From NCBI GenBank assembly GCA_002720935.1, contig PBIV01000054.1:1-48784 (forward strand): 48,784 nt of DNA, given 5' to 3'. This document shows, one piece after another, positions 1 through 48,784 of this stretch (positions within the stretch are counted from its first letter, which is position 1; every line of letters starts with the position of its first letter). The notes beneath the pieces were generated by a model. It was given only the letters and a program-made list of their open reading frames with translations. It did no database searches and was not told the origin of the DNA. Source of the DNA: Rickettsiales bacterium (GTDB lineage Bacteria; Pseudomonadota; Alphaproteobacteria; Micavibrionales; GCA-2720935). The translations under genes and the position numbers were made by a program.

Positions 1-76
1 CACCCGCGATAAATCCTGTAGTCGGCTTTTTAATCTTTGATTGCTTTAAGAATTCAGCAGCCTCTTCTTCTGCATC

Positions 77-1897
77 TTGGATTGTACGGTTAAAGCCCGT
101 GATAAGGCTGTTGAATTAGTTGTACGATATAAACCAGGAACAGAAAGATTCCTTAAGGCGGATCCTGTTCGAATTAGGCAGATTTTAGGAAACCTCGTCA
201 GTAATGCGATTAAGTTTACCCCAAAAGGGCACATTATTTTGACGGTCACTTCAGAACAAGAAGACAGTAAAGCCGCGTCATTAACATTCATGGTTGAAGA
301 TACAGGGATTGGCTTAACACAAGAACAACAAGAAAAAGTCTTTGAAAAATTTGCACAAGCTGATAACTCAACCACGAGAAAATATGGTGGCACGGGCTTG
401 GGGCTTTCAATTTGTAAAAGCCTAGTTGACTTAATGGGCGGTGAAATAAAGCTCGAGAGTAAAGAAAATGAAGGCTCAAAATTCTCATTTACAATTCCCC
501 TTAATAAATCAGAAAAACTGAATAAGCCGAAAAAAGACTATGAGAATTTAAGGCCAGTTCGTGTGCTTGTTGTCGATGATTTATATGTTGTCAGAAAGCT
601 TGTCACAGAACGTCTCACATATTCGGGGATTAGGTGTGATGAAGCGGAAGATGCACATCAAGCGTTAACCTTGATGGTTGAGGCATCACAAACAAATGAT
701 CCTTATCAGCTTGTTATTATTGATTATCTAATGCCAGATTTAAATGGGGAGAAATTAGCATCGGTTATTAATGATCATGAAGATTTAAGAAAGGCATGTT
801 TGGTCATGGTAACATCGGCAGGAACACCATTGGCGGATGACAGATTTTCGGAAAAAGGGTTTTCTGCTTATCTGCCAAAACCAATTAGTAATGAAGCCTT
901 TATCTATAATCTTGCCTATATTTGGGAGCAATATAATAAAGGTATGAAGAATGAGCTGATTAAATTTGATAAATTTTCAAGTTTTGACACCGTCATAAAT
1001 GATGAAGAGCTTGATTTAACAGGCAAGAAAATTCTTATTGCAGAAGATAACATCGTAAACCAAGCCTTTATTAAAGAGATTTTGGAAGAAACAAATGTTG
1101 AATACACAATAGTACATAACGGTGTTGAAGCCGTAAATGCAGTGATTGAAAAGTCTTTTGATCTCATCATTATGGATTGTTTAATGCCAGACATGGATGG
1201 GTTTGAAGCATCAAGAAAAATCACAGATTTAAAAACAAAAGGTGTGATCAAAGAGGTTTCAATTTTGGCTCTGACAGCGAATGCGATGAAGGGGGATCGT
1301 GATAAATGTTTGCAAGCTGGTATGAATGATTACCTTTCAAAACCAGTTCGAAAAAAAGAACTAAAAAATAAAATTGCATCTATGATTTTCGCTGATTCAG
1401 ATAAACAAATGTTAGGCAAAACTAAAGCCCCACAAGAAATTAAACCAATGCTTAATAATAGCGGTATTGTGTCTACGCAAACCAGTGTTGCAAATGTTAT
1501 AGGTCTGAACAAAAAGATAAAACCAACACACAAGAATGATTATCTTGATATTGATGCGGTAAATAATGCTAAAAATATTTTGAAAGATAAATACGGCGAC
1601 ATGGTACAGGTTTATATTGAAAACAGTAAGGAGAGGATTTCTGAAATCCAAGAGGCAATATCCAATAAGGATATCGAAGCGTCTATCAGACCAGCGCATA
1701 CGTTAAAGTCAACAAGTAAACAAATGGGGGCATTGTATCTCTCAAACCTTGCCAAGGATGTTGAATATTCATCAAAATCTTTACAAGCAAACTCCATTAT
1801 TAATCAACAAGATTTTGATCGTTTAAATGATCAGCTTAAAGAGATATTGATATGTCTTAGTGATACTGAAATGGCCTTTAAGAATATTGATCTTTAG
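77..1897 (+). CDS. hybrid sensor histidine kinase / response regulator (HATPase_c + two REC + C-terminal HPt); sensor and DHp/H-box parts missing in this frame
   Basis: N-box LGNLVSNAIKFT, G1 EDTGIGL, G2 GGTGLGLSI. Two receiver domains (VLVVDD...; ILIAEDN...DLIIMDCLMPDMDG...SKP). HPt motif RPAHTLKSTSKQMGA. The frame is closed upstream by TGA 38-40 and TAA 47-49; the ORF-track start is a TTG. Confidence 0.85.
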   Translation: MDCTVKARDKAVELVVRYKPGTERFLKADPVRIRQILGNLVSNAIKFTPKGHIILTVTSEQEDSKAASLTFMVEDTGIGLTQEQQEKVFEKFAQADNSTTRKYGGTGLGLSICKSLVDLMGGEIKLESKENEGSKFSFTIPLNKSEKLNKPKKDYENLRPVRVLVVDDLYVVRKLVTERLTYSGIRCDEAEDAHQALTLMVEASQTNDPYQLVIIDYLMPDLNGEKLASVINDHEDLRKACLVMVTSAGTPLADDRFSEKGFSAYLPKPISNEAFIYNLAYIWEQYNKGMKNELIKFDKFSSFDTVINDEELDLTGKKILIAEDNIVNQAFIKEILEETNVEYTIVHNGVEAVNAVIEKSFDLIIMDCLMPDMDGFEASRKITDLKTKGVIKEVSILALTANAMKGDRDKCLQAGMNDYLSKPVRKKELKNKIASMIFADSDKQMLGKTKAPQEIKPMLNNSGIVSTQTSVANVIGLNKKIKPTHKNDYLDIDAVNNAKNILKDKYGDMVQVYIENSKERISEIQEAISNKDIEASIRPAHTLKSTSKQMGALYLSNLAKDVEYSSKSLQANSIINQQDFDRLNDQLKEILICLSDTEMAFKNIDL

Positions 1898-1910
1898 AAA
1901 AATTGTTTTG

Positions 1911-2047
1911 CGAGATATCAATACCGCGCTCGTACAATATATCTTCAAAGTTTCGCAAACTTAGCGGATAACGTACGTAATATTGTACAGCTAATTTAAT
2001 GATTTCAGTGCTAGTTTTGAAATATTTGAAGTGTTTTTTTTGCTCAT
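1911..2047 (-). pseudogene. IS6-family transposase, N-terminal remnant (about 45 codons), frameshifted at an A8 run
   Basis: The minus strand reads HFKYFKTSTEIIKLAVQYYVRYPLSLRNFEDILYERGIDIS. This parallels the IS26 Tnp N-terminus HFQRDIILWAVRWYCKYGISYRELQEMLAERGVNVD. The ATG at 2045-2047 is out of frame across the homopolymer at 2034-2041, and similarity stops where the kinase 3' end begins. Confidence 0.65.
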
Positions 2048-2488
2048 AATTGAGAATATTATGTATAAATTACCAAAACAATGAATGATTCATCCAGCAA
2101 TATTTCTCAAGCTTTAAAAGAAAGTGGGGAGAGGATTGTAGAGCATTTGTCAGAGGCAGGTAAAGCCGTTTCAGGTGAAATTACAGATACTGTAGGGAAT
2201 ATGTCTCGTTCGGTTACACGGTTTACGGTATTCCTTGTCTGAACCGTTTGAACTCTGTCGAAATTGTACCTTCATTCATATTAAAGGGTATAATGTATTG
2301 ATGTAAAATGAATATGGCTAGTTTGAATTTAAAAAATACCCCCAAACGTACCCCCGATAATTAATTAATGTGTTTAACTATAACGGGCTTGCATAAAATA
2401 TACATAACACCAACAGTATTTAACATATGCACAATTCTAATGCTTGATAAACTTTACAAAATCTCTTTATAAGTGTGTTTCTAGCGGG

Positions 2489-2704
2489 TCAAAAACCGAC
2501 CTGGAAATTAATCCTTAAAGCCTTAGATATTTTTATAACATTCTTCAAGGTAATAGAAGTTTTGCCACTTTCTAATAATGAAATCGTTGAGCGATGAACA
2601 CCAGCTAGTTCCGCTAATTTTTCATGTGAAAGTCCTTGCTTTAATCTCTCTTCCTTAACCTTTTTTACAATGTCTTGTATTTTTTGATCTACTTCATTCA
2701 TCAA
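2489..2704 (-). CDS. XRE-family helix-turn-helix transcriptional regulator (likely start ATG 2699-2701)
   Basis: 71 aa with the typical HTH_3 pattern LKQGLSHEKLAELAGVHRSTISLLESGKTSITLKNVIKISKAL. It is divergent from the glycosyltransferase gene, with operators between them. Confidence 0.85.
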   Translation of the reverse strand: MMNEVDQKIQDIVKKVKEERLKQGLSHEKLAELAGVHRSTISLLESGKTSITLKNVIKISKALRINFQVGF

Positions 2705-2721
2705 AAATGATTGTTACCTTA

Positions 2722-2750
2722 TTGACAGATCAAAGATACGTGAATATATT
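2722..2750 (+). promoter_or_regulatory. sigma70-type promoter for the glycosyltransferase/acyltransferase pair
   Basis: TTGACA (2722-2727), 17-nt spacer, TATATT (2745-2750). The -10 lies inside the first palindromic operator. Confidence 0.6.
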
Positions 2751-2776
2751 CACATAAAATACGTGAATATATTCAC
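2740..2776. promoter_or_regulatory. two tandem perfect 14-bp palindromic operators, GTGAATATATTCAC
   Basis: Identical palindromes at 2740-2753 and 2763-2776, 23 bp centre to centre. They sit within a 19-bp direct repeat ATACGTGAATATATTCACA, between the divergent XRE and glycosyltransferase genes. Confidence 0.75.
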
Positions 2777-2789
2777 AGGAATGTAAACC

Positions 2790-3788
2790 ATGTCAAAAGA
2801 AAAGAAAGTACTTATTTTTGCCCCAGATAGTCCGCACACAAAAAAATTTATAAATATGATAGATGGAATATTAGATTATCAATTAATTCTTCAACAGAAT
2901 GATCTAAATTTAGACTATGGCAATAAAACAAGTCGTATAAAAAATAAAAGTATTCAATCATTATTCCAAATAATGAAAAGTCTTTGGTTTAGCCCGTTTA
3001 AATATGATGTAGTACATCTTCATTTTATCAATTTTACAGCTTTCATCGTTTCTTTATTATCAATAAAACCTATCATTGTAACCGCTTGGGGGTCAGATGT
3101 ATTAGTGGTGCCTGAAAAAAAACTGTTATACAGAATGATGATAAAGTTCGTCTTATGGCGTTCAGAAATCATAACAGCAAATAGCTCTCAAACCATGAGA
3201 GTAGCAATTAACATTCTCGCGCCAAAACGTAAAGTTAACAAAGTCCATTTTGGTATCAACCAATACTGTAAAAAAACACCCCATCAAGAAAAAGAGAATC
3301 TAATTTATTCTCCACGAAATCATGCCCCACTTTACAACATAGAAAAGGTAATCCATTCTTTTGAAGAGTTTTATAAAAACAACCCCAGCTGGAAGCTTGT
3401 TATTTCAGGAAGGGAAGACCCAACAAAAACCCCACAATTAAAAAAAATGGCGCAAGGTCTCCCCATTGAGTTTACAGGGTGGATAACAGAAGAAGAGCAC
3501 GCCTTATGGTTATCAAAAGCTAAAATCGTTGTTTCAATCCCATCAAGTGACGCCCTATCTGTAACACTTATGGAGGCAATATATTCAAATTGTGTTTGTT
3601 TTGTATCCGACCTTAATTCAAATAAGGAAGTTATTACAGAAGGCATGAATGGATTCATATCAACTCAATTCGACCTGCATGAGAAAATAGATATTAAAAT
3701 GATGGAAAAATTAAATGAAAAAATTTCAGAGACGTGGACGTTTGAATACCAAAAAAAATCATTCCTTAAAATTTATAAAATAATATAG
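2790..3788 (+). CDS. glycosyltransferase, GT-B fold family 1/4 type (polysaccharide or LPS modification)
   Basis: 332 aa. N-half motif ITAWGSDVLVVPEKK and C-half EAIYSNCVCFVSDLNSNKEVITEGMNGF, the E-x7-E-like GT1 region. Confidence 0.75.
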   Translation: MSKEKKVLIFAPDSPHTKKFINMIDGILDYQLILQQNDLNLDYGNKTSRIKNKSIQSLFQIMKSLWFSPFKYDVVHLHFINFTAFIVSLLSIKPIIVTAWGSDVLVVPEKKLLYRMMIKFVLWRSEIITANSSQTMRVAINILAPKRKVNKVHFGINQYCKKTPHQEKENLIYSPRNHAPLYNIEKVIHSFEEFYKNNPSWKLVISGREDPTKTPQLKKMAQGLPIEFTGWITEEEHALWLSKAKIVVSIPSSDALSVTLMEAIYSNCVCFVSDLNSNKEVITEGMNGFISTQFDLHEKIDIKMMEKLNEKISETWTFEYQKKSFLKIYKII

Positions 3789-4787
3789 ATGAACGCATAT
3801 TTTATTCCAAAGATGAAATATAAAATCATAAACAATATCCAATTATTAAGAGCGTTAGCCGCAATTAACGTTATTATTTTTCATACAATTGGAACTTCTA
3901 CACTATATGATTTAGATACTAATTTCTTAAGCTACTTTGAAGGCTGGGGTAAAAATGGGGTTGATCTATTTTTCGTTATATCAGGGTTTGTCATTTACCA
4001 TAGCCATCAAAATAAAAAATTAGAATTTAAGGAGTTTATAAAAGCACGTTTCATAAGAATCATACCTGCCTATTATATTTTAACTACGGTTTTTGTTTTA
4101 TTAGTCTTAATTCTACCGAGCTTATTTAAATCCTTCTCTTTAGGTGCTGACCATTTAGTGAGCTCATATCTTTTCGTTTCAAATTTATTTTTAGACAAAA
4201 ACCCAGTCTTGTATCTTGGGTGGACATTAGAATGGGAAATATTCTTCTATTTCCTTTTTGCATTTTCAATTTTCTTAAAAAATGAAAATTTAAAGATTTT
4301 CTTCTTAATAACAACTATCTTTTTAGCAACCATAATATTCAGCTCTAGCCTTATAGGGTTGGAATTTATTTTAGGAATTCTAATTGCTAAAATTTACCAT
4401 ACTGATATCAAAGTAAAGAATCCTCAATTATTACTTATCGTAGGTCTAATCCTGTTAAGCGCATCAATATTCGTTAACCTAAATATTGACCGTTTTTTTA
4501 CTTGGGGTATTCCATGCTCTTTAATTGTCTGTGCTTGCCTATACATAAAACAAACGAGCAATAAATTACTTATATACTTAGGTAACGCTTCGTACAGTAT
4601 TTATCTAATACAAGTATTCACTATACCTGCATTTTACAAAATAGTCCTCATGACAAAATTACCAATTACAAACGACATACTAGCCTTTTTTTGTATCGTT
4701 GGAACTGTTGTAGTTGGATCTACATTTTACATTTTAATAGAAAAGCCATCTCATACTTATTTTAAAGGATTACTGAGGAGGAAATAA
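3789..4787 (+). CDS. acyltransferase family 3 (OafA/YrhL-like integral-membrane O-acyltransferase)
   Basis: 332 aa with about 10 hydrophobic helices. N-terminal signature NNIQLLRALAAINVIIFH and GVDLFFVISGFVI. The ATG directly abuts the glycosyltransferase stop. Confidence 0.85.
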   Translation: MNAYFIPKMKYKIINNIQLLRALAAINVIIFHTIGTSTLYDLDTNFLSYFEGWGKNGVDLFFVISGFVIYHSHQNKKLEFKEFIKARFIRIIPAYYILTTVFVLLVLILPSLFKSFSLGADHLVSSYLFVSNLFLDKNPVLYLGWTLEWEIFFYFLFAFSIFLKNENLKIFFLITTIFLATIIFSSSLIGLEFILGILIAKIYHTDIKVKNPQLLLIVGLILLSASIFVNLNIDRFFTWGIPCSLIVCACLYIKQTSNKLLIYLGNASYSIYLIQVFTIPAFYKIVLMTKLPITNDILAFFCIVGTVVVGSTFYILIEKPSHTYFKGLLRRK

Positions 4788-4872
4788 ATTGAAACAAAAA
4801 ATAAAAACCTTTTTACAAAACAGAAAAACGGCTGTAGGTATTTTCTTTGCTTCGCTAATAATCAATAAATCA

Positions 4873-4974
4873 TCAAAAAAAACTTTTTCCAACCCCCCAT
4901 TTTCCTTTTATAACCAATACCTGATTTTCATTGGCTACTAAGAACTGTTTTAAAATGTTTTCATATAGTTTCAT
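4873..4974 (-). pseudogene. 33-codon fragment carrying a Walker A loop (remnant of a P-loop NTPase N-terminus)
   Basis: The minus strand reads MKLYENILKQFLVANENQVLVIKGKWGVGKSFF then stops inside a T8 run (plus-strand A8, 4875-4882). It lies 13 nt downstream of the SMC-like ATPase gene. Confidence 0.3.
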
Positions 4975-4986
4975 AGTGAGCTTAGG

Positions 4987-6945
4987 TTAATTTAACTTTT
5001 TTTTTAATAACTTAGTTCTTTCGCTAGGCATAAATAATACTCTATTAGCCAACAAGCCTTCAGGATACTTATGTATTCCGGTTGTTAAGATAACTTGACA
5101 TTTTTTATCTTTAATCTTTTCAAACTCTTCAAGGCATTTAATAAGATTTTGATGTTCTATTCCATTAGCTTGTGGAGTATCTATAAGGAGAAAGCGAGGG
5201 AATGGAATATTTGTGTTATCTATAGATAGTTTCAAGAGGGTTAAAAAGTACATCAGTCTAACCTGTACATTTGCGCTATGCTCTCTATATTCTCCCTCAT
5301 TGATTTGTGGCATGTAATCATCAATGCTTATTCTAGCATGACTACAGCTTTGTAAAGTATTTTTCATTAGCAGGTTATATATAGTATTAAAGTCTTTGAT
5401 CTTAGACTTTATATCATCCTGTGCTTGCAGCTCTTTCTTAATTTTTTCACTCTCTAAGTCTGTAACTTTACATTTGGCATTGCTGTATTTTTCTTGATAG
5501 CTTTCATATTTGCTTTCTATCTCAAGAATATTATGTAGATCAGCTATTTCTTGGCGGACTTTTAGAATTTCATCATCTATGTCATTTATTGTTTCTAAAT
5601 CAATTGTTTCATCTATTCTAAACAAATATTTTTTGAGGTTTTCTTTATAAATTGTACTTGTTTCTTTTAATGAAATGATTTTGTTTTGTGTTTTAAGTAT
5701 TTCGGAATTACAATCATTGATAGCGATTTGCACAGTTTTGTAACTTTTGATTTTTGATTTTAAAATATCGTTATATTCCTCTTGAGTGTAAAAAAATCTT
5801 TCATACCTTTCTTCCTCGATCTTGCTTCCACAAACACAATGATTTTTCGGGCGTTCAACTTTTGTTAGACAATAAGGGCAAGTGTCTGGCGTAAATAGCC
5901 CTAATTGATTATGTGTAAAAATCACTTTCATTATTTGTTCAATAGAAGCGATTGTTTCTTCTTCAATTTCTTTGATTTTTTTTCTTTCCGAATAAAGACT
6001 CATAATACGGCTACTCTCATCCGATAGTTCTATTTCAGCGTCGGATAATTTTCTTTTGGCCTCTTGTATGTTTTGCTCTAGATATGAGTCTTTATGCCTA
6101 TTTTGTTTGAAAGTCTTTCTGTGTGAATGTAGTCTTTCTAATTGTTTTTCTAATTCTTCGACCTCTTTTTGCAAAAAGATACTATTCTTTTTTTCTCTTT
6201 CTCCGCGAATTTTTATTGCTAGATTTGAATACTCATCTAATAAACTCTTTGTTAAATTTTTGTTTTTTTCTGCTAATTTTAAGTTAGAAATTGTTTTATA
6301 TAATTCGTTAAATTTCTCACCAATTAGAAGTTCAAAAACGGCTTTTCTTAAGTCTTTTGAGTCGTTTACAAAATTACGCTTTTCGTCGGGCTTTTTGTAT
6401 ATCTCATTCGCGTCCGTTGGTTGGTCATAATACATTAATCTCATTAAATCTGTAAAATTGATCATAAAGCTTCGATAACCACAGTGCACTTCAACAGGTT
6501 CTATTTTAAGTTTTTGCAATATCCAGTCTGAAAAAGTATTTTTGTTGTCAGGGCTACGATTTATGCTTAGAGACAGATCTTTTTCTTCATCAGGTAAAAT
6601 TGTTAGTTCAATTTTTCCGTTATCATTTATTTGCTCAGTAAATGAGCTTACTAAAATATTATTGTTAGCAAAAAAACGCCTTATTAGATAGGGCTCTTCT
6701 GATAGGTAAATGTATAAATCAACATAATTATTTGTGTCTCCCGCAATTTCTTTTTGGTATTCTTCTGAGCCAGAATTAAATTTTTCTACTTTTCCCCCAA
6801 AAGCAAAATAAATTAAATCGCAGAGTGTTGTTTTTCCAGTTCCATTAAAGCCCTCTATTAAAACAATACCGTCTTTTAGAAGTGGCGATTCAAAGAAGTA
6901 ATTATCTCCAGAATATATAATTTTTCTTATTTTTAAATTTTCCAC
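4987..6945 (-). CDS. lmuB: SMC/Rad50-like ABC ATPase with long coiled coil and CxxC zinc hook (Lamassu LmuB-like / ABC-3C ATPase)
   Basis: Walker A GFNGTGKTT (aa 32-40). A heptad-rich region of about 330 aa. CPYC-x10-CVC at aa 356-372. C-terminal Walker B/D-loop RFLLIDTPQANG and H-loop-like ILTTGIH. Confidence 0.75.
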   Translation of the reverse strand: MENLKIRKIIYSGDNYFFESPLLKDGIVLIEGFNGTGKTTLCDLIYFAFGGKVEKFNSGSEEYQKEIAGDTNNYVDLYIYLSEEPYLIRRFFANNNILVSSFTEQINDNGKIELTILPDEEKDLSLSINRSPDNKNTFSDWILQKLKIEPVEVHCGYRSFMINFTDLMRLMYYDQPTDANEIYKKPDEKRNFVNDSKDLRKAVFELLIGEKFNELYKTISNLKLAEKNKNLTKSLLDEYSNLAIKIRGEREKKNSIFLQKEVEELEKQLERLHSHRKTFKQNRHKDSYLEQNIQEAKRKLSDAEIELSDESSRIMSLYSERKKIKEIEEETIASIEQIMKVIFTHNQLGLFTPDTCPYCLTKVERPKNHCVCGSKIEEERYERFFYTQEEYNDILKSKIKSYKTVQIAINDCNSEILKTQNKIISLKETSTIYKENLKKYLFRIDETIDLETINDIDDEILKVRQEIADLHNILEIESKYESYQEKYSNAKCKVTDLESEKIKKELQAQDDIKSKIKDFNTIYNLLMKNTLQSCSHARISIDDYMPQINEGEYREHSANVQVRLMYFLTLLKLSIDNTNIPFPRFLLIDTPQANGIEHQNLIKCLEEFEKIKDKKCQVILTTGIHKYPEGLLANRVLFMPSERTKLLKKKLN

Positions 6946-7478
6946 AGGTTAAGGCCTCTATCCTCATATAGATTTTCTAGAAAAGTATCTAAATTGATTA
7001 TACTAAGCCTTTTTAAGCTTTTTTTTATCTGTTTAGCATTTGAGTATTCAGCTTTAAACATGTTTTTGTTATTAATAAACTCTTCAATGTTTTTTTTATT
7101 TAAACTAACGTCTATACTCTGTTGCTTGCTATTCTTTTTTAAATTGATAATAGATCTTTTTTCCATAGAGAAAAGTAATTTTAGTATAGCGCTGCGCCTT
7201 GATAAACCTCTAGTGTAGCTCTCGAATAGAATATTCTTATCGTAAGAACTTAATATTTTATCTTCACTATAATTAATGATTCTAGCTAATTTTTTGTTAA
7301 TGACAAACTCAATTAAAAATACCAATTTTCTGTAATCTTTAAAAAACTTTTCATCAACGCATTTCAGCGTTTGTAATAATATTAAAATTGAATAACAAAA
7401 GAGATAGAAGTCATCTCCGGATAAATACATTAATCTTTTTTTTGCATTGATATTAAATGTCATTTTGATCCTCATCAA
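6933..7478 (-). CDS. lmuC: small helical middle component (LmuC-like / ABC-3C middle component)
   Basis: About 176-181 aa with no enzymatic motif. It overlaps both neighbours (13 nt with the ATPase start, 11-26 nt with the nuclease stop), indicating translational coupling. The call rests on position and size. Confidence 0.5.
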   Translation of the reverse strand: MMRIKMTFNINAKKRLMYLSGDDFYLFCYSILILLQTLKCVDEKFFKDYRKLVFLIEFVINKKLARIINYSEDKILSSYDKNILFESYTRGLSRRSAILKLLFSMEKRSIINLKKNSKQQSIDVSLNKKNIEEFINNKNMFKAEYSNAKQIKKSLKRLSIINLDTFLENLYEDRGLNLWKI

Positions 7479-8673
7479 AAGATAAAAAACAGCCGTCGAA
7501 TAAATCTAATATTAGGCCTTCAACAGTTATAGAATTTGAGGAACTGTAATTATAGTCCTGTTTTAGTTTTTGAATGTTTGCACAAGAAAGTTGTTCCATT
7601 TCTTTTAGGGCATTATTGATATTCTCATCTTGTGTGAAATCGATTTTTTGTTGTGATAAAAAATCTAAGCATGATTCATAGGTCCTGTATTTTAATGACA
7701 ACATGCTTTTATCATTTTCTTTTTGCTCAGCTCTTGAGGTAACTACTTTTCTAGCGAAGTAACCTAATCTTTTAGTACTAAAATCAGGCTTAACCGAATA
7801 TATTTTTTCTTCTACGTTTCTTTTGTCATTTATCTCGATACTTTCGAGTTCTTGCCAAGTGGGATCGTTTTTTTGTGATGGGCTTTCAGATTCTACTCTA
7901 ATGAAAATTGACTTAATTTCGGATGAGTGTAATAGTTTGTTTACAAATCCTTCTTTATTTTGCTTTTGCTCAAGATTCTCCATTATTTGGCTAAATATTA
8001 GTTCCTCTTTATTGTGGTGATTGCATGTGAAAAATTTAGAGTTTCTAATTTTTTCTAATACACGCTCTTTTAAATTTTCTTCATTTTGTTCGCCAAACTT
8101 CCAAGAAATGCAACTCAAAAAGTTCTGAAAAGATTCTAAGCTCATTTCCTCTAGGTCTGAAAGGAAACCCGTTGTTTTTTTGCTTTTATATTGTTTTTTA
8201 TACTCATCAATAAGGCATTTTTTTATAATTATCAGTATCTCATCATTTACTTTTTTGTCTCTTGTCAATATTTCAAGGATAGGTTCGTCGGGCAGGTCTG
8301 GATATTCTGTTCTTTTATTTTCTTTCGCCACTCCCGCAGTTGTATAAAAACAAAAATTAGTAGCATTATAATCTTGTTGACATTGCCCTAAATAAATATC
8401 GAAAAACGCTACAAGCGTGTTTTTAACTTGTCTTGAAAAAAGAGAAAAATTCACCCGATCGTTGTAATTTTTGTTTTCTTCATAGTGATTACACTTTTCT
8501 GATGTTAGATTGTCCTGTTGAAAAGTATCTTCAAACATTTCAACGCCTGTATAAAAACAATGCTCATCTTTAATCGATAATTTATCAAAAATTAGATCTA
8601 CAGCTCTTATTCTCTGAAGACGAAATCCTTTTGTTTTATCTGAAGCTTCTCGATTGATATATTCCATTTCCAA
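7453..8673 (-). CDS. lmuA: effector with an N-terminal Cap4/DUF4297-type PD-(D/E)xK nuclease domain (LmuA-like)
   Basis: The N-terminus reads KGFRLQRIRAVDLIF ... GVEMFEDT ... YEENKNY. This matches the GFxYQ ... E-x-x-D ... E/Q-x-K layout of DUF4297 nucleases. It is the first gene of the three-gene operon. Confidence 0.6.
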   Translation of the reverse strand: MEMEYINREASDKTKGFRLQRIRAVDLIFDKLSIKDEHCFYTGVEMFEDTFQQDNLTSEKCNHYEENKNYNDRVNFSLFSRQVKNTLVAFFDIYLGQCQQDYNATNFCFYTTAGVAKENKRTEYPDLPDEPILEILTRDKKVNDEILIIIKKCLIDEYKKQYKSKKTTGFLSDLEEMSLESFQNFLSCISWKFGEQNEENLKERVLEKIRNSKFFTCNHHNKEELIFSQIMENLEQKQNKEGFVNKLLHSSEIKSIFIRVESESPSQKNDPTWQELESIEINDKRNVEEKIYSVKPDFSTKRLGYFARKVVTSRAEQKENDKSMLSLKYRTYESCLDFLSQQKIDFTQDENINNALKEMEQLSCANIQKLKQDYNYSSSNSITVEGLILDLFDGCFLSFDEDQNDI

Positions 8674-9326
8674 CTAATCTTAATGCTCATTCTTATTATC
8701 TAAATTTTTTTAAAGTATCATATATGGATATTTAAATAGAGAAAAATATTTAATCTAATGTTTTGTAATATACTTGTTGAATGTATTTAAAGATATAGAT
8801 TTTAAAAAGTACTTTTCCCAACTCTGTTCTAAGCGAATCTTACTGTCTTCTAAATGTATGTCAAAATTAATAAATATTTCTTCACTTTAACCATTTTTTA
8901 AACTAAAACCTGGGAAAACCTGAAATTGCTTAACTTTTACTAAGTTTAGTTGTCTTCTTTTGACATTCAATAATATGCATTTAAATAAGATAAAGTTTTG
9001 CTTTCAAATATTTACTTTTCTGATTTGCAAATTTTATGTTTTTGAGGTGCGGTAAAACCAGTACCAAATAGAATTTGGTCAGTATATAAGCCCAATCTTC
9101 TTTCCATCATACCAAGGTAAATCAATTTAAATGTTCGGATTTGCCAATAAGTTAATATTTTTTGCAGTCCTATAATGTCTTTTTTATATATTCAAACATT
9201 AACTAATTAGAATTCAAATTCAAAGTAAGAGATTTTTTTAATGCTTAATAACTTATTGAAATTGAAGTGTATTATTTGATATTTTTTTAAGTAACTCAGA
9301 GTAGCTTTATAAGTAAGTGGTATTTT

Positions 9327-9341
9327 ATGAGTTTGTTTATT
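9327..9341. repeat. 15-bp direct repeat ATGAGTTTGTTTATT, copy 1
   Basis: Identical to 10217-10231. It overlaps the stop codon of the 207-aa gene. Confidence 0.6.
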
Positions 9342-9960
9342 TGCCCTTAGTTTCTTGATTTAGTTTTTCCAGCCTTTGTTCTATTTTGTATATAAGATCA
9401 TTATATGTGAGCCGAAATTCATTTTCTTTAAATTTCCATTCTGCGTTGAGAGACAAATCTTTTTTCGCTAGTTCTACTAAGGTTTTACTTTGTTCTGCAC
9501 TTTTTTTCTGAAGTTCCTTCTTCTTTGCAATTAATAGATGCTTATTATCACAGTGTTCTAGAATAAAACTAAGTTCCCTTGTCATTATTTGGTAGCAGTC
9601 ATGGAGAACGTGCAATGATGACCATTGTGAAATATATTTTAGTAGGCATAAACCTGTAAAAAGTGAAAATAATGATGCTATAAATATACTAAAGTAACTA
9701 TGATAACCATTATTTGATACTCCACCCCATTCGTATGGCAGAATAGACAGTATTCCTAAGCCGCCATGATAAAAGACTATTAACAACGTTAATGAGGCAA
9801 TTATAGTTACTAATCTGTTTGGCAAAGACATTAAACTAGTACTTCTAAGTCTATAAAATAAATTATCATTTGGAGAAAAGCGTAACAAGCCAGCTATAAA
9901 TGATAGACTTAAAAGCATACATAATGCCAACATCAAAATTAACGTTTTTATAATAATCAT
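9337..9960 (-). CDS. membrane protein of unknown function: about four N-terminal TM helices plus a charged C-terminal coiled coil
   Basis: Hydrophobic segments IIIKTLILMLALCMLLSLSFIAGLL, LVTIIASLTLLIVFYHGGLGILSIL and YFSIFIASLFSLFTGLCLL. The C-terminus reads KKKELQKKSAEQSKTLVELAKKDLSL...IEQRLEKLNQ. RBS GGGAGAAG lies 6 nt before the ATG. Confidence 0.7.
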   Translation of the reverse strand: MIIIKTLILMLALCMLLSLSFIAGLLRFSPNDNLFYRLRSTSLMSLPNRLVTIIASLTLLIVFYHGGLGILSILPYEWGGVSNNGYHSYFSIFIASLFSLFTGLCLLKYISQWSSLHVLHDCYQIMTRELSFILEHCDNKHLLIAKKKELQKKSAEQSKTLVELAKKDLSLNAEWKFKENEFRLTYNDLIYKIEQRLEKLNQETKGK

Positions 9961-10215
9961 AAATTCTTCTCCCTAAACAAAATCACCAGAAGCTACGTCT
10001 CTTCTGGTGACCGGGAGTTGATAAATCGCCAATAGTCGATCGCGAGGGCCTTTAGGCATAAGCCCTGAACATACGCCAACGCCTCCCGGACATAAGCCGA
10101 GAAGCGATACGTTTCGGACGCATCAATCCGCTATTGGTAAGGGTTATCAAGCCCCAGCCTTCTCAATAGAGAATAGCTATAAAGAGTTTTACAATAATAG
10201 GAGTAAATAGCAAGC
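9961..10215 (-). ncRNA. GC-rich structured leader or ncRNA of unknown family
   Basis: No ORF. By hand count about 55% G+C over 10011-10130, against about 30% in the adjacent coding DNA. Helices: 10011-10017/10083-10089 (7 bp); 10103-10112/10118-10132 (10 bp with a 5-nt bulge, one pair being G-U only on the minus strand); and the terminator hairpin. Confidence 0.45.
9975..10010 (-). terminator. intrinsic terminator or attenuator hairpin immediately upstream of the membrane-protein RBS
   Basis: A perfect 10-bp stem pairs 9983-9992 with 10001-10010 around an 8-nt loop. On the minus strand it is followed by UUUUGUUU (9975-9982), then GGGAGAAG and the ATG. Confidence 0.65.
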
Positions 10216-10216
10216 G

Positions 10217-10231
10217 ATGAGTTTGTTTATT
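10217..10231. repeat. 15-bp direct repeat ATGAGTTTGTTTATT, copy 2
   Basis: Identical to 9327-9341. It overlaps the stop codon of the 262-aa gene. Confidence 0.6.
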
Positions 10232-11018
10232 AGCTTTTTTTATCTCTATTAAACTGGCTAATACGGCAAGAGTCAGAGCAAAAACGTTTTCCTTTTCTGT
10301 ATGTATAATATTTGTTGCATTTAATATTCTGACATACATCCAATTTAATTCCGCGAGCGTTTGATTCCACTAATGTGGCTATTAGAGCGCTCTTTAAGTC
10401 TGCGGCCTCGAAAACAAGGGTGCGTAGATCTTTGTTAAAATGCATAGAAGTACCAATACGGAAACATGAATGTTTGGCGAGAATAGCTAGAAGTACTCTA
10501 GTCTTTTCCTGCTTAATAATGTTACTGCGCTCAACTGCATTATCTTTGTAATCTATAATCCGATTAGCGAGAGTTATAATGGGTGTTATTGCGTGGATCT
10601 CATTATCTTTAGGGAATTCTTTGTTTTTTATTTCTTCTAATGGGCCGTATTTTTTAACAAACTTAAGAATACCTTGTTCGTGCTTCTGATAGCCTTCATC
10701 TATTGGGATTCTAAGGAACTCAGATAAAATATTCATCCGCTCTGAAAAGGGTTTCTCAAAGAAATCATATGTTTCAGTGCAATCCTTATTCTTTTTATTG
10801 CTGGGCTTAAAAACTATTTTTGCGTAAGGGTAGTAATCAATCTCATCGAAGTTATTGATTTTGCTACATCCATTATAGTCTATGTCTAGCAAATACTTTT
10901 TTTGATCAGGGGTGGCTTTTTGCCCGCGTTCAATTTTTAAATGCCCTATAAAACGATTTGCAGTAAAGCGTATCGTATTTTCTTTATCAAATATTTTATA
11001 TAACTCTGAATAGCTCAT
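10230..11018 (-). CDS. hypothetical protein with a C-terminal CGNR-like Cys4 zinc ribbon
   Basis: 262 aa. The C-terminus LDVCQNIKCNKYYTYRKGKRFCSDSCRISQFNRDKK has C-x4-C ... C-x3-C plus a basic tail, as in zf-CGNR domains. I do not recognise the N-terminal 220 aa. Confidence 0.6.
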   Translation of the reverse strand: MSYSELYKIFDKENTIRFTANRFIGHLKIERGQKATPDQKKYLLDIDYNGCSKINNFDEIDYYPYAKIVFKPSNKKNKDCTETYDFFEKPFSERMNILSEFLRIPIDEGYQKHEQGILKFVKKYGPLEEIKNKEFPKDNEIHAITPIITLANRIIDYKDNAVERSNIIKQEKTRVLLAILAKHSCFRIGTSMHFNKDLRTLVFEAADLKSALIATLVESNARGIKLDVCQNIKCNKYYTYRKGKRFCSDSCRISQFNRDKKS

Positions 11019-11152
11019 ATTACTTAAGTCTTAGCATAATATTAACGGAAATTATACTTTTATATGAATTTAAGCGTTAATAAATTTGTGTTTATATCAT
11101 TACATCCAAACGGAAGTAATAACATTTAGATGAACTTTGAAGGAGGTTTGTA

Positions 11153-11335
11153 ATGAAAAATAGAATTTTAAGATTAAAAGAGGTTATGGATTTGGTGGGG
11201 TTATCAAGAAGTACTATTTATTTGAAAATGAAATTAGGTGAGTTTCCAAAATCCATTGAAATAAGTCAGCGATGCATTGGTTGGACCCAGAGCAGTATTG
11301 AAGAATGGATTGAAGATAAAATTAAGAAATCCTAG
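11153..11335 (+). CDS. alpA: AlpA-family phage/island transcriptional regulator (excisionase-like HTH)
   Basis: 60 aa. LRLKEVMDLVGLSRSTIYLKMKLGEFPKSIEISQRCIGWTQSSIEEWI is the canonical AlpA/Phage_AlpA pattern. Confidence 0.9.
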   Translation: MKNRILRLKEVMDLVGLSRSTIYLKMKLGEFPKSIEISQRCIGWTQSSIEEWIEDKIKKS

Positions 11336-11357
11336 GAAGTTATAGGATATTTTTAAG

Positions 11358-11927
11358 ATGGATTCAGCTAAAGAAATATATGGGGCTGTTGCTTTACAGA
11401 AATTATGTAGATTAGTAGCCATGGACACAAGGATTAAGCCGGCTGCAAAGCGCGTTTTTTTGACGATGTTAAGTTATGCCAATATTAAGACACTATCTTG
11501 TTATCCTGTTCAGCAAACCATTGGAGATGATTATGGGATTAGCAGGCAAGCTGTTGGGCAGGCCATAAAGCAGTTAGTGAGAAATGGCTACATTATTAAA
11601 AAAACGTCTATTTCTAAAACTGGAACAGACAACACATATTATTTTAATATATATCTAGTTCAAGTATGTGGTTTGTGGAACTACAAGGTGAAAGCTCCAG
11701 AGCTTGCGACGGTATGCAATCTTAAAGACTTTACAGGGTGGAAACTTCCAAGTGTTTCAGGGGGTGCAAGCTCTAAAGGTTTCACTAAAAATAAAAGTTA
11801 TAATAAAAAAAATAAAACAGATCTCTTAAAAGATAAAAATGTTTTGCTTGGCAAGGAGGAGAAGGTTGATGTTTCTGTGCCCAAAGATCAAAACTCAGAC
11901 AAATATTATAGTATGTGGGGGGGGTAA
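11358..11927 (+). CDS. winged-helix DNA-binding protein typical of islands and satellites (HTH_36-like); probably the 5' part of a gene split at a G8 run
   Basis: AAKRVFLTMLSYANIKTLSCYPVQQTIGDDYGISRQAVGQAIKQLVRNGYIIKK. The ORF ends just after GGGGGGGG (11917-11924). Confidence 0.65.
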   Translation: MDSAKEIYGAVALQKLCRLVAMDTRIKPAAKRVFLTMLSYANIKTLSCYPVQQTIGDDYGISRQAVGQAIKQLVRNGYIIKKTSISKTGTDNTYYFNIYLVQVCGLWNYKVKAPELATVCNLKDFTGWKLPSVSGGASSKGFTKNKSYNKKNKTDLLKDKNVLLGKEEKVDVSVPKDQNSDKYYSMWGG

Positions 11928-12114
11928 GGAAATTAGTAAAAAATTAGAGCCTTATTTTTGTGAGCTTAGTCGTTTATGGCGTGTAACTAAGGTAAATGCC
12001 TTTGAAAAAGGACTTATACATAAGTTTGAAGGTTTGACAAAGGAAGAAAAGGTGGTCCGCGCAATAGAAGCTTTTAAAAAAGCAATTAATGAAGCAAAAA
12101 TAAAAAAATTATAG
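11839..12114 (+). CDS. +1-frame ORF that probably continues the preceding gene
   Basis: It has no convincing start or RBS of its own after the G8 run. Removing one G fuses ...YSMWGG to KEISKKLEPYFCELSRLW... Confidence 0.4.
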   Translation: MFCLARRRRLMFLCPKIKTQTNIIVCGGGKEISKKLEPYFCELSRLWRVTKVNAFEKGLIHKFEGLTKEEKVVRAIEAFKKAINEAKIKKL

Positions 12115-12287
12115 TTTATAAGACTATAGATATACTTTTGATGTCTTTTTTCATGGTAATATGTTTTGCGTATGTGTGGTTAACAATTATTTTCAAAGTT
12201 AAGTAAAAAAGTGTTTACCGGAAAAATATCTGGAAGTTATTGGTATGACATGTTTTTATTAAACTATACTAAAATTAGGAATTAATT

Positions 12288-12872
12288 GTGGGCTTAGAGA
12301 CATTTATTGAACTTAATCGAACTTTTGTAAAGTACTCGCAAGATGATGCTCAAGATGCGTCTGGAGATAGTATAGAGCATAGCGATGCCCTTGGTCTTAA
12401 AGTAATTGATGATTTAAGCTGGGATGATTTGTTTGAGAAGCGCCGTGTAGTAATATTAGCCCCGGCAGGTGCAGGTAAAACCTCAGAAATTCGTAAAGCC
12501 GCTATCAAACTGAGATCAAAAGGAAAGTCAGCTTTTTTTTTAAGGATAGAGCATTTATCGGATAATTTAGATGGTGCATTTGAGGAAGGTGATGTATCGG
12601 AATTTGAAGAGTGGTTAAAAGGTAATGATGAGGGTTGGATTTTCTTAGACTCTATCGATGAGGCTAGATTGAAATCCCCCTATTGTTTTGAAGAAGCTGT
12701 TAGGAAAATTGCAACTACGCTGAAGCCTAAAAAACAAAGCGTTCATATTATAATGACTAGTCGTATCGAAGCTTGGAGACGTAAAACAGATTTGGATTTA
12801 TGCAACAAACAATTTGAATATATTTTACCACAAGAAAAAATCGCTCAAATTGGAGATAGAACAATTTCATAG
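12288..12872 (+). CDS. STAND/NACHT-like P-loop NTPase, N-terminal part, ending at an in-frame TAG
   Basis: Walker A VVILAPAGAGKTSE and Walker B GWIFLDSIDEARL. The TAG at 12870-12872 is in the same frame as the next ORF. Confidence 0.75.
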   Translation: MGLETFIELNRTFVKYSQDDAQDASGDSIEHSDALGLKVIDDLSWDDLFEKRRVVILAPAGAGKTSEIRKAAIKLRSKGKSAFFLRIEHLSDNLDGAFEEGDVSEFEEWLKGNDEGWIFLDSIDEARLKSPYCFEEAVRKIATTLKPKKQSVHIIMTSRIEAWRRKTDLDLCNKQFEYILPQEKIAQIGDRTIS

Positions 12873-13025
12873 GATTCTATTGTCTATGATCGCAATCAAA
12901 CAAAAGAAGAAACACAAAATAAAGACATAAAAGGTACATTTGAGATATATTTTATCCGTGATTTAAATGAGAGCCAAATTGAAACCTTTGCTCGGAAACG
13001 AGTTGAGTCCAATGTTTCTGGTTTC

Positions 13026-16000
13026 TTGAACGATATAAATAGACAAGATACAGGAGTTCATACCGCTAGACCTCAGGGCTTAATCGATCTTATATGGTAT
13101 TGGGAAAAGTATGGATGTATAGGATCTCCGCTTGAGCTTATGAGGAAAAGCGTTGAAAGAAGATTGGTAGAACGTCGTCCAAATACTGAAATTGTAAGTA
13201 ATATTTCAAAAAATAAAGTTCGAGAAGGGCTTAAGCTTATAGCCGCAGCTTGTACTTTAATGAAAGAGGCTGTAATTGCCATACCTGATGAAGATAATAA
13301 TGTGGGTATTGATATTAGAAAGCTTTTATCTAACTGGAAACCAGATGAATGTAATACTGTTTTAGGGCGTCCTATATTTGGCGGTGCAATTTATGGTGCA
13401 GTACGATTGGATAGGCCAACAAGAGATTTTTTGACAGCGGAGTGGCTCAATGACTGTTTAAAACGAGGCGCACCTAGAAAGGATATAGAAAATTTATTTT
13501 TTCAAAAAACTTATGGTGTTAAAGTTTTAGTACCCTCGATGAGATCAGTCTTGTCTTGGCTAATGATATTCGATGAAGAAATTAGAGCGAAAGCATGTAA
13601 AATAGAACCAGAAATTATATTTGATAGTGGAGACCCAACTCAGTTTCCACTAGAGGTAAGGAGCAAAATACTTAAGAGTATATGTCGTAAAATTAGTTTA
13701 GATGCATCTCAGCGCTCAGTCACTGATTACGCTTCAATAGAGAGGTTTACGAGTCCGGATATGTCGAAAGACGTAAAAGTACTTTTAAAAAAATATAAAA
13801 ACAATACGGAGATCGTTTCCTTTTTAATGCGAATGATTTGGCGGGGAAAAATAATAGAAGCTTTGCCAGAGACAAAAATTTTAGCTCTAGATAGTCAAAA
13901 TGAGAAATATGCGAGAGTTTTGGCTATTAAGGCATTAAAAGAAATAGGCTCTAAAGAGGATTTTAAAGAGTTATTAGATTGCTTGAAGAATCAAGATAAA
14001 AAAATTGATAGAAGAATTTTAGCAGGTGTAATTGATGTTTTGGAGCCTACACAAAATTCGATAGATTGGGTTTTTGATGCTTTAGCCAAAGTTAAAGAGA
14101 AGGAAAAGTATACTACCGAAGGTCTGACCTATTCTTTAGTAAGTTTTGTAGAGCGGCTTGATTTAAAACTGATGCATGGTTTTATAAATAGATGCTGTTT
14201 ACTCTTAGATAAAAAACCTTTTATTCAAAAAAGAGGTTGTGAGGTTTCAAAACGTTTTGGTTGGTTAATAAACTGTGCAGGCAAAGCTATAGAAAGATTG
14301 TTACTGGTTCGTCATAAAGATGCTTTGATGCCTGAAAGTCTTGATATAATTTATAAAATTTCATCATTTACGAAATATGAATATTTTCAGATCAGATCAT
14401 TAACTAAAAAACTTCCAGAAATAGCGGATGATTGGTCTGATTTGAACTTTGCATTGTTTTGGAAAGATGTGGAAGAAACGAGGAAGAATTTTTCCAATGA
14501 CTTAGATGATAGAATAACAGATTTTTCTAGAGTCTATGGTCTTCGAGAATATTGGAATTTTGGTTTGGAAGATTTTGAGAATATTAAGAACGAGATAATC
14601 AATCGAAGTTTTTTGGATGATAAGCTTGTAGCTCTTACATTAGCTTTTCAAATATATGTTGAGAATAATAGGCCTAACAAATTGAAGGAGGAACTTAACG
14701 AAATTGTTTTTGGAGTATCTGAGTTGGAAGAACTTTTGTCAACTATGCTTAAACCGCCTCCGCAATCGAACCAACAAAAGAAATTTAAAAAAGAAGAACA
14801 AAGATGGCAACTAGAAAATAAGAAGCGTGAAGATGATCTAAATAAATATCACGCTGATTGGTTAATTTGGCTAAAAGAAAATGTGGAGTTACTTAAAGAT
14901 GAGAATCGAATTTCTGTTACTCTTAGTAATGGTGGTGTTTTAGGTGCTCATAAATATCTCCTGGAGAGAATGCGTCATTATAGTGCTGATAATATGAAAT
15001 GGACGCAAGGAAATTGGGAAGATTTGAAAGGTGTTTATGGTGTTGATATTGCTACAGCTTTTCGTGATGGACTCGTAATGTCATGGAGACACTATAAGCC
15101 AGATTTTCCTTCTGAAAGGAATTGCCACGATAGAATTCCTCTAGCTGTAATTGTGGGGCTTTCGGGTCTGGAAATTGATTCTAAAGAAAATAAAAATTGG
15201 GCAAACGGTCTTAGTGAAGGCGATGTTGAGCTAGCTTGTCGTTATGCTTTTTATGAATTAAATGGATTTCCAGCATGGTTTGCTCGACTTCATAAAGTTT
15301 TTCCAGATTTAGTTAATGATTATATTATGAAAGAGATAGATTGGGAGCTAGGACTTGTTCAGGAAGGAAAAGAGAAACACTATCTTATTGATAAGTTGAG
15401 CTGGGGTAATGAAAATTTATGGGATAGTTGTGCCCCCCTTATTCTTGAGCGCCTTGAGAAAGAGCCTGCTAGTGTAAAAAAATTAGGTTATTTATTAAAA
15501 ATAATACAATGGTCTAGAACTATTTCGGATAGAGAGATAGCTTCTTTGGCATCAAAGAAATGTGATGAAATTGAAAATTTGGATCATCTTTCATATTGGT
15601 TTGCTACATGGATTGGAGTAGAGCCGGAAAAAGCAATTCAAAGATTTTCAGAATATTTAAAGAAAGTAAAAAAAGACAAAACCTCTTTAAGTTTAGCCAT
15701 GAGGGTAATTGTTAATTTGGTAGGAGATGAGTTCACAGATTTTCGTGCTCGAACAGCTTATCGTCAACCTAAGTATCTAAAGCTTTTGTACCTTCTAATG
15801 CATAAATATATTAAAGTTGAGGAAGATATAGATAGAATAGGGAAAGGTGCATACTCACCTCAATTAAGAGATAATGCACAAAATGCTAGAGAAAGTCTTT
15901 TTAATGTTTTGACCAATATTCAAGGAAAAGAATCTTATATTGCGTTGGTTGAGTTGGCAAAAAAACATCCTGTAAAAAAGCATCGTCCTTGGATGATGCG

Positions 16001-16382
16001 CGCAGCGAGGAAATGTGCTGAAAAAGACACAGATATTAAGGTTTGGAATTATGCAAATATACATAGACTTATTGATAGTTTTAAAGAGAAAGTGAGTTAT
16101 CAAATGAACTTCTGGGAAAAAATTTTAGGTTTTGGTTTTGGGGTTACATTTATAGTTGTTTTGTTAGTTATAGCGCTTTTTATTACTGACCCTACTGAAA
16201 CACAACATGCAACATTTAAAACTATCTTGGCATTATCTGCGGCAGGAATTGGCGGCATCTTTACTGGCTTTATTCATGTAGAAGGAAAAATTAACGAGTT
16301 TACTATCAGAGCTGGTGGCGCGTTAGCATTATTTGTGATTGTTTACTTTTTTCCTCCAGAAGCAATATCATTTATGAGATAA
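13026..16382 (+). CDS. STAND/NACHT-like NTPase, C-terminal part: helical-repeat body plus three C-terminal TM helices
   Basis: It shares the frame of 12288-12872, and the 51 codons between them (12873-13025) contain no stop. C-terminal hydrophobic helices: ILGFGFGVTFIVVLLVIALFI, ILALSAAGIGGIFTGFI, GGALALFVIVYFF. Confidence 0.75.
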   Translation: MNDINRQDTGVHTARPQGLIDLIWYWEKYGCIGSPLELMRKSVERRLVERRPNTEIVSNISKNKVREGLKLIAAACTLMKEAVIAIPDEDNNVGIDIRKLLSNWKPDECNTVLGRPIFGGAIYGAVRLDRPTRDFLTAEWLNDCLKRGAPRKDIENLFFQKTYGVKVLVPSMRSVLSWLMIFDEEIRAKACKIEPEIIFDSGDPTQFPLEVRSKILKSICRKISLDASQRSVTDYASIERFTSPDMSKDVKVLLKKYKNNTEIVSFLMRMIWRGKIIEALPETKILALDSQNEKYARVLAIKALKEIGSKEDFKELLDCLKNQDKKIDRRILAGVIDVLEPTQNSIDWVFDALAKVKEKEKYTTEGLTYSLVSFVERLDLKLMHGFINRCCLLLDKKPFIQKRGCEVSKRFGWLINCAGKAIERLLLVRHKDALMPESLDIIYKISSFTKYEYFQIRSLTKKLPEIADDWSDLNFALFWKDVEETRKNFSNDLDDRITDFSRVYGLREYWNFGLEDFENIKNEIINRSFLDDKLVALTLAFQIYVENNRPNKLKEELNEIVFGVSELEELLSTMLKPPPQSNQQKKFKKEEQRWQLENKKREDDLNKYHADWLIWLKENVELLKDENRISVTLSNGGVLGAHKYLLERMRHYSADNMKWTQGNWEDLKGVYGVDIATAFRDGLVMSWRHYKPDFPSERNCHDRIPLAVIVGLSGLEIDSKENKNWANGLSEGDVELACRYAFYELNGFPAWFARLHKVFPDLVNDYIMKEIDWELGLVQEGKEKHYLIDKLSWGNENLWDSCAPLILERLEKEPASVKKLGYLLKIIQWSRTISDREIASLASKKCDEIENLDHLSYWFATWIGVEPEKAIQRFSEYLKKVKKDKTSLSLAMRVIVNLVGDEFTDFRARTAYRQPKYLKLLYLLMHKYIKVEEDIDRIGKGAYSPQLRDNAQNARESLFNVLTNIQGKESYIALVELAKKHPVKKHRPWMMRAARKCAEKDTDIKVWNYANIHRLIDSFKEKVSYQMNFWEKILGFGFGVTFIVVLLVIALFITDPTETQHATFKTILALSAAGIGGIFTGFIHVEGKINEFTIRAGGALALFVIVYFFPPEAISFMR

Positions 16383-16432
16383 GCAAACAGAAGTACTTTT
16401 TTAGAAATATAAACTTGCTTATTATAGTAAGC

Positions 16433-17617
16433 TTAGGCTTTTATGTTTTTAATATAATCTGCCCAGTCTTGCATCATTTTAGTTCGCTCTTGTAAAAAGT
16501 CTGCACGGTCATAGGCTCGGTCTATCTTATTTTTTGGTAAATGGGCGAGTTGACGGTCAATAACCTCATGGCGATAGCCCAATTCTTGTTTTATTGCCCC
16601 CATAGCAAGTGCTCTGAAGCCGTGGCCTGTCATTTTTCCTTGGTAGCCCATCAGTTTTAGCGCTTTAAGGATAGTGTTGTTACTAATTGAATTTTTTGGG
16701 CGAATAGGGCTCGCGAAGACATGTTCACGATTGCCTGAGATCAGTTGTTGTTTTTCAAATATTGATAAGGCCATATCAGATAGGGGGACAAGATGTTCTT
16801 TTTTCATCTTCATGCGCTCGGCAGGGATGGTCCAAAGCTTTTTGTCAAAGTCTATCTCTTCCCACTTCGCATTGATAAGTTCACTCGTCCTAACAAAGGT
16901 CAAGAGCATCAACCACATTGCGTTTTGTGTCGTGCCATAAAGGCGTGCGTCATTTGTTTGTAGCTTATGCAAGAATTCGGGCAGTTCTTCGACTTTAATC
17001 GATGCAAAATGGCCTGATTTAGAAGGTTTGAGGGCTTCTCTAATGTCTCTTGATGGATCTCTAACGCCTCGACCTGTTGCGATAGCGTAGCGAAAGATTT
17101 CGCCGCATTTTTGTAATTGACGTTTAGCGAGGTCAAATGCACCACGTTTTTCGATCTTGCGAATAACTTCTAATAGGGCAGGCGGTTCAATATCTTTGAT
17201 AGGCATTTTACCGATATAAGGAAAGATATCATCCTTGAGACGATCTAAGATTTGTCCAGCGTATCGATCTGACCAGCCGGTAAGTTTGTTTTCATGCCAC
17301 TCTAAAGCGATTGCTTCAAAGGTGTTCTCCAAATTATCGGCGGTGGCGAGCTTTTGTTCTCTTTTATGGCTTACGGGATCGATGTTATCGGCAATAAGGC
17401 GTTTGGCTTTAACTTTCTCTTCACGTGCTTCTAGGAGAGAAACAATAGGATAGGTACCGATTGTTAAAAGCTTTTCTTTGCCTAAAAAGCGATATTTTAA
17501 GCGCCATGATTTAACACCGGTCTTTTTTACAAGTAGGAATAAACCCTCTCCATCGAAGAGTTTATAATCTTTTTCTTTGGGCTTGGCGCTCTTAACTTGG
17601 ATGGCTGAAAGTTTCAT
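16433..17617 (-). CDS. int: P4/CP4-57-type tyrosine integrase
   Basis: N-terminal DUF4102-type arm-binding region LSAIQVKSAKPKEKDYKLFDGEGLFLLVKKTGVKSWRLKYRF. Catalytic region with HGFRA, LAHL and the tyrosine context RAYDRADF. Confidence 0.92.
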   Translation of the reverse strand: MKLSAIQVKSAKPKEKDYKLFDGEGLFLLVKKTGVKSWRLKYRFLGKEKLLTIGTYPIVSLLEAREEKVKAKRLIADNIDPVSHKREQKLATADNLENTFEAIALEWHENKLTGWSDRYAGQILDRLKDDIFPYIGKMPIKDIEPPALLEVIRKIEKRGAFDLAKRQLQKCGEIFRYAIATGRGVRDPSRDIREALKPSKSGHFASIKVEELPEFLHKLQTNDARLYGTTQNAMWLMLLTFVRTSELINAKWEEIDFDKKLWTIPAERMKMKKEHLVPLSDMALSIFEKQQLISGNREHVFASPIRPKNSISNNTILKALKLMGYQGKMTGHGFRALAMGAIKQELGYRHEVIDRQLAHLPKNKIDRAYDRADFLQERTKMMQDWADYIKNIKA

Positions 17618-17623
17618 CGTACC

Positions 17624-17777
17624 TGTACACCGACACTTAGTATTAGAATAAAATAGCTTGTGGGATTGTCGGGGATAAAACGGGATATATCGGGATAAGT
17701 TTACGGTTTAATGCGGGTTGTGCGGGTGTTTAAATATTCTTTAATAGAAACTATTCGAATTATTTAACGACACTTGG
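17624..17777 (+). repeat. candidate Mu-type left-end region with repeated short motifs (possible transposase-binding sites)
   Basis: It starts TGTACACCGACACTTAG. CGACACTT repeats at 17631-17638 and 17768-17775. Three 10-bp-phased CGGG(G)ATA units lie at about 17669-17698, and GCGGGTTGT/GCGGGTGTT at about 17713-17730. Confidence 0.3.
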
Positions 17778-17809
17778 AAAAGTTTAATCCGACAAATGGT
17801 TTTAGAATG

Positions 17810-18490
17810 TTAAACACGCCTTAAACCATTCACTAATAAGACCTTGCCAAGGATATCAAAATCAACGCCATCATCCATTTTGATGGTAAACGGTTCATAT
17901 ATGTTGTTATCACTAGATACTTTTATTGTTTTACCAGGTAGAAATTGCAATCGTTTAACCATTACTGCCTCTTCTAACCTTATTACAAAGACGCCATCGG
18001 CGGGAACTCTGTGCTGCACGTCGTAACTGCAAATAAGTATTTCCCCATGATTTAGGGTTGGCGCCATTGATTCTCCATCAACTTCCATACAGAACAAATG
18101 AGACGAGCTGATAAACCAAGTTTTTTGTAGATATTCTTTGTGGAATGCTAATAAAGAGGTGGATTTTTCTTCAGTAACAAGCTTTCCATCGCCAGCGCTG
18201 GCTTTCACATTAATTAATGGGACATGGACGAGGTGTTGAGGCTGATGCTTTTCTTTTTCCTCTATTTTCTCTATCTCGTCAATTATATCTGTTTTATCTT
18301 CCTCTCCAGCTGCTAGCCAGCCAATGCTAACATCGGTTGCTTTTGCAATTTGTTGTAACTTATTTAAGCCAGGAGTAGAGCCCTTTAAATAATTTCTTAT
18401 TAAAGATTCTGAGAGTCCGCATTTTTTAGCGAATGAATTTACTGATTCTTCTCCAATGAGGTGGGTCAATCTTTCTTTAAAGTCTTCCAT
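17810..18490 (-). CDS. phage repressor: XRE HTH plus S24 LexA-like peptidase domain
   Basis: N-terminus SVNSFAKKCGLSESLIRNYLKG. C-terminus GESMAPTLNHGEILIC and AVMVKRL (Ser/Lys dyad context). It is divergent from ner. Confidence 0.9.
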   Translation of the reverse strand: MEDFKERLTHLIGEESVNSFAKKCGLSESLIRNYLKGSTPGLNKLQQIAKATDVSIGWLAAGEEDKTDIIDEIEKIEEKEKHQPQHLVHVPLINVKASAGDGKLVTEEKSTSLLAFHKEYLQKTWFISSSHLFCMEVDGESMAPTLNHGEILICSYDVQHRVPADGVFVIRLEEAVMVKRLQFLPGKTIKVSSDNNIYEPFTIKMDDGVDFDILGKVLLVNGLRRV

Positions 18491-18572
18491 TGATAGTTTA
18501 ATCCTAAAATATAAGTTTATTGCTGTTATTAAGTGTTTGTTTTAAAAGTAAAAACACTAATATTTTTTTATT

Positions 18573-18602
18573 CTTCGAATAAATTAGGGTTAAACTTCGA
18601 AT
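18573..18602. promoter_or_regulatory. candidate repressor operators: two CTTCGAAT boxes 22 bp apart
   Basis: CTTCGAAT at 18573-18580 and 18595-18602, each with a palindromic TTCGAA core, just upstream of the early promoter -35. Confidence 0.4.
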
Positions 18603-18608
18603 TTAGTC

Positions 18609-18637
18609 TTGACATTTACGCAGTTTATAGCGAATAT
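18609..18637 (+). promoter_or_regulatory. candidate early promoter (Pe-like)
   Basis: TTGACA 18609-18614, 17-nt spacer, GAATAT 18632-18637, with an overlapping TATAAT at 18635-18640. It lies 66 nt upstream of ner. Confidence 0.5.
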
Positions 18638-18702
18638 AATTACGTTAGTTACAAAAAAACACATTCGCTACTAATTTAAACAAAGAAAAAGACGAAAAAA
18701 TC

Positions 18703-19020
18703 ATGCATCCAGAAGATATAAAAGCAGCAATTCGAAAAAGAGGAACGACCATGACTGAACTATCCCTATTATGGGGCTTTTCAGATAGTGCTGTCCGCAG
18801 CTCTTTAAAACGAGAAATGCCCAAAGTCGAGATCAGGGTTGCCAAGTTCTTAGGCAAAGAGCTTTATGAAATTTGGCCCGATCGTTATACAAAGGATAAC
18901 ATTCGTATTCGTCATTTATCTATTGGTCCTAAGTCTAGCGAAAAAAAACGCTCTCGCCAATGTAAAAAAAACACTCCGAAATTAGCACTTGAAAATGGCG
19001 GTGTGGTTTTAAATGGCTAA
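18703..19020 (+). CDS. ner: Ner-like DNA-binding protein
   Basis: MHPEDIKAAIRKRGTTMTELSLLWGFS matches the Ner/Nlp N-terminal HTH. It is the first rightward early gene. Confidence 0.85.
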   Translation: MHPEDIKAAIRKRGTTMTELSLLWGFSDSAVRSSLKREMPKVEIRVAKFLGKELYEIWPDRYTKDNIRIRHLSIGPKSSEKKRSRQCKKNTPKLALENGGVVLNG

Positions 19021-19558
19021 AAAGAATAAAGGTTCTGATAACCGTCAATTACCTCTCAATTTAGATATGCACTTTTATATAAATAGTGAGCCTGTTAGGG
19101 CAAATGTTGAGGGCGGTTCAAATGAGATTTTAAGCGATTTTGAAATGCGTTTAAGAAAATCTATTAAAGACGTTCTAGACAAATGTTCAAAGCGTGAAAT
19201 AGACCCTCTTGATCGTATTGATGTAGCCGCTCGAATGACGAGAATTCTTGGCCGCGATATAACAAAAACACACATAGACCAATGGAGCGCATTAAGTGCA
19301 ATTACGAGACGAATACACGCAGATTCATTAAAGGCATTGTGCGAAGTAACGAATGATTACGCTCCTTTGCACGTATTTGTTGAATCTTGCGGCTTTAAAG
19401 CATTGCATCCAGAAGAAGCAAAAGCGGCTGAATACGGCTCTAAAATGCTGCTAAAACGCATCATTGACATAGATATAAAAGAGATACTTGTTGATCTTGA
19501 TGAAGATGAATTAAAGCAACAGCTCTTAAAAAGAATTATGGGAGGCTCCCATGATTAA
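19013..19558 (+). CDS. hypothetical early protein
   Basis: ORF coupled by 8-nt overlaps to both ner and the transposase gene. No motif recognised. Confidence 0.6.
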   Translation: MAKKNKGSDNRQLPLNLDMHFYINSEPVRANVEGGSNEILSDFEMRLRKSIKDVLDKCSKREIDPLDRIDVAARMTRILGRDITKTHIDQWSALSAITRRIHADSLKALCEVTNDYAPLHVFVESCGFKALHPEEAKAAEYGSKMLLKRIIDIDIKEILVDLDEDELKQQLLKRIMGGSHD

Positions 19559-21740
19559 AGAATGGTTCACGGCAAGAGAAATAGCTGAGCTGAAACTCAC
19601 ATCAACACCGAAATCAATAATGGGTGTATCCAAAAAGGCTAAAAGAGAAAATTGGAAAAAAAGAGAACGCCTAGAATCTGGTGGGGGATTTGAGTTTCAT
19701 ATATCTAATTTACCAGACAAAGCTCAAATGGAGATATTTGAAAAGCTTGTTGGTAAGCCAGAATTAAATGCTGCTCCAAAATATGAGCCAGCTCAAGAAA
19801 AGAAAACGGTTACAGCGGATCAAAGAAAAAATGCTCGGCTGATTATTGTCTCTTTATTTAACCAATTTATTACAAAAACAGGATTAGGTGTTTTAGCAGC
19901 TGAAAACCCATTTCTTAAGCTTTATGAGCAAGAGGGAAGTGACAAGAATTCTGATGTGGTTCCAAATTGGGTTTATGATATTTATCCATCTTTTTCAATT
20001 CAATCATTAAGAGGGTGGCGATCTAGGGCAAAGTCAGGAAATTTGAAAGCGCTAGGCGATAAGTATGGCAATAGAAAAGGTAAAGGTGTCTTAGATCGCG
20101 CAGAAAATGGAGAAGTTGCAAATTATATTAAGGCTCTGATTACTCATAATAGGCATTTAAAAGCTGGTCATATTAGAGATTTAATCCGCTCAAAATTTGG
20201 AAAAAGTTTAACTGTTTATAACAGTAAAAAAGACACAAAAGAGGATAAGCCTCTCCCCAATATTAGAACTTTTGAACGCTTTATTGCTACTTTTAAAGAA
20301 GATAATGAAGACGTTATGCTTAAAATGACTGATCCTGATAGGTATAAAAGTCATTATCAGATGGCTGTTGGTAAAGCTGATGAGGGCATTATAAGACTTA
20401 ATCAGGTTTGGGAAATTGATGCCTCGCCAGCTGATGTTCTATGTACGGATGGTCGATATAATCTTTATGCAATAATCGATATTTATTCAAGACGTTCAAT
20501 ATTCTTAGTGACGAGAACACCAAGAACAGATGCGGCTTTATCTTTAATAAGAAAAGCGATCTTAGAATGGGGTGTTCCAGATACTATAAAAACAGATAAC
20601 GGTGCTGATTTTATTTCATATCAATTTAAAACAGCCTTGATGGGGTTGGGTATTGAGCAAAATATATGTTCACCATTCTCTCCAGAGAAAAAACCGTATG
20701 TTGAACGTGTTATTGGAACATTACATCGCGATTTAGCCCCCTTATTGCCAGGATTTATTGGGCATAGTGTGGCGGATAGAAAGAAAATTGAAGCTAAAAA
20801 GGCTTTCTCAGCTCGTTTGGGCGAGAAAGATGACAAGGCGTTTTCTGTAGGTTTAACAGCCGAGGAACTTCAAATCAATATTGATAGATGGGCATCAACC
20901 AAATATGAACGACGTGTTCACTCTTCTTTGGGAGTTAGCCCTTTTGAAAAGGCTAACAACTGGAAAGGTGCGATAAAAACCATTCCAAATGAGCGCGCCT
21001 TAGATCTTCTTTTAGCACCTATTGCAAATGGTAAAGGATACCGAAAAGTCACAAAAGAGGGAATTAGAGTCGAGCGCGGTAATTTTGCTGCGCCTGAGTT
21101 GGCTTTATATGTCGGTAAGACCGTATTTGTTAGGCATGATCCTGCTGACATGGGTAAAATATATGTTTTCGACCAAGAAGAAAATTATATTTGCACCGCC
21201 AAGGATGTCGAAAGACTTGGGCTTGATCGTAAAGAGTTGGCTAAAAAGGCTAAGGCAGCTCAAAAAGAATTCATTGCTGGTCGCACAAAGGAAATTAAAA
21301 AGGCAGCAAGAAGCTTTAAACCTGAAGATTTTGTCAATGCTTATCTTTCTGAAGCAGAGCAGAACGCTAAGGATATTATAGCGTTTCCCAAACCATCCGC
21401 AGATCACATCTCTCACGGTTTATTACAGGTAGAAAAAGCCTTATTAAAACCGCTTCCACCACAAAAAAATGAAATGAATAACAGACAACAAGAACTCCAT
21501 GAGGAGTTGCTTAAAGATTTGTCTCAAAAGAATAACCAAAAGCCAATAAGCGCAGAAACAAGAGAAACTCGTTTTGAGCGAGCTATGAATCTTGAGAAGC
21601 GTTTAGACGATGGCGTTCGCGTCACACAAAAAGACCATGATTGGCTGCTTGGTTATAAACAAACTCCCGAATATCGCTCACAGAAAGCGATGCGGGAGGA
21701 TTTCGGAGCTAACTGGTTTGAAGAAGGAGGTAAATTATAA
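19551..21740 (+). CDS. MuA-like DDE transposase
   Basis: 729 aa. N-terminal HTH WFTAREIAEL. DDE core VWEIDASPADV, IKTDNGADFIS, KKPYVERVIG. Long C-terminal domain. Confidence 0.92.
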   Translation: MIKEWFTAREIAELKLTSTPKSIMGVSKKAKRENWKKRERLESGGGFEFHISNLPDKAQMEIFEKLVGKPELNAAPKYEPAQEKKTVTADQRKNARLIIVSLFNQFITKTGLGVLAAENPFLKLYEQEGSDKNSDVVPNWVYDIYPSFSIQSLRGWRSRAKSGNLKALGDKYGNRKGKGVLDRAENGEVANYIKALITHNRHLKAGHIRDLIRSKFGKSLTVYNSKKDTKEDKPLPNIRTFERFIATFKEDNEDVMLKMTDPDRYKSHYQMAVGKADEGIIRLNQVWEIDASPADVLCTDGRYNLYAIIDIYSRRSIFLVTRTPRTDAALSLIRKAILEWGVPDTIKTDNGADFISYQFKTALMGLGIEQNICSPFSPEKKPYVERVIGTLHRDLAPLLPGFIGHSVADRKKIEAKKAFSARLGEKDDKAFSVGLTAEELQINIDRWASTKYERRVHSSLGVSPFEKANNWKGAIKTIPNERALDLLLAPIANGKGYRKVTKEGIRVERGNFAAPELALYVGKTVFVRHDPADMGKIYVFDQEENYICTAKDVERLGLDRKELAKKAKAAQKEFIAGRTKEIKKAARSFKPEDFVNAYLSEAEQNAKDIIAFPKPSADHISHGLLQVEKALLKPLPPQKNEMNNRQQELHEELLKDLSQKNNQKPISAETRETRFERAMNLEKRLDDGVRVTQKDHDWLLGYKQTPEYRSQKAMREDFGANWFEEGGKL

Positions 21741-22462
21741 TGCAAATCCAAACCATCGCACCCCTAAAAAACGTAAGTCTTTTTAATGAACTAATGGACA
21801 GGGTAATGAATAGACCTATTCATCTCCCTGGCATGGCCACATTTCATGGCTATTCAGGTTTTGGAAAGACTTTTTCAGCTGTATACGGGGCCAATAAATA
21901 CAAAGCATATTATGTTGAAGTTGGCCATAGTTGGACACAAAAGAAATTTTGTGAAGCTGTTTTGAATGAATTAGGAGGTCAAACAAAAGGCACTATTGCA
22001 ACTTTGGTTGATAGGATCGTTGAAATATTAGCAGAAGAAGATAGACCGCTAATTATTGATGAATTTGACTATGTTGTGAAACGTAAATTTGTCGAACTAG
22101 TAAGAGAAATTCATGATAAGAGCAACGCCCCTATTATTTTAATCGGCGAGGAATTATTGCCGAGCAAATTATCAGAATGGGAACGCTTTCATAATAGGGT
22201 CTTAGATTGGGTCCCTGCTTTACCCGCAGATATAGATGATGTCAGGAATTTAGCAAGGCTTTACTGTCCAATGCTAGATATAAACGAGGATGTTTTAAAA
22301 CAACTTCATAAAATGTCACAGGGGCGCGTTCGTCGTATATGCGTAAATCTTGAAAAGATTAGAGAATATGCCGTAACCAATGGTGGAGATAACGTAAATG
22401 TAAGTGATCTGAATGGCGTTCAGATGTTCACAGGCACACCACCACAAAGGAGGGCTGTCTAA
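21740..22462 (+). CDS. MuB-like AAA+ ATPase (transposition target-DNA activator)
   Basis: Walker A GYSGFGKT and Walker B LIIDEFD. It lies directly downstream of the transposase. Confidence 0.88.
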   Translation: MQIQTIAPLKNVSLFNELMDRVMNRPIHLPGMATFHGYSGFGKTFSAVYGANKYKAYYVEVGHSWTQKKFCEAVLNELGGQTKGTIATLVDRIVEILAEEDRPLIIDEFDYVVKRKFVELVREIHDKSNAPIILIGEELLPSKLSEWERFHNRVLDWVPALPADIDDVRNLARLYCPMLDINEDVLKQLHKMSQGRVRRICVNLEKIREYAVTNGGDNVNVSDLNGVQMFTGTPPQRRAV

Positions 22463-23091
22463 TGTCAGGAAGACCAATTACAACGATGCTGAGCCTTAAG
22501 AAGAAAGGTTTGAGAGGTCATGAAGCTATTTGGGAGCATATTTTAAATAACAAATCGGATGCTTTTACAATTCGTGATATTGACCAGCATACAAATGGAA
22601 AAACAGACTCTGTCCGTGATTATCTCAAAAGGCTAGTTAAAGCTGGGTATGTTGTTGAATTAGACGAAAAAGTAGGTAAAGCCAAGCTTTACAGGCTCAT
22701 CAAAAGACAAAAGAAAGCCCCACGGCTTTCCAGAGATGGTGTTGAATCTACACAAGGAACTGCTCGATCTAATCTGTGGCGTACTATCAAAATGATAGGA
22801 GCTTTCACAGCCCGTGATTTGGCAATATCTGCCTCTACAAAATCATTTCCAATTACAGAAAACTATGCGGCTGATTACGTGCATTTCTTAAGCAAGGCTG
22901 GCTATTTAAAAAAATTAAAAGGCTCTAAGGCTGGTGGAAATAAAGGTAGATCGGCTAAACAGGCGGTTTATAGGCTTATCCCTAGTAAGAATACAGGACC
23001 TAAAGCCCCGATGATCCAACGCATAAAATCTGTTTATGACCCTAATCTTGAACGTGTTGTTTGGATGAAAGGAATGGAGGTAAGGAAATGA
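22462..23091 (+). CDS. early protein with two tandem winged-helix repeats
   Basis: Internal duplication: FTIRDIDQHT...VRDYLKRLVKAGYVVEL...KLYRLI and FTARDLAISA...AADYVHFLSKAGYLKKL...AVYRLI. Confidence 0.65.
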   Translation: MSGRPITTMLSLKKKGLRGHEAIWEHILNNKSDAFTIRDIDQHTNGKTDSVRDYLKRLVKAGYVVELDEKVGKAKLYRLIKRQKKAPRLSRDGVESTQGTARSNLWRTIKMIGAFTARDLAISASTKSFPITENYAADYVHFLSKAGYLKKLKGSKAGGNKGRSAKQAVYRLIPSKNTGPKAPMIQRIKSVYDPNLERVVWMKGMEVRK

Positions 23092-23408
23092 GCGATTGGT
23101 TAAATACATTAAGAAAAGCTTGTGATAGTGCCTCTCAACGAATTGTAGCAAGAAAACTTGGTTACAGTCCTACTGTCGTAAATCTTGTTTTAAAGCAGCG
23201 TTACACAGGAGATATCGATGCTGTTAAACGTGCTGTTTTAACAAGGTTAGAGAAAAAGCATATTCCATGCCCAATCTATGGAGAAATTACCCCAGAAGTT
23301 TGTTCAAGCCATCAGGCTAGACCGTTTTGTGCGACAAGTTCAATAAGGGTCAAGTTATTCAAAGCTTGTAAAAACTGCCAATTTAATACGCGTAAAAAAG
23401 GAGCTTAA
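23061..23408 (+). CDS. early HTH plus Cys-cluster protein (likely start ATG 23088, ATGA overlap with the previous stop)
   Basis: SQRIVARKLGYSPTVVNLVLKQRY is HTH-like. Cysteines lie at CPIYGEITPEVC and CKNC. Confidence 0.6.
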   Translation: MDERNGGKEMSDWLNTLRKACDSASQRIVARKLGYSPTVVNLVLKQRYTGDIDAVKRAVLTRLEKKHIPCPIYGEITPEVCSSHQARPFCATSSIRVKLFKACKNCQFNTRKKGA

Positions 23409-23411
23409 ATC

Positions 23412-23681
23412 ATGATTTTTCACGATATACGCAATTTAAAATTCCAAATTATCGACCTCGCTAATAAACACGGTGGCGCCGTTACATTTGGTTCTAAAGA
23501 CTTGAAGACGCTGGTTCACTCTCTTCACGATATTGAGCAAAGAGTTATTGAACTAGAAAAAGGTTCGATAAATAAGCTCGCAAGACCGAGGTACGAGGAC
23601 GCTTTATGTCTTGATGAGTACGACAACACAAACGTTCTTGTTTTTCCACAAAATAACAACCGTAAAGGAGGTGTATTATGA
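23412..23681 (+). CDS. hypothetical early protein
   Basis: 89-aa ORF in the operon, with a 4-nt overlap with the next gene. Confidence 0.5.
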   Translation: MIFHDIRNLKFQIIDLANKHGGAVTFGSKDLKTLVHSLHDIEQRVIELEKGSINKLARPRYEDALCLDEYDNTNVLVFPQNNNRKGGVL

Positions 23682-24280
23682 CACAAGGTTTTATGACGAA
23701 TTCTCAAGGTCACTTAGTCCCTATGGATAAAGTTAAATCAGAGGATGTTTTAGAGAATGATTTGGTTTCAGAACTTTATAGTGAGGCTGTTTCATTAAAT
23801 AAGCAACTTCAGGAACTTAAGGATAAGGCCTTCAGTGATGTTTCTGAATTTGTTGAATTGCTAAGTGAAAAATATGGGGTTTCTAAAGGTGGCCGAAAAG
23901 GAAACTTGACCCTGACATCATTTGATGGACTTACAAAAATTCAAATTGCTGTCGCGGATAAGCTGCAATTTGGTGCGCAGCTTCAGGTCGCAAAACAACT
24001 TATTGATGAATGCATCAATGATTGGGCTGATGGTGTTAATAACAATATTAAAGCCTTAGTTGATCATGCTTTTAGGGTTGATAAAGCTGGGCGCATAAAT
24101 GTCCAAAGTATTCTTGGTTTGCGTCGCTTAAATATTACAGATGAAAAGTGGTTAAAAGCGATGGATGCAATAACGGACAGTATCCGTGTTACTTCAACAA
24201 AACAATATGTCCGCTTTTATAGACGCGAGTCACAAGAGGCGGAATTTGAAACAGTTAATCTAGATATTGCGAGGGTTTAA
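23678..24280 (+). CDS. DUF3164-family Mu-like early protein
   Basis: The N-terminus MTNSQGHLVPMDKVKSEDVLENDLV resembles the conserved DUF3164 start. Confidence 0.7.
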   Translation: MTQGFMTNSQGHLVPMDKVKSEDVLENDLVSELYSEAVSLNKQLQELKDKAFSDVSEFVELLSEKYGVSKGGRKGNLTLTSFDGLTKIQIAVADKLQFGAQLQVAKQLIDECINDWADGVNNNIKALVDHAFRVDKAGRINVQSILGLRRLNITDEKWLKAMDAITDSIRVTSTKQYVRFYRRESQEAEFETVNLDIARV

Positions 24281-24464
24281 TCAAATGAGATCACAAGAAA
24301 AAAATAGAATTGCTTTAAGTGTATTTGATCTTGGCTATGTAGGGCGTAAAAAAACAGAGATCGGCTCTGGAGACCTTAAAGTTGAGGATAATTGGTATCG
24401 TTTAACAGATGAATGCGTGGAAATTATTCGCAAGAGGCTGAGAGATGGGGGATGTTCAATATGA
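24267..24464 (+). CDS. small hypothetical early protein (likely start ATG 24285)
   Basis: Short ORF whose TGA overlaps the next ATG (ATGA at 24461-24464). Confidence 0.4.
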   Translation: MRGFNQMRSQEKNRIALSVFDLGYVGRKKTEIGSGDLKVEDNWYRLTDECVEIIRKRLRDGGCSI

Positions 24465-25138
24465 ATACTCAAACCAATAATGACTTTGACAGTTTGCGAA
24501 AATCTCTAATCGCAAAAATTCATATAGCTAAAAAAACATTGGGCTTAAGTGAATGTAATTATCGAGCTTTGTTAGAAAAAATAACGGGGAAGAATAGTTG
24601 TAAGGATATGGGGGTTACAGACCTTAAAGACGTGATTAGTGAAATGAAACGTTTGGGGTTTGAAGCGCGCCCCAAATCGAAGAAACGCCCCGTTTCAAGA
24701 AAAGCGGATATTCCCCAGGTCAAAAAAATTCGTGCTTATTGGATATCTTTATATCATTTGGGGGAAATAACAGATTCAAGTGAAGAAGCATTAAAGAGTT
24801 TTGCGCAAAGATATGCAAAGGTTGAGCATTTGAATTGGTTGACATCATATGAGGCCGATAAAGTGATCAAAGCCTTAAGGGGTTGGTTAGATAGAGTTGG
24901 GTATTACCATCCAACAAACAGTGATTATGACGTTCTAGGGTATCCCGATGCGGATAATATTTGTTTGATTAACCTGCAGAGTAAAATTCTAGGTATTGAA
25001 GATATCTATGAGTGGTTAAGAAATTTTACAAACGGTCAATATTCTTCGATCAATGGGATGCCAACAGATGTTGCCCATTCGGTTATTAAACAACTAGGTT
25101 CAGAAATTAGGGAGTTCAAAGACCAATATGGATTATGA
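24413..25138 (+). CDS. gemA: GemA-like regulatory protein (Mu gp16, DUF1018); likely start ATG 24461
   Basis: LIAKIHIAKKTLGLSECNYRALLEKITGKNSCKDM is the typical DUF1018 opening. It lies just before mor. Confidence 0.75.
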   Translation: MRGNYSQEAERWGMFNMNTQTNNDFDSLRKSLIAKIHIAKKTLGLSECNYRALLEKITGKNSCKDMGVTDLKDVISEMKRLGFEARPKSKKRPVSRKADIPQVKKIRAYWISLYHLGEITDSSEEALKSFAQRYAKVEHLNWLTSYEADKVIKALRGWLDRVGYYHPTNSDYDVLGYPDADNICLINLQSKILGIEDIYEWLRNFTNGQYSSINGMPTDVAHSVIKQLGSEIREFKDQYGL

Positions 25139-25502
25139 TTTTGATAATGATTTATCAATTAATCCGACGCTTGGTAGTATTACCGAGTTGATAGGTAAAA
25201 GCTTGGCCGCTAAAATTTCTATGGATTTTGGCGGTCGTAGGCTGTATATAACAAAAAATATGGGAGAAAATTCTCCCTTAGCTGTATCAGTTGGTCTGGA
25301 CGCAGCGAAAAAAATCGCTAATATATATGGGGGACAAGAATTTACTGTCCCTATTAGTTTAGGAAAAGAAGCAGAAGTCAGAAAACTTTGCAAAGAGGGC
25401 TTATCAGCTTCAACAATAGCCCGCCGTGTAAGGTGCTGTTTATCCTATGTTTACCGTGTCCGATCTGAGATGACACAAGAAAATCAAACATCTTTATTTT
25501 AA
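25128..25502 (+). CDS. mor: Mor/C-family transcriptional activator
   Basis: About 124 aa with C-terminal HTH LSASTIARRVRCCLSYVYRV. It is the last gene before the lysis/late region. Confidence 0.8.
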   Translation: MDYDFDNDLSINPTLGSITELIGKSLAAKISMDFGGRRLYITKNMGENSPLAVSVGLDAAKKIANIYGGQEFTVPISLGKEAEVRKLCKEGLSASTIARRVRCCLSYVYRVRSEMTQENQTSLF

Positions 25503-25512
25503 AATATTATAT

Positions 25513-25536
25513 TCCCCCTCTATTCTCGCAGCGTGA
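25513..25536 (+). promoter_or_regulatory. conserved late-promoter box, copy 1 (TCCCCCTCTATTCnCGCAGCrTGA)
   Basis: 22 of 24 positions are identical to 34063-34086. It lies upstream of the endolysin gene. Confidence 0.55.
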
Positions 25537-25553
25537 AATGAAACGCCAAAATA

Positions 25554-26213
25554 GTGTCATATATACATATGATACAAAAACCTCCAAACCAGACACAACT
25601 TAGCCAAGCAAGCTCAAACTCTGAGCTTGCTATTTTTTCAAAGTTACCCAAAACAGGAGACTATCTGTTTGACAAGGCTATTCGTGTTGTTTTTGAGCAT
25701 GAGGGTTATTATTCCAATGATTTAGATGATCCAGGTGGACCAACAAAATGGGGTTGGTCATTAAGAGCCGTGCAAGAAATCGGCGACTTGGATGGCGACG
25801 GCATACTTGACTTTGATTTAGACCTCGATGGCGATGTTGATATTGATGATATTAAGCAGCTAAGTGCAGATATTGCTATCCAAAAATATTTTGATATTAA
25901 GTGGAAACCTTTCCCATACAACAAATTAGGATCTTCAGGAATAGCTATTAAAGCTTTTGATTTGTCTATCGTCATGGGAGAGCGTCAAGCTCATAAGTTA
26001 TTGCAAAGAGCCATTCGATCAGTAAATGGAGAGCATTTAGCCGATGATGGCATCATCGGGCCTAAGACATTAGAAGCAATCTATAAATGTAACCCTATCC
26101 CCCTGATGGCGGCTTATCGATCTGAAGCAGCGGCATTCTTCCGTTTGCTAGTAAGGGTTCGTCCAAAATCAGAGAAATATTTAAACGGGTGGCTTAATCG
26201 CGCCTATTACTAA
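25554..26213 (+). CDS. endolysin: GH108 lysozyme domain plus PG_binding_3, with an acidic DxDxDG-rich insertion
   Basis: FEHEGYYSNDLDDPGGPTKWG is the GH108 signature. IIGPKTLEAI and NGWLNR mark the peptidoglycan-binding domain. Confidence 0.85.
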   Translation: MSYIHMIQKPPNQTQLSQASSNSELAIFSKLPKTGDYLFDKAIRVVFEHEGYYSNDLDDPGGPTKWGWSLRAVQEIGDLDGDGILDFDLDLDGDVDIDDIKQLSADIAIQKYFDIKWKPFPYNKLGSSGIAIKAFDLSIVMGERQAHKLLQRAIRSVNGEHLADDGIIGPKTLEAIYKCNPIPLMAAYRSEAAAFFRLLVRVRPKSEKYLNGWLNRAYY

Positions 26214-26227
26214 AAAGGAGAGTAAAA

Positions 26228-26689
26228 ATGTTTAAACAAGTCTTAAATCAAATTTTCATGGTGTTATTTTCTATGATTTTCTTTACAGGCGCAGTATTCG
26301 CAGCAGATGCAACCATGAGTGTCCCAGCATCGGTAAATATCTATGAAATTCTTGTCTTGGTTATTACATCTGTATTTGTCGTGATTGGCGGTGCTGCCGT
26401 TTGGATTGTTAAAAAAGCACTTAATTATTTTGAAGCTAAGGCGGGTGTTGAGATTGATGAGGGCGTTCGTCAGTACTTACAAGCTGCTGTTGATAATGGC
26501 ATTAACTGGGCAAAACAAAAAGTCCTAGAAGAGGCTAAGGAGCGAAGTGAGATTGAATTTAAGTCCGAAGTTACGGCTAAAACGGTTCAATACCTAGTCG
26601 ACATGGTTCCTGATGCGGTCGATTACTTTGGATTAACAAACGAAAAACTAGAAAAACTTATCGAAAGTAAATTAGAGGCAAAAGAATAG
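26228..26689 (+). CDS. membrane protein of the lysis cassette (holin candidate)
   Basis: Two hydrophobic segments (IFMVLFSMIFFTGAVFA; ILVLVITSVFVVIGGAAVWIV) followed by a charged tail. It lies between the endolysin and the spanins. Confidence 0.5.
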   Translation: MFKQVLNQIFMVLFSMIFFTGAVFAADATMSVPASVNIYEILVLVITSVFVVIGGAAVWIVKKALNYFEAKAGVEIDEGVRQYLQAAVDNGINWAKQKVLEEAKERSEIEFKSEVTAKTVQYLVDMVPDAVDYFGLTNEKLEKLIESKLEAKE

Positions 26690-26904
26690 TGATCGAACTT
26701 TTGATAATTCTCTCTCTCGTGGTGTCCGTGATTTCATTATTTATTTTTTTGAGCATGAGAGAGAGAAACACAGGTCGCAAAGAGCAGAAATTACAAAACG
26801 CACAAGAGGTTATTAAGAATGTTGAAAAAACTAAAGATGCTTTTAATCGCCTTAATGTTAATCAACGTAAACGCCTGCTCGACCGCTACGGACGTTCTTC
26901 ATGA
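26689..26904 (+). CDS. i-spanin-like protein (Rz-like)
   Basis: N-terminal TM IELLIILSLVVSVISLFIFLSM, then a charged helix. The lipoprotein ORF overlaps its 3' end. Confidence 0.5.
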   Translation: MIELLIILSLVVSVISLFIFLSMRERNTGRKEQKLQNAQEVIKNVEKTKDAFNRLNVNQRKRLLDRYGRSS

Positions 26905-27010
26905 TCTTTGTCTGATTATTGAAACAGATGATTTGACCAATGAGGGATTAGCCAAATACGACTGTGTATGTCACGAGGATCCGATAGATAAAGAAAGGTG
27001 CGATGAATGA
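26819..27010 (+). CDS. o-spanin-like lipoprotein (Rz1-like), overlapping the preceding gene out of frame
   Basis: Signal peptide with lipobox-like LINVNAC. Small mature part with four more Cys. Confidence 0.55.
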   Translation: MLKKLKMLLIALMLINVNACSTATDVLHDLCLIIETDDLTNEGLAKYDCVCHEDPIDKERCDE

Positions 27011-27348
27011 TTGATATTCTCGATTTAGTGAATAAATACGGATTTCCCTTATTGTTTATAGGTCAAATTTTTTTGGCTGGAGTTGTTTTGTATTTAAAAG
27101 ATAAATTTGCCTCAAAAGAAATAGAGGATGAGTTATCCACGATGGATGACCGTCTTAAAAAAGTGGAATTTAAAGTCGATCAAATTCCAACCAAAAACGA
27201 TTTTCACCAGCTCGAAATGAAAATTACAGACCTTCAAGGCGATTTAAAGAGGGTTGATCAGAATTTAGTTGGTATTGAGCGTTTGCACACCTTAGTTCAA
27301 AACCAAACAAACCGTATCGAAGATTTTTTAAAAAGATCAACTAAATAA
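27007..27348 (+). CDS. small TM plus coiled-coil protein (DUF2730-like, Mu gp25 position)
   Basis: N-terminal TM FPLLFIGQIFLAGVVLYL followed by a coiled coil. Its position before the terminase genes matches other Mu-like prophages. Confidence 0.5.
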   Translation: MIDILDLVNKYGFPLLFIGQIFLAGVVLYLKDKFASKEIEDELSTMDDRLKKVEFKVDQIPTKNDFHQLEMKITDLQGDLKRVDQNLVGIERLHTLVQNQTNRIEDFLKRSTK

Positions 27349-27372
27349 TAATTTAAAAAAGGGGAATTTAAT

Positions 27373-27672
27373 ATGGCTTCTTATTCTGAGTTTCTTATTC
27401 CAATTCGCCGACTGTCGATTTTGGAGCTGTTATACGATAGTCAAGGAAAAGCAAATGATAAAGTTCTACAAGATGGCCTTGATAGAATGGGTTTCTCAAG
27501 GGTTTCCAGAGCGCAAATTCGCGATGATATTAGATTTTTAATTGATAATGGCTGTGTTATCGATCATTGGGTTGGCGATATTTGTGTCGTTGAGATTACA
27601 CATAGAGGTGTTGATGTCGCCCAGGGGCGTGAAATTATTGATGGTGTTAAACAACCAGAAATAGGAGTTTAG
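27373..27672 (+). CDS. small winged-helix-like protein (Mu gp26 position)
   Basis: 99 aa. LSILELLYDSQGKANDKVLQDGLDRMGF...IRFLIDNGCV. Confidence 0.5.
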   Translation: MASYSEFLIPIRRLSILELLYDSQGKANDKVLQDGLDRMGFSRVSRAQIRDDIRFLIDNGCVIDHWVGDICVVEITHRGVDVAQGREIIDGVKQPEIGV

Positions 27673-27674
27673 AA

Positions 27675-28232
27675 ATGGCAAGGCCCTCAACAATAGATCG
27701 TCTGCCTAAAAAAATTCGTGAGAAAATAACCTTTTTGCGAGATAAGGGCCGTACGATTGATGAAATTTTAGAGAATCTGGAACAGTTAGATGTTGATGTG
27801 AGTAGATCGGCACTAGGTCGCCATCTAAAAAAACAAAAACAGGTTGCGGAACAAATCAGGCGTTCACGACAACTTGCTGAGGCCGTCGGTCGTCAATTCG
27901 GGGATAGCGAGACAAGCCAAGTTGCTAGAACGAACATAGAGTTGCTTCATTCTTTATTGATGAAAGTCATGATCGGAGATGAAGAAGAAACAGAGCAAGA
28001 TGTTGTTTTAAGCCCTAAAGAAGCAATGTTCGCTGCCTCTGCCATTGAAAAACTATCTAAGGCTTCAAAGCTTGATGTGGATAGGGAATTAAAAATCCGT
28101 GAAGAGGCAGAAAAACAAGCCCTTAAGAAAGCCGCTGATATTGTCGATAAGACAGGAAAAGAAAAAGGGTTATCTGCTGAAATGGTAAATGAACTGAAAG
28201 CTAAGTTCTTAGGAGTTAAGCATGACAGATAA
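27675..28232 (+). CDS. terminase small subunit (DUF3486, Mu gp27-like)
   Basis: The opening MARPSTIDRLPKKIREKITFLRDKGRTIDEI is typical of DUF3486. It lies directly upstream of the large subunit. Confidence 0.75.
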   Translation: MARPSTIDRLPKKIREKITFLRDKGRTIDEILENLEQLDVDVSRSALGRHLKKQKQVAEQIRRSRQLAEAVGRQFGDSETSQVARTNIELLHSLLMKVMIGDEEETEQDVVLSPKEAMFAASAIEKLSKASKLDVDRELKIREEAEKQALKKAADIVDKTGKEKGLSAEMVNELKAKFLGVKHDR

Positions 28233-29841
28233 AGATTTACCAACAAAGCCCTTGCCAGGTTCGTTGCCTGATGAAGTGAAAGCATTGCCAGACATCTTAT
28301 TGTCTTATCAACAAGAGTTATTAGCCACAACGGCTGCCAATCTTGTTGTTTTCTGTGAAAAGTCAAGGCGTATTGGTATCACGTGGGCTGTTGGAGCTGA
28401 TGCGACAATGGTGGCTGCTTCGTCAAAAAAAGCTAATGGCATGAACGTTTATTACATGGGCTATAATTTAGAAATGGCGCGTGAGTTTATTAATGTTTGT
28501 GCTGATTGGGCGAAGATATTTAATCAAGCTTGTTCAGAAGTTGAGGACTGTATATTTGAAGACATCGATGCGCATGGCGAAACTAGAAAAATTAAGGCTT
28601 TTAGGATTCAATTTGCGTCAGGTTTTGAAGTGATAGCACTCCCATCAAGCGCCCGTTCTTTAAGGGGGATGCAAGGTTTTGTGATTGTTGATGAGGCTGC
28701 TTTCCATGACGACTTAGAAGAAGTTTTAAAGGCAGCATACGCCCTTTTAATGTGGGGTGGCCGTGTGTTAGTTATCTCAACGCATGACGGTGCGGATAAT
28801 GTTTTTAATCAACAAATCCAAGCGATTAAAGAAAAGCGCAAAGGTTTTAGAAAACATAAACTGGTTACAATTACGTTTACAGATGCGGTTAACAATGGTT
28901 TATACGAACGCATTTGCCTCGTTAAAGGTGTTGAGCCGACTGCCGATGGCAAACAAGATTTTATTAATGAGATTTATGAGTTTTATGGGGATGGTGCATC
29001 TGAAGAATTGGATGTCGTTCCCCGTAAATCAGGCGGTGTTTATTTTCCTGCTCAGCTTGTTGAGCCATCAATGATTGATGTTCCCGTTGTTACACTCTCT
29101 TTAGATGATGACTTCTTTCCAAAACCAAATCATGAAAAGGAACGATATATACTAGATTGGTGCGTGGAAACATTGAAGCCAATATTGGATAAGCTTGATA
29201 AGGAGTTATCTTATTACTTTGGTTTTGATTGTGGCCGTACAACAGATTTATCAGTTTATGCGCCTTTATGTATTTCAAAAAATACAAGCCGAAAATCTCC
29301 GCTAATCTTAGAAATGAGAAATGTTCCTTTTACGAACCAGGAACAAATTTTGTATTACATCACTGACAGGCTGCCGAACTTTAGGGTTGGTATGCTTGAT
29401 GGCACGGGTTTAGGCGCAATGCTTGCCGAGAAGATGGAGGAAAGATACGGTCACCACCGTATTAGAAACGTAAAAATTAATGTCGGCTGGTATGAGGAAG
29501 CTCTTCCGAAGTACAAGGGCGCGATGCAGGATAAGCATATTTTCATCCCCAAAGATGCCAATATATTACAAGACCATAGAACAGCAAAAGTTGTATCTGG
29601 TGTTCCCCAAATACCAAGGCTTAAAGATGACCAAGGTAAATCAAGACACGGTGACTCTCTGGTTGCTTTGGCTGGTGCGTATTGGTCAACCCTACAAGAA
29701 GTCGGCGAATATGATTATGAAGCCGTTTTTCCTAATGGAATGGACCATACTGGAAATTTACAGATGAAACCACGCCATGAAGATGAAGATGCTGGATTCC
29801 ATCGTTCTAAAAACTTTGGAAATAATAGAGGAGCGTATTAA
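28222..29841 (+). CDS. terminase large subunit (Mu gp28-like)
   Basis: KSRRIGITWA (ATPase P-loop-like region) and FVIVDEAAFH (Walker B). 539 aa. Confidence 0.85.
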   Translation: MTDKDLPTKPLPGSLPDEVKALPDILLSYQQELLATTAANLVVFCEKSRRIGITWAVGADATMVAASSKKANGMNVYYMGYNLEMAREFINVCADWAKIFNQACSEVEDCIFEDIDAHGETRKIKAFRIQFASGFEVIALPSSARSLRGMQGFVIVDEAAFHDDLEEVLKAAYALLMWGGRVLVISTHDGADNVFNQQIQAIKEKRKGFRKHKLVTITFTDAVNNGLYERICLVKGVEPTADGKQDFINEIYEFYGDGASEELDVVPRKSGGVYFPAQLVEPSMIDVPVVTLSLDDDFFPKPNHEKERYILDWCVETLKPILDKLDKELSYYFGFDCGRTTDLSVYAPLCISKNTSRKSPLILEMRNVPFTNQEQILYYITDRLPNFRVGMLDGTGLGAMLAEKMEERYGHHRIRNVKINVGWYEEALPKYKGAMQDKHIFIPKDANILQDHRTAKVVSGVPQIPRLKDDQGKSRHGDSLVALAGAYWSTLQEVGEYDYEAVFPNGMDHTGNLQMKPRHEDEDAGFHRSKNFGNNRGAY

Positions 29842-31361
29842 TGACTGATATTTACGATATGTATGGCAATGTTGTTAAAAAGCCGTTGTTAAGAGTTGAA
29901 CAAGCAGCCCCAACTATGACAGGTGTAAGGTCTGTTATTAATGAGAATGTAAGTCACGGTTTAACACCTTATAAACTGGCGAATATTTTGCGGGATGCTG
30001 ATAATGGGCATATTGCAGCCTATTTAAACTTAGCCGAAGAAATCGAAGAAAAAGAGCCTCATTATCATGCTGTTTTAGGAACAAGAAAAAGATCTGTTTC
30101 TCAATTAGATATAACTGTTGAAGCTGCGGGCGATGATAAGAAGTCGTTAGAGCAAGCAGAGTTTATTCAAAACTGGTTAGACCGTGATTATTTAGAAGAT
30201 GAATTGGTGGATATTCTAGACGCTATTGGTAAAGGCTTTAGTGTTACTGAAATCATGTGGGATATGACAGGCTCAAAATGGTTACCAAGATCTTTAAAAT
30301 GGCGTGATCCATCTTGGTTTGAATTTGACAGAGAAAGCCAAGAAAATATCTTTTTAAAGACAGATACAGGCTTACAGCCATTGAATCCGTATAAATTTAT
30401 CGTTCATCGCCATAAGGCAAAGTCAGGCATTACCACCCGCGGTGGTGTTATTCGCCCTGTTTTATGGATGTATTTATTTAAAAACTTTTCACTTAAAGAT
30501 TGGGTTATTTTTCTTGAGGCTTATGGACAACCTATCCGCGTGGGTAAATATGGTGCTGGAGCTTCAGACGATGATAAACGGGTTCTTTTGCGCGCTGTTG
30601 CTAATATTGGATCTGACGCTGCTGCAATTATTCCTGAGAATATGCAGATTGATTTTGTTGAGGCTCAAAATAAGTCGCAAACAACAGATGGTTTTAAAGA
30701 CCTATGTGCTTATGTTGATAAGCTGATATCTAAAGTTGTTCTGGGGCAGACCATGACAACAGATGATGGTTCTTCTCGATCACAAGCAGAGGTTCATCAG
30801 GAAGTGAAGCATGACATTGAGAGGAGCGATGCAAAGCAATTAGGCGCAACTTTAAATCTTCAGCTCGTCCAACCAATGATCAATTTGAATTACGGACCGC
30901 AAGAAAAGTATCCGCGCATAAAGATTGGGCGTAGTGAAAATGTTGATATTGAGAAAATCATCAATGTGGCCGATAAGTCCGTTCGAATGGGATTAGCGGT
31001 TTCGGCAAAAGATATTCGTGAAAAGATAGGCTTTAAAATGCCTGAAAGCGAAGATGACATTTTGAAATTACCATCCCCAGCTGAGCCATCTGCTCAAAAT
31101 TCTGAAGATGTCGCAAATCAGAGCAAAAAATCTGATCCTGTGACTAATTTAGCAAATGCGGCACTGGATGAATGGGAAGAAGTTTTGTCGCCAATTCAAA
31201 AGCTTTTGCAAGAAGCAACCGCCACAAGCTCGTCATATGAAGAGTTTCAGCAAAAAATTCTTGAATTAGCGCCTGACTATGACCTTGAGGCCGTAGCAGA
31301 ACATATTGCTAAGGCAAATTTTACAGCCAATTTAATCGGACAAATAGACTATAAGGAGTGA
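29841..31361 (+). CDS. portal protein (DUF935, Mu gp29-like)
   Basis: 506 aa directly after the terminase; conserved GQPIRVGKYG region. Confidence 0.8.
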   Translation: MTDIYDMYGNVVKKPLLRVEQAAPTMTGVRSVINENVSHGLTPYKLANILRDADNGHIAAYLNLAEEIEEKEPHYHAVLGTRKRSVSQLDITVEAAGDDKKSLEQAEFIQNWLDRDYLEDELVDILDAIGKGFSVTEIMWDMTGSKWLPRSLKWRDPSWFEFDRESQENIFLKTDTGLQPLNPYKFIVHRHKAKSGITTRGGVIRPVLWMYLFKNFSLKDWVIFLEAYGQPIRVGKYGAGASDDDKRVLLRAVANIGSDAAAIIPENMQIDFVEAQNKSQTTDGFKDLCAYVDKLISKVVLGQTMTTDDGSSRSQAEVHQEVKHDIERSDAKQLGATLNLQLVQPMINLNYGPQEKYPRIKIGRSENVDIEKIINVADKSVRMGLAVSAKDIREKIGFKMPESEDDILKLPSPAEPSAQNSEDVANQSKKSDPVTNLANAALDEWEEVLSPIQKLLQEATATSSSYEEFQQKILELAPDYDLEAVAEHIAKANFTANLIGQIDYKE

Positions 31362-31365
31362 GAGA

Positions 31366-31971
31366 ATGGATAATTTTTTTATGGGTGAATCAGTTGAAGA
31401 CACAAGATATTGGGCTTTAGAACTTGCGGTATCTTCAAATAAAAAAGGAATTGGCGCAAAAAAGATATTAGAAGATGCTGAAACATTCCTTGGTTTTTTA
31501 AAACCAGAAAAAGCACAGCTTCATTCATTGCCCCAGCCTCAAAAGAAAAAGCCTGCGGTTATTTCGTCTATACAAAAAAAAGTTGATGATCTAGAGAAAA
31601 AGCCGAATAAAAAACATCGTGTAACTTCAAAAGATGGCTTAACGCCACGCCAAGAGGAGGTCTTGTCAGCCATCATCAATATAAATGCTTATAATTTATC
31701 TGCGACACGTAAGGAAATTGGTCGCCGAATTAATATGTCGCCGAATAATGTTTGGCTGTATGTGAAAGATTTAATCAAAAAAGGTTATGTTGAAGATGTT
31801 AAGAAATCAGAACAAAGGTTTAAAAGTTATATTGCTGTAAAGTCCTTATCAGGAAAGCCCCTTAATCCAGATGAAGATAAACCCGTGAGAGATGAGGAAA
31901 CAGGAATATTGAAGTGTCCCCCAGGTTATGCTGAGGGGTATCTTGAAAGCACAATTTTTGATGGCTTGTAA
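31366..31971 (+). CDS. LexA-N-terminal-like winged-helix DNA-binding protein (accessory gene between portal and MuF)
   Basis: LTPRQEEVLSAIININAYNLSATRKEIGRRINMSPNNVWLYVKDLIKKGYVEDV parallels the LexA DNA-binding domain. No S24 domain follows. Confidence 0.6.
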   Translation: MDNFFMGESVEDTRYWALELAVSSNKKGIGAKKILEDAETFLGFLKPEKAQLHSLPQPQKKKPAVISSIQKKVDDLEKKPNKKHRVTSKDGLTPRQEEVLSAIININAYNLSATRKEIGRRINMSPNNVWLYVKDLIKKGYVEDVKKSEQRFKSYIAVKSLSGKPLNPDEDKPVRDEETGILKCPPGYAEGYLESTIFDGL

Positions 31972-32032
31972 TCATGGCCAAGAAAACAAAACAACCGACT
32001 TTAAAAGAATTAAAACAGCCTGAAGATGTGAA

Positions 32033-33295
32033 GTGATGCCTGAAACAATAAAGCCATTAGCCCCGAAAGAGGCTGTCGATTTTTTTAGAAAGAAAGGCTA
32101 TAAACAATCTTTTAATTGGCAAGATGTATGGCGAGAGGAACACGCTTATTCATTTACAGTGGCTAAAGCCATGCGGAATGATATTTTACAAGATATTCGT
32201 AGCGCCCTCGATGACGCCATAACAAATGGTGTTCCTTTTAAAGAGTTTTCTAAAAATCTATCTAATGTCCTGGCCGATAAAGGTTGGTGGGGCAGAAAGG
32301 AAATGATAGATCCTAACACAGGCGAAAAAAAGCTTGTTCAGCTGGGGAGTCCGCATCGGCTTTCAACAATTTATTACACGAATTTAAGATCTGCTTATGC
32401 TGCGGGGCATTGGCAAAGAATAGAGCGTTCTGCAAAAACGCGCCCCTATTTGCGTTACGTTGCGATCCTTGATGATAGGACTAGGGATAGACATCGGGCT
32501 TGGCATGGTATTGTTTTGCCTGTTGATCATCCTTTTTGGTCGCAATTCTATCCTCCAAATGGTTGGGGGTGTCGTTGTAGCGTTCAACAATTATCTAAGA
32601 GAGATTTGGAGCGTCGCGGTTATAAGATCACGCCAGATAACCAGCTCCCGTTAGACGAGAAAAAAAGATTTGTTAATAAGAGGTCTGGGGAAGTCGTAAC
32701 CTTACCAAAAGGAATAGATCCTGGCTTTGGCTATAATGTGGGGAAAGCCCGCATGAAATCTTTGATACCGCCTTTGTCTAATGCACCGATAAACGTTCCT
32801 TATGCGGGAAATCCTGCAAAAGTTAAACTCCCAAAAGCAAGAGCCTTAAATGAATCCGTTCTGTACCCTGATGGGCTTCAGGATAAGGAATATATTGATC
32901 TGTTTATGAAAGAGTTTAAGGGGCTTGAAAAAGGTGTTTATTTTGATGCTCTCGGGGAACCGATTATAATTAGTGATGAGCTATTTAAAACGGCTTCAGG
33001 TCGATTAAAAATCCACAAAGATATGCGTTACAAATACCTTGGTATGCTCGCTCGCACAATCATTGATCCAGACGAGATTTGGTATGTTTGGGAGGAATAC
33101 CCTAAAGGCCGCATGACGCTTAGAAAAAAGTATTTGGCACGCTGGACAGTAAATGACAAAGAAACGCCAGGTTTCGTTTTGTTTGATACATCTGAAGATG
33201 GTTGGAAAGGTATAACCACATTTAGTCCGAATAAAGATAGCTATATTTTAAAACAAAGATCAGGCGCACTTGTGTATCAGAGAAAAAAAGAGTAA
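32033..33295 (+). CDS. Mu F-like head morphogenesis protein (gp30; likely start ATG 32036)
   Basis: LDDRTRDRHRAWHGIVLPVDHPFWSQFYPPNGWGCRCS is the Phage_Mu_F signature. Confidence 0.88.
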   Translation: MMPETIKPLAPKEAVDFFRKKGYKQSFNWQDVWREEHAYSFTVAKAMRNDILQDIRSALDDAITNGVPFKEFSKNLSNVLADKGWWGRKEMIDPNTGEKKLVQLGSPHRLSTIYYTNLRSAYAAGHWQRIERSAKTRPYLRYVAILDDRTRDRHRAWHGIVLPVDHPFWSQFYPPNGWGCRCSVQQLSKRDLERRGYKITPDNQLPLDEKKRFVNKRSGEVVTLPKGIDPGFGYNVGKARMKSLIPPLSNAPINVPYAGNPAKVKLPKARALNESVLYPDGLQDKEYIDLFMKEFKGLEKGVYFDALGEPIIISDELFKTASGRLKIHKDMRYKYLGMLARTIIDPDEIWYVWEEYPKGRMTLRKKYLARWTVNDKETPGFVLFDTSEDGWKGITTFSPNKDSYILKQRSGALVYQRKKE

Positions 33296-33786
33296 TGTGC
33301 GCCATATTAACGGAGGAAATTAATATGTATTTTTTGAGAATGGCTTTTTTAATAAGCCTTATGTTTTTTGTATCAACAACGGCTCGTGCTGATAGTTATG
33401 TTGTAAAAGAAGCTCCTTTATTTCTAGATCAGGCGAGTAATACTTGCTCAATTATTGAATCAGGTTATGAAGATATATTTTGTGAAACAAACGAAGATGG
33501 CTATGTTTTAACGGTCAATAGAGAGATCCAAAACACAGCGTTTGCAGATTTGGAGCTTTCACGTTTGAAATATGAAATTCGCCAACTTCAAATTAATATT
33601 ATGAGATCTGGCTTGAAGTTTCGAGTTGTTGATTTAACGGCGTCGCCTCCAAAAACGGTTCTATATGGTTTTGTTGAAGATAAAGTTAATTATGGTGGAC
33701 GCTTAATAGAAGAACATTCTCAATCTTTAGAAAGCTATTGTTCTAATTACAAGATATTGCCCAGATTTTGTAAGGATATAAAATAA
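33295..33786 (+). CDS. secreted protein of unknown function (moron; likely start ATG 33325 after GGAGG)
   Basis: Signal peptide MYFLRMAFLISLMFFVSTTARA|DS. A strong hairpin follows it. Confidence 0.6.
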   Translation: MCAILTEEINMYFLRMAFLISLMFFVSTTARADSYVVKEAPLFLDQASNTCSIIESGYEDIFCETNEDGYVLTVNREIQNTAFADLELSRLKYEIRQLQINIMRSGLKFRVVDLTASPPKTVLYGFVEDKVNYGGRLIEEHSQSLESYCSNYKILPRFCKDIK

Positions 33787-33790
33787 AAAA

Positions 33791-33818
33791 AGCTCGGAAA
33801 TGCTATCCTTTCCGAGCT
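33791..33818. terminator. perfect 10-bp hairpin after the secreted-protein gene
   Basis: AGCTCGGAAA (33791-33800) pairs with TTTCCGAGCT (33809-33818) around an 8-nt loop. The A-run is upstream rather than a T-run downstream, so a plus-strand terminator function is uncertain. Confidence 0.4.
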
Positions 33819-34062
33819 ACTAAAAGGCATCATCTGTCGCGCGATAGCCGCTCGTTATGCCCTTATTCTTAATTTTACCACATATCGGTTATAAAAATCA
33901 AATTTATAAAAGCCCCATAAAAAGCTTTACAGGGCGGTCTATTGTTTTTAGGCTATGAATGCGCCTTATTTATAAAACAGGCTAAATTTAAACGATTTGT
34001 CGGACTTTTAAACACGGGTTTGACACGCTATTAAAACAGCACTTTATATATATCGTTAAAAA

Positions 34063-34086
34063 CTCCCCCTCTATTCACGCAGCATG
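34063..34086 (+). promoter_or_regulatory. conserved late-promoter box, copy 2
   Basis: TCCCCCTCTATTCACGCAGCATGA, the same box as 25513-25536, 23 nt upstream of the protease/scaffold start. Confidence 0.55.
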
Positions 34087-34108
34087 ATTATAAGTTTTTG
34101 GTTCTGTC

Positions 34109-35221
34109 ATGATCCATGACATGAGCAATGTGAACCCAAATTCTTTACAATCTATCTTAGGAGAAAACCGATGTAACATCGTTACTGGCGTGGCCTCATC
34201 TATGCAGAGCGATAACGCGTGGGTGCAAATCTTTCCTGCCAAAAAAGAATGGTATGGCGCTGATGGCCGTGGCCCTTACCGAATTTCAGAATTAGACAAA
34301 ATAATCCAAGTATCAAAAATTGATGATCTTCTTGCTTATGCAATGGTTGATCGTGACCATGCAAGACAATTAGCTCAACAAGGAACGCCTGTTCCTGCGG
34401 CTGGTTGGTTTAAAGATTACGAAGCAAGAGAAGATGGCAGCATTTGGGGATTAGTGGAATGGACGCCCAAAGCCAAAGAAGAACTCTCTTCGAAAGAGTT
34501 TAAATATTTCTCGCCAAGTTTTTACGTAGATAAAGAAACACGCGAAATTGTGGCTATCACAGGTGGTTCGATAACAAACACCCCGAATTTTACCAAAATG
34601 CAAGCATTAGCAAATCAACAAAAGACAGTTTCACAACCAAAACCAGAGGAGAAAGAACAAATGAATCCTTTATTAATTAAGCTCGCTTCAAAAATGGGTA
34701 TTGATGCAGCTAAACTCACAACAGACGAAGTTCTTGAATTAGCAGCGAAGAAATATCAGGAAGCACAAGGCTTTCAAGATAGCGTTCTAGAAATTCAAGG
34801 TCTTGTTATTGAGGGCGAAGAATTAGACTTGGCAAGTTTCAAAACTGCCGTTGAAGATGCCGTCAAAACAAAAGGCGAAGAATTCGACCCAGAGAAGTTT
34901 GTTCCAAAATCACTATATGATGATCTTGCGACACGCATGGACGGGCTTGAAAAATCCAAAAAAGAAGAACAAGCGACGTCTGCCGTTGAAGAAGCAATGA
35001 AAGCAGGGAAAATTGCCCCAGCTCAAAAAGCTTGGGCCGTTGCTTACGCTACAAAAAATCCAGAAGATTTTAAGGACTTTATTGAAAAGCAACCTGTGAT
35101 CGTTGATGTCGCGTCTATCAAAGCTCCAAATGATAAAAACTCTAATAAGGCATTAACGCAAGCTGATATTGAGGTTGCTAAGCAATTAGGCGTTGACCCT
35201 GAAACTCTAAAAACAAAGTAA
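34109..35221 (+). CDS. Mu I-like head protease / scaffold protein
   Basis: WVQIFPAKKEWYGADGRGPY and YFSPSFY in the N-terminal protease part. Ala/Glu/Lys-rich helical C-terminal half. Confidence 0.8.
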   Translation: MIHDMSNVNPNSLQSILGENRCNIVTGVASSMQSDNAWVQIFPAKKEWYGADGRGPYRISELDKIIQVSKIDDLLAYAMVDRDHARQLAQQGTPVPAAGWFKDYEAREDGSIWGLVEWTPKAKEELSSKEFKYFSPSFYVDKETREIVAITGGSITNTPNFTKMQALANQQKTVSQPKPEEKEQMNPLLIKLASKMGIDAAKLTTDEVLELAAKKYQEAQGFQDSVLEIQGLVIEGEELDLASFKTAVEDAVKTKGEEFDPEKFVPKSLYDDLATRMDGLEKSKKEEQATSAVEEAMKAGKIAPAQKAWAVAYATKNPEDFKDFIEKQPVIVDVASIKAPNDKNSNKALTQADIEVAKQLGVDPETLKTK

Positions 35222-35282
35222 CCCCTCAAAAAAACTCAAAAGTAACTTTTTTAAATTTTAAACAAACAAAGGAGATGATCTC

Positions 35283-35687
35283 ATGTCATTAACAAAAGAT
35301 AGAGACACCAAGGCAAAAGAAGCAAAACGCTTTTATGCCCCAGTCGCTGCCAGCACGACAATTTATAAAGGCGCTTTGGTGGCGCGTGATGCTAGTGGAA
35401 ATTTAGTCCCTGGTGCGGTTGCAACAACCTTAAAGAAAGCTGGTGTTGCGGTTGAAAGCGTTGATAACACAGGCTCAGCAGGCGCAGTTGGTTGTCATTA
35501 TGAAACAGGCTGCTTTGCCTTTGGTAATAGCACAAGCACGGATGAAATCACAAAAGCTGATATCGGAAATGATTGTTACATCGTTGATGATGAAACAGTT
35601 GCAAAAACCTCTGGCACAAATACCAGATCGATTGCGGGCGAAATTGTCGATGTTGATGACTATGGAGTGTGGGTCTTATTTAAATAA
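35283..35687 (+). CDS. small head protein (DUF2190-like decoration or cement candidate)
   Basis: 134 aa, Gly/Ala/Val-rich, between the scaffold and major capsid genes. Confidence 0.45.
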   Translation: MSLTKDRDTKAKEAKRFYAPVAASTTIYKGALVARDASGNLVPGAVATTLKKAGVAVESVDNTGSAGAVGCHYETGCFAFGNSTSTDEITKADIGNDCYIVDDETVAKTSGTNTRSIAGEIVDVDDYGVWVLFK

Positions 35688-35746
35688 TCCCTCTTTTTAA
35701 CCATAAAAATTAAGTTGTTTTTTTAAATACAGAAAGGAATTAAACA

Positions 35747-36640
35747 ATGATTATTAACGCAGAGGCACTATCGGCCATTAATAAAAACTTTAAGAGCCTA
35801 TATGATGCTGCTTTTTCAAAAGCTGATCCAAAATGGGATCAGGTTGCCATGAAAGTTAATTCAACTTCATCTGCAAATGTATATGGCTGGCTTGGCGCTT
35901 CTTCTCATGTTAAAGAATGGTTAGGCGATCGTGTTATCCAAAATCTAAAAACGCATAACTTTACTATTGAGAATAAAAGCTTTGAAAGCACCGTGGCAGT
36001 TGATCGCGATGACATCGAAGATGATAATTTAGGTGTATACTCGCCTTTAGTTGACGACATTGGTAATAATGCTGCTAATTTCCCCGATGAATTGGTTTTC
36101 GGTGTTTTGAAGGATGCATTTACAACGCTTTGTTATGATGGCCAATATTTGATCGATACCGATCACCCTGTCATTGATAAAAATGGGCAAGAACAATCAG
36201 TTTCTAACCATGGTGGCGGTGCAAGCAACCCTTGGTTCTTAATTGACGATACAAAATCAATTAAGCCGATTATTTTCCAGATGAGAAAAGAGTTTCAGCT
36301 TACAGCGCTTGATAATCCAACAGATCCAAACGTGTTTATGAAGAACCAATTTATCTATGGGATTGATGGGCGTATGAATGTTGGTGTTGCTTTGTGGCAG
36401 CTTATCCAAGGCTCAAAACAAACACTTGATGCAACAGCGTATCAAGCCCGCAGAACAGCCATGATGAACTTAACTGGCGATAATGGGCGACCACTTCGTT
36501 TGAAGCCGAGCCTATTAGTTGTTGGCCCGTCTAATGAACAGGCTGCTAAAGATATTTTAGAAGCAGAAAAGCTTGCAAACGGCGCGACAAACACAAACCG
36601 CAATACAGCGAAACTCTTAGTTGTTCCAGAACTTGGCTAA
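35747..36640 (+). CDS. major capsid protein (Mu gpT-like)
   Basis: 297 aa at the gpT position, followed by a strong hairpin. Confidence 0.8.
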   Translation: MIINAEALSAINKNFKSLYDAAFSKADPKWDQVAMKVNSTSSANVYGWLGASSHVKEWLGDRVIQNLKTHNFTIENKSFESTVAVDRDDIEDDNLGVYSPLVDDIGNNAANFPDELVFGVLKDAFTTLCYDGQYLIDTDHPVIDKNGQEQSVSNHGGGASNPWFLIDDTKSIKPIIFQMRKEFQLTALDNPTDPNVFMKNQFIYGIDGRMNVGVALWQLIQGSKQTLDATAYQARRTAMMNLTGDNGRPLRLKPSLLVVGPSNEQAAKDILEAEKLANGATNTNRNTAKLLVVPELG

Positions 36641-36641
36641 T

Positions 36642-36667
36642 TTAAGGGCTGTTTAATCAGCCCTTAA
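36642..36667 (+). terminator. hairpin downstream of the major capsid gene
   Basis: TTAAGGGCTG (36642-36651) pairs with CAGCCCTTAA (36658-36667) around a 6-nt loop. Confidence 0.5.
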
Positions 36668-36707
36668 ACAACCTCTTTATTAACGTTTTAAACAAAGGAT
36701 TAAAAGA

Positions 36708-37061
36708 ATGTCTAAATCAAAATCAAATACACATTACTCCATTGTGGCGCGTCCACAAGGTGGTTTTCGCAGAGCAGGATTTGTTTTTAAGTCAAACCAA
36801 CCAACCGTGTTGAAAAAAGACGACTTAACAAAAGAACAAATTGAGGCAATTACATCAGAGCCAAACTTAGTGGTCGTTGAAACAGGCGGAGCGCCAGCGG
36901 GTAATGTAACAGCTGAAGCTGATCTTGCAGCGTTAAAAGCTGAAAAAGAACAAGTGCAAAAAGATCTTGATAAGGCGAATGCAGCCTTAGAAACCACAAA
37001 AAAAGCCCTTGATAAAGCGAATGCCGAGATCGAGCAGCTAAAACCTAAATCTAGCAAATAA
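36708..37061 (+). CDS. FluMu HI1506-like small protein with a C-terminal coiled coil
   Basis: YSIVARPQGGFRRAGFVFKSNQPTVLKKDDLTKEQIEAITSEPNLVV. A 7-bp hairpin follows at 37058-37076. Confidence 0.55.
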   Translation: MSKSKSNTHYSIVARPQGGFRRAGFVFKSNQPTVLKKDDLTKEQIEAITSEPNLVVVETGGAPAGNVTAEADLAALKAEKEQVQKDLDKANAALETTKKALDKANAEIEQLKPKSSK

Positions 37062-37154
37062 CCCGTACTGGGTTATTTGATGGGGAAAGCCCCCAACGCG
37101 CAGGCTTGACGGTCAGGAGAGGACTGGCACTTATTTTAAAAAGGATGTGAGAAA

Positions 37155-37577
37155 ATGATTTACGCCACTAAGGCAGATATGTTGAAGCGTTATGAAGAAA
37201 AGCAGTTAATTCAGCTGACTGATAACGTTGAGCCATATACCGATCAAATCGTTGATAGCATTCTTGATGGCGCTCTTAATGATGCAAGCGCAACTATAGA
37301 TTTATATTTAGGCGGACGCTATGATCTGCCCTTATCCCAAACCCCTACAGCCTTAATTGATATGGCTTGTCGCCTTGCTTTTTATCGCCTTAATCGTGAT
37401 AGAACAAGTGAAGAAATGCGTCTGGACTATACGGATGTGATTAAAACACTTGAGCAAATTTCACAAGGAAAAATCAGGCTTGATGTGGGGGGCGAAGAAC
37501 CAAAATCAGCCGCAGCGATAGCAAAGGTTGACGGACCAAACAGAACGTTTGACCGAGATTCTATGAAAGGGTTTTAA
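37155..37577 (+). CDS. DUF1320 head-tail connector protein (Mu gp36-like)
   Basis: MIYATKADMLKRYEEKQLIQLTD is the typical opening. Confidence 0.7.
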   Translation: MIYATKADMLKRYEEKQLIQLTDNVEPYTDQIVDSILDGALNDASATIDLYLGGRYDLPLSQTPTALIDMACRLAFYRLNRDRTSEEMRLDYTDVIKTLEQISQGKIRLDVGGEEPKSAAAIAKVDGPNRTFDRDSMKGF

Positions 37578-37578
37578 G

Positions 37579-38058
37579 ATGATCCGTTTAGAATTCCAAG
37601 GTCAAGATGAAGTTTTGAAGAAATTATCAGCAGTTAGCGATCGTAAAACTCGCGGTGCAATTATGGATGACTTTAGCCAGTATTTGCTTGCAGAAGTATC
37701 AAACCGTTTCGAAAATGAAAAAGGCCCTGATGGCGAAGCTTGGGAAAAATCTTATCGAGCAAAACAAGAAGCTGGTCAAACCCTTAGTGATACAGGGATT
37801 TTAAAACAGTCGATATCATCAGATCACAGCGCTGATCGATTAGAGATTGGAAGTGCGATGGTTTATGCCCGCATCCATCAAGAGGGTGGCATTATCAAGC
37901 CGATTAACCAAGAAAAGCTTTCTTTTAGCATTGGTGGCCGTTTTATTCAAACAGATCAAGTTCAAATGCCTGCGCGTCCTTATTTAGGGTTTTCAGATGC
38001 AGATGAAGAAGAATTAATAAACATAGTTCACGATCATTGGGAGGGCAATATCCAATGA
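37579..38058 (+). CDS. virion morphogenesis protein (Mu gpG-like)
   Basis: MPARPYLGFSDADEEEL motif; 159 aa. Confidence 0.7.
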   Translation: MIRLEFQGQDEVLKKLSAVSDRKTRGAIMDDFSQYLLAEVSNRFENEKGPDGEAWEKSYRAKQEAGQTLSDTGILKQSISSDHSADRLEIGSAMVYARIHQEGGIIKPINQEKLSFSIGGRFIQTDQVQMPARPYLGFSDADEEELINIVHDHWEGNIQ

Positions 38059-38663
38059 TAGGGCAGATTGAGAATGAAATCGTAAAATACATTAATACGC
38101 TCAATGATGCAGGCGTTCTAGGGTATAAAATCAGAGTTATTAAAACTTACAGCGGAGAATTACGCTCGCAAAAAGATCGTGCTGGTTTAAAAGATTTCCC
38201 AGCTATCTGGTTAGCGTTTGACGGAGCAGCACCTGTCCATGAAACATCCTCTTATATTAAATTAAAAGCCCGTTTTATGCTTTTAGTTGCAGCTGAAAAC
38301 TTGAGAAATGAGAAAGCAGCAAGGCATGGCGCTGCTGGGGATGTTGGTGCATATCAGTTATGCGAAGATATGATGGGTGTCTTACATGGAAAAACGCCAG
38401 GTAGTCTTGAGTGCGTTGGGAAAATTGACCGCATGAGCATTCGCCCACTTTCCGTTGATGATACGAGGAATGGTCGTTTAGCTATTTACGGTTTGCCATT
38501 TGAAATTGATTTTCAAGTTAAGAAGTCATCGCCAGAAAATGATGATCAAAATCAACTGTCTGCAATTCATACAAATTGGGATCTGCCGCCTAACTATGAT
38601 GTTGGCCCAGATTTGCCAGATGATGAAAACGCGGATGCAACCTCACACATAACAGGAGAATAA
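38037..38663 (+). CDS. Mu gp37-like protein (DUF1834); likely start ATG 38055
   Basis: ATGA overlap at 38055-38058. Called on position and size. Confidence 0.6.
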   Translation: MGGQYPMIGQIENEIVKYINTLNDAGVLGYKIRVIKTYSGELRSQKDRAGLKDFPAIWLAFDGAAPVHETSSYIKLKARFMLLVAAENLRNEKAARHGAAGDVGAYQLCEDMMGVLHGKTPGSLECVGKIDRMSIRPLSVDDTRNGRLAIYGLPFEIDFQVKKSSPENDDQNQLSAIHTNWDLPPNYDVGPDLPDDENADATSHITGE

Positions 38664-38664
38664 G

Positions 38665-38847
38665 ATGAAGACTATTCGAATTAAACCGTCAAAAAGCGAC
38701 TTAATTGTGCCTAATCCAGATAATGGCTTTCTAGCGTTAAGTCATGATGGAGAAGAAGTGATTTATAGCCGTTATTGGAAACGCCGCTTAGATGAGGGCG
38801 ATGTCGTTACATCTAAAGCCCCACCAAAGACATCAAAATCAAAATAA
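38665..38847 (+). CDS. DUF2635-like small protein (Mu gp38 position)
   Basis: 60 aa, ...YSRYWKRRLDEGDVV, directly before the sheath gene. Confidence 0.55.
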   Translation: MKTIRIKPSKSDLIVPNPDNGFLALSHDGEEVIYSRYWKRRLDEGDVVTSKAPPKTSKSK

Positions 38848-38879
38848 ATAGAAGTATTTAACGCAGGAGAATAAATATA

Positions 38880-40346
38880 ATGATTACATTTACACAAGTT
38901 GCATCAAATGAAAAAATCCCAGGTTATTACGGTGAGATTTCAACTGTTAATGCAAATCAAGGGACTTTTCAGTATCCAACACGCATTTTGATTATCGGTC
39001 AAATGCTCTCGTCTGGATCGGCTGATGAACTAACAAAACATATTATTGCAGATGTTAAACAAGCTCAGGCATTGTTTGGGCGTGGATCACAAATGGCTCT
39101 TATGTGCGATGCTGTTTTAAGAAATCAGGATACTATTGAGGTTCATGCTATCGCACAAGAAGATGCAGAGGCGAGCGCCAAAGCATCGGGAACAATTCTT
39201 GTTACTTCGGCTGCGACATCGAGCGGAACGCTTTATCTATATGTAGCAGGGATGCGCCTACAAATTGGTGTAAGCGCAACTGATAGTGCTGAAGATATAG
39301 CTGCGAATATTATCAGCGCTGTTAATGCAGAAAAAGATTTACCTGTAGTCGCTGCAGTCAATGGAGTGACTTCGGAGCAAGTTGATTTAACGGCAAAAAA
39401 TGCGGGCTTATGTGGAAATGAAATCAAGATCTATGCAAACCATTACACAGGCGAAGTTTTTCCTGATGGTTTTGCTATGGCAGTTACACAGCTCTCTGGT
39501 GGGACAGCAAACCCAGATGTTTCAGATGTTTTGGATGTAATTGAAGCCGATTGGTTCACAGATATTGCTTGCCCTTATAATGACACAGCAAACCTAGTTT
39601 TACTTGAGGAAGAGTTAACGAGCCGATTTAGCGCGATGGGCAAAAAGGATGCAACGCTTTCAATCGCTCATCGAGGAACATTCTCTGAAAATTACACATT
39701 TAGCAATGGCCGTAATTCTGAGTTTGTAAATAATATCGATGTTCCCGCCGACGCACTTGAACCTGCTTATGTTTGGGCTGCAACGGTTGTTGCTTGGACG
39801 GCTTTTTGGTCTAACCAGCACCCCGCACGACCTTATAAAGGCTTAGTTCTTAGTAGTTTAAAAGTTCCAAAGACAGTTAGAACAATCACAGAGCGCCGAA
39901 CATTGTTGAATAATGGTTGTTCGACATGGATTGTTAATGGAGATGGGAATATCGCTATCGAGCGTCTTGTTACGATGTACCAGGTTAATGATGGCGGCAT
40001 CGATGACGAAACATATTTAGATATTACGACCGTCAAAACATTTAGCCATATTCGATACGACCATAACGCATATATCTCAACTTTATACTTTGGCTCTGAG
40101 GGCAAAATTTTGACCGAAAGCGAGGCTGCTGCAGCTGCTTCGGATGTGTTGGTCACACCAAAGACGATCACGGCTTCATCCAAAGCAAGAGCGCAATTAT
40201 GGATCCAGCAAGGATGGGTTTCTGAGATTATTGACATCAAGGCTGAGGTTGATGCCGTTGATCCAACGCGTGTGAATATGCTTATGAGCTTAGATATTAC
40301 AAACCCACTTATGATTTTAGCAACCAAGTTAGATATGCGCCGATAA
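38880..40346 (+). CDS. contractile tail sheath protein (Mu gpL-like)
   Basis: 488 aa, followed by the tube and chaperone genes. Confidence 0.8.
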   Translation: MITFTQVASNEKIPGYYGEISTVNANQGTFQYPTRILIIGQMLSSGSADELTKHIIADVKQAQALFGRGSQMALMCDAVLRNQDTIEVHAIAQEDAEASAKASGTILVTSAATSSGTLYLYVAGMRLQIGVSATDSAEDIAANIISAVNAEKDLPVVAAVNGVTSEQVDLTAKNAGLCGNEIKIYANHYTGEVFPDGFAMAVTQLSGGTANPDVSDVLDVIEADWFTDIACPYNDTANLVLLEEELTSRFSAMGKKDATLSIAHRGTFSENYTFSNGRNSEFVNNIDVPADALEPAYVWAATVVAWTAFWSNQHPARPYKGLVLSSLKVPKTVRTITERRTLLNNGCSTWIVNGDGNIAIERLVTMYQVNDGGIDDETYLDITTVKTFSHIRYDHNAYISTLYFGSEGKILTESEAAAAASDVLVTPKTITASSKARAQLWIQQGWVSEIIDIKAEVDAVDPTRVNMLMSLDITNPLMILATKLDMRR

Positions 40347-40396
40347 ACGGTCATTTAAACAGATATTTAACAAGAATTTAAAAGGAGAAATAAAAA

Positions 40397-40747
40397 ATGG
40401 AAGCATTGCACGGTAGAGCCACAATTAAAAGAGATGGCACAAATATTATTGTTGATGTTGATGCAAAACTCAAAATCGGTGGCGAAGTTACAGATGTAAA
40501 GATGGTTGGGCCAAAAGCCTTTGATTCAATTCGTTATATACCGAGCGAGCTTGAAATCAGAATTCCTCATACAGCTGATGTTGATCTGGTTAGCGAGCAA
40601 TCTCGCCGCAGTGTTGAAATCCAGTTTCAGTCTGATAATGGGGCGACTTATGTTGTTCCTCAAGCCTCTCAAACTGGCGAATTAGATACAGGCGATGAGG
40701 GTTTAGTAGGTCTGGTCTATATGGGGGACCCTGCCCAAAAGCTTTAA
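40397..40747 (+). CDS. tail tube protein (Mu gpM-like)
   Basis: 116 aa, directly after the sheath gene. Confidence 0.7.
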   Translation: MEALHGRATIKRDGTNIIVDVDAKLKIGGEVTDVKMVGPKAFDSIRYIPSELEIRIPHTADVDLVSEQSRRSVEIQFQSDNGATYVVPQASQTGELDTGDEGLVGLVYMGDPAQKL

Positions 40748-40790
40748 TTAAATTTTTCAACCATAAACCAATCTGAGGAGAAAACAGAAA

Positions 40791-41126
40791 ATGGCAACAA
40801 CAAAAACAAAACTATCAAATGGCCAAGAGGTCGAACTTAAGGAGTTAACAGCGGGCGATATTTTTGATGCGCAAGACGCAGCAAAGGAACTTCATATTAT
40901 AAAAGATGTAGGTCCCGTTTTTGTGGTTAATTCAGTTGTTCTTGAAAGGCTTTTGACCTTGAAATCTATCATTTCAGTTGATGGCGATGAAAAAGCAGGA
41001 AATATGCAATGGTTGAGAGGCCTTTCTATCGAGGATCTTACTATTTTAAGGGAAGTTGGAGAAAACTTTGATAGTGCGACACTAAAGGAGGTCGGCGAAC
41101 GGGGGCGAGATAGCGCGGCATCTTGA
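40791..41126 (+). CDS. tail assembly chaperone; a shifted-frame extension is open to 41262
   Basis: 111 aa, immediately before the tape measure gene. The +1 frame is open over 41086-41262. Confidence 0.65.
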   Translation: MATTKTKLSNGQEVELKELTAGDIFDAQDAAKELHIIKDVGPVFVVNSVVLERLLTLKSIISVDGDEKAGNMQWLRGLSIEDLTILREVGENFDSATLKEVGERGRDSAAS

Positions 41127-41254
41127 TGATCTCTACGGGGCTGTGATTTTGCTTTGCAAACTTGGCCTTTTACAAACGAGCGTAGAAAGTATGCCGCTAT
41201 CAAAACTTTTAAAAATATCAAAAATGATTTTAACGGAAAGAGGAAATAACTCAG

Positions 41255-43138
41255 ATGGCTGATTCTAGAATGTCAGTATCGATGGTTTTAGAAATGGTTG
41301 ATCGCTTCTCTAGTAAGACGGGGCGAATAAGCCAATCTATTAGCCGTATGAGTTCAGGTGGTCAAAAAGCCATGAGCGCCTTAAGACGTTCATCTGATAT
41401 GGCGTATCAAGGGCTGGATAAGCTTGGCAACCGATATACAGCATTTTTGACGGGCGCTGGCGGTGCTTATGCCGTTAAATCTATAACTGACATGGAGACA
41501 AGATTAACCCGCTTGGGTATCCAATCAAATCGTTCAGCTGATGAGATAGAGCGGTTACGACAAGAAGTTGTAAAAACGGCGCAAGCGACCGATGTAAGGG
41601 TCAATCCTGATTTTATATTGGATGCCGTTGATAAAATTATTGAGAAGACAGGCGATCTTGAATTAGCAACAGGCAATTTGCGCAATATCGGTCTTGCAAT
41701 GCAGGCAACTGGTGCGAATGGCGCAGATATTGGTGCGATGATTGCGGATTTATCAGAAAAATTTGATATTAAAAAACCAGAAGACTTATTTGAAACAATC
41801 GATCTTTTAACCAACCAAGGTAAGGCTGGTGCTTTCACTTTACAAAACTTTGCTACACAAGGCGAGCGAGTTACAGCGGCTTATTCTATTACTGGGCGTG
41901 TTACAAAGCAAGCAGACCGTGAGATGGGCGCAATGCTTCAGATGATTAGAAAAGGTGTGGGTGCGCCAGAACAAGCTGCCACATCATTTGAAGCCTTAAT
42001 GAGTACATTGAACGATGGTTCAAAACGTAAATTATTAACAGACGCAGGAATACAAATCATGGATCCCAAAGATCCAGAACGAATGCGTGCGGTCACGGAT
42101 ATCGTCAAAGACGTCATCAAATTAACTGATGGTGATGCCGTTAAGTTAACGGCGGTTTTTGAGCGTGAAGCCATGCGGGCATTAAATATGATTGTTGCGG
42201 AGTATAAAAATACTAACGCATTTGAAACTTTAGATGGCTTTATGAATCAAGCTAGTGACGGTGGTGCAATTTTAGCAGATGCATTTAAAGGAGCAGATCG
42301 CTCTGCTGCGAAATGGCAAACGATTATTACAGCTATTAAAAATGGTGTCTTTAATACGTTAGAAAAGCCAATATCGTCGGTTGCGGATAAAGTTGGCGAG
42401 ATGGAAACCTCAACACTCGATAAAGTTGTTGGTTATGGTTTGGGCGCAGCGGGCATTTTAGGTGGCTTGGCTTTGGGCGTTAAAGGTCATAAATTTATCA
42501 AAGGCGCATTCGGTCGCAAATCTGGTGGCGCGTTAGGAAATGCTCTTGGGAGTGTCGCTGGCGGCGTGACGGGAATGGTGCAACCTGTCATGGTTATGAA
42601 TTGGCCCTCATCTATGGGAGGGTTTGATGCTGGCGGTTTTGGGCATGGTTTTAATAAATCAGCAAGAAATGGGATGCGAAAATCTTCAAGGATTGGTCGT
42701 TTTCTTGGCAAAGCTGGTAAATATGGTCGTTTTGCTAAATATGGCAAAAAGGCATTAAAGGCCGTTCCTTATTTAGGCGCTGGCTTGGTGGCTTTGGATG
42801 TTGGCTCTGCTGCTTTATCGGGAGAAGATGGCGCGATGGGCGAGGCTTTTGGCTCTGCTGGCGGTGGTTTAGCTGGTGCAGCGGCTGGCGCTGCTATTGG
42901 TTCAATTATTCCTGGTCTTGGAACTGCAATCGGTGCAGCCATTGGCGGTGTCCTTGGTTCATTGGGTGGCGGCGAATTAGGGCGATACTTAGCAACAGAT
43001 AGTGAAGATAAGAAACTTTCTGGGCAAATTGAAATCAAGGTTGATTCCGAGGGGCGTCCAGCTGTTAATGCGTCCATAAACAATGGTTCTGTTGATACGG
43101 TTATTGACCAAGGTGTGATTATGGGGGGTGCATTATGA
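41255..43138 (+). CDS. tail tape measure protein
   Basis: 627 aa. Helical N-terminal two-thirds and a Gly/Ala-rich C-terminal region. Confidence 0.85.
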   Translation: MADSRMSVSMVLEMVDRFSSKTGRISQSISRMSSGGQKAMSALRRSSDMAYQGLDKLGNRYTAFLTGAGGAYAVKSITDMETRLTRLGIQSNRSADEIERLRQEVVKTAQATDVRVNPDFILDAVDKIIEKTGDLELATGNLRNIGLAMQATGANGADIGAMIADLSEKFDIKKPEDLFETIDLLTNQGKAGAFTLQNFATQGERVTAAYSITGRVTKQADREMGAMLQMIRKGVGAPEQAATSFEALMSTLNDGSKRKLLTDAGIQIMDPKDPERMRAVTDIVKDVIKLTDGDAVKLTAVFEREAMRALNMIVAEYKNTNAFETLDGFMNQASDGGAILADAFKGADRSAAKWQTIITAIKNGVFNTLEKPISSVADKVGEMETSTLDKVVGYGLGAAGILGGLALGVKGHKFIKGAFGRKSGGALGNALGSVAGGVTGMVQPVMVMNWPSSMGGFDAGGFGHGFNKSARNGMRKSSRIGRFLGKAGKYGRFAKYGKKALKAVPYLGAGLVALDVGSAALSGEDGAMGEAFGSAGGGLAGAAAGAAIGSIIPGLGTAIGAAIGGVLGSLGGGELGRYLATDSEDKKLSGQIEIKVDSEGRPAVNASINNGSVDTVIDQGVIMGGAL

Positions 43139-44358
43139 CCTTTTATGATCGTTTAAGAAAAGCAAGTTTTAAGGGTTTTGAGTTTTCATTATCTGATGAG
43201 AGTAAAGAATTTGGCCGTGATGTTGTAAAACATAAAATTTTAAATGCGTCTGCCCCATCTTATGAAGATGTGGGACAAAAAGAAACAAGCTTTACATTAG
43301 AAATTGCCATTGGCGGGAATGATAATTTTTTAGAAGATGCACAAGCTTTTGAAGCGCTTTTGTCTGAAAAAGGAAGTGGCCGTCTTGTTCTGCCCCATGA
43401 TGGAGAAATGACTGCGGTCGTTACTTCAGCGCGTCGTCGTACAACAACTAAAGAAATTGGCATTGTTTATTTTACGGTTACGTTTGACCGTGATGAAGAA
43501 AAGAATGACACAGCCACAGTTTCAACATCAACGATCCTTAAACAGCGCTCAAACACATCGTTTAATAGTGCTTTAACAGACTTTACAAAATCATATAGGG
43601 CTAATGTTCCAGACTTCGTTCATAACGCTTCTTTAACGGAAATTAATGGGATTGCGACTGATCTTGCCCTTGCGATTAGCCGTGTGAAAAGTGATTTTAT
43701 TGCCCCTGACTTTAATGTTGAGAACACGGCCGTATTTGCAGATCAAATCGTTTCTATGTTTCAAGGATTGTTGAGTTTTGAGGCACCTGTGAATTATACG
43801 ATTGCAACACAATCAGCTTCCAATACACCAACGGCTAATCAATCGTTGGAAATTGCAAAAGCCTTAATTGATGTGGCGGGTACGGCGCAGATCGAAGAAG
43901 TAGCAGGAGCAACCGCAACGCAGAGTTTAAGATCCTCTAATTCACAAGCAATTCATGTCATGGCAAAGGTTTCAGCTTTATCAGCTGCTGCGGATGCTGT
44001 TTCTTATGCCGAGTTTACATCAAAAGAAGAAGCCATAACCGTGCGTGATGATCTTTTGTCTGATATGGGAGAGTTGAGATCCTCGTCTGGTGCTTTGGGC
44101 TGGAATGATAGTTATATATCACTTGGTGGTCTTATGGCTGCGGTTAATGACGATATTAATACAGGTCTTGGGCGATTACCCTCAACGGCGTTGGTTCAGA
44201 ATAATTCTGTTCTATCTTCACTTGCTCTGGCGTACAGATTATACGGTCATGATCTTCAAAATGTGGTTTCAAAATCCGATGATCTTATAAAAAGAAATCG
44301 TGTTGTTCATCCCTCTTTTATTCCCATTCAGGATTTGGAGGTGTTGATCGATGCTTAA
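43135..44358 (+). CDS. DNA circulation protein (Mu gpN-like)
   Basis: FYDRLRKASFKGFEF opening, typical of the DNA_circ_N domain. Confidence 0.75.
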   Translation: MTFYDRLRKASFKGFEFSLSDESKEFGRDVVKHKILNASAPSYEDVGQKETSFTLEIAIGGNDNFLEDAQAFEALLSEKGSGRLVLPHDGEMTAVVTSARRRTTTKEIGIVYFTVTFDRDEEKNDTATVSTSTILKQRSNTSFNSALTDFTKSYRANVPDFVHNASLTEINGIATDLALAISRVKSDFIAPDFNVENTAVFADQIVSMFQGLLSFEAPVNYTIATQSASNTPTANQSLEIAKALIDVAGTAQIEEVAGATATQSLRSSNSQAIHVMAKVSALSAAADAVSYAEFTSKEEAITVRDDLLSDMGELRSSSGALGWNDSYISLGGLMAAVNDDINTGLGRLPSTALVQNNSVLSSLALAYRLYGHDLQNVVSKSDDLIKRNRVVHPSFIPIQDLEVLIDA

Positions 44359-45430
44359 CTCTTATGATTTTAAAGTTAGAATTAATGGTGTGGCTTATGA
44401 TCTTGTGAAAGGGTTTTCTTTTAGCCGAGATATGAGTTTAATGGGATCTTCATTTAAGCTTGATTTAGTTGATCCAGATCATGAAATTTTAAAAATATTT
44501 CGCCCTGGCGTAAAAGCACAAATTGAGATTGATGGGGTGGAGATTGCCCGAGCTTGGTTAGAGGTATTAAGTATCTCAGATGCAAAAGGAACGGTTTATA
44601 CTTATTCTGGCCGTGATGCATTTGCTGATCTGATCGATTGTTCTGCTGTCTTTTCTGATGGTTCATTTTCCAAAAAGAAAATCAGTTTAGAAAAAGCCAT
44701 TGCGGATTTAATTAAACCTTATGGCTTAGCGGTTAAAAAACTTGCGGATACAGGAAAGCTTTTCGATAGCGTTACAATTACGCCAGGGGAAACAGTTGCC
44801 AATGTAATTACAAGGCTTTGTAAATATAGGGCCATTTTCCCTTATTCTGATGGAGTTTCTAATCTGCTACTTGCCAAACCAAGCGATATTAAATCGGGTG
44901 GCCGTATATATGTAACGTCTGAAGAAAGTAATATTTTAACCAGAGCTGGACAAATTAGTCATGTTCAACGCTTCTCAAAAGTCACGGTTAAAGGCAGCAA
45001 CAATGGGTTGTCAGATTGGGCTTCAGCAACTCCGACACAATTATCTCAGAATGAGGGTGTCGCTTTTGATCCTGATATTAAACGACACCGTCCTTTAATT
45101 ATCCAAGCAGAAAGTGATGGTTATGATATCGATCATAAAGAGCGCGCTGTTTGGGAGGTTCGTCATCGCCGTTTTTCAGGTACGGAGATCAGTTACACTT
45201 TGCCAGGTTGGAGTTCGCAAAATGGCGATCTATGGAAGATGAATTCATTAATTGAGGTCATCGATGAGGATCTCTTTATTCATAGAAATATGTTGATTAA
45301 AGGTATTGAGCTGACCCGTGACGATGATGGAACTAAAACAAAAATCACAGTTGCCCCATCAGAGGCGTATGACATTCCAGCCACCAAGCAAGAAGATAAA
45401 GACGATGCTTTATGGGGTGGTGGCGCATGA
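44351..45430 (+). CDS. baseplate hub / tail protein (Mu gpP-like, late control D family)
   Basis: 359 aa. Called on its position after gpN. Confidence 0.7.
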   Translation: MLNSYDFKVRINGVAYDLVKGFSFSRDMSLMGSSFKLDLVDPDHEILKIFRPGVKAQIEIDGVEIARAWLEVLSISDAKGTVYTYSGRDAFADLIDCSAVFSDGSFSKKKISLEKAIADLIKPYGLAVKKLADTGKLFDSVTITPGETVANVITRLCKYRAIFPYSDGVSNLLLAKPSDIKSGGRIYVTSEESNILTRAGQISHVQRFSKVTVKGSNNGLSDWASATPTQLSQNEGVAFDPDIKRHRPLIIQAESDGYDIDHKERAVWEVRHRRFSGTEISYTLPGWSSQNGDLWKMNSLIEVIDEDLFIHRNMLIKGIELTRDDDGTKTKITVAPSEAYDIPATKQEDKDDALWGGGA

Positions 45431-45996
45431 TTAATCAAGTCGTAAACAAGCTTAAATCAATTATTATTCGTGGCAACTTAATGTCTGTTGATGACACTAA
45501 TGCGCGCCAACGATGCGGTGCAACACTACTGGCTGGCGAAAGCCATGACAGTATTGAGCGTATTCAAAGTTTTGGCTTTTCATCTGTTCCCCCAGCTGGG
45601 GCATCTGCAATATTCTCGGCTGTTGCTGCGGACCGTACAAGACTTGTTTGTCTTGGCGAAAATCATTTATCTCATCGTCCAAAAAACAACAAGGTTGGGG
45701 AAACTATAATTTATGACGCGTTTACTCAATTTATTCATTTGAAAGCGACTGGCGTTATAGAAATTTCGGCTACTGGGGATTTATTAATCACGGCCCCTGG
45801 CAGAGTGCTTATCACTAGCCCTGTTGTAGAGATGACGGGCGATCTTAAGGTTAAGGGCGACATTATTGATAGATATGAAAGCAATAGTCGCACAAGCAAT
45901 AATATGCGCGAAATATTTGATCTTCACACCCATCATGAAAATGATGCGAATGGCGAAACCAATCCTCCTACTCAAAAAATGGGAGGTGGCGTATGA
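45412..45996 (+). CDS. baseplate assembly protein V / spike (Mu gp45-like); likely start ATG 45427
   Basis: ATGA overlap at 45427-45430. The C-terminus has HTH...NG, typical of V-type spikes. Confidence 0.7.
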   Translation: MGWWRMINQVVNKLKSIIIRGNLMSVDDTNARQRCGATLLAGESHDSIERIQSFGFSSVPPAGASAIFSAVAADRTRLVCLGENHLSHRPKNNKVGETIIYDAFTQFIHLKATGVIEISATGDLLITAPGRVLITSPVVEMTGDLKVKGDIIDRYESNSRTSNNMREIFDLHTHHENDANGETNPPTQKMGGGV

Positions 45997-46466
45997 AGCT
46001 AATCCCTAATCAAGATGGTCTTTTGGATATATCAATCGGCGAGAGTGGTGGCATCGTTTCTGAAACGACAATTGAAACGGCCTTATTATCTTCACTCTTA
46101 TTAAACCGTCGTGCGGATTTAACTGATCCGTTGCCGTATGGGTATAAGGGGAAAACAGGTGCTTTGACAGATGATCGTCAAGGTTGGGTTGGCGATATAT
46201 TTGATGATAAGGGGCGTCTTGTCGGCTCAAAATTATGGTTGTTAGATCAAGAATTGGCAACCAATGAAAATCGGTTACGCGCCCATGAATATATCCGTCA
46301 AGCGACACAATGGTCGATCGATGACGGCTATGTATCCAAAATTGACATTATTGATGAATGGTCTGGCCAAGACCGTTTGAACATCAAAGTCACTTTTCAC
46401 ATGACGAATGGTCAGCGTTTTAATTTGAAGTTTAATTATGAAACGGGAGATGTATATGTCTTATGA
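45993..46466 (+). CDS. GP46-family baseplate protein (Mu gp46-like)
   Basis: 157 aa. Called on position. Confidence 0.65.
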   Translation: MKLIPNQDGLLDISIGESGGIVSETTIETALLSSLLLNRRADLTDPLPYGYKGKTGALTDDRQGWVGDIFDDKGRLVGSKLWLLDQELATNENRLRAHEYIRQATQWSIDDGYVSKIDIIDEWSGQDRLNIKVTFHMTNGQRFNLKFNYETGDVYVL

Positions 46467-47526
46467 TATTCCTACACCAAAAGAGATAAAAAGCCGTTTG
46501 AATGCAGAGGCAGCTCTTACAACAGGATCGCAACACGCATCACTTCCTGGCACAGCTGAAAATATGTACACGTCTGTTGCGACTGTTCTATCTTATGAGC
46601 TTTATAGCTTTATATCATATTTATCTCAACAGATTATACCAACAACGGCGGATACAGATTTTTTAGAGCGTCATGCGGGTTTTTATTTAAGTAATCCACG
46701 TAAACCATCTGGGAAATCCACAGGCCCCGTTGACGTTATAGGGACGAATGGCACATTAATTCCCTCTGGGTCTATCCTAGTTCGCGCTGATGGCCAGACA
46801 TATAGTTTAGATGCTGATGTGACTGTTGGTGTTGATGGCACGGCAGTTGGTAATGTTACGGCTGAAAACGCAGGCTCTTTGGCAAACACAAGCGCTGATG
46901 TTTCTCTATCATTAGAGTCAACGATTATCGGCATAACATCGATAAGCGTTAGTGATGATGGTTTATCTGGGGGAACAGAAGTCGAGAATGATACATCTGT
47001 GTTAAACAGGCTTTTAACGAATGTTCAAACGCCACCACAAGGGGGAAGTTTAAAAGATTACGAAACATGGGCAAAGGAAGTTTCAGGCGTTACACGAGCG
47101 TGGGCAAGAGAATCCGATGATGGAATTATGACGGTTCATTTAACGTTTGTAATGGATGACAAAGAAGATACCCCAATTCCAACAGCGAATGAGGTTGAAA
47201 TTGTTGAAGATTACATCTCAGGCTTAAGACCAGCTGGTGCAAGACCAGATATTAATGCCCCTGTACAATCGGCTGTTAATTTATCGATTGAGTTAAGTCC
47301 GAATACGGTTGCTGTCCAAGATGCTATAAAAGCCGAGTTAGAAGATTTCTTTTTCCGTGAAGCGACAGCTGGCGGGTCAACGCTACATTTATCAAGAATT
47401 TCTGAAGTTATTTCTGCGGGTGCTGGAGAGAACTATCACAAGTTAATTTCTCCCGTTGCAAGCCTAACGTTTGCTTTTGGAACATTGCCTGTGCTTGGCG
47501 CAATTACATGGAGTTCGCCTGCATGA
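46438..47526 (+). CDS. baseplate J-like protein (Mu gp47-like); likely start 46450 or 46456
   Basis: About 356-362 aa. Called on position. Confidence 0.75.
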   Translation: MKREMYMSYDIPTPKEIKSRLNAEAALTTGSQHASLPGTAENMYTSVATVLSYELYSFISYLSQQIIPTTADTDFLERHAGFYLSNPRKPSGKSTGPVDVIGTNGTLIPSGSILVRADGQTYSLDADVTVGVDGTAVGNVTAENAGSLANTSADVSLSLESTIIGITSISVSDDGLSGGTEVENDTSVLNRLLTNVQTPPQGGSLKDYETWAKEVSGVTRAWARESDDGIMTVHLTFVMDDKEDTPIPTANEVEIVEDYISGLRPAGARPDINAPVQSAVNLSIELSPNTVAVQDAIKAELEDFFFREATAGGSTLHLSRISEVISAGAGENYHKLISPVASLTFAFGTLPVLGAITWSSPA

Positions 47527-48167
47527 CAAGAATTAATATAACAGAACAAGATTATCTAAAAAGAGCTTTAAGCTTATTGCCCCCAGGTCAGATGGCACGG
47601 GATTTAGATAGTAACTGGGCAAAGGTTTTAAAACCTTTGGCGAGTGAGCTTGCGAAAGTTACAGAGCGTGCTGCCCGATTGTTAGAAGAAGCAGATCCCC
47701 GAACAGCTATAGAATTATTTGAAGAGTGGGAAGCGTTTGCAGGGCTGCCTGATTCCTGTACATCAACAGATTTAACATTCGGTGAGCGCCGTGATGCCCT
47801 TGTTGCCAAGTTAAGAGCAAAAAGAAATTTATCTCGCCCTTATTACAAACAGCTTGCTGAGGGGTTGGGATACGATGTTGTTATTTCTGAATATCGCCCT
47901 ATGGGCTTTGGTAATTGGGGGTTCGGGGCAAATGAAGTCTATGACGATCATGGACGATATTTTATAGGGCCTCAAACGCCAGGAAATAATTATCAATATT
48001 ACTGGGTTATCCATGTATCTGGCTCGAAATATACCCGTTTTTCTTTTGGTCGAAGTGCTTTTGGAGATCCTCTCTTGCACATAAGAACAGCCAATGATCT
48101 TGAGTGTAAATTGAGAAAATTAAAGCCCGCCGACACACATTTAACATTTATCTATGAAGAGGAGTAA
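47508..48167 (+). CDS. Mu gp48-like tail protein (DUF2313); likely start ATG 47523
   Basis: ATGA overlap at 47523-47526. Called on position before the fibre gene. Confidence 0.65.
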   Translation: MEFACMTRINITEQDYLKRALSLLPPGQMARDLDSNWAKVLKPLASELAKVTERAARLLEEADPRTAIELFEEWEAFAGLPDSCTSTDLTFGERRDALVAKLRAKRNLSRPYYKQLAEGLGYDVVISEYRPMGFGNWGFGANEVYDDHGRYFIGPQTPGNNYQYYWVIHVSGSKYTRFSFGRSAFGDPLLHIRTANDLECKLRKLKPADTHLTFIYEEE

Positions 48168-48170
48168 AAA

Positions 48171-48784
48171 ATGAAATATATACCGCCATTAAATGCCCTG
48201 CCAGGGGATGAGGAAGATGACAACAGATCATATTGGAATGCTGATCCAAGTGGTGCAAATTTACCTTTGCGTCAAGGGGCTTATCCAGATGCAAGAGGCT
48301 TTGAATCTGTTCAGCGTGAAATCTTGAATGTTATTACAGGTGCTGGGATTACACCTGATGAGAACGACTTGACCCAGTTATTTGATGCAGTCCAAGCCCT
48401 TGGCGGTTTCGATGTGGTTTCGCCAACGACGGAAACTGATATAAGTGATGGGGACTTTATGGCTTTTGCCGATGTTAGTGCTGCCAATGCCAATAAGAAA
48501 ATCACTTTCTTAAACCTTTTAGGCAAAATTATCCCGAGAATTTTGATTAAGGATTACACTAATCAAGAAACTTTGAATGATGCCGATTATGTTCCTTTTG
48601 AAGATGTTAGTAACAGTAATGCAAACCGCAAGGTTACTCTAGCTGCTTTAAAGGCTTTTATTGTGTCAGGTGTTACAACGCCCGATGCAACAACGACAAC
48701 CAAGGGTAAAGTTGAATTAGCGACGGATGCTGAAGTAAAAAATGAAACAGCAAGTAAAGTGTTAACAGCTGATCAAATTAAATA
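48171..48784 (+). CDS. tail fibre protein, 5' part (runs off the window end)
   Basis: ATG at 48171 follows GAGGAG. The frame stays open for 204 codons to the window end. It contains TTTKGKVELATDAEVKNETASKVLTADQI, a fibre-type motif. It is absent from the ORF track because it has no stop codon. Confidence 0.75.
   Translation, partial: MKYIPPLNALPGDEEDDNRSYWNADPSGANLPLRQGAYPDARGFESVQREILNVITGAGITPDENDLTQLFDAVQALGGFDVVSPTTETDISDGDFMAFADVSAANANKKITFLNLLGKIIPRILIKDYTNQETLNDADYVPFEDVSNSNANRKVTLAALKAFIVSGVTTPDATTTTKGKVELATDAEVKNETASKVLTADQIK

Follow-up and report, generated by a model that had tools for sequence, protein, structure and literature searches.

A structured RNA distantly related to sRNA-Xcc1 precedes a variable gene slot in an alphaproteobacterial genomic island

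Organization of the locus

The window (the whole 48,784-nt stretch of DNA analysed here) includes a defence-rich island in which the ORF at 4987..6945 corresponds to LmuB (PADLOC-DB 2.0, E 5.6e-59). Next to this Lamassu neighbour are three minus-strand elements, namely, a gene for a zinc-ribbon protein (ORF262), a GC-rich spacer and a gene for a membrane protein (ORF207). The sequence-only reading of this DNA had described the same three elements and combined them into a single module. All three are present, at the following positions.

9327..9341, minus strand: second copy of a 15-nt direct repeat, overlapping the ORF207 stop codon; its reading register is that of the first copy
9337..9960, minus strand: ORF207, 207 aa, in the cargo slot behind the RNA; 3-4 TM helices, then a long charged C-terminus of helical structure
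9961..10229: spacer of 269 nt between ORF262 and ORF207
9969..9973, minus strand: Shine-Dalgarno sequence GGGAG, separated by 8 nt from the ATG of ORF207 (9960)
9975..10012, minus strand: intrinsic terminator, stem (GG)UCACCAGAAG / CUUCUGGUGA(UU), 8-nt loop, U tract AUUUUGUUU
10001..10091, minus strand: 3' domain of the RNA, aligned end to end but below threshold with sRNA-Xcc1 (RF02221); predicted to fold alone (PX + P8 + P6/P7) as State B
10001..10159, minus strand: RNA core, matching the family profile over its full length; P1-P2-P3 form a long closing helix that surrounds a junction with P4, P5 and P6/P7
10160..10173, minus strand: P0 hairpin (UUCUC-UAUU-GAGAA), directly 5' of the RNA core
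10217..10231, minus strand: first copy of the 15-nt direct repeat AATAAACAAACTCAT, exact (17/18 if extended), overlapping the stop codon of ORF262
10230..11018, minus strand: ORF262, 262 aa, soluble, with a C-terminal Cys4 (CGNR/FCS-like) zinc ribbon
11051..11080, minus strand: predicted sigma-70-like promoter of ORF262, a consensus match only (TTAACG-18-TATAAT, 10/12)
11153..11335, plus strand: alpA (Phage_AlpA/HTH_17), the conserved divergent partner of ORF262
11358..11927: ORF189, replication-initiator-like, island backbone
16433..17617, minus strand: integrase, island backbone

ORF262 and the island backbone

ORF262 has no hydrophobic segment, and its C-terminus carries the sequence CQNIKC-x12-CSDSC followed by a basic tail. 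The earlier assignment of this ribbon to the CGNR type finds support at the level of the family, where three of nine members match zf-CGNR (E 0.0088-0.1, below the gathering score). For the window protein itself it is weakly backed: the Pfam search gave no zf-CGNR match, the best being zf-FLZ (E 0.011, 15.6 bits versus 23.4). In the alignment of nine homologues, residues C229, C234, C247, C251 and R258 are invariant, which corresponds to the pattern C-x4-C-x12-CSxxC-x5-R plus basic tail, preceded by a helical region. When the family profile was compared with PDB, the top match was 3h0n (DUF1470, E 0.11), covering both the helical region and the ribbon. A single-sequence AlphaFold model (pLDDT 33) was unusable. 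The homologues number about eight and are all distant; the word-indexed protein search returned only the query itself, and PADLOC-DB 2.0 HMMs contain no family for ORF262. Proteins of the ABATE/CGNR type (PF07336/PF11706; PDB 3H0N, DUF1470) appear to resemble ORF262 in the C-terminal Cys4 pattern, the basic tail and the helical region ahead of it. However, all ORF262 matches to them are sub-threshold, its N-terminal half (with a KFAxKYGLLG motif) has no known relative, and its gene is fixed beside alpA and integrase genes in mobile islands, not in stress regulons.

The genomic context is consistent. In all five informative loci, the ORF262 homologue is divergent from an alpA/HTH_17 gene and has a tyrosine integrase close by. 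In four of these five other loci the integrase directly follows the homologue, and the RNA and the membrane gene are absent; the RNA is present in one of the five. In the window, the promoter-like site of ORF262 lies inside a 134-bp divergent intergenic region common to both ORF262 and alpA. Based on gene position and weak zinc-finger similarity, we read ORF262 as an island backbone gene and a putative regulator, most likely one of the zinc-ribbon type that binds nucleic acids and forms a pair with alpA. The integrase, the replication initiator and the divergent AlpA-ORF262 pair would then represent, in this order, the backbone of a small integrative island; this is one part of an overall explanation that we regard, taken jointly, as probable.

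The sequence-only reading compared the three elements to a conditionally released membrane effector of the abortive-infection or toxin-antitoxin type. In the full form of this model, they make up a single dedicated defence or toxin-antitoxin system, in which ORF262 would bind the RNA and release ORF207 as a toxic membrane effector. All three run in one direction and might be transcribed together from the promoter of ORF262, the island is rich in defence genes with Lamassu adjoining, and the closest ORF262 homologue (locus L016) likewise has the RNA downstream. However, ORF262, RNA and ORF207 do not co-occur across loci: none of the 62 other RNA loci among the matches listed has an ORF262 homologue upstream, which, together with the four family loci devoid of the RNA, also led us to reject ORF262 homologues as general predecessors of the RNA. 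Nor do the two proteins travel together, ORF207 being without a homologue and the ORF262 relatives without a membrane gene. PADLOC matches are nil for both proteins, and the RNA lacks the tandem repeats of type III antitoxins. Because the proteins fail to co-occur, the three-part module was dropped. The model is already largely refuted, and we consider it very improbable. What the window probably contains, under the same overall explanation, is two unrelated things: the island backbone gene ORF262 and one copy of a widespread structured RNA with its cargo.

A structured RNA family related to sRNA-Xcc1

The GC content of the spacer is 45% overall and 53% in its core (9985..10160), versus 30-34% in the flanking ORFs, and it is the sole GC peak of such kind outside the prophage within the window. 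The GC-richness and the terminator noticed earlier are both borne out, the length being 269 nt instead of about 250. The minus-strand RNA folds with -78.5 kcal/mol (z -4.75, 0/200 shuffles as good). The plus strand folds clearly worse (-60.7 kcal/mol, z -2.9); thus, the structure is strand-specific. In the minimum free energy (MFE) fold of the window RNA, helices P1 (GCUGGGG/CUCCCGG), P2 (UUGAUAA/UUAUCAA) and P3 (CCAAUAG/CUAUUGG) are formed, and the core contains the conserved loops GUAUGUYCA and UAAAGG. A repeat search inside the RNA found one imperfect 13-nt repeat pair, 34 nt apart, and no tandem array.

By its sequence and predicted fold, the spacer is a member of a widespread family of structured RNAs, distantly related to sRNA-Xcc1 and uncaptured by Rfam. 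A family profile built with the window sequence excluded matches 10159..10001(-) over model positions 4-163 of ~165 (nhmmer, 112 bits, E 1.5e-32) and finds a single copy in the window. The family includes at least 60 RNAs of ~165 nt from Alphaproteobacteria (many of them Micavibrio), Verrucomicrobia, Bdellovibrionota and a Legionellales MAG. The sample consists of one genome per species and of the matches listed only, and the number of members is a lower bound. It is also biased towards the core of the search pattern, CCGGGAGGCG..GGCGTATG, and columns under the pattern are invariant by construction; P5 and PX therefore provide little independent evidence. About half of the pattern matches in genome contigs were chance matches in high-GC coding DNA and were filtered out. 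Similarly, match L005 from the first 17-mer scan of viral contigs was rejected as a chance match in a high-GC phage gene. With the window RNA and two relatives as queries, blastn matched neither phages nor E. coli genomes, and in plasmids it gave just a 37-nt chance match (E 0.8).

The relationship to sRNA-Xcc1 is seen in the 3' half of the RNA. The Rfam model RF02221 scores 25.3 bits on the window (E 0.029 for a 401-nt search; gathering score 53) and 28.7-40.1 bits on relatives, none of which attains the gathering score. In total, 14 sub-threshold matches were found at 13 loci (the window and 12 relatives), all of them spanning model positions 1-87, with no other Rfam family matching at the same site. 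Pattern scans of viral contigs for canonical Xcc1 returned nothing or extended-family members only. The family also contains copies consisting of the 3' domain only, tandem copies and one copy with an inserted group II intron. Several contigs end inside the RNA (L003, L004, L010, L011; coverage low or unknown, about 1.6-2.5x where stated). A repeat or strain junction at these ends was rejected, since the end points are scattered and all copies identical.

Covariation supports two alternative folds. In the P1-P7 model, which has 49 pairs, 94.8% of the cells are paired and 351 cells are compensatory versus 89 in shuffles; the covariation score is 0.415, compared with 0.18 for shuffles and at most 0.09 for slid controls. 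Helices P2, P3, P4 and P7 each show 4-6 pair types. Across the family, 99% of PX and 97.5% of the alternative helix P8 are paired, and five of the six P8 pairs show compensatory changes. The RNAalifold consensus on the MAFFT alignment yielded the Xcc1-like fold only and missed P1-P3, which were recovered from column-pair statistics and then tested separately. The loop of P8 is the 3' strand of P3; hence, State A, which pairs the 5' and 3' halves of the RNA with one another, and State B, in which the Xcc1-like 3' domain folds by itself, exclude each other. State A is the MFE fold in 50 of 60 members and lies on average 9.5 kcal/mol below State B. Among the unpaired loops, GUAUGUCCA / UAAAGG, ACCCC and CGG are highly conserved.

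Architecture of the RNA loci

The family-wide architecture, a terminator with an immediately following ORF, is conserved. In most members the RNA is followed by a terminator hairpin (81-96% paired) and a U tract, and in ~60 of 64 loci among the matches listed the core window is followed at a distance of 17-57 nt by the start of an ORF. GGGAG, which is complementary to the conserved CUCCC of P1/PX, is found ahead of the cargo start in 21 of the 64 listed loci, against ~3% of background ORFs (~10-fold). The order of structured RNA, intrinsic terminator and ribosome-binding site with ATG, previously described for the window, therefore recurs across the family and is no local accident. Of the 37 listed loci with a good promoter match, 21 have a promoter-like -10 element ending 15-30 nt upstream of P1, and P0-equivalent hairpins of variable sequence are common in relatives. 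An integrase is encoded within 8 kb in 17 of the 64 listed loci, often with tRNA genes.

In the window, the hairpin with U tract at 10012..9981(-) is the sole terminator-like structure within 9000-11400. Its first bases (GGUC) are common to the 3' strand of P1/PX. Since core and terminator overlap by merely 3-4 nt, neither fold obviously blocks the terminator, and the 9-10 bp of the window terminator persist in either. The ORF207 start was correctly placed behind it by the sequence-only reading. The U tract ends ~15 nt ahead of the ATG, and GGGAG precedes this codon by 8 nt. A convincing promoter of its own was not found for the window RNA copy (the best candidate is TTGCTA-17-AAAACT), and this copy may simply be the 3' UTR of ORF262.

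The cargo slot

The 207-aa ORF207, for which about four TM helices had been proposed, has three hydrophobic stretches (residues 1-30, 43-75 and 88-111), consistent with 3-4 TM helices, and two long C-terminal helices. The single-sequence AlphaFold model (pLDDT 56) was unusable. A word-indexed search of 5.8 billion proteins returned only the query, and comparisons with Pfam, NCBIfam, PADLOC and PHROGs gave nothing significant. ORF207 is simply the orphan cargo in this RNA copy.

The genes in the corresponding position elsewhere are hypervariable. Among the loci listed, 62 downstream ORFs fall into ~52 BLAST clusters, comprising 45 singletons and 7 small clusters. Known defence genes are proven in three of the 62 listed cargo ORFs and are full-length: UzuA of Uzume (E 9.4e-95), PD-T4-3 (1.6e-51) and PDC-S11 (1.4e-96). 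Other cargo carries GIY-YIG, HNH, trypsin (protease), acyltransferase or TM2 Pfam domains. A hydrophobic segment is present in 33 and a lipobox-like signal in 14 of the 62 listed ORFs. Seven between-species pairs of RNAs are at least 90% identical; cargo is common to one of these pairs and upstream DNA to none. It is thus fair to describe the cargo as a gene kept back by an RNA terminator, and some cargo genes are single-gene defence systems, but the specificity of the RNA for a membrane effector or a toxin-antitoxin pair is contradicted by the hypervariable cargo.

Constancy of the RNA between changing flanks could also be explained at the level of DNA, either by a site of recombination or by a small mobile element of the non-autonomous kind (attC-like or MITE-like). 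Such an element would carry or exchange the cargo, the 15-nt repeats in the window being its insertion scar. In the window, the exact 15-mer lies in the same register at both stop codons and brackets an 890-bp unit consisting of the RNA and ORF207. Xcc1 relatives are known from integron cassettes (10.1101/2025.06.18.660453), and the RNA copy interrupted by a group II intron would also be compatible with mobility at the DNA level. However, the repeats are missing at the 52 other loci tested, and direct repeats as family-wide cassette boundaries were accordingly rejected. Furthermore, owing to many conserved G-U pairs, one strand folds better than the other by 18 kcal/mol, conservation of the primary sequence of the core is strong, unlike in attC, and the copy number per genome is low. 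An attC site in particular was rejected, since inspection revealed no RYYYAAC/GTTRRRY core sites on either strand of 9975-10165 and the fold is strand-specific. We consider a DNA-level element highly improbable.

Proposed mode of action

The explanation that we favour as a whole, moderately but above even chances, is that the RNA represents a portable leader/small RNA unit whose terminator gates hypervariable cargo, with ORF207 having no dedicated link to ORF262. In most relatives, a promoter-like site, P0, the two-fold core and the terminator would form a self-contained RNA unit, next to which lie the Shine-Dalgarno sequence and the cargo start. Most transcripts would end at the terminator as a stable small RNA, and the cargo, here ORF207, would be made from read-through transcripts only. 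Interconversion of States A and B may tune the read-through and may also set access to the GGGAG ribosome-binding site, in a mode resembling the dual short and long isoforms of the prophage RNA IsrK. In that case, ORF207 would be an accessory or exclusion protein that acts on the envelope and is expressed conditionally. A bolder version, which we put forward tentatively and hold to be rather unlikely, is that the RNA is a new class of two-state regulatory leader, carried across several bacterial phyla by integrative islands, which senses a universal host factor or a signal of general cellular or infectious origin. Acting through its terminator and ribosome-binding site, it would serve as a portable 'conditional expression socket' that gates any defence, exclusion or envelope gene inserted behind it, including potentially toxic cargo acquired horizontally; sRNA-Xcc1 would be its minimal or processed 3' domain.

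An unlikely alternative is a trans-acting Hfq-type sRNA, as reported for sRNA-Xcc1. The gene would then mark the edge of a recombination hot spot, its adjacency to the cargo would be non-regulatory, and ORF207 would be silent or expressed by incidental read-through. The typical parts of an sRNA gene are indeed present (promoter-like site, terminator hairpin and U tail), the 3' domain resembles Xcc1, a discrete RNA of ~88-100 nt (PMC2996969), 3'-domain-only and tandem copies exist, and highly similar RNAs are flanked by unrelated DNA on both sides. By contrast, in ~60 of the 64 listed loci the start codon lies within tens of nucleotides of the terminator, too close to accommodate a separate promoter, the cargo start is enriched for GGGAG, and the fixed spacing to unrelated ORFs is hard to account for without co-transcription. 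This alternative is compatible with the favoured leader/small RNA unit, because IsrK does both.

It is improbable, in our judgement, that the RNA is a riboswitch-like sensor in which a small molecule or an infection signal fixes one fold and thereby opens or closes the terminator or the ribosome-binding site. Such a sensor would fit the two exclusive folds, both with covariation, the highly conserved unpaired loops, a terminator that could act as an expression platform and has bases in common with P1/PX, and the spread of the family over several phyla. However, the downstream genes have no common pathway (~52 clusters of 62 listed ORFs), unlike known riboswitch regulons, and the overlap of core and terminator is just 3-4 nt. 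The greater stability of State A implies that a large stabilization would be required to reach State B, and there is no ligand candidate.

Defence and accessory genes of genomic islands are usually catalogued protein by protein, and how mobile elements keep often-toxic cargo silent yet ready is poorly understood. If the RNA does gate the cargo, it would be a general regulatory device of mobile islands and a practical flag for new defence or exclusion genes, any ORF behind the RNA being a candidate. The results also place the obscure sRNA-Xcc1 family in a broader setting and suggest a role for it that can be tested. As for the window, the proposed three-gene system is removed, ORF262 moves to the island backbone and ORF207 is left as an orphan in the cargo slot.

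Comparison with known RNAs and systems

Type III toxin-antitoxin systems (ToxIN) resemble the locus in the order of structured RNA gene, intrinsic terminator and protein gene, and in the defence context. They differ in that the window RNA has no tandem repeat array and the downstream protein is no endoribonuclease; ORF207 is a membrane protein without a family, and the protein varies by locus. Terminator-type riboswitches and attenuators are likewise covarying multi-helix RNAs with alternative pairings, a terminator and then an ORF. Here, by contrast, the downstream genes lack a common function, the overlap with the terminator is minimal and no ligand is known.

Over their 3' 90 nt, the window RNA and 12 relatives share with sRNA-Xcc1 of Xanthomonas campestris the closing helix GGCCGGGRGG/CYCCCGGYC and an internal hairpin. 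The settings are also alike: horizontally transferred DNA, a variable ORF just downstream and, in some genomes, tandem copies (10.1101/2025.06.18.660453; 10.1101/2020.03.17.996009; PMC12189769). In Xanthomonas, where Xcc1 is 88 nt long (PMC2996969), symE is found downstream of Xcc1-family RNAs in integron cassettes (10.1101/2025.06.18.660453), whereas in the APSE phage the downstream gene encodes an ORF6N protein (10.1101/2020.03.17.996009). However, RNAs of the present family are about twice as long, and their 5' domain (P0, P1-P5) is predicted to pair with the 3' domain in the ground state, replacing the Xcc1 fold. The hosts differ as well, being Micavibrio, other Alphaproteobacteria, Verrucomicrobia, Bdellovibrionota and a marine AT-rich bacterium.

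IsrK of the Gifsy-1 prophage and the C4 antisense RNAs of P1/P7 are also encoded by islands or prophages and have their own promoter and terminator with partial read-through into ORFs. Rfam isrK (RF01394) and C4 (RF01695) do not match in the window, and one relative (L063) has a weak isrK match in its 5' half (23.5 bits versus a gathering score of 50, E 0.51). The cargo is hypervariable here and a fixed anrP/antQ or icd/ant module there, and the present family is known from sequence alone. In Xylella, the genes of C4, isrK and Xcc1 lie next to one another (PMC12189769). For IsrK, translation of the long isoform is governed by alternative structures together with the short isoform, and a toxic product is thereby tuned (PMC4825925).

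The locus and its three elements

The three minus-strand elements described in the sequence-only reading were all found in place. Its account of the elements, the terminator and their order holds, while two measures change: the spacer is 269 nt long rather than about 250, and the membrane protein has three to four TM helices rather than about four.

10230..11018, minus strand: ORF262, zinc-ribbon protein of 262 aa, no hydrophobic segment; C-terminal CQNIKC-x12-CSDSC and basic tail
9961..10229, minus strand: spacer of 269 nt with the structured RNA
10160-10173, within the spacer: P0 hairpin of the RNA, UUCUCUAUUGAGAA in the window
9337..9960, minus strand: ORF207, membrane protein of 207 aa with three hydrophobic stretches, 3-4 TM helices and a long helical C-terminus

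The GC content of the spacer core (9985..10160) is 53% versus 30-34% in the flanks. The RNA fold of the spacer reaches -78.5 kcal/mol (z -4.75) on the minus strand and -60.7 kcal/mol on the plus strand, so the structure depends on G-U pairs of the sense strand. The sole terminator-like site within 9000-11400 lies at 10012..9981(-), and its U tract is directly followed by GGGAG and then the ATG of ORF207. Four short contigs from different assemblies (L003, L004, L010 and L011) end inside the GC-rich RNA (window 10035-10073), with coverage of ~1.6-2.5x in the two that carry it in their names; the probable cause is that coverage falls where a GC-rich hairpin interrupts an AT-rich genome, rather than that the RNA is repeated.

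ORF262, a probable mobile-element backbone gene

A word-indexed protein search with ORF262 returned no match beyond the query. Exhaustive phmmer recovered eight distant homologues of 226-254 aa (E 5.6e-6 to 5.7e-4). The family alignment shows a conserved KFAxKYGLLG motif, a conserved helical segment (LxxAMWLMLAxELTxG) and an invariant ribbon, C-x4-C-x12-C-x3-C-x6-R. Three of the nine family members match zf-CGNR weakly, and the best PDB match of the family profile is 3h0n, a DUF1470 ABATE/CGNR protein (E 0.11); together these matches are weak but consistent evidence for the CGNR label.

Gene contexts were recovered for five homologues. At every informative locus the gene is divergent from alpA/HTH_17, with 80-134 bp between them, and a tyrosine integrase lies one or two genes away. 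The integrase is the adjacent gene in L012, L013, L015 and L017; in L015 it is an unannotated convergent partial ORF abutting the homologue. L012 is a tRNA-Asn island, L013 a tRNA-Thr island, and the L017 island carries type I R-M cargo. L016 reads tRNA 3' end, int, a 186-aa ORF and AlpA, divergent from the homologue, an order identical to that of the window. In the window, ORF262 is accompanied by alpA (11153..11335), the replication-initiator-like ORF189 and the integrase (16433..17617). Taken with the homologue contexts, these partners suggest that ORF262 is part of the mobile-element backbone, plausibly as a regulator paired with alpA. The proposal that ORF262, the RNA and ORF207 form one conditional membrane effector of the abortive-infection or toxin-antitoxin type finds no support from either side: the RNA and the membrane gene are both absent beside the homologue in L012, L013, L015 and L017, and among the other RNA loci listed the upstream genes are not conserved and include no ORF262 homologue.

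A widespread RNA family related to sRNA-Xcc1

The spacer RNA is widespread, has two covariation-supported folds and leads hypervariable island cargo, including known defence genes. Rfam at gathering thresholds gave no match in the window, and a relaxed scan gave a single weak one, to sRNA-Xcc1 (RF02221; 25.3 bits versus a gathering score of 53). The family was traced from L016, in which the sequence 3' of the closest ORF262 homologue shows clear homology to the 125 nt at the 5' end of the spacer. A pattern scan with the core common to both, CCGGGAGGCGNNGGCGTATG, over one genome per species returned at least 119 loci, about half of them chance matches in high-GC genes; 64 whole-RNA homologues are among the matches listed, a sample biased towards the search core. 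Most carriers are Micavibrio and other Alphaproteobacteria, Verrucomicrobia (Brevifollis, Prosthecobacter and a Chthoniobacteraceae genome that holds at least five full-length copies besides split and partial ones), Bdellovibrionota and a Legionellales MAG. An nhmmer profile from which the window had been left out finds one copy in it, full length, at 10159..10001(-) (112 bits, E 1.5e-32). Searches by blastn against phages, plasmids and E. coli genomes yielded no homologue of the RNA.

sRNA-Xcc1 matched end-to-end but below threshold in all eight relatives first tested and in four of six tested later (28.7-40.1 bits), twice in one of the latter six, and no other Rfam family matched at this site in the relatives tested. 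These matches point to an extended Xcc1 relative outside Rfam's reach. We regard the RNA as a new and extended form of the sRNA-Xcc1 kind, itself little understood.

Two alternative folds

Column-pair statistics, together with explicit pair counts on an unfitted MAFFT alignment, support the helices. State A, in which the 5' half pairs with the 3' half, has eight of them: a long closing P1-P2-P3(-P3b), the junction hairpins P4 and P5, and P6 around P7. Its cells are paired in 94.8% of cases, versus 82.7% in shuffled and 34-47% in slid controls; compensatory cells number 351 versus 89 and 26-49, and the covariation score is 0.415 versus 0.18 and at most 0.09, respectively. Up to four to six pair types occur in P2, P3, P4 and P7, and P5 and PX have little independent support since the search-pattern columns are invariant by construction. 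The second helix set, State B, corresponds to the Xcc1 fold and involves just the 3' domain; pairing in its helix P8 reaches 97.5%, and five of six pairs show compensatory changes. The 3' strand of P3 makes up the whole loop of P8, leaving no linker, so that on geometric grounds States A and B would be mutually exclusive. The minimum-energy fold is State A in 50 of 60 members, on average 9.5 kcal/mol below State B. Six copies consist of the 3' domain only (L051, L063, L119, L124, L096 and L115).

In Chthoniobacteraceae CP170506, two RNA copies (L038 3082-4579 and L129 5621-7118) are each split at the 3' strand of P6 by an insertion of ~1.3 kb, and the split in L038 has a group II intron domain (RF00029, 55.7 bits) next to it. 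The same genome holds at least five intact copies as well as tandem and 3'-domain-only ones (L051, L063).

Fixed architecture, variable cargo

Across the family, P0 is a hairpin of variable sequence 5' of P1. A sigma-70-like -10 element ends 15-30 nt 5' of P1 in 21 of 37 good matches among the loci listed; the window RNA has a weak promoter candidate of its own, and its transcription may start at the ORF262 promoter. In most family members the core is followed by a terminator hairpin with a U tract (81-96% of pairs formed), the first bases of which (GYC) are common to P1/PX. In about 60 of the 64 loci listed an ORF starts 17-57 nt past the core window. The idea of a gene behind an RNA terminator, first noted for ORF207, gains support as a general architecture. 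In 21 of these 64 loci the downstream ORF has GGGAG ahead of it, a pentamer that precedes 3% of background ORFs.

The downstream ORFs, hereafter cargo, are highly diverse: the 62 among the loci listed fall into about 52 BLAST clusters, 45 of them singletons. Known defence genes include a full-length UzuA/Uzume in L060 (E 9.4e-95), PD-T4-3 in L126 (E 1.6e-51) and PDC-S11 in L086 (E 1.4e-96); HNH, GIY-YIG and trypsin-like proteins, an acyltransferase and a TM2 protein also occur. A lipobox-like signal is found in 14 of the 62 ORFs and at least one hydrophobic segment in 33. Seven RNA pairs from different species among the loci listed are at least 90% identical; one of the seven shares its cargo and none its upstream 300 nt. 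The RNAs of L086 and L126 are 94% identical, and their defence genes differ. In 17 of the 64 loci listed, a P4-type integrase is encoded no more than 8 kb away, often along with tRNA genes. ORF207 had no homologue anywhere searched and no family match; it is an orphan occupant of the cargo slot. A copy with lipoprotein cargo and a P4-type integrase was found in L114 (MAG ERR594337_concoct_183, uncultured Alphaproteobacteria), from a Tara Oceans sample that also gave several window-identical contigs. The window may come from this organism or from a relative among the marine alphaproteobacteria.

An exact 15-nt direct repeat, AATAAACAAACTCAT, has just two copies in the window, at 9327-9341 and 10217-10231 (minus strand); they overlap the stop codons of ORF207 and ORF262, respectively, and share one reading register. 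It extends to 17/18 nt and brackets an 890-bp unit comprising the RNA and ORF207; the flanks of the copies show no further similarity, and no such repeats were seen at other loci of the family. The copies may be the trace of a junction through which this unit was acquired downstream of ORF262. An 11-nt exact repeat, GGGTTATCAAG, shared by a P2 strand of the RNA (10141-10151) and the alpA coding region (11198-11208) is probably due to chance.

The surrounding island

4987-8673, minus strand: Lamassu-like operon
12288..16382, plus strand: STAND/AAA-like gene, 1364 aa
about 17800-48784: Mu-like transposable prophage adjoining the island integrase
17810..18490: S24 repressor of the Mu-like prophage
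19551..21740: HTH_Tnp_Mu_1/rve/Mu-transpos_C transposase of the Mu-like prophage

The 652-aa ORF of the Lamassu-like operon is LmuB (PADLOC E 5.6e-59). For the two ORFs upstream of it (406 and 181 aa), no PADLOC or PHROG family matched, so the operon's effector may be novel in type. Between the operon and ORF207 lies a 660-nt non-coding gap with 24% GC. The STAND/AAA-like gene is split in the window by a C-to-T change at 12870 (Gln195, CAA to TAA stop) and intact in the otherwise 99.97%-identical contig L001. Downstream of the Mu-like transposase follows a run of co-directional ORFs. The window contains no tRNA, and the prophage may lie between the integrase and the attachment site of the latter.

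Possible mechanism and comparison with known systems

The order promoter, P0, two-state core, terminator, SD and variable ORF is fixed, suggesting that cargo would be transcribed by read-through only. We favour, with moderate confidence, a combined leader and sRNA that would limit expression of potentially harmful cargo. CUUCUCG in P5 and CUCCC in P1/PX are complementary to GGGAG, and State B would free CUUCUCG, which could then pair with the ribosome-binding site. Counting against this mechanism, core and terminator overlap by just 3-4 nt; the RNA could instead be a purely trans-acting sRNA or a ligand-sensing switch, or the conserved element could act at the DNA level.

Xcc1-family RNAs have been reported upstream of symE in Xanthomonas integron cassettes (10.1101/2025.06.18.660453); in APSE phage, such an RNA precedes an ORF6N protein (10.1101/2020.03.17.996009). 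In Xylella, the C4, isrK and Xcc1 genes are adjacent (PMC12189769). A weak Rfam isrK match (L063 5806-5891; 23.5 bits, E 0.51) covers the 5' half of one family member, directly upstream of the Xcc1-like half. This match hints that isrK/C4-like and Xcc1-like domains may have been fused in this family. The closest worked example for the proposed mechanism is IsrK of Gifsy-1, in which terminated transcripts constitute a small RNA, read-through yields an inactive mRNA that is activated by the short form, and alternative structures are involved (PMC4825925).

Follow-up and report, generated by a model that had tools for sequence, protein, structure and literature searches.

Identification of a structured RNA in a GC-rich spacer

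What is encoded in the GC-rich spacer that precedes the gene of a 207-aa predicted membrane protein at this locus? In the window, by which we mean the whole 48,784-nt stretch of DNA analyzed, the G+C content rises from about 0.3 in the flanks to 0.55 at positions 10000–10099 and 0.51 at 10050–10149, in agreement with the original prediction of about 55% G+C at 10011–10130 against about 30% on either side. The spacer had also been described as free of ORFs, and indeed no ORF of at least 40 aa lies inside it. A 58-aa ORF on the minus strand (10163–10339) touches its upstream edge and lies mostly within the 262-aa gene in another frame.

The folding z-scores were -4.46 for the minus strand and -3.52 for the plus strand, indicating structure beyond chance on both. 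We assigned the RNA to the minus strand because covariance models match this strand only, many pairs of the family are G-U pairs, and the promoter and the terminator are oriented accordingly. These observations bear out the earlier proposal of a structured, strand-specific minus-strand RNA. As described below, the spacer encodes a genuine structured RNA that is conserved and belongs with the "immunity RNAs" of phages and satellites, its relatives being sRNA-Xcc1, P1 c4, and P4 CI. In this variant, the leader includes a matching copy of the RNA's own target, and variable cargo genes lie downstream. We found no description of this leader-fused variant in the literature that could be searched.

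A GC-rich palindromic region within a mobile island might also act at the DNA level, for example as a recombination site, an attC-like site of an integron, or an origin, or might be the decayed remains of a tRNA or tmRNA, and sRNA-Xcc1 was first found in integron cassettes (bioRxiv 10.1101/2025.06.18.660453). However, the frequent G-U pairs would be A-C mismatches on the opposite strand, the model matches are confined to a single strand, on which the promoter, terminator, and Shine-Dalgarno (SD) sequence all lie, and ARAGORN detected neither a tRNA nor a tmRNA. We therefore find this explanation scarcely credible. A BLAST search of the spacer against phage and plasmid collections returned no match.

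The 8-mer CATAAGCC, previously noted as a repeat, is present at both 10057–10064 and 10091–10098, with three further copies in the window (5 observed against 1.5 expected; 5 were reached in 3 of 100 shuffles). Both sites differ in sequence among relatives, and we treated the repeat as a coincidence.

Organization of the transcription unit

On the minus strand, the spacer reads as a promoter, a 5' hairpin, a leader of ~75 nt, a tRNA-like core of ~88 nt, a 3' hairpin with a U-run, an SD sequence, and the cargo gene (Table 1). The structured RNA spans 10002–10168 and is followed by the hairpin and U-run at 9975–10012, the SD, and the ATG of the 207-aa membrane protein. The promoter, the processing sites, and the termination are predicted features. 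For the -10 box, the window hexamer TAAAAC is a poor match to TAACGT/TANNNT of the relatives, and a generic promoter scan made no call at this site.

Table 1. Features of the RNA unit upstream of the 207-aa membrane protein gene
Feature	Position	Strand	Basis or remark
Putative -35 box TTGCTA	10208–10213	-	Relatives have TTGAnn ~45 nt upstream of the model start; placed by consensus position alone
Putative weak -10 box TAAAAC	10186–10191	-	Relatives have TAACGT/TANNNT at -18 to -22 from the model start
5' hairpin UUCUC-UAUU-GAGAA	10160–10173	-	In the MFE structure; a hairpin of variable sequence occupies this position in relatives
a1 hairpin GGGG-CUUGAUAA-CCCU	10140–10155	-	GGG/CCC stem by RNAalifold; covaries in the genome set
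b1 CCAAUAG	10131–10137	-	Complement of the hairpin-2 loop (CUAUUGG)
Leader hairpin	10104–10131	-	7/7 main-stem pairs with both-side changes (103 genome sequences); also found by RNAalifold
Anti-P1 segment CGCUUCUCGG	10097–10106	-	Complementary to the 5' strand of the closing stem
tRNA-like core	10005–10091	-	sRNA-Xcc1 model, 25.3 bits full length; leave-one-out model R2, 123.3 bits; covariation
Core closing stem	10083–10091 with 10009–10017	-	Part of the tRNA-like core
Core hairpin 1	10042–10082	-	Part of the tRNA-like core
Core hairpin 2, loop b' ACUAUUGG	10024–10041, loop 10029–10036	-	Part of the tRNA-like core
Core junction a' UUAUCAA	10018–10024	-	Part of the tRNA-like core
Core tail ACCA	10005–10008	-	Part of the tRNA-like core
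3' hairpin GGUCACCAGAAG / CUUCUGGUGAUU, then UUUUGUUU	9975–10012	-	Terminator scan
Shine-Dalgarno region AGGGAGAAG	9966–9974	-	GGGAG complementary to CUCCC of the closing-stem 3' strand
Cargo gene, 207-aa predicted membrane protein	9337–9960	-	ORF list

The helices proposed from the sequence at the outset reappear in this architecture. The closing helix of 10011–10017 with 10083–10089 is the closing stem CCGGGAG/CUCCCGG, and the helix of 10103–10112 with 10118–10132 corresponds to the leader hairpin, including its G-U pair, and covaries in relatives. For the hairpin placed at 9983–10010, the terminator scan returned a 12-pair stem (10012–9981) with a U-rich tail, followed by AGGGAGAAG and the ATG at 9960. 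The base of this 3' hairpin overlaps the last four nucleotides of the closing stem and the ACCA tail. The loop of the a1 hairpin, UUGAUAA (10144–10150), is the complement of the core junction a'. In the window copy, a U-U mismatch interrupts the closing stem and hairpin 1 contains two mismatches; this copy could be partly decayed.

A widespread sister family of sRNA-Xcc1

Neither the window nor any of the 15 relatives scanned attained the gathering score of an Rfam 15 model, consistent with the initial failure to recognize a known RNA family. The only lead was sRNA-Xcc1 (RF02221), which covered model positions 1–87 with 25.3 bits against a gathering score of 53 (E = 0.059 in an 801-nt region and 3.6 in the whole window); a genuine sRNA-Xcc1 member in EDL933 scores 69.1 bits. 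A permissive Rfam scan of the whole window additionally gave just one chance snoRNA match.

Protein-anchored synteny was impossible because the flanking 262-aa and 207-aa proteins have no homologues beyond identical copies in protein searches. Four other contigs carry the locus with an identical RNA region and hence no variation, and an exact 16-mer search in IMG/VR yielded nothing except chance matches lacking the 5' strand. Pattern scans retrieved 44 distinct metagenome members; as these scans had CCGGGAGG...CUCCCGG fixed, covariation of the closing stem is under-sampled. We defined the leader-fused sister family of sRNA-Xcc1 by the covariance models R1 and R2, which comprise the leader and the core. 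R2, built without the window, matched the window at 10002–10168 (minus strand) over model positions 1–169 with 123.3 bits (E = 5e-33). In genomes, 104 model matches, nearly all of them full length, were obtained in at least 100 genome loci from at least 100 species-level genomes, with family-model scores of 67–170 bits. The hosts are mostly Alphaproteobacteria, together with Gammaproteobacteria, Verrucomicrobiota, Planctomycetota, Melainabacteria, Bdellovibrionales, and Bacteroidota. Among the cultured carriers are Tistlia consotensis USBA 355 (contig NZ_FWZX01000026.1) and isolates of Sneathiella and Hyphomicrobium.

The covariation analysis that had been proposed as a check could be carried out on these relatives, and the helices do covary. 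In the consensus structure, 97.6–97.8% of the cells are paired, and both-side changes occur in 16 of 26 and 25 of 40 pairs. The covariation score of 0.43–0.45 compares with 0.20 for shuffled and 0.03–0.15 for slid alignments. Every helix is backed by covariation. The ends of the core also resemble those of tRNAs: among 65 genome members, U at -1 is found in 56 and A, G, or U followed by CCA in 54. The window core has both U at -1 and ACCA, the sequence hallmarks of tRNA-type processing.

The leader carries complements of the two variable core segments

The leader holds exact complements, a1 and b1, of the two variable segments of the core, namely the junction and the hairpin-2 loop, and a1/b1 and a'/b' co-vary across family members. 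The mean leader-core duplex energy was -32.8 kcal/mol with the own leader versus -21.1 kcal/mol with the leader of another member, and the own leader ranked best of 44 for 29 cores. Contiguous b1:b' pairs had a median of 8 for own and 4 for other leaders, with 91% of the genome members above the non-own 95th percentile; for a1:a', the medians were 7 and 4. The b segment is hypervariable, with 96 distinct b1 sequences in 102 members, and copies within one genome have mostly different b specificities. This diversity could be neutral compensatory drift and not selection for specificity.

Are there targets other than the leader? When TTGATAA followed by CCAATAG was searched for as a transcript target, the leader was the sole site combining a and b in the 48.8-kb window. 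A second target (a2/b2) near the cargo ribosome-binding site (RBS) was found in 10% of the members versus 14% of the non-own controls, and not in the window, by exact 7-mer complementarity compared between own and non-own pairs; a G-U-tolerant run-length test over long flanks was too noisy. Because there is no second target site near the cargo RBS, the RBS-blocking mechanism of c4 does not apply here.

An antisense RNA acting in trans on targets elsewhere, such as an infecting or helper phage or a related element, would use the fused leader as a built-in decoy, by which it is held inactive, or as a maturation aid, with the cargo merely co-transcribed. The hypervariability of b fits this idea, as do the location of immunity specificity in a'/b' of the canonical Xcc1, c4, and CI systems and the defence-rich island adjoining a Mu-like prophage in which the element sits. 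On the other hand, the absence of any further a + b site from the window speaks against it, and the distance from the RNA to the cargo SD, which is tight and conserved, points to a link with the cargo. We consider such an RNA with remote targets unlikely.

Diverse cargo genes in mobile contexts

The genes downstream of family members are mutually unrelated, and the cargo differs in every relative. Some cargo genes are known defence genes (Uzume, PD-T4-3, PDC-S11, and Mrr and GmrSD-type nucleases). For the 207-aa cargo protein of the window, no Pfam or PADLOC match was obtained, and the protein search returned a single other entry, which is 100% identical. The RNA unit is found in many unrelated genomic contexts; the island in the window additionally contains a P4-type integrase and AlpA.

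Competing folds around the terminator and the SD

The alternative pairings anticipated in the original prediction do exist, with one change of partner. The segment CUUCUCGG had been proposed to pair with the 5' arm of the terminator, whereas the partner that is conserved is CCGGGAGG, the 5' strand of the closing stem. The anti-P1 segment forms 10 contiguous pairs with this strand in the window (family median 9; random 5, with a 99th percentile of 9). Where core position 2 is A or G, the leader has a matching U or C, and A is never found opposite C. We also asked whether the leader contains an antiterminator able to pair with the terminator arm. For the variable portion of this arm, the rate of 6-mer matches to the leader and core was 0.30 for own pairs, barely above the 0.24 for non-own pairs. 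The positive control of this test was badly designed and failed, so that the result is weak evidence against such an antiterminator, which is not supported.

The last four bases of the closing stem, GGUC, also form the base of the 3' hairpin, creating real competition at the terminator. Nearly all of the 44 members have a 3' hairpin beginning with GGYC-NCC, and about half of them by eye (13 of 44 by script) have a U-run after it. In nearest-neighbour folding, the leader-locked fold is on average 11.9 kcal/mol more favourable, and it is predicted to dominate in 42 of the 44 members. Its dominance implies that RNase P recognition would be hindered unless pseudoknotted or kinetic folds prevail. 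When the leader was blocked in silico, CUCCC paired with GGGAG of the SD. The predicted SD accessibility shifted modestly, and unevenly among members, from 0.39 to 0.29 on blocking a1/b1. GGGAG accounts for 54% of the NGGAG sites before cargo genes versus 29% before other ORFs, a moderate enrichment in a comparison where the choice of start codons is biased toward SD-like motifs.

The earlier suggestion of a riboswitch or attenuator layout was upheld in part. A terminator-like hairpin does lie immediately before the RBS, and mutually exclusive pairings occur near its base, as expected for a ligand-sensing riboswitch or a classic terminator/antiterminator attenuator of the membrane-protein gene. 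However, the downstream genes have no common function, the most variable positions are constrained pairwise with the leader and do not form a conserved ligand pocket, relatives do not conserve the proposed antiterminator pairing between CUUCUCGG and the terminator arm, no riboswitch family was matched, and the closest relatives are antisense immunity RNAs. Ligand sensing and classic attenuation are thus both disfavoured, and we regard this explanation as very improbable.

The predicted dominance of the leader-locked fold also suits a structured 5' UTR that works in cis only and gives rise to no small RNA acting in trans. Leader and core would then make up a single large fold, with ordinary helices or pseudoknots as the contacts between them, and would stabilise the mRNA, direct its processing, or bind a protein, irrespective of the gene downstream. 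A purely cis-acting role is also suited by the lack of any trans target in the window and of any downstream target in the 7-mer test, the occurrence of the unit in unrelated contexts, and the members without a U-run after the 3' hairpin, about half of the total, in which the RNA must be co-transcribed with the cargo. Yet hairpin 2 and the closing stem covary strongly, although the leader-locked fold excludes both. In the covariation-supported fold, moreover, a1, b1, a', and b' are unpaired, which is the typical layout for fast antisense recognition. The conserved U at -1 and the RCCA tail, the differing specificities of copies in the same genome, and the fact that the homologous Xcc1, c4, and CI are stable processed small RNAs (PMC2996969, PMC12197685) all argue against a solely structural role in cis, which we hold to be possible but rather improbable.

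A proposed model for an RNA acting on its own leader

We prefer the explanation, and give it about an even chance of being correct, that the spacer yields a processed antisense RNA which gates expression of the cargo by acting on its own leader. In its architecture the core is a homologue of sRNA-Xcc1, and its logic is that of the P1 c4 and P4 CI immunity RNAs. By analogy with these systems, the two unpaired segments, a' in the junction and b' in the hairpin-2 loop, would be the recognition elements, and the leader, with a1 in a hairpin loop and b1 next to it, would be the counterpart of P4 seqA (Rfam isrK and c4-a1b1). The sequence comparisons establish the family membership, the helices, the leader-core co-variation, the conserved competing pairings, the missing target copy at the RBS, and the unrelated cargo genes, whereas processing, action in trans, and a regulatory outcome, be it repression or activation, are inferred.

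In this mechanism, the core would be excised from the transcript as a stable small RNA, with RNase P cutting at the 5' end after the U at -1 and tRNA-type trimming shortening the 3' end as far as ACCA. Contacts of a1 with a' and of b1 with b' might form within one transcript or between the mature core and the leader of a new transcript, and the type of contact would decide the fold of the new transcript. The competing folds would be one with the leader locked on both strands of the closing stem, the tRNA-like fold, and one with CUCCC paired with GGGAG of the SD. The fold adopted would set transcription past the 3' hairpin as well as translation of the cargo, resulting in self-specific, dose-dependent control of a horizontally acquired gene.

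More tentatively, and with a probability clearly below even, the family could constitute a class of self-addressed RNA switches spread across at least six bacterial lineages. Each cassette would make a tRNA-like small RNA with two hypervariable recognition segments that match their own leader only. The RNA would sense its own dosage and gate the cargo (defence genes, surface proteins, or toxins) with neither a protein regulator nor an RBS-proximal target, and co-resident cassettes would be kept orthogonal by b.

The family described here is widespread and structurally well supported, falls below Rfam thresholds, and is present in at least 100 species-level genomes. With this family, the c4/CI "immunity RNA" concept reaches far outside the phages of enterobacteria. 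The architecture is also new, since regulator and target are fused and there is no RBS-proximal target. The family also raises the question of how an antisense RNA regulates through its own leader. The module may be a general expression-control cassette for mobile cargo, and its many naturally orthogonal loop/leader pairs could supply programmable riboregulators.

Comparison with known systems

Most discussion of canonical sRNA-Xcc1 has treated it as a virulence sRNA that acts in trans. Its loci show a clear P1-like layout of a1b1, a'b', and a2b2 around the gene directly downstream. sRNA-Xcc1 (RF02221) occurs in Xanthomonas integron cassettes, E. coli O157 prophages, and APSE phages, and was mapped as an 88-nt RNA in Xanthomonas (PMC2996969). 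It shares with the window a closing stem of CCGGGAGG/CUCCCGG, a hairpin 1 whose internal loop is asymmetric, a hairpin 2 whose loop varies, the variable junction, and the NCC(A) tail. Both also have an upstream a1/b1 region complementary to the junction and the loop, and both lie directly upstream of, and co-oriented with, a gene. R2 also aligns canonical loci, at 34–57 bits. The internal loop of hairpin 1, however, is AUACAAC/GAAGAAG in sRNA-Xcc1 as opposed to UAUGUYCA/AAAG in the window and its 44 relatives. Canonical loci have a1/b1 on a separate, separately terminated transcript upstream and a2/b2 adjoining the downstream SD (89% versus 19% in the control), whereas in the window family a1/b1 is fused to the core and a2/b2 is missing (10% versus 14%).

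P4 resembles the window in having a1 in a hairpin loop followed by b1, as well as a CI RNA with b' in the hairpin-2 loop, a' in the junction, a closing stem, and CCA; the P4-type integrase and AlpA in the island of the window add to this likeness. The C4 (RF01695), isrK (RF01394), and c4-a1b1 (RF03163) models gave no match at E values up to 10 in 9700–10500, whereas P4 itself scores 74.9 bits with the C4 model; conversely, R2 has no match on P4. In P4, a terminator, t1, reportedly separates seqA from CI, and a second target, seqC, follows downstream (Briani et al., 2000). Both a t1 between the leader and the core and a downstream target of the seqC type are absent from the window family. In isrK and c4-a1b1, b1 is followed by a Rho-independent terminator of its own, whereas the hairpin after b1 in the window family covaries, has no U-run, and leads straight into the core. 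P4 controls replication genes, whereas the window family precedes unrelated accessory genes. In P4, a constitutive promoter produces a leader transcript and the stable RNA, and the downstream genes are expressed by read-through only (PMC10111431). The literature equates isrK with seqA and C4 with CI (PMC3632133, PMC10111431).

U at -1 and RCCA in the window family are features that match c4. Processing of c4 by RNase P is well established (Hartmann et al., 1995). c4 blocks the icd/ant RBS through a2/b2, whereas the window family has no such site. In the immI operon, c4 of P1/P7 is a processed antisense RNA of ~77 nt in which two short elements set immunity specificity, and it is co-transcribed with the genes under its control (PMC12197685, PMC2864571).

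For an RNA that targets its own transcript, the best precedent is IsrK/STnc1160 of the Salmonella Gifsy-1 prophage. From one promoter, either a short RNA or a read-through mRNA with the same 5' sequence is produced, and the short IsrK acts in trans on the long form, shifts alternative structures, and controls translation (PMC4825925). IsrK differs from the window family in that it represents the a1/b1 (seqA) part and ends at its own terminator, and the step that it regulates is the translation of orf45 and anrP.

A structured RNA in a mobile island

The element at 10002-10168 is a real RNA, read from the minus strand in a spacer (9961-10229) between two minus-strand ORFs. The original prediction of a GC-rich, minus-strand structured RNA was borne out by the G+C content (0.55 at 10000-10099 against about 0.3 in the surroundings), by the folding z-score (-4.46 for the minus strand; -3.52 for the plus strand) and by a family model match, and all three helices it had drawn were found in the window. 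Its interpretation stood only in part. Pairing of CUUCUCGG with the terminator arm received no support from own versus non-own complementarity or from a contiguous-pair test, and the 8-mer CATAAGCC, presented as a repeated feature, is taken as chance because further copies lie at other sites of the window and relatives do not conserve it. The terminator-like hairpin is followed by AGGGAGAAG and then the ATG at 9960.

Marine (Tara) metagenome contigs carry the same locus with an identical RNA region. Protein searches with the 262-aa and 207-aa flanking proteins found only identical copies and no further relatives, and the 262-aa ORF has no Pfam match; its C terminus bears a Cys-rich, zinc-ribbon-like motif (C..C...C...C), and it lies outside the conserved neighbourhood of the RNA family. 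Host genes occupy 1-4800, and the adjacent island also holds a STAND NTPase and a Lamassu-like operon, in which two orphan ORFs, of 181 and 406 aa, lie ahead of LmuB, where LmuC and LmuA usually sit. The STAND-type NTPase gene (12288-16382, plus strand) has an in-frame stop at 12870-12872, and a near-identical Tara contig (2 differences from the window over 10.8 kb) reads CAG there and encodes a protein of 1364 aa; the copy in the window could be either a pseudogene or a variant sequence.

Features of the RNA locus and the surrounding island
Feature	Position	Strand	Remark
Lamassu-like defence operon	4987-8673	minus	652-aa protein is LmuB (PADLOC E 5.6e-59)
Downstream ORF (cargo), 207 aa	9337-9960	minus	N-terminal hydrophobic segments
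Terminator-like hairpin	10012-9981	minus	12 pairs, U-rich tail; terminator scan
Promoter-like TAAAAC, weak	10186-10191	minus	position of family TAACGT
Promoter-like TTGCTA	10208-10213	minus	position of family TTGAnn
Upstream ORF, 262 aa	10230-11018	minus	ORF call
AlpA	11153-11335		same island
AlpA + HTH_36 protein	11153-11927		same island
P4-type integrase	16433-17617	minus	island next to host genes
Mu-like prophage	from 17810		directly adjoins P4-type integrase
S24 repressor	17810-18490		Mu-like prophage
Ner-like HTH_35	18703-19020		Mu-like prophage
MuA transposase	19551-21740		Mu-like prophage

A large family related to sRNA-Xcc1

No Rfam family matched the window at its gathering score. In a permissive scan, the sole suggestive match was sRNA-Xcc1 (RF02221) at 10001-10091 on the minus strand (25.3 bits against a cut-off of 53), which spans the entire model and aligns the closing stem (CCGGGAG/CUCCCGG), hairpin 2 and the tail. 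BLAST and protein-anchored searches for RNA relatives were unsuccessful, and relatives were retrieved with a structural DNA pattern on both closing-stem strands. With this pattern, about 48 canonical Xcc1 RNAs were retrieved from IMG/VR, and a variant (CCGGGAGGCG...) gave 44 distinct sequences from JGI metagenomes, which the window RNA clearly resembles. Their consensus begins with GGCCGGGAGGCG and the stem of hairpin 1, continues with UAUGUCCA, a short stem with a cap, AAAG and the hairpin-1 return strand, and then has hairpin 2, whose loop is hypervariable, a variable junction, AACUCCCGGYC and ACCAG. None of 15 loci of this window family was called by Rfam at threshold. A narrower pattern found at least 119 loci in one-genome-per-species contigs. 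Most of the matches listed are alphaproteobacterial (Micavibrio, Rickettsiales, Rhodospirillales, Sneathiella, Hyphomicrobium, Tistlia), and Gammaproteobacteria, Chthoniobacteraceae, Planctomycetota, Vampirovibrionales/Melainabacteria, Bdellovibrionales and Bacteroidota also appear among them. Many carriers listed (L223-L341) belong to predatory or obligately associated lineages (Micavibrio, Bdellovibrionales, Vampirovibrionales, Rickettsiales).

A covariance model of leader plus core (R2), built from 41 metagenome members with the window excluded, matched 10002-10168 on the minus strand over model positions 1-169 (123.3 bits, E 5e-33). It made at least 104 matches in 100 loci of the genome set, nearly all full length, at 67-170 bits, while canonical Xcc1 loci scored 34-57 bits, the EDL933 copy 24.5, and P4 gave no match. 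The RNA is a member of a large sister family of sRNA-Xcc1 that is captured by none of the Rfam 15 models at threshold. In the window copy, the closing stem contains a U-U mismatch and hairpin 1 two mismatches; both recognition pairs are intact, and the model score lies in the middle of the family range.

In alignments of the core (A3, n=42) and of leader plus core from genomes (A6, n=103), both fitted to the model, 97.8% and 97.6% of cells were paired, and 16/26 and 25/40 pairs, respectively, changed on both sides. Covariation was 0.45 and 0.43 against 0.20 in shuffled alignments and 0.03-0.11 and 0.06-0.15 in slid ones, and in neither set did any of 500 shuffles attain the observed value. Most of the closing stem was held constant by the retrieval patterns, so that only its second pair (GC 20, GU 13, AU 10, A-C never) and two divergent copies are informative for it. 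RNAalifold, given no structure, folded leader plus core into separate modules, the a1 hairpin, a leader hairpin and a tRNA-like core. A DNA-level element is an unlikely explanation.

Each leader matches its own core

A leader of about 75 nt precedes every core, the tRNA-like part, and runs from a 5' hairpin through a GGGG-loop-CCCC hairpin, the single-stranded segment b1, a covarying hairpin and CGCUUCUCGG to a U-rich linker with U at -1. The loop of the GGGG-loop-CCCC hairpin (a1) complements the core junction (a'), and b1 complements the hairpin-2 loop (b'). In the window, UUGAUAA (10144-10150) complements UUAUCAA (10018-10024), and CCAAUAG (10131-10137) complements CUAUUGG of the hairpin-2 loop. 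Variation in the RNA is greatest in these four segments, with 96 distinct b1 sequences among 102 genome members, and the matching is specific to self: the mean duplex energy of a core was -32.8 kcal/mol with its own leader against -21.1 with another member's, the own leader ranked first of 44 for 29 cores, and median contiguous pairs were 8 against 4 for b1:b' and 7 against 4 for a1:a'. A riboswitch is an unlikely reading of segments that are so variable and so matched.

Since all four segments are unpaired in the covariation-supported fold, leader and core could meet within one molecule or between two. A trans-acting RNA with its real targets outside the window is one main rival; within the 48,784-nt window, no second site joining both segments (a + b) occurs elsewhere. 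In genomes with several copies, the b specificities mostly differ, and tandem copies occur. Tandem or multiple copies are seen at L249 1500-1918, L262 5361-5739, L275 5810-6200, L104, L105 1595-2086 and L186 3506-4028; some copies have no ORF between them, and in L249 the b1 of the upstream copy is matched by the hairpin-2 loop of the downstream one.

Competing folds and a possible switch

Several mutually exclusive pairings are conserved in the window family. The leader 3' segment CGCUUCUCGG pairs with the closing-stem 5' strand CCGGGAGGCG (10 contiguous pairs in the window; family median 9 against 5 for random segments), where core position 2 (A or G) faces a leader U or C and A is never opposite C. 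The leader 5' segment CCGGGG pairs with the closing-stem 3' strand CUCCCGG (8 in the window; family median 7 against 4). Nearest-neighbour folding of full-length transcripts, limited to pseudoknot-free structures, gave the leader-locked fold a lower energy than the tRNA-like one (mean difference 11.9 kcal/mol) and favoured it in 42/44 members. Nearly all members have a 3' hairpin, which competes for the last four pairs of the closing stem because it always starts with GGYC-NCC; a U-run follows it in about half of them, the window included. The closing-stem 3' strand CUCCC complements the SD GGGAG. When a1/b1 was blocked in silico, CUCCC paired with the SD in the window, and mean SD accessibility in 33 members fell, unevenly, from 0.39 to 0.29. 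GGGAG made up 54% of NGGAG sites before cargo genes (those 3' of the RNA) against 29% before other ORFs, a comparison biased by start-codon choice. A purely cis-acting structured UTR is the other main rival.

U at -1 (56/65 genome members, and the window) and A, G or U followed by CCA (54/65; ACCA in the window) are features preferred by bacterial RNase P, of which c4 and CI are substrates. A promoter-like TTGAnn-N17-TAACGT is conserved in the family, at about 45 and 20 nt before the start of the model. The cargo genes are mutually unrelated and mostly lack a Pfam match; many products have lipoprotein-like signal peptides, and others are Zn-ribbon, pilin-like, RHS or RTX proteins or Mrr, GmrSD or GIY-YIG nucleases, with PADLOC matches including UzuA, PD-T4-3, PDC-S11 and PDC-S02. 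The promoter-RNA-cargo unit looks self-contained, since what lies upstream of it is varied: integrases, restriction-modification, TIR, AbiEii-like and reverse-transcriptase genes in some cases, housekeeping genes in others.

We propose that the core would be processed into a stable small RNA, that leader-to-core pairing in cis or in trans would pick between the competing folds, and that this choice would gate cargo read-through or translation in a self-specific, dose-dependent manner. This is a widespread family of solid structure and unusual architecture, and its mechanism is directly testable.

Comparison with known systems

Xcc1 was mapped in Xanthomonas as an 88-nt RNA (PMC2996969) and lies upstream of symE in Xanthomonas integron cassettes (bioRxiv 10.1101/2025.06.18.660453) and of an ORF6N gene in APSE phages (bioRxiv 10.1101/2020.03.17.996009). 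The genuine Xcc1 of E. coli O157:H7 EDL933 (69 bits) is immediately upstream of a phage antirepressor gene (ant), its hairpin-2 loop complements the ant RBS region and an upstream copy, and, as in the window, a hairpin ahead of the RBS takes its 5' arm from the NCCA tail. Canonical Xcc1 loci (EDL933 L017 6540-6900; IMG/VR L019-L097) show the P1 c4-like order a1b1, a'b', a2b2, a2b2 being a second target copy, with b2 directly adjoining the SD of the next gene, which is ant in EDL933.

We quantified these layouts by an exact 7-mer complement test, own versus non-own. Canonical Xcc1 (n=47) matched upstream in 98% versus 27% and downstream in 89% versus 19%; with b2 at the SD in an a2b2 layout, it has the look of a cis-linked repressor acting on the gene that follows. 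The window family (n=41) matched upstream in 95% versus 13% and downstream in 10% versus 14%, and therefore has a seqA-like target but no RBS-proximal copy. Unlike in canonical Xcc1, target and core are fused in this family, and no terminator and spacer separate them.

In P4, the seqA region was matched by Rfam isrK and c4-a1b1, with a1 (GUGAGAA) in a hairpin loop followed by b1 (UUCACAGG), and in the CI RNA (Rfam C4) the hairpin-2 loop contains CCUGUGAA and the junction AUUCUCAC; this recognition logic is that of the window family. Previously, isrK was equated with seqA and C4 with CI, and the constitutive P4 leader transcript was described as ended early through the CI-seqA interaction and processed into CI, the downstream genes being expressed only on read-through (PMC3632133, PMC10111431). 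In P1 and P7, c4 blocks the ant-operon RBS through the second target copy (PMC12197685). IsrK acts on its own read-through mRNA, the closest experimental precedent for the mechanism proposed here (PMC4825925). The window family has the recognition logic of P4 seqA/CI and P1 c4 and is set apart from them by a target fused to the regulator and by the absence of an RBS-proximal target.
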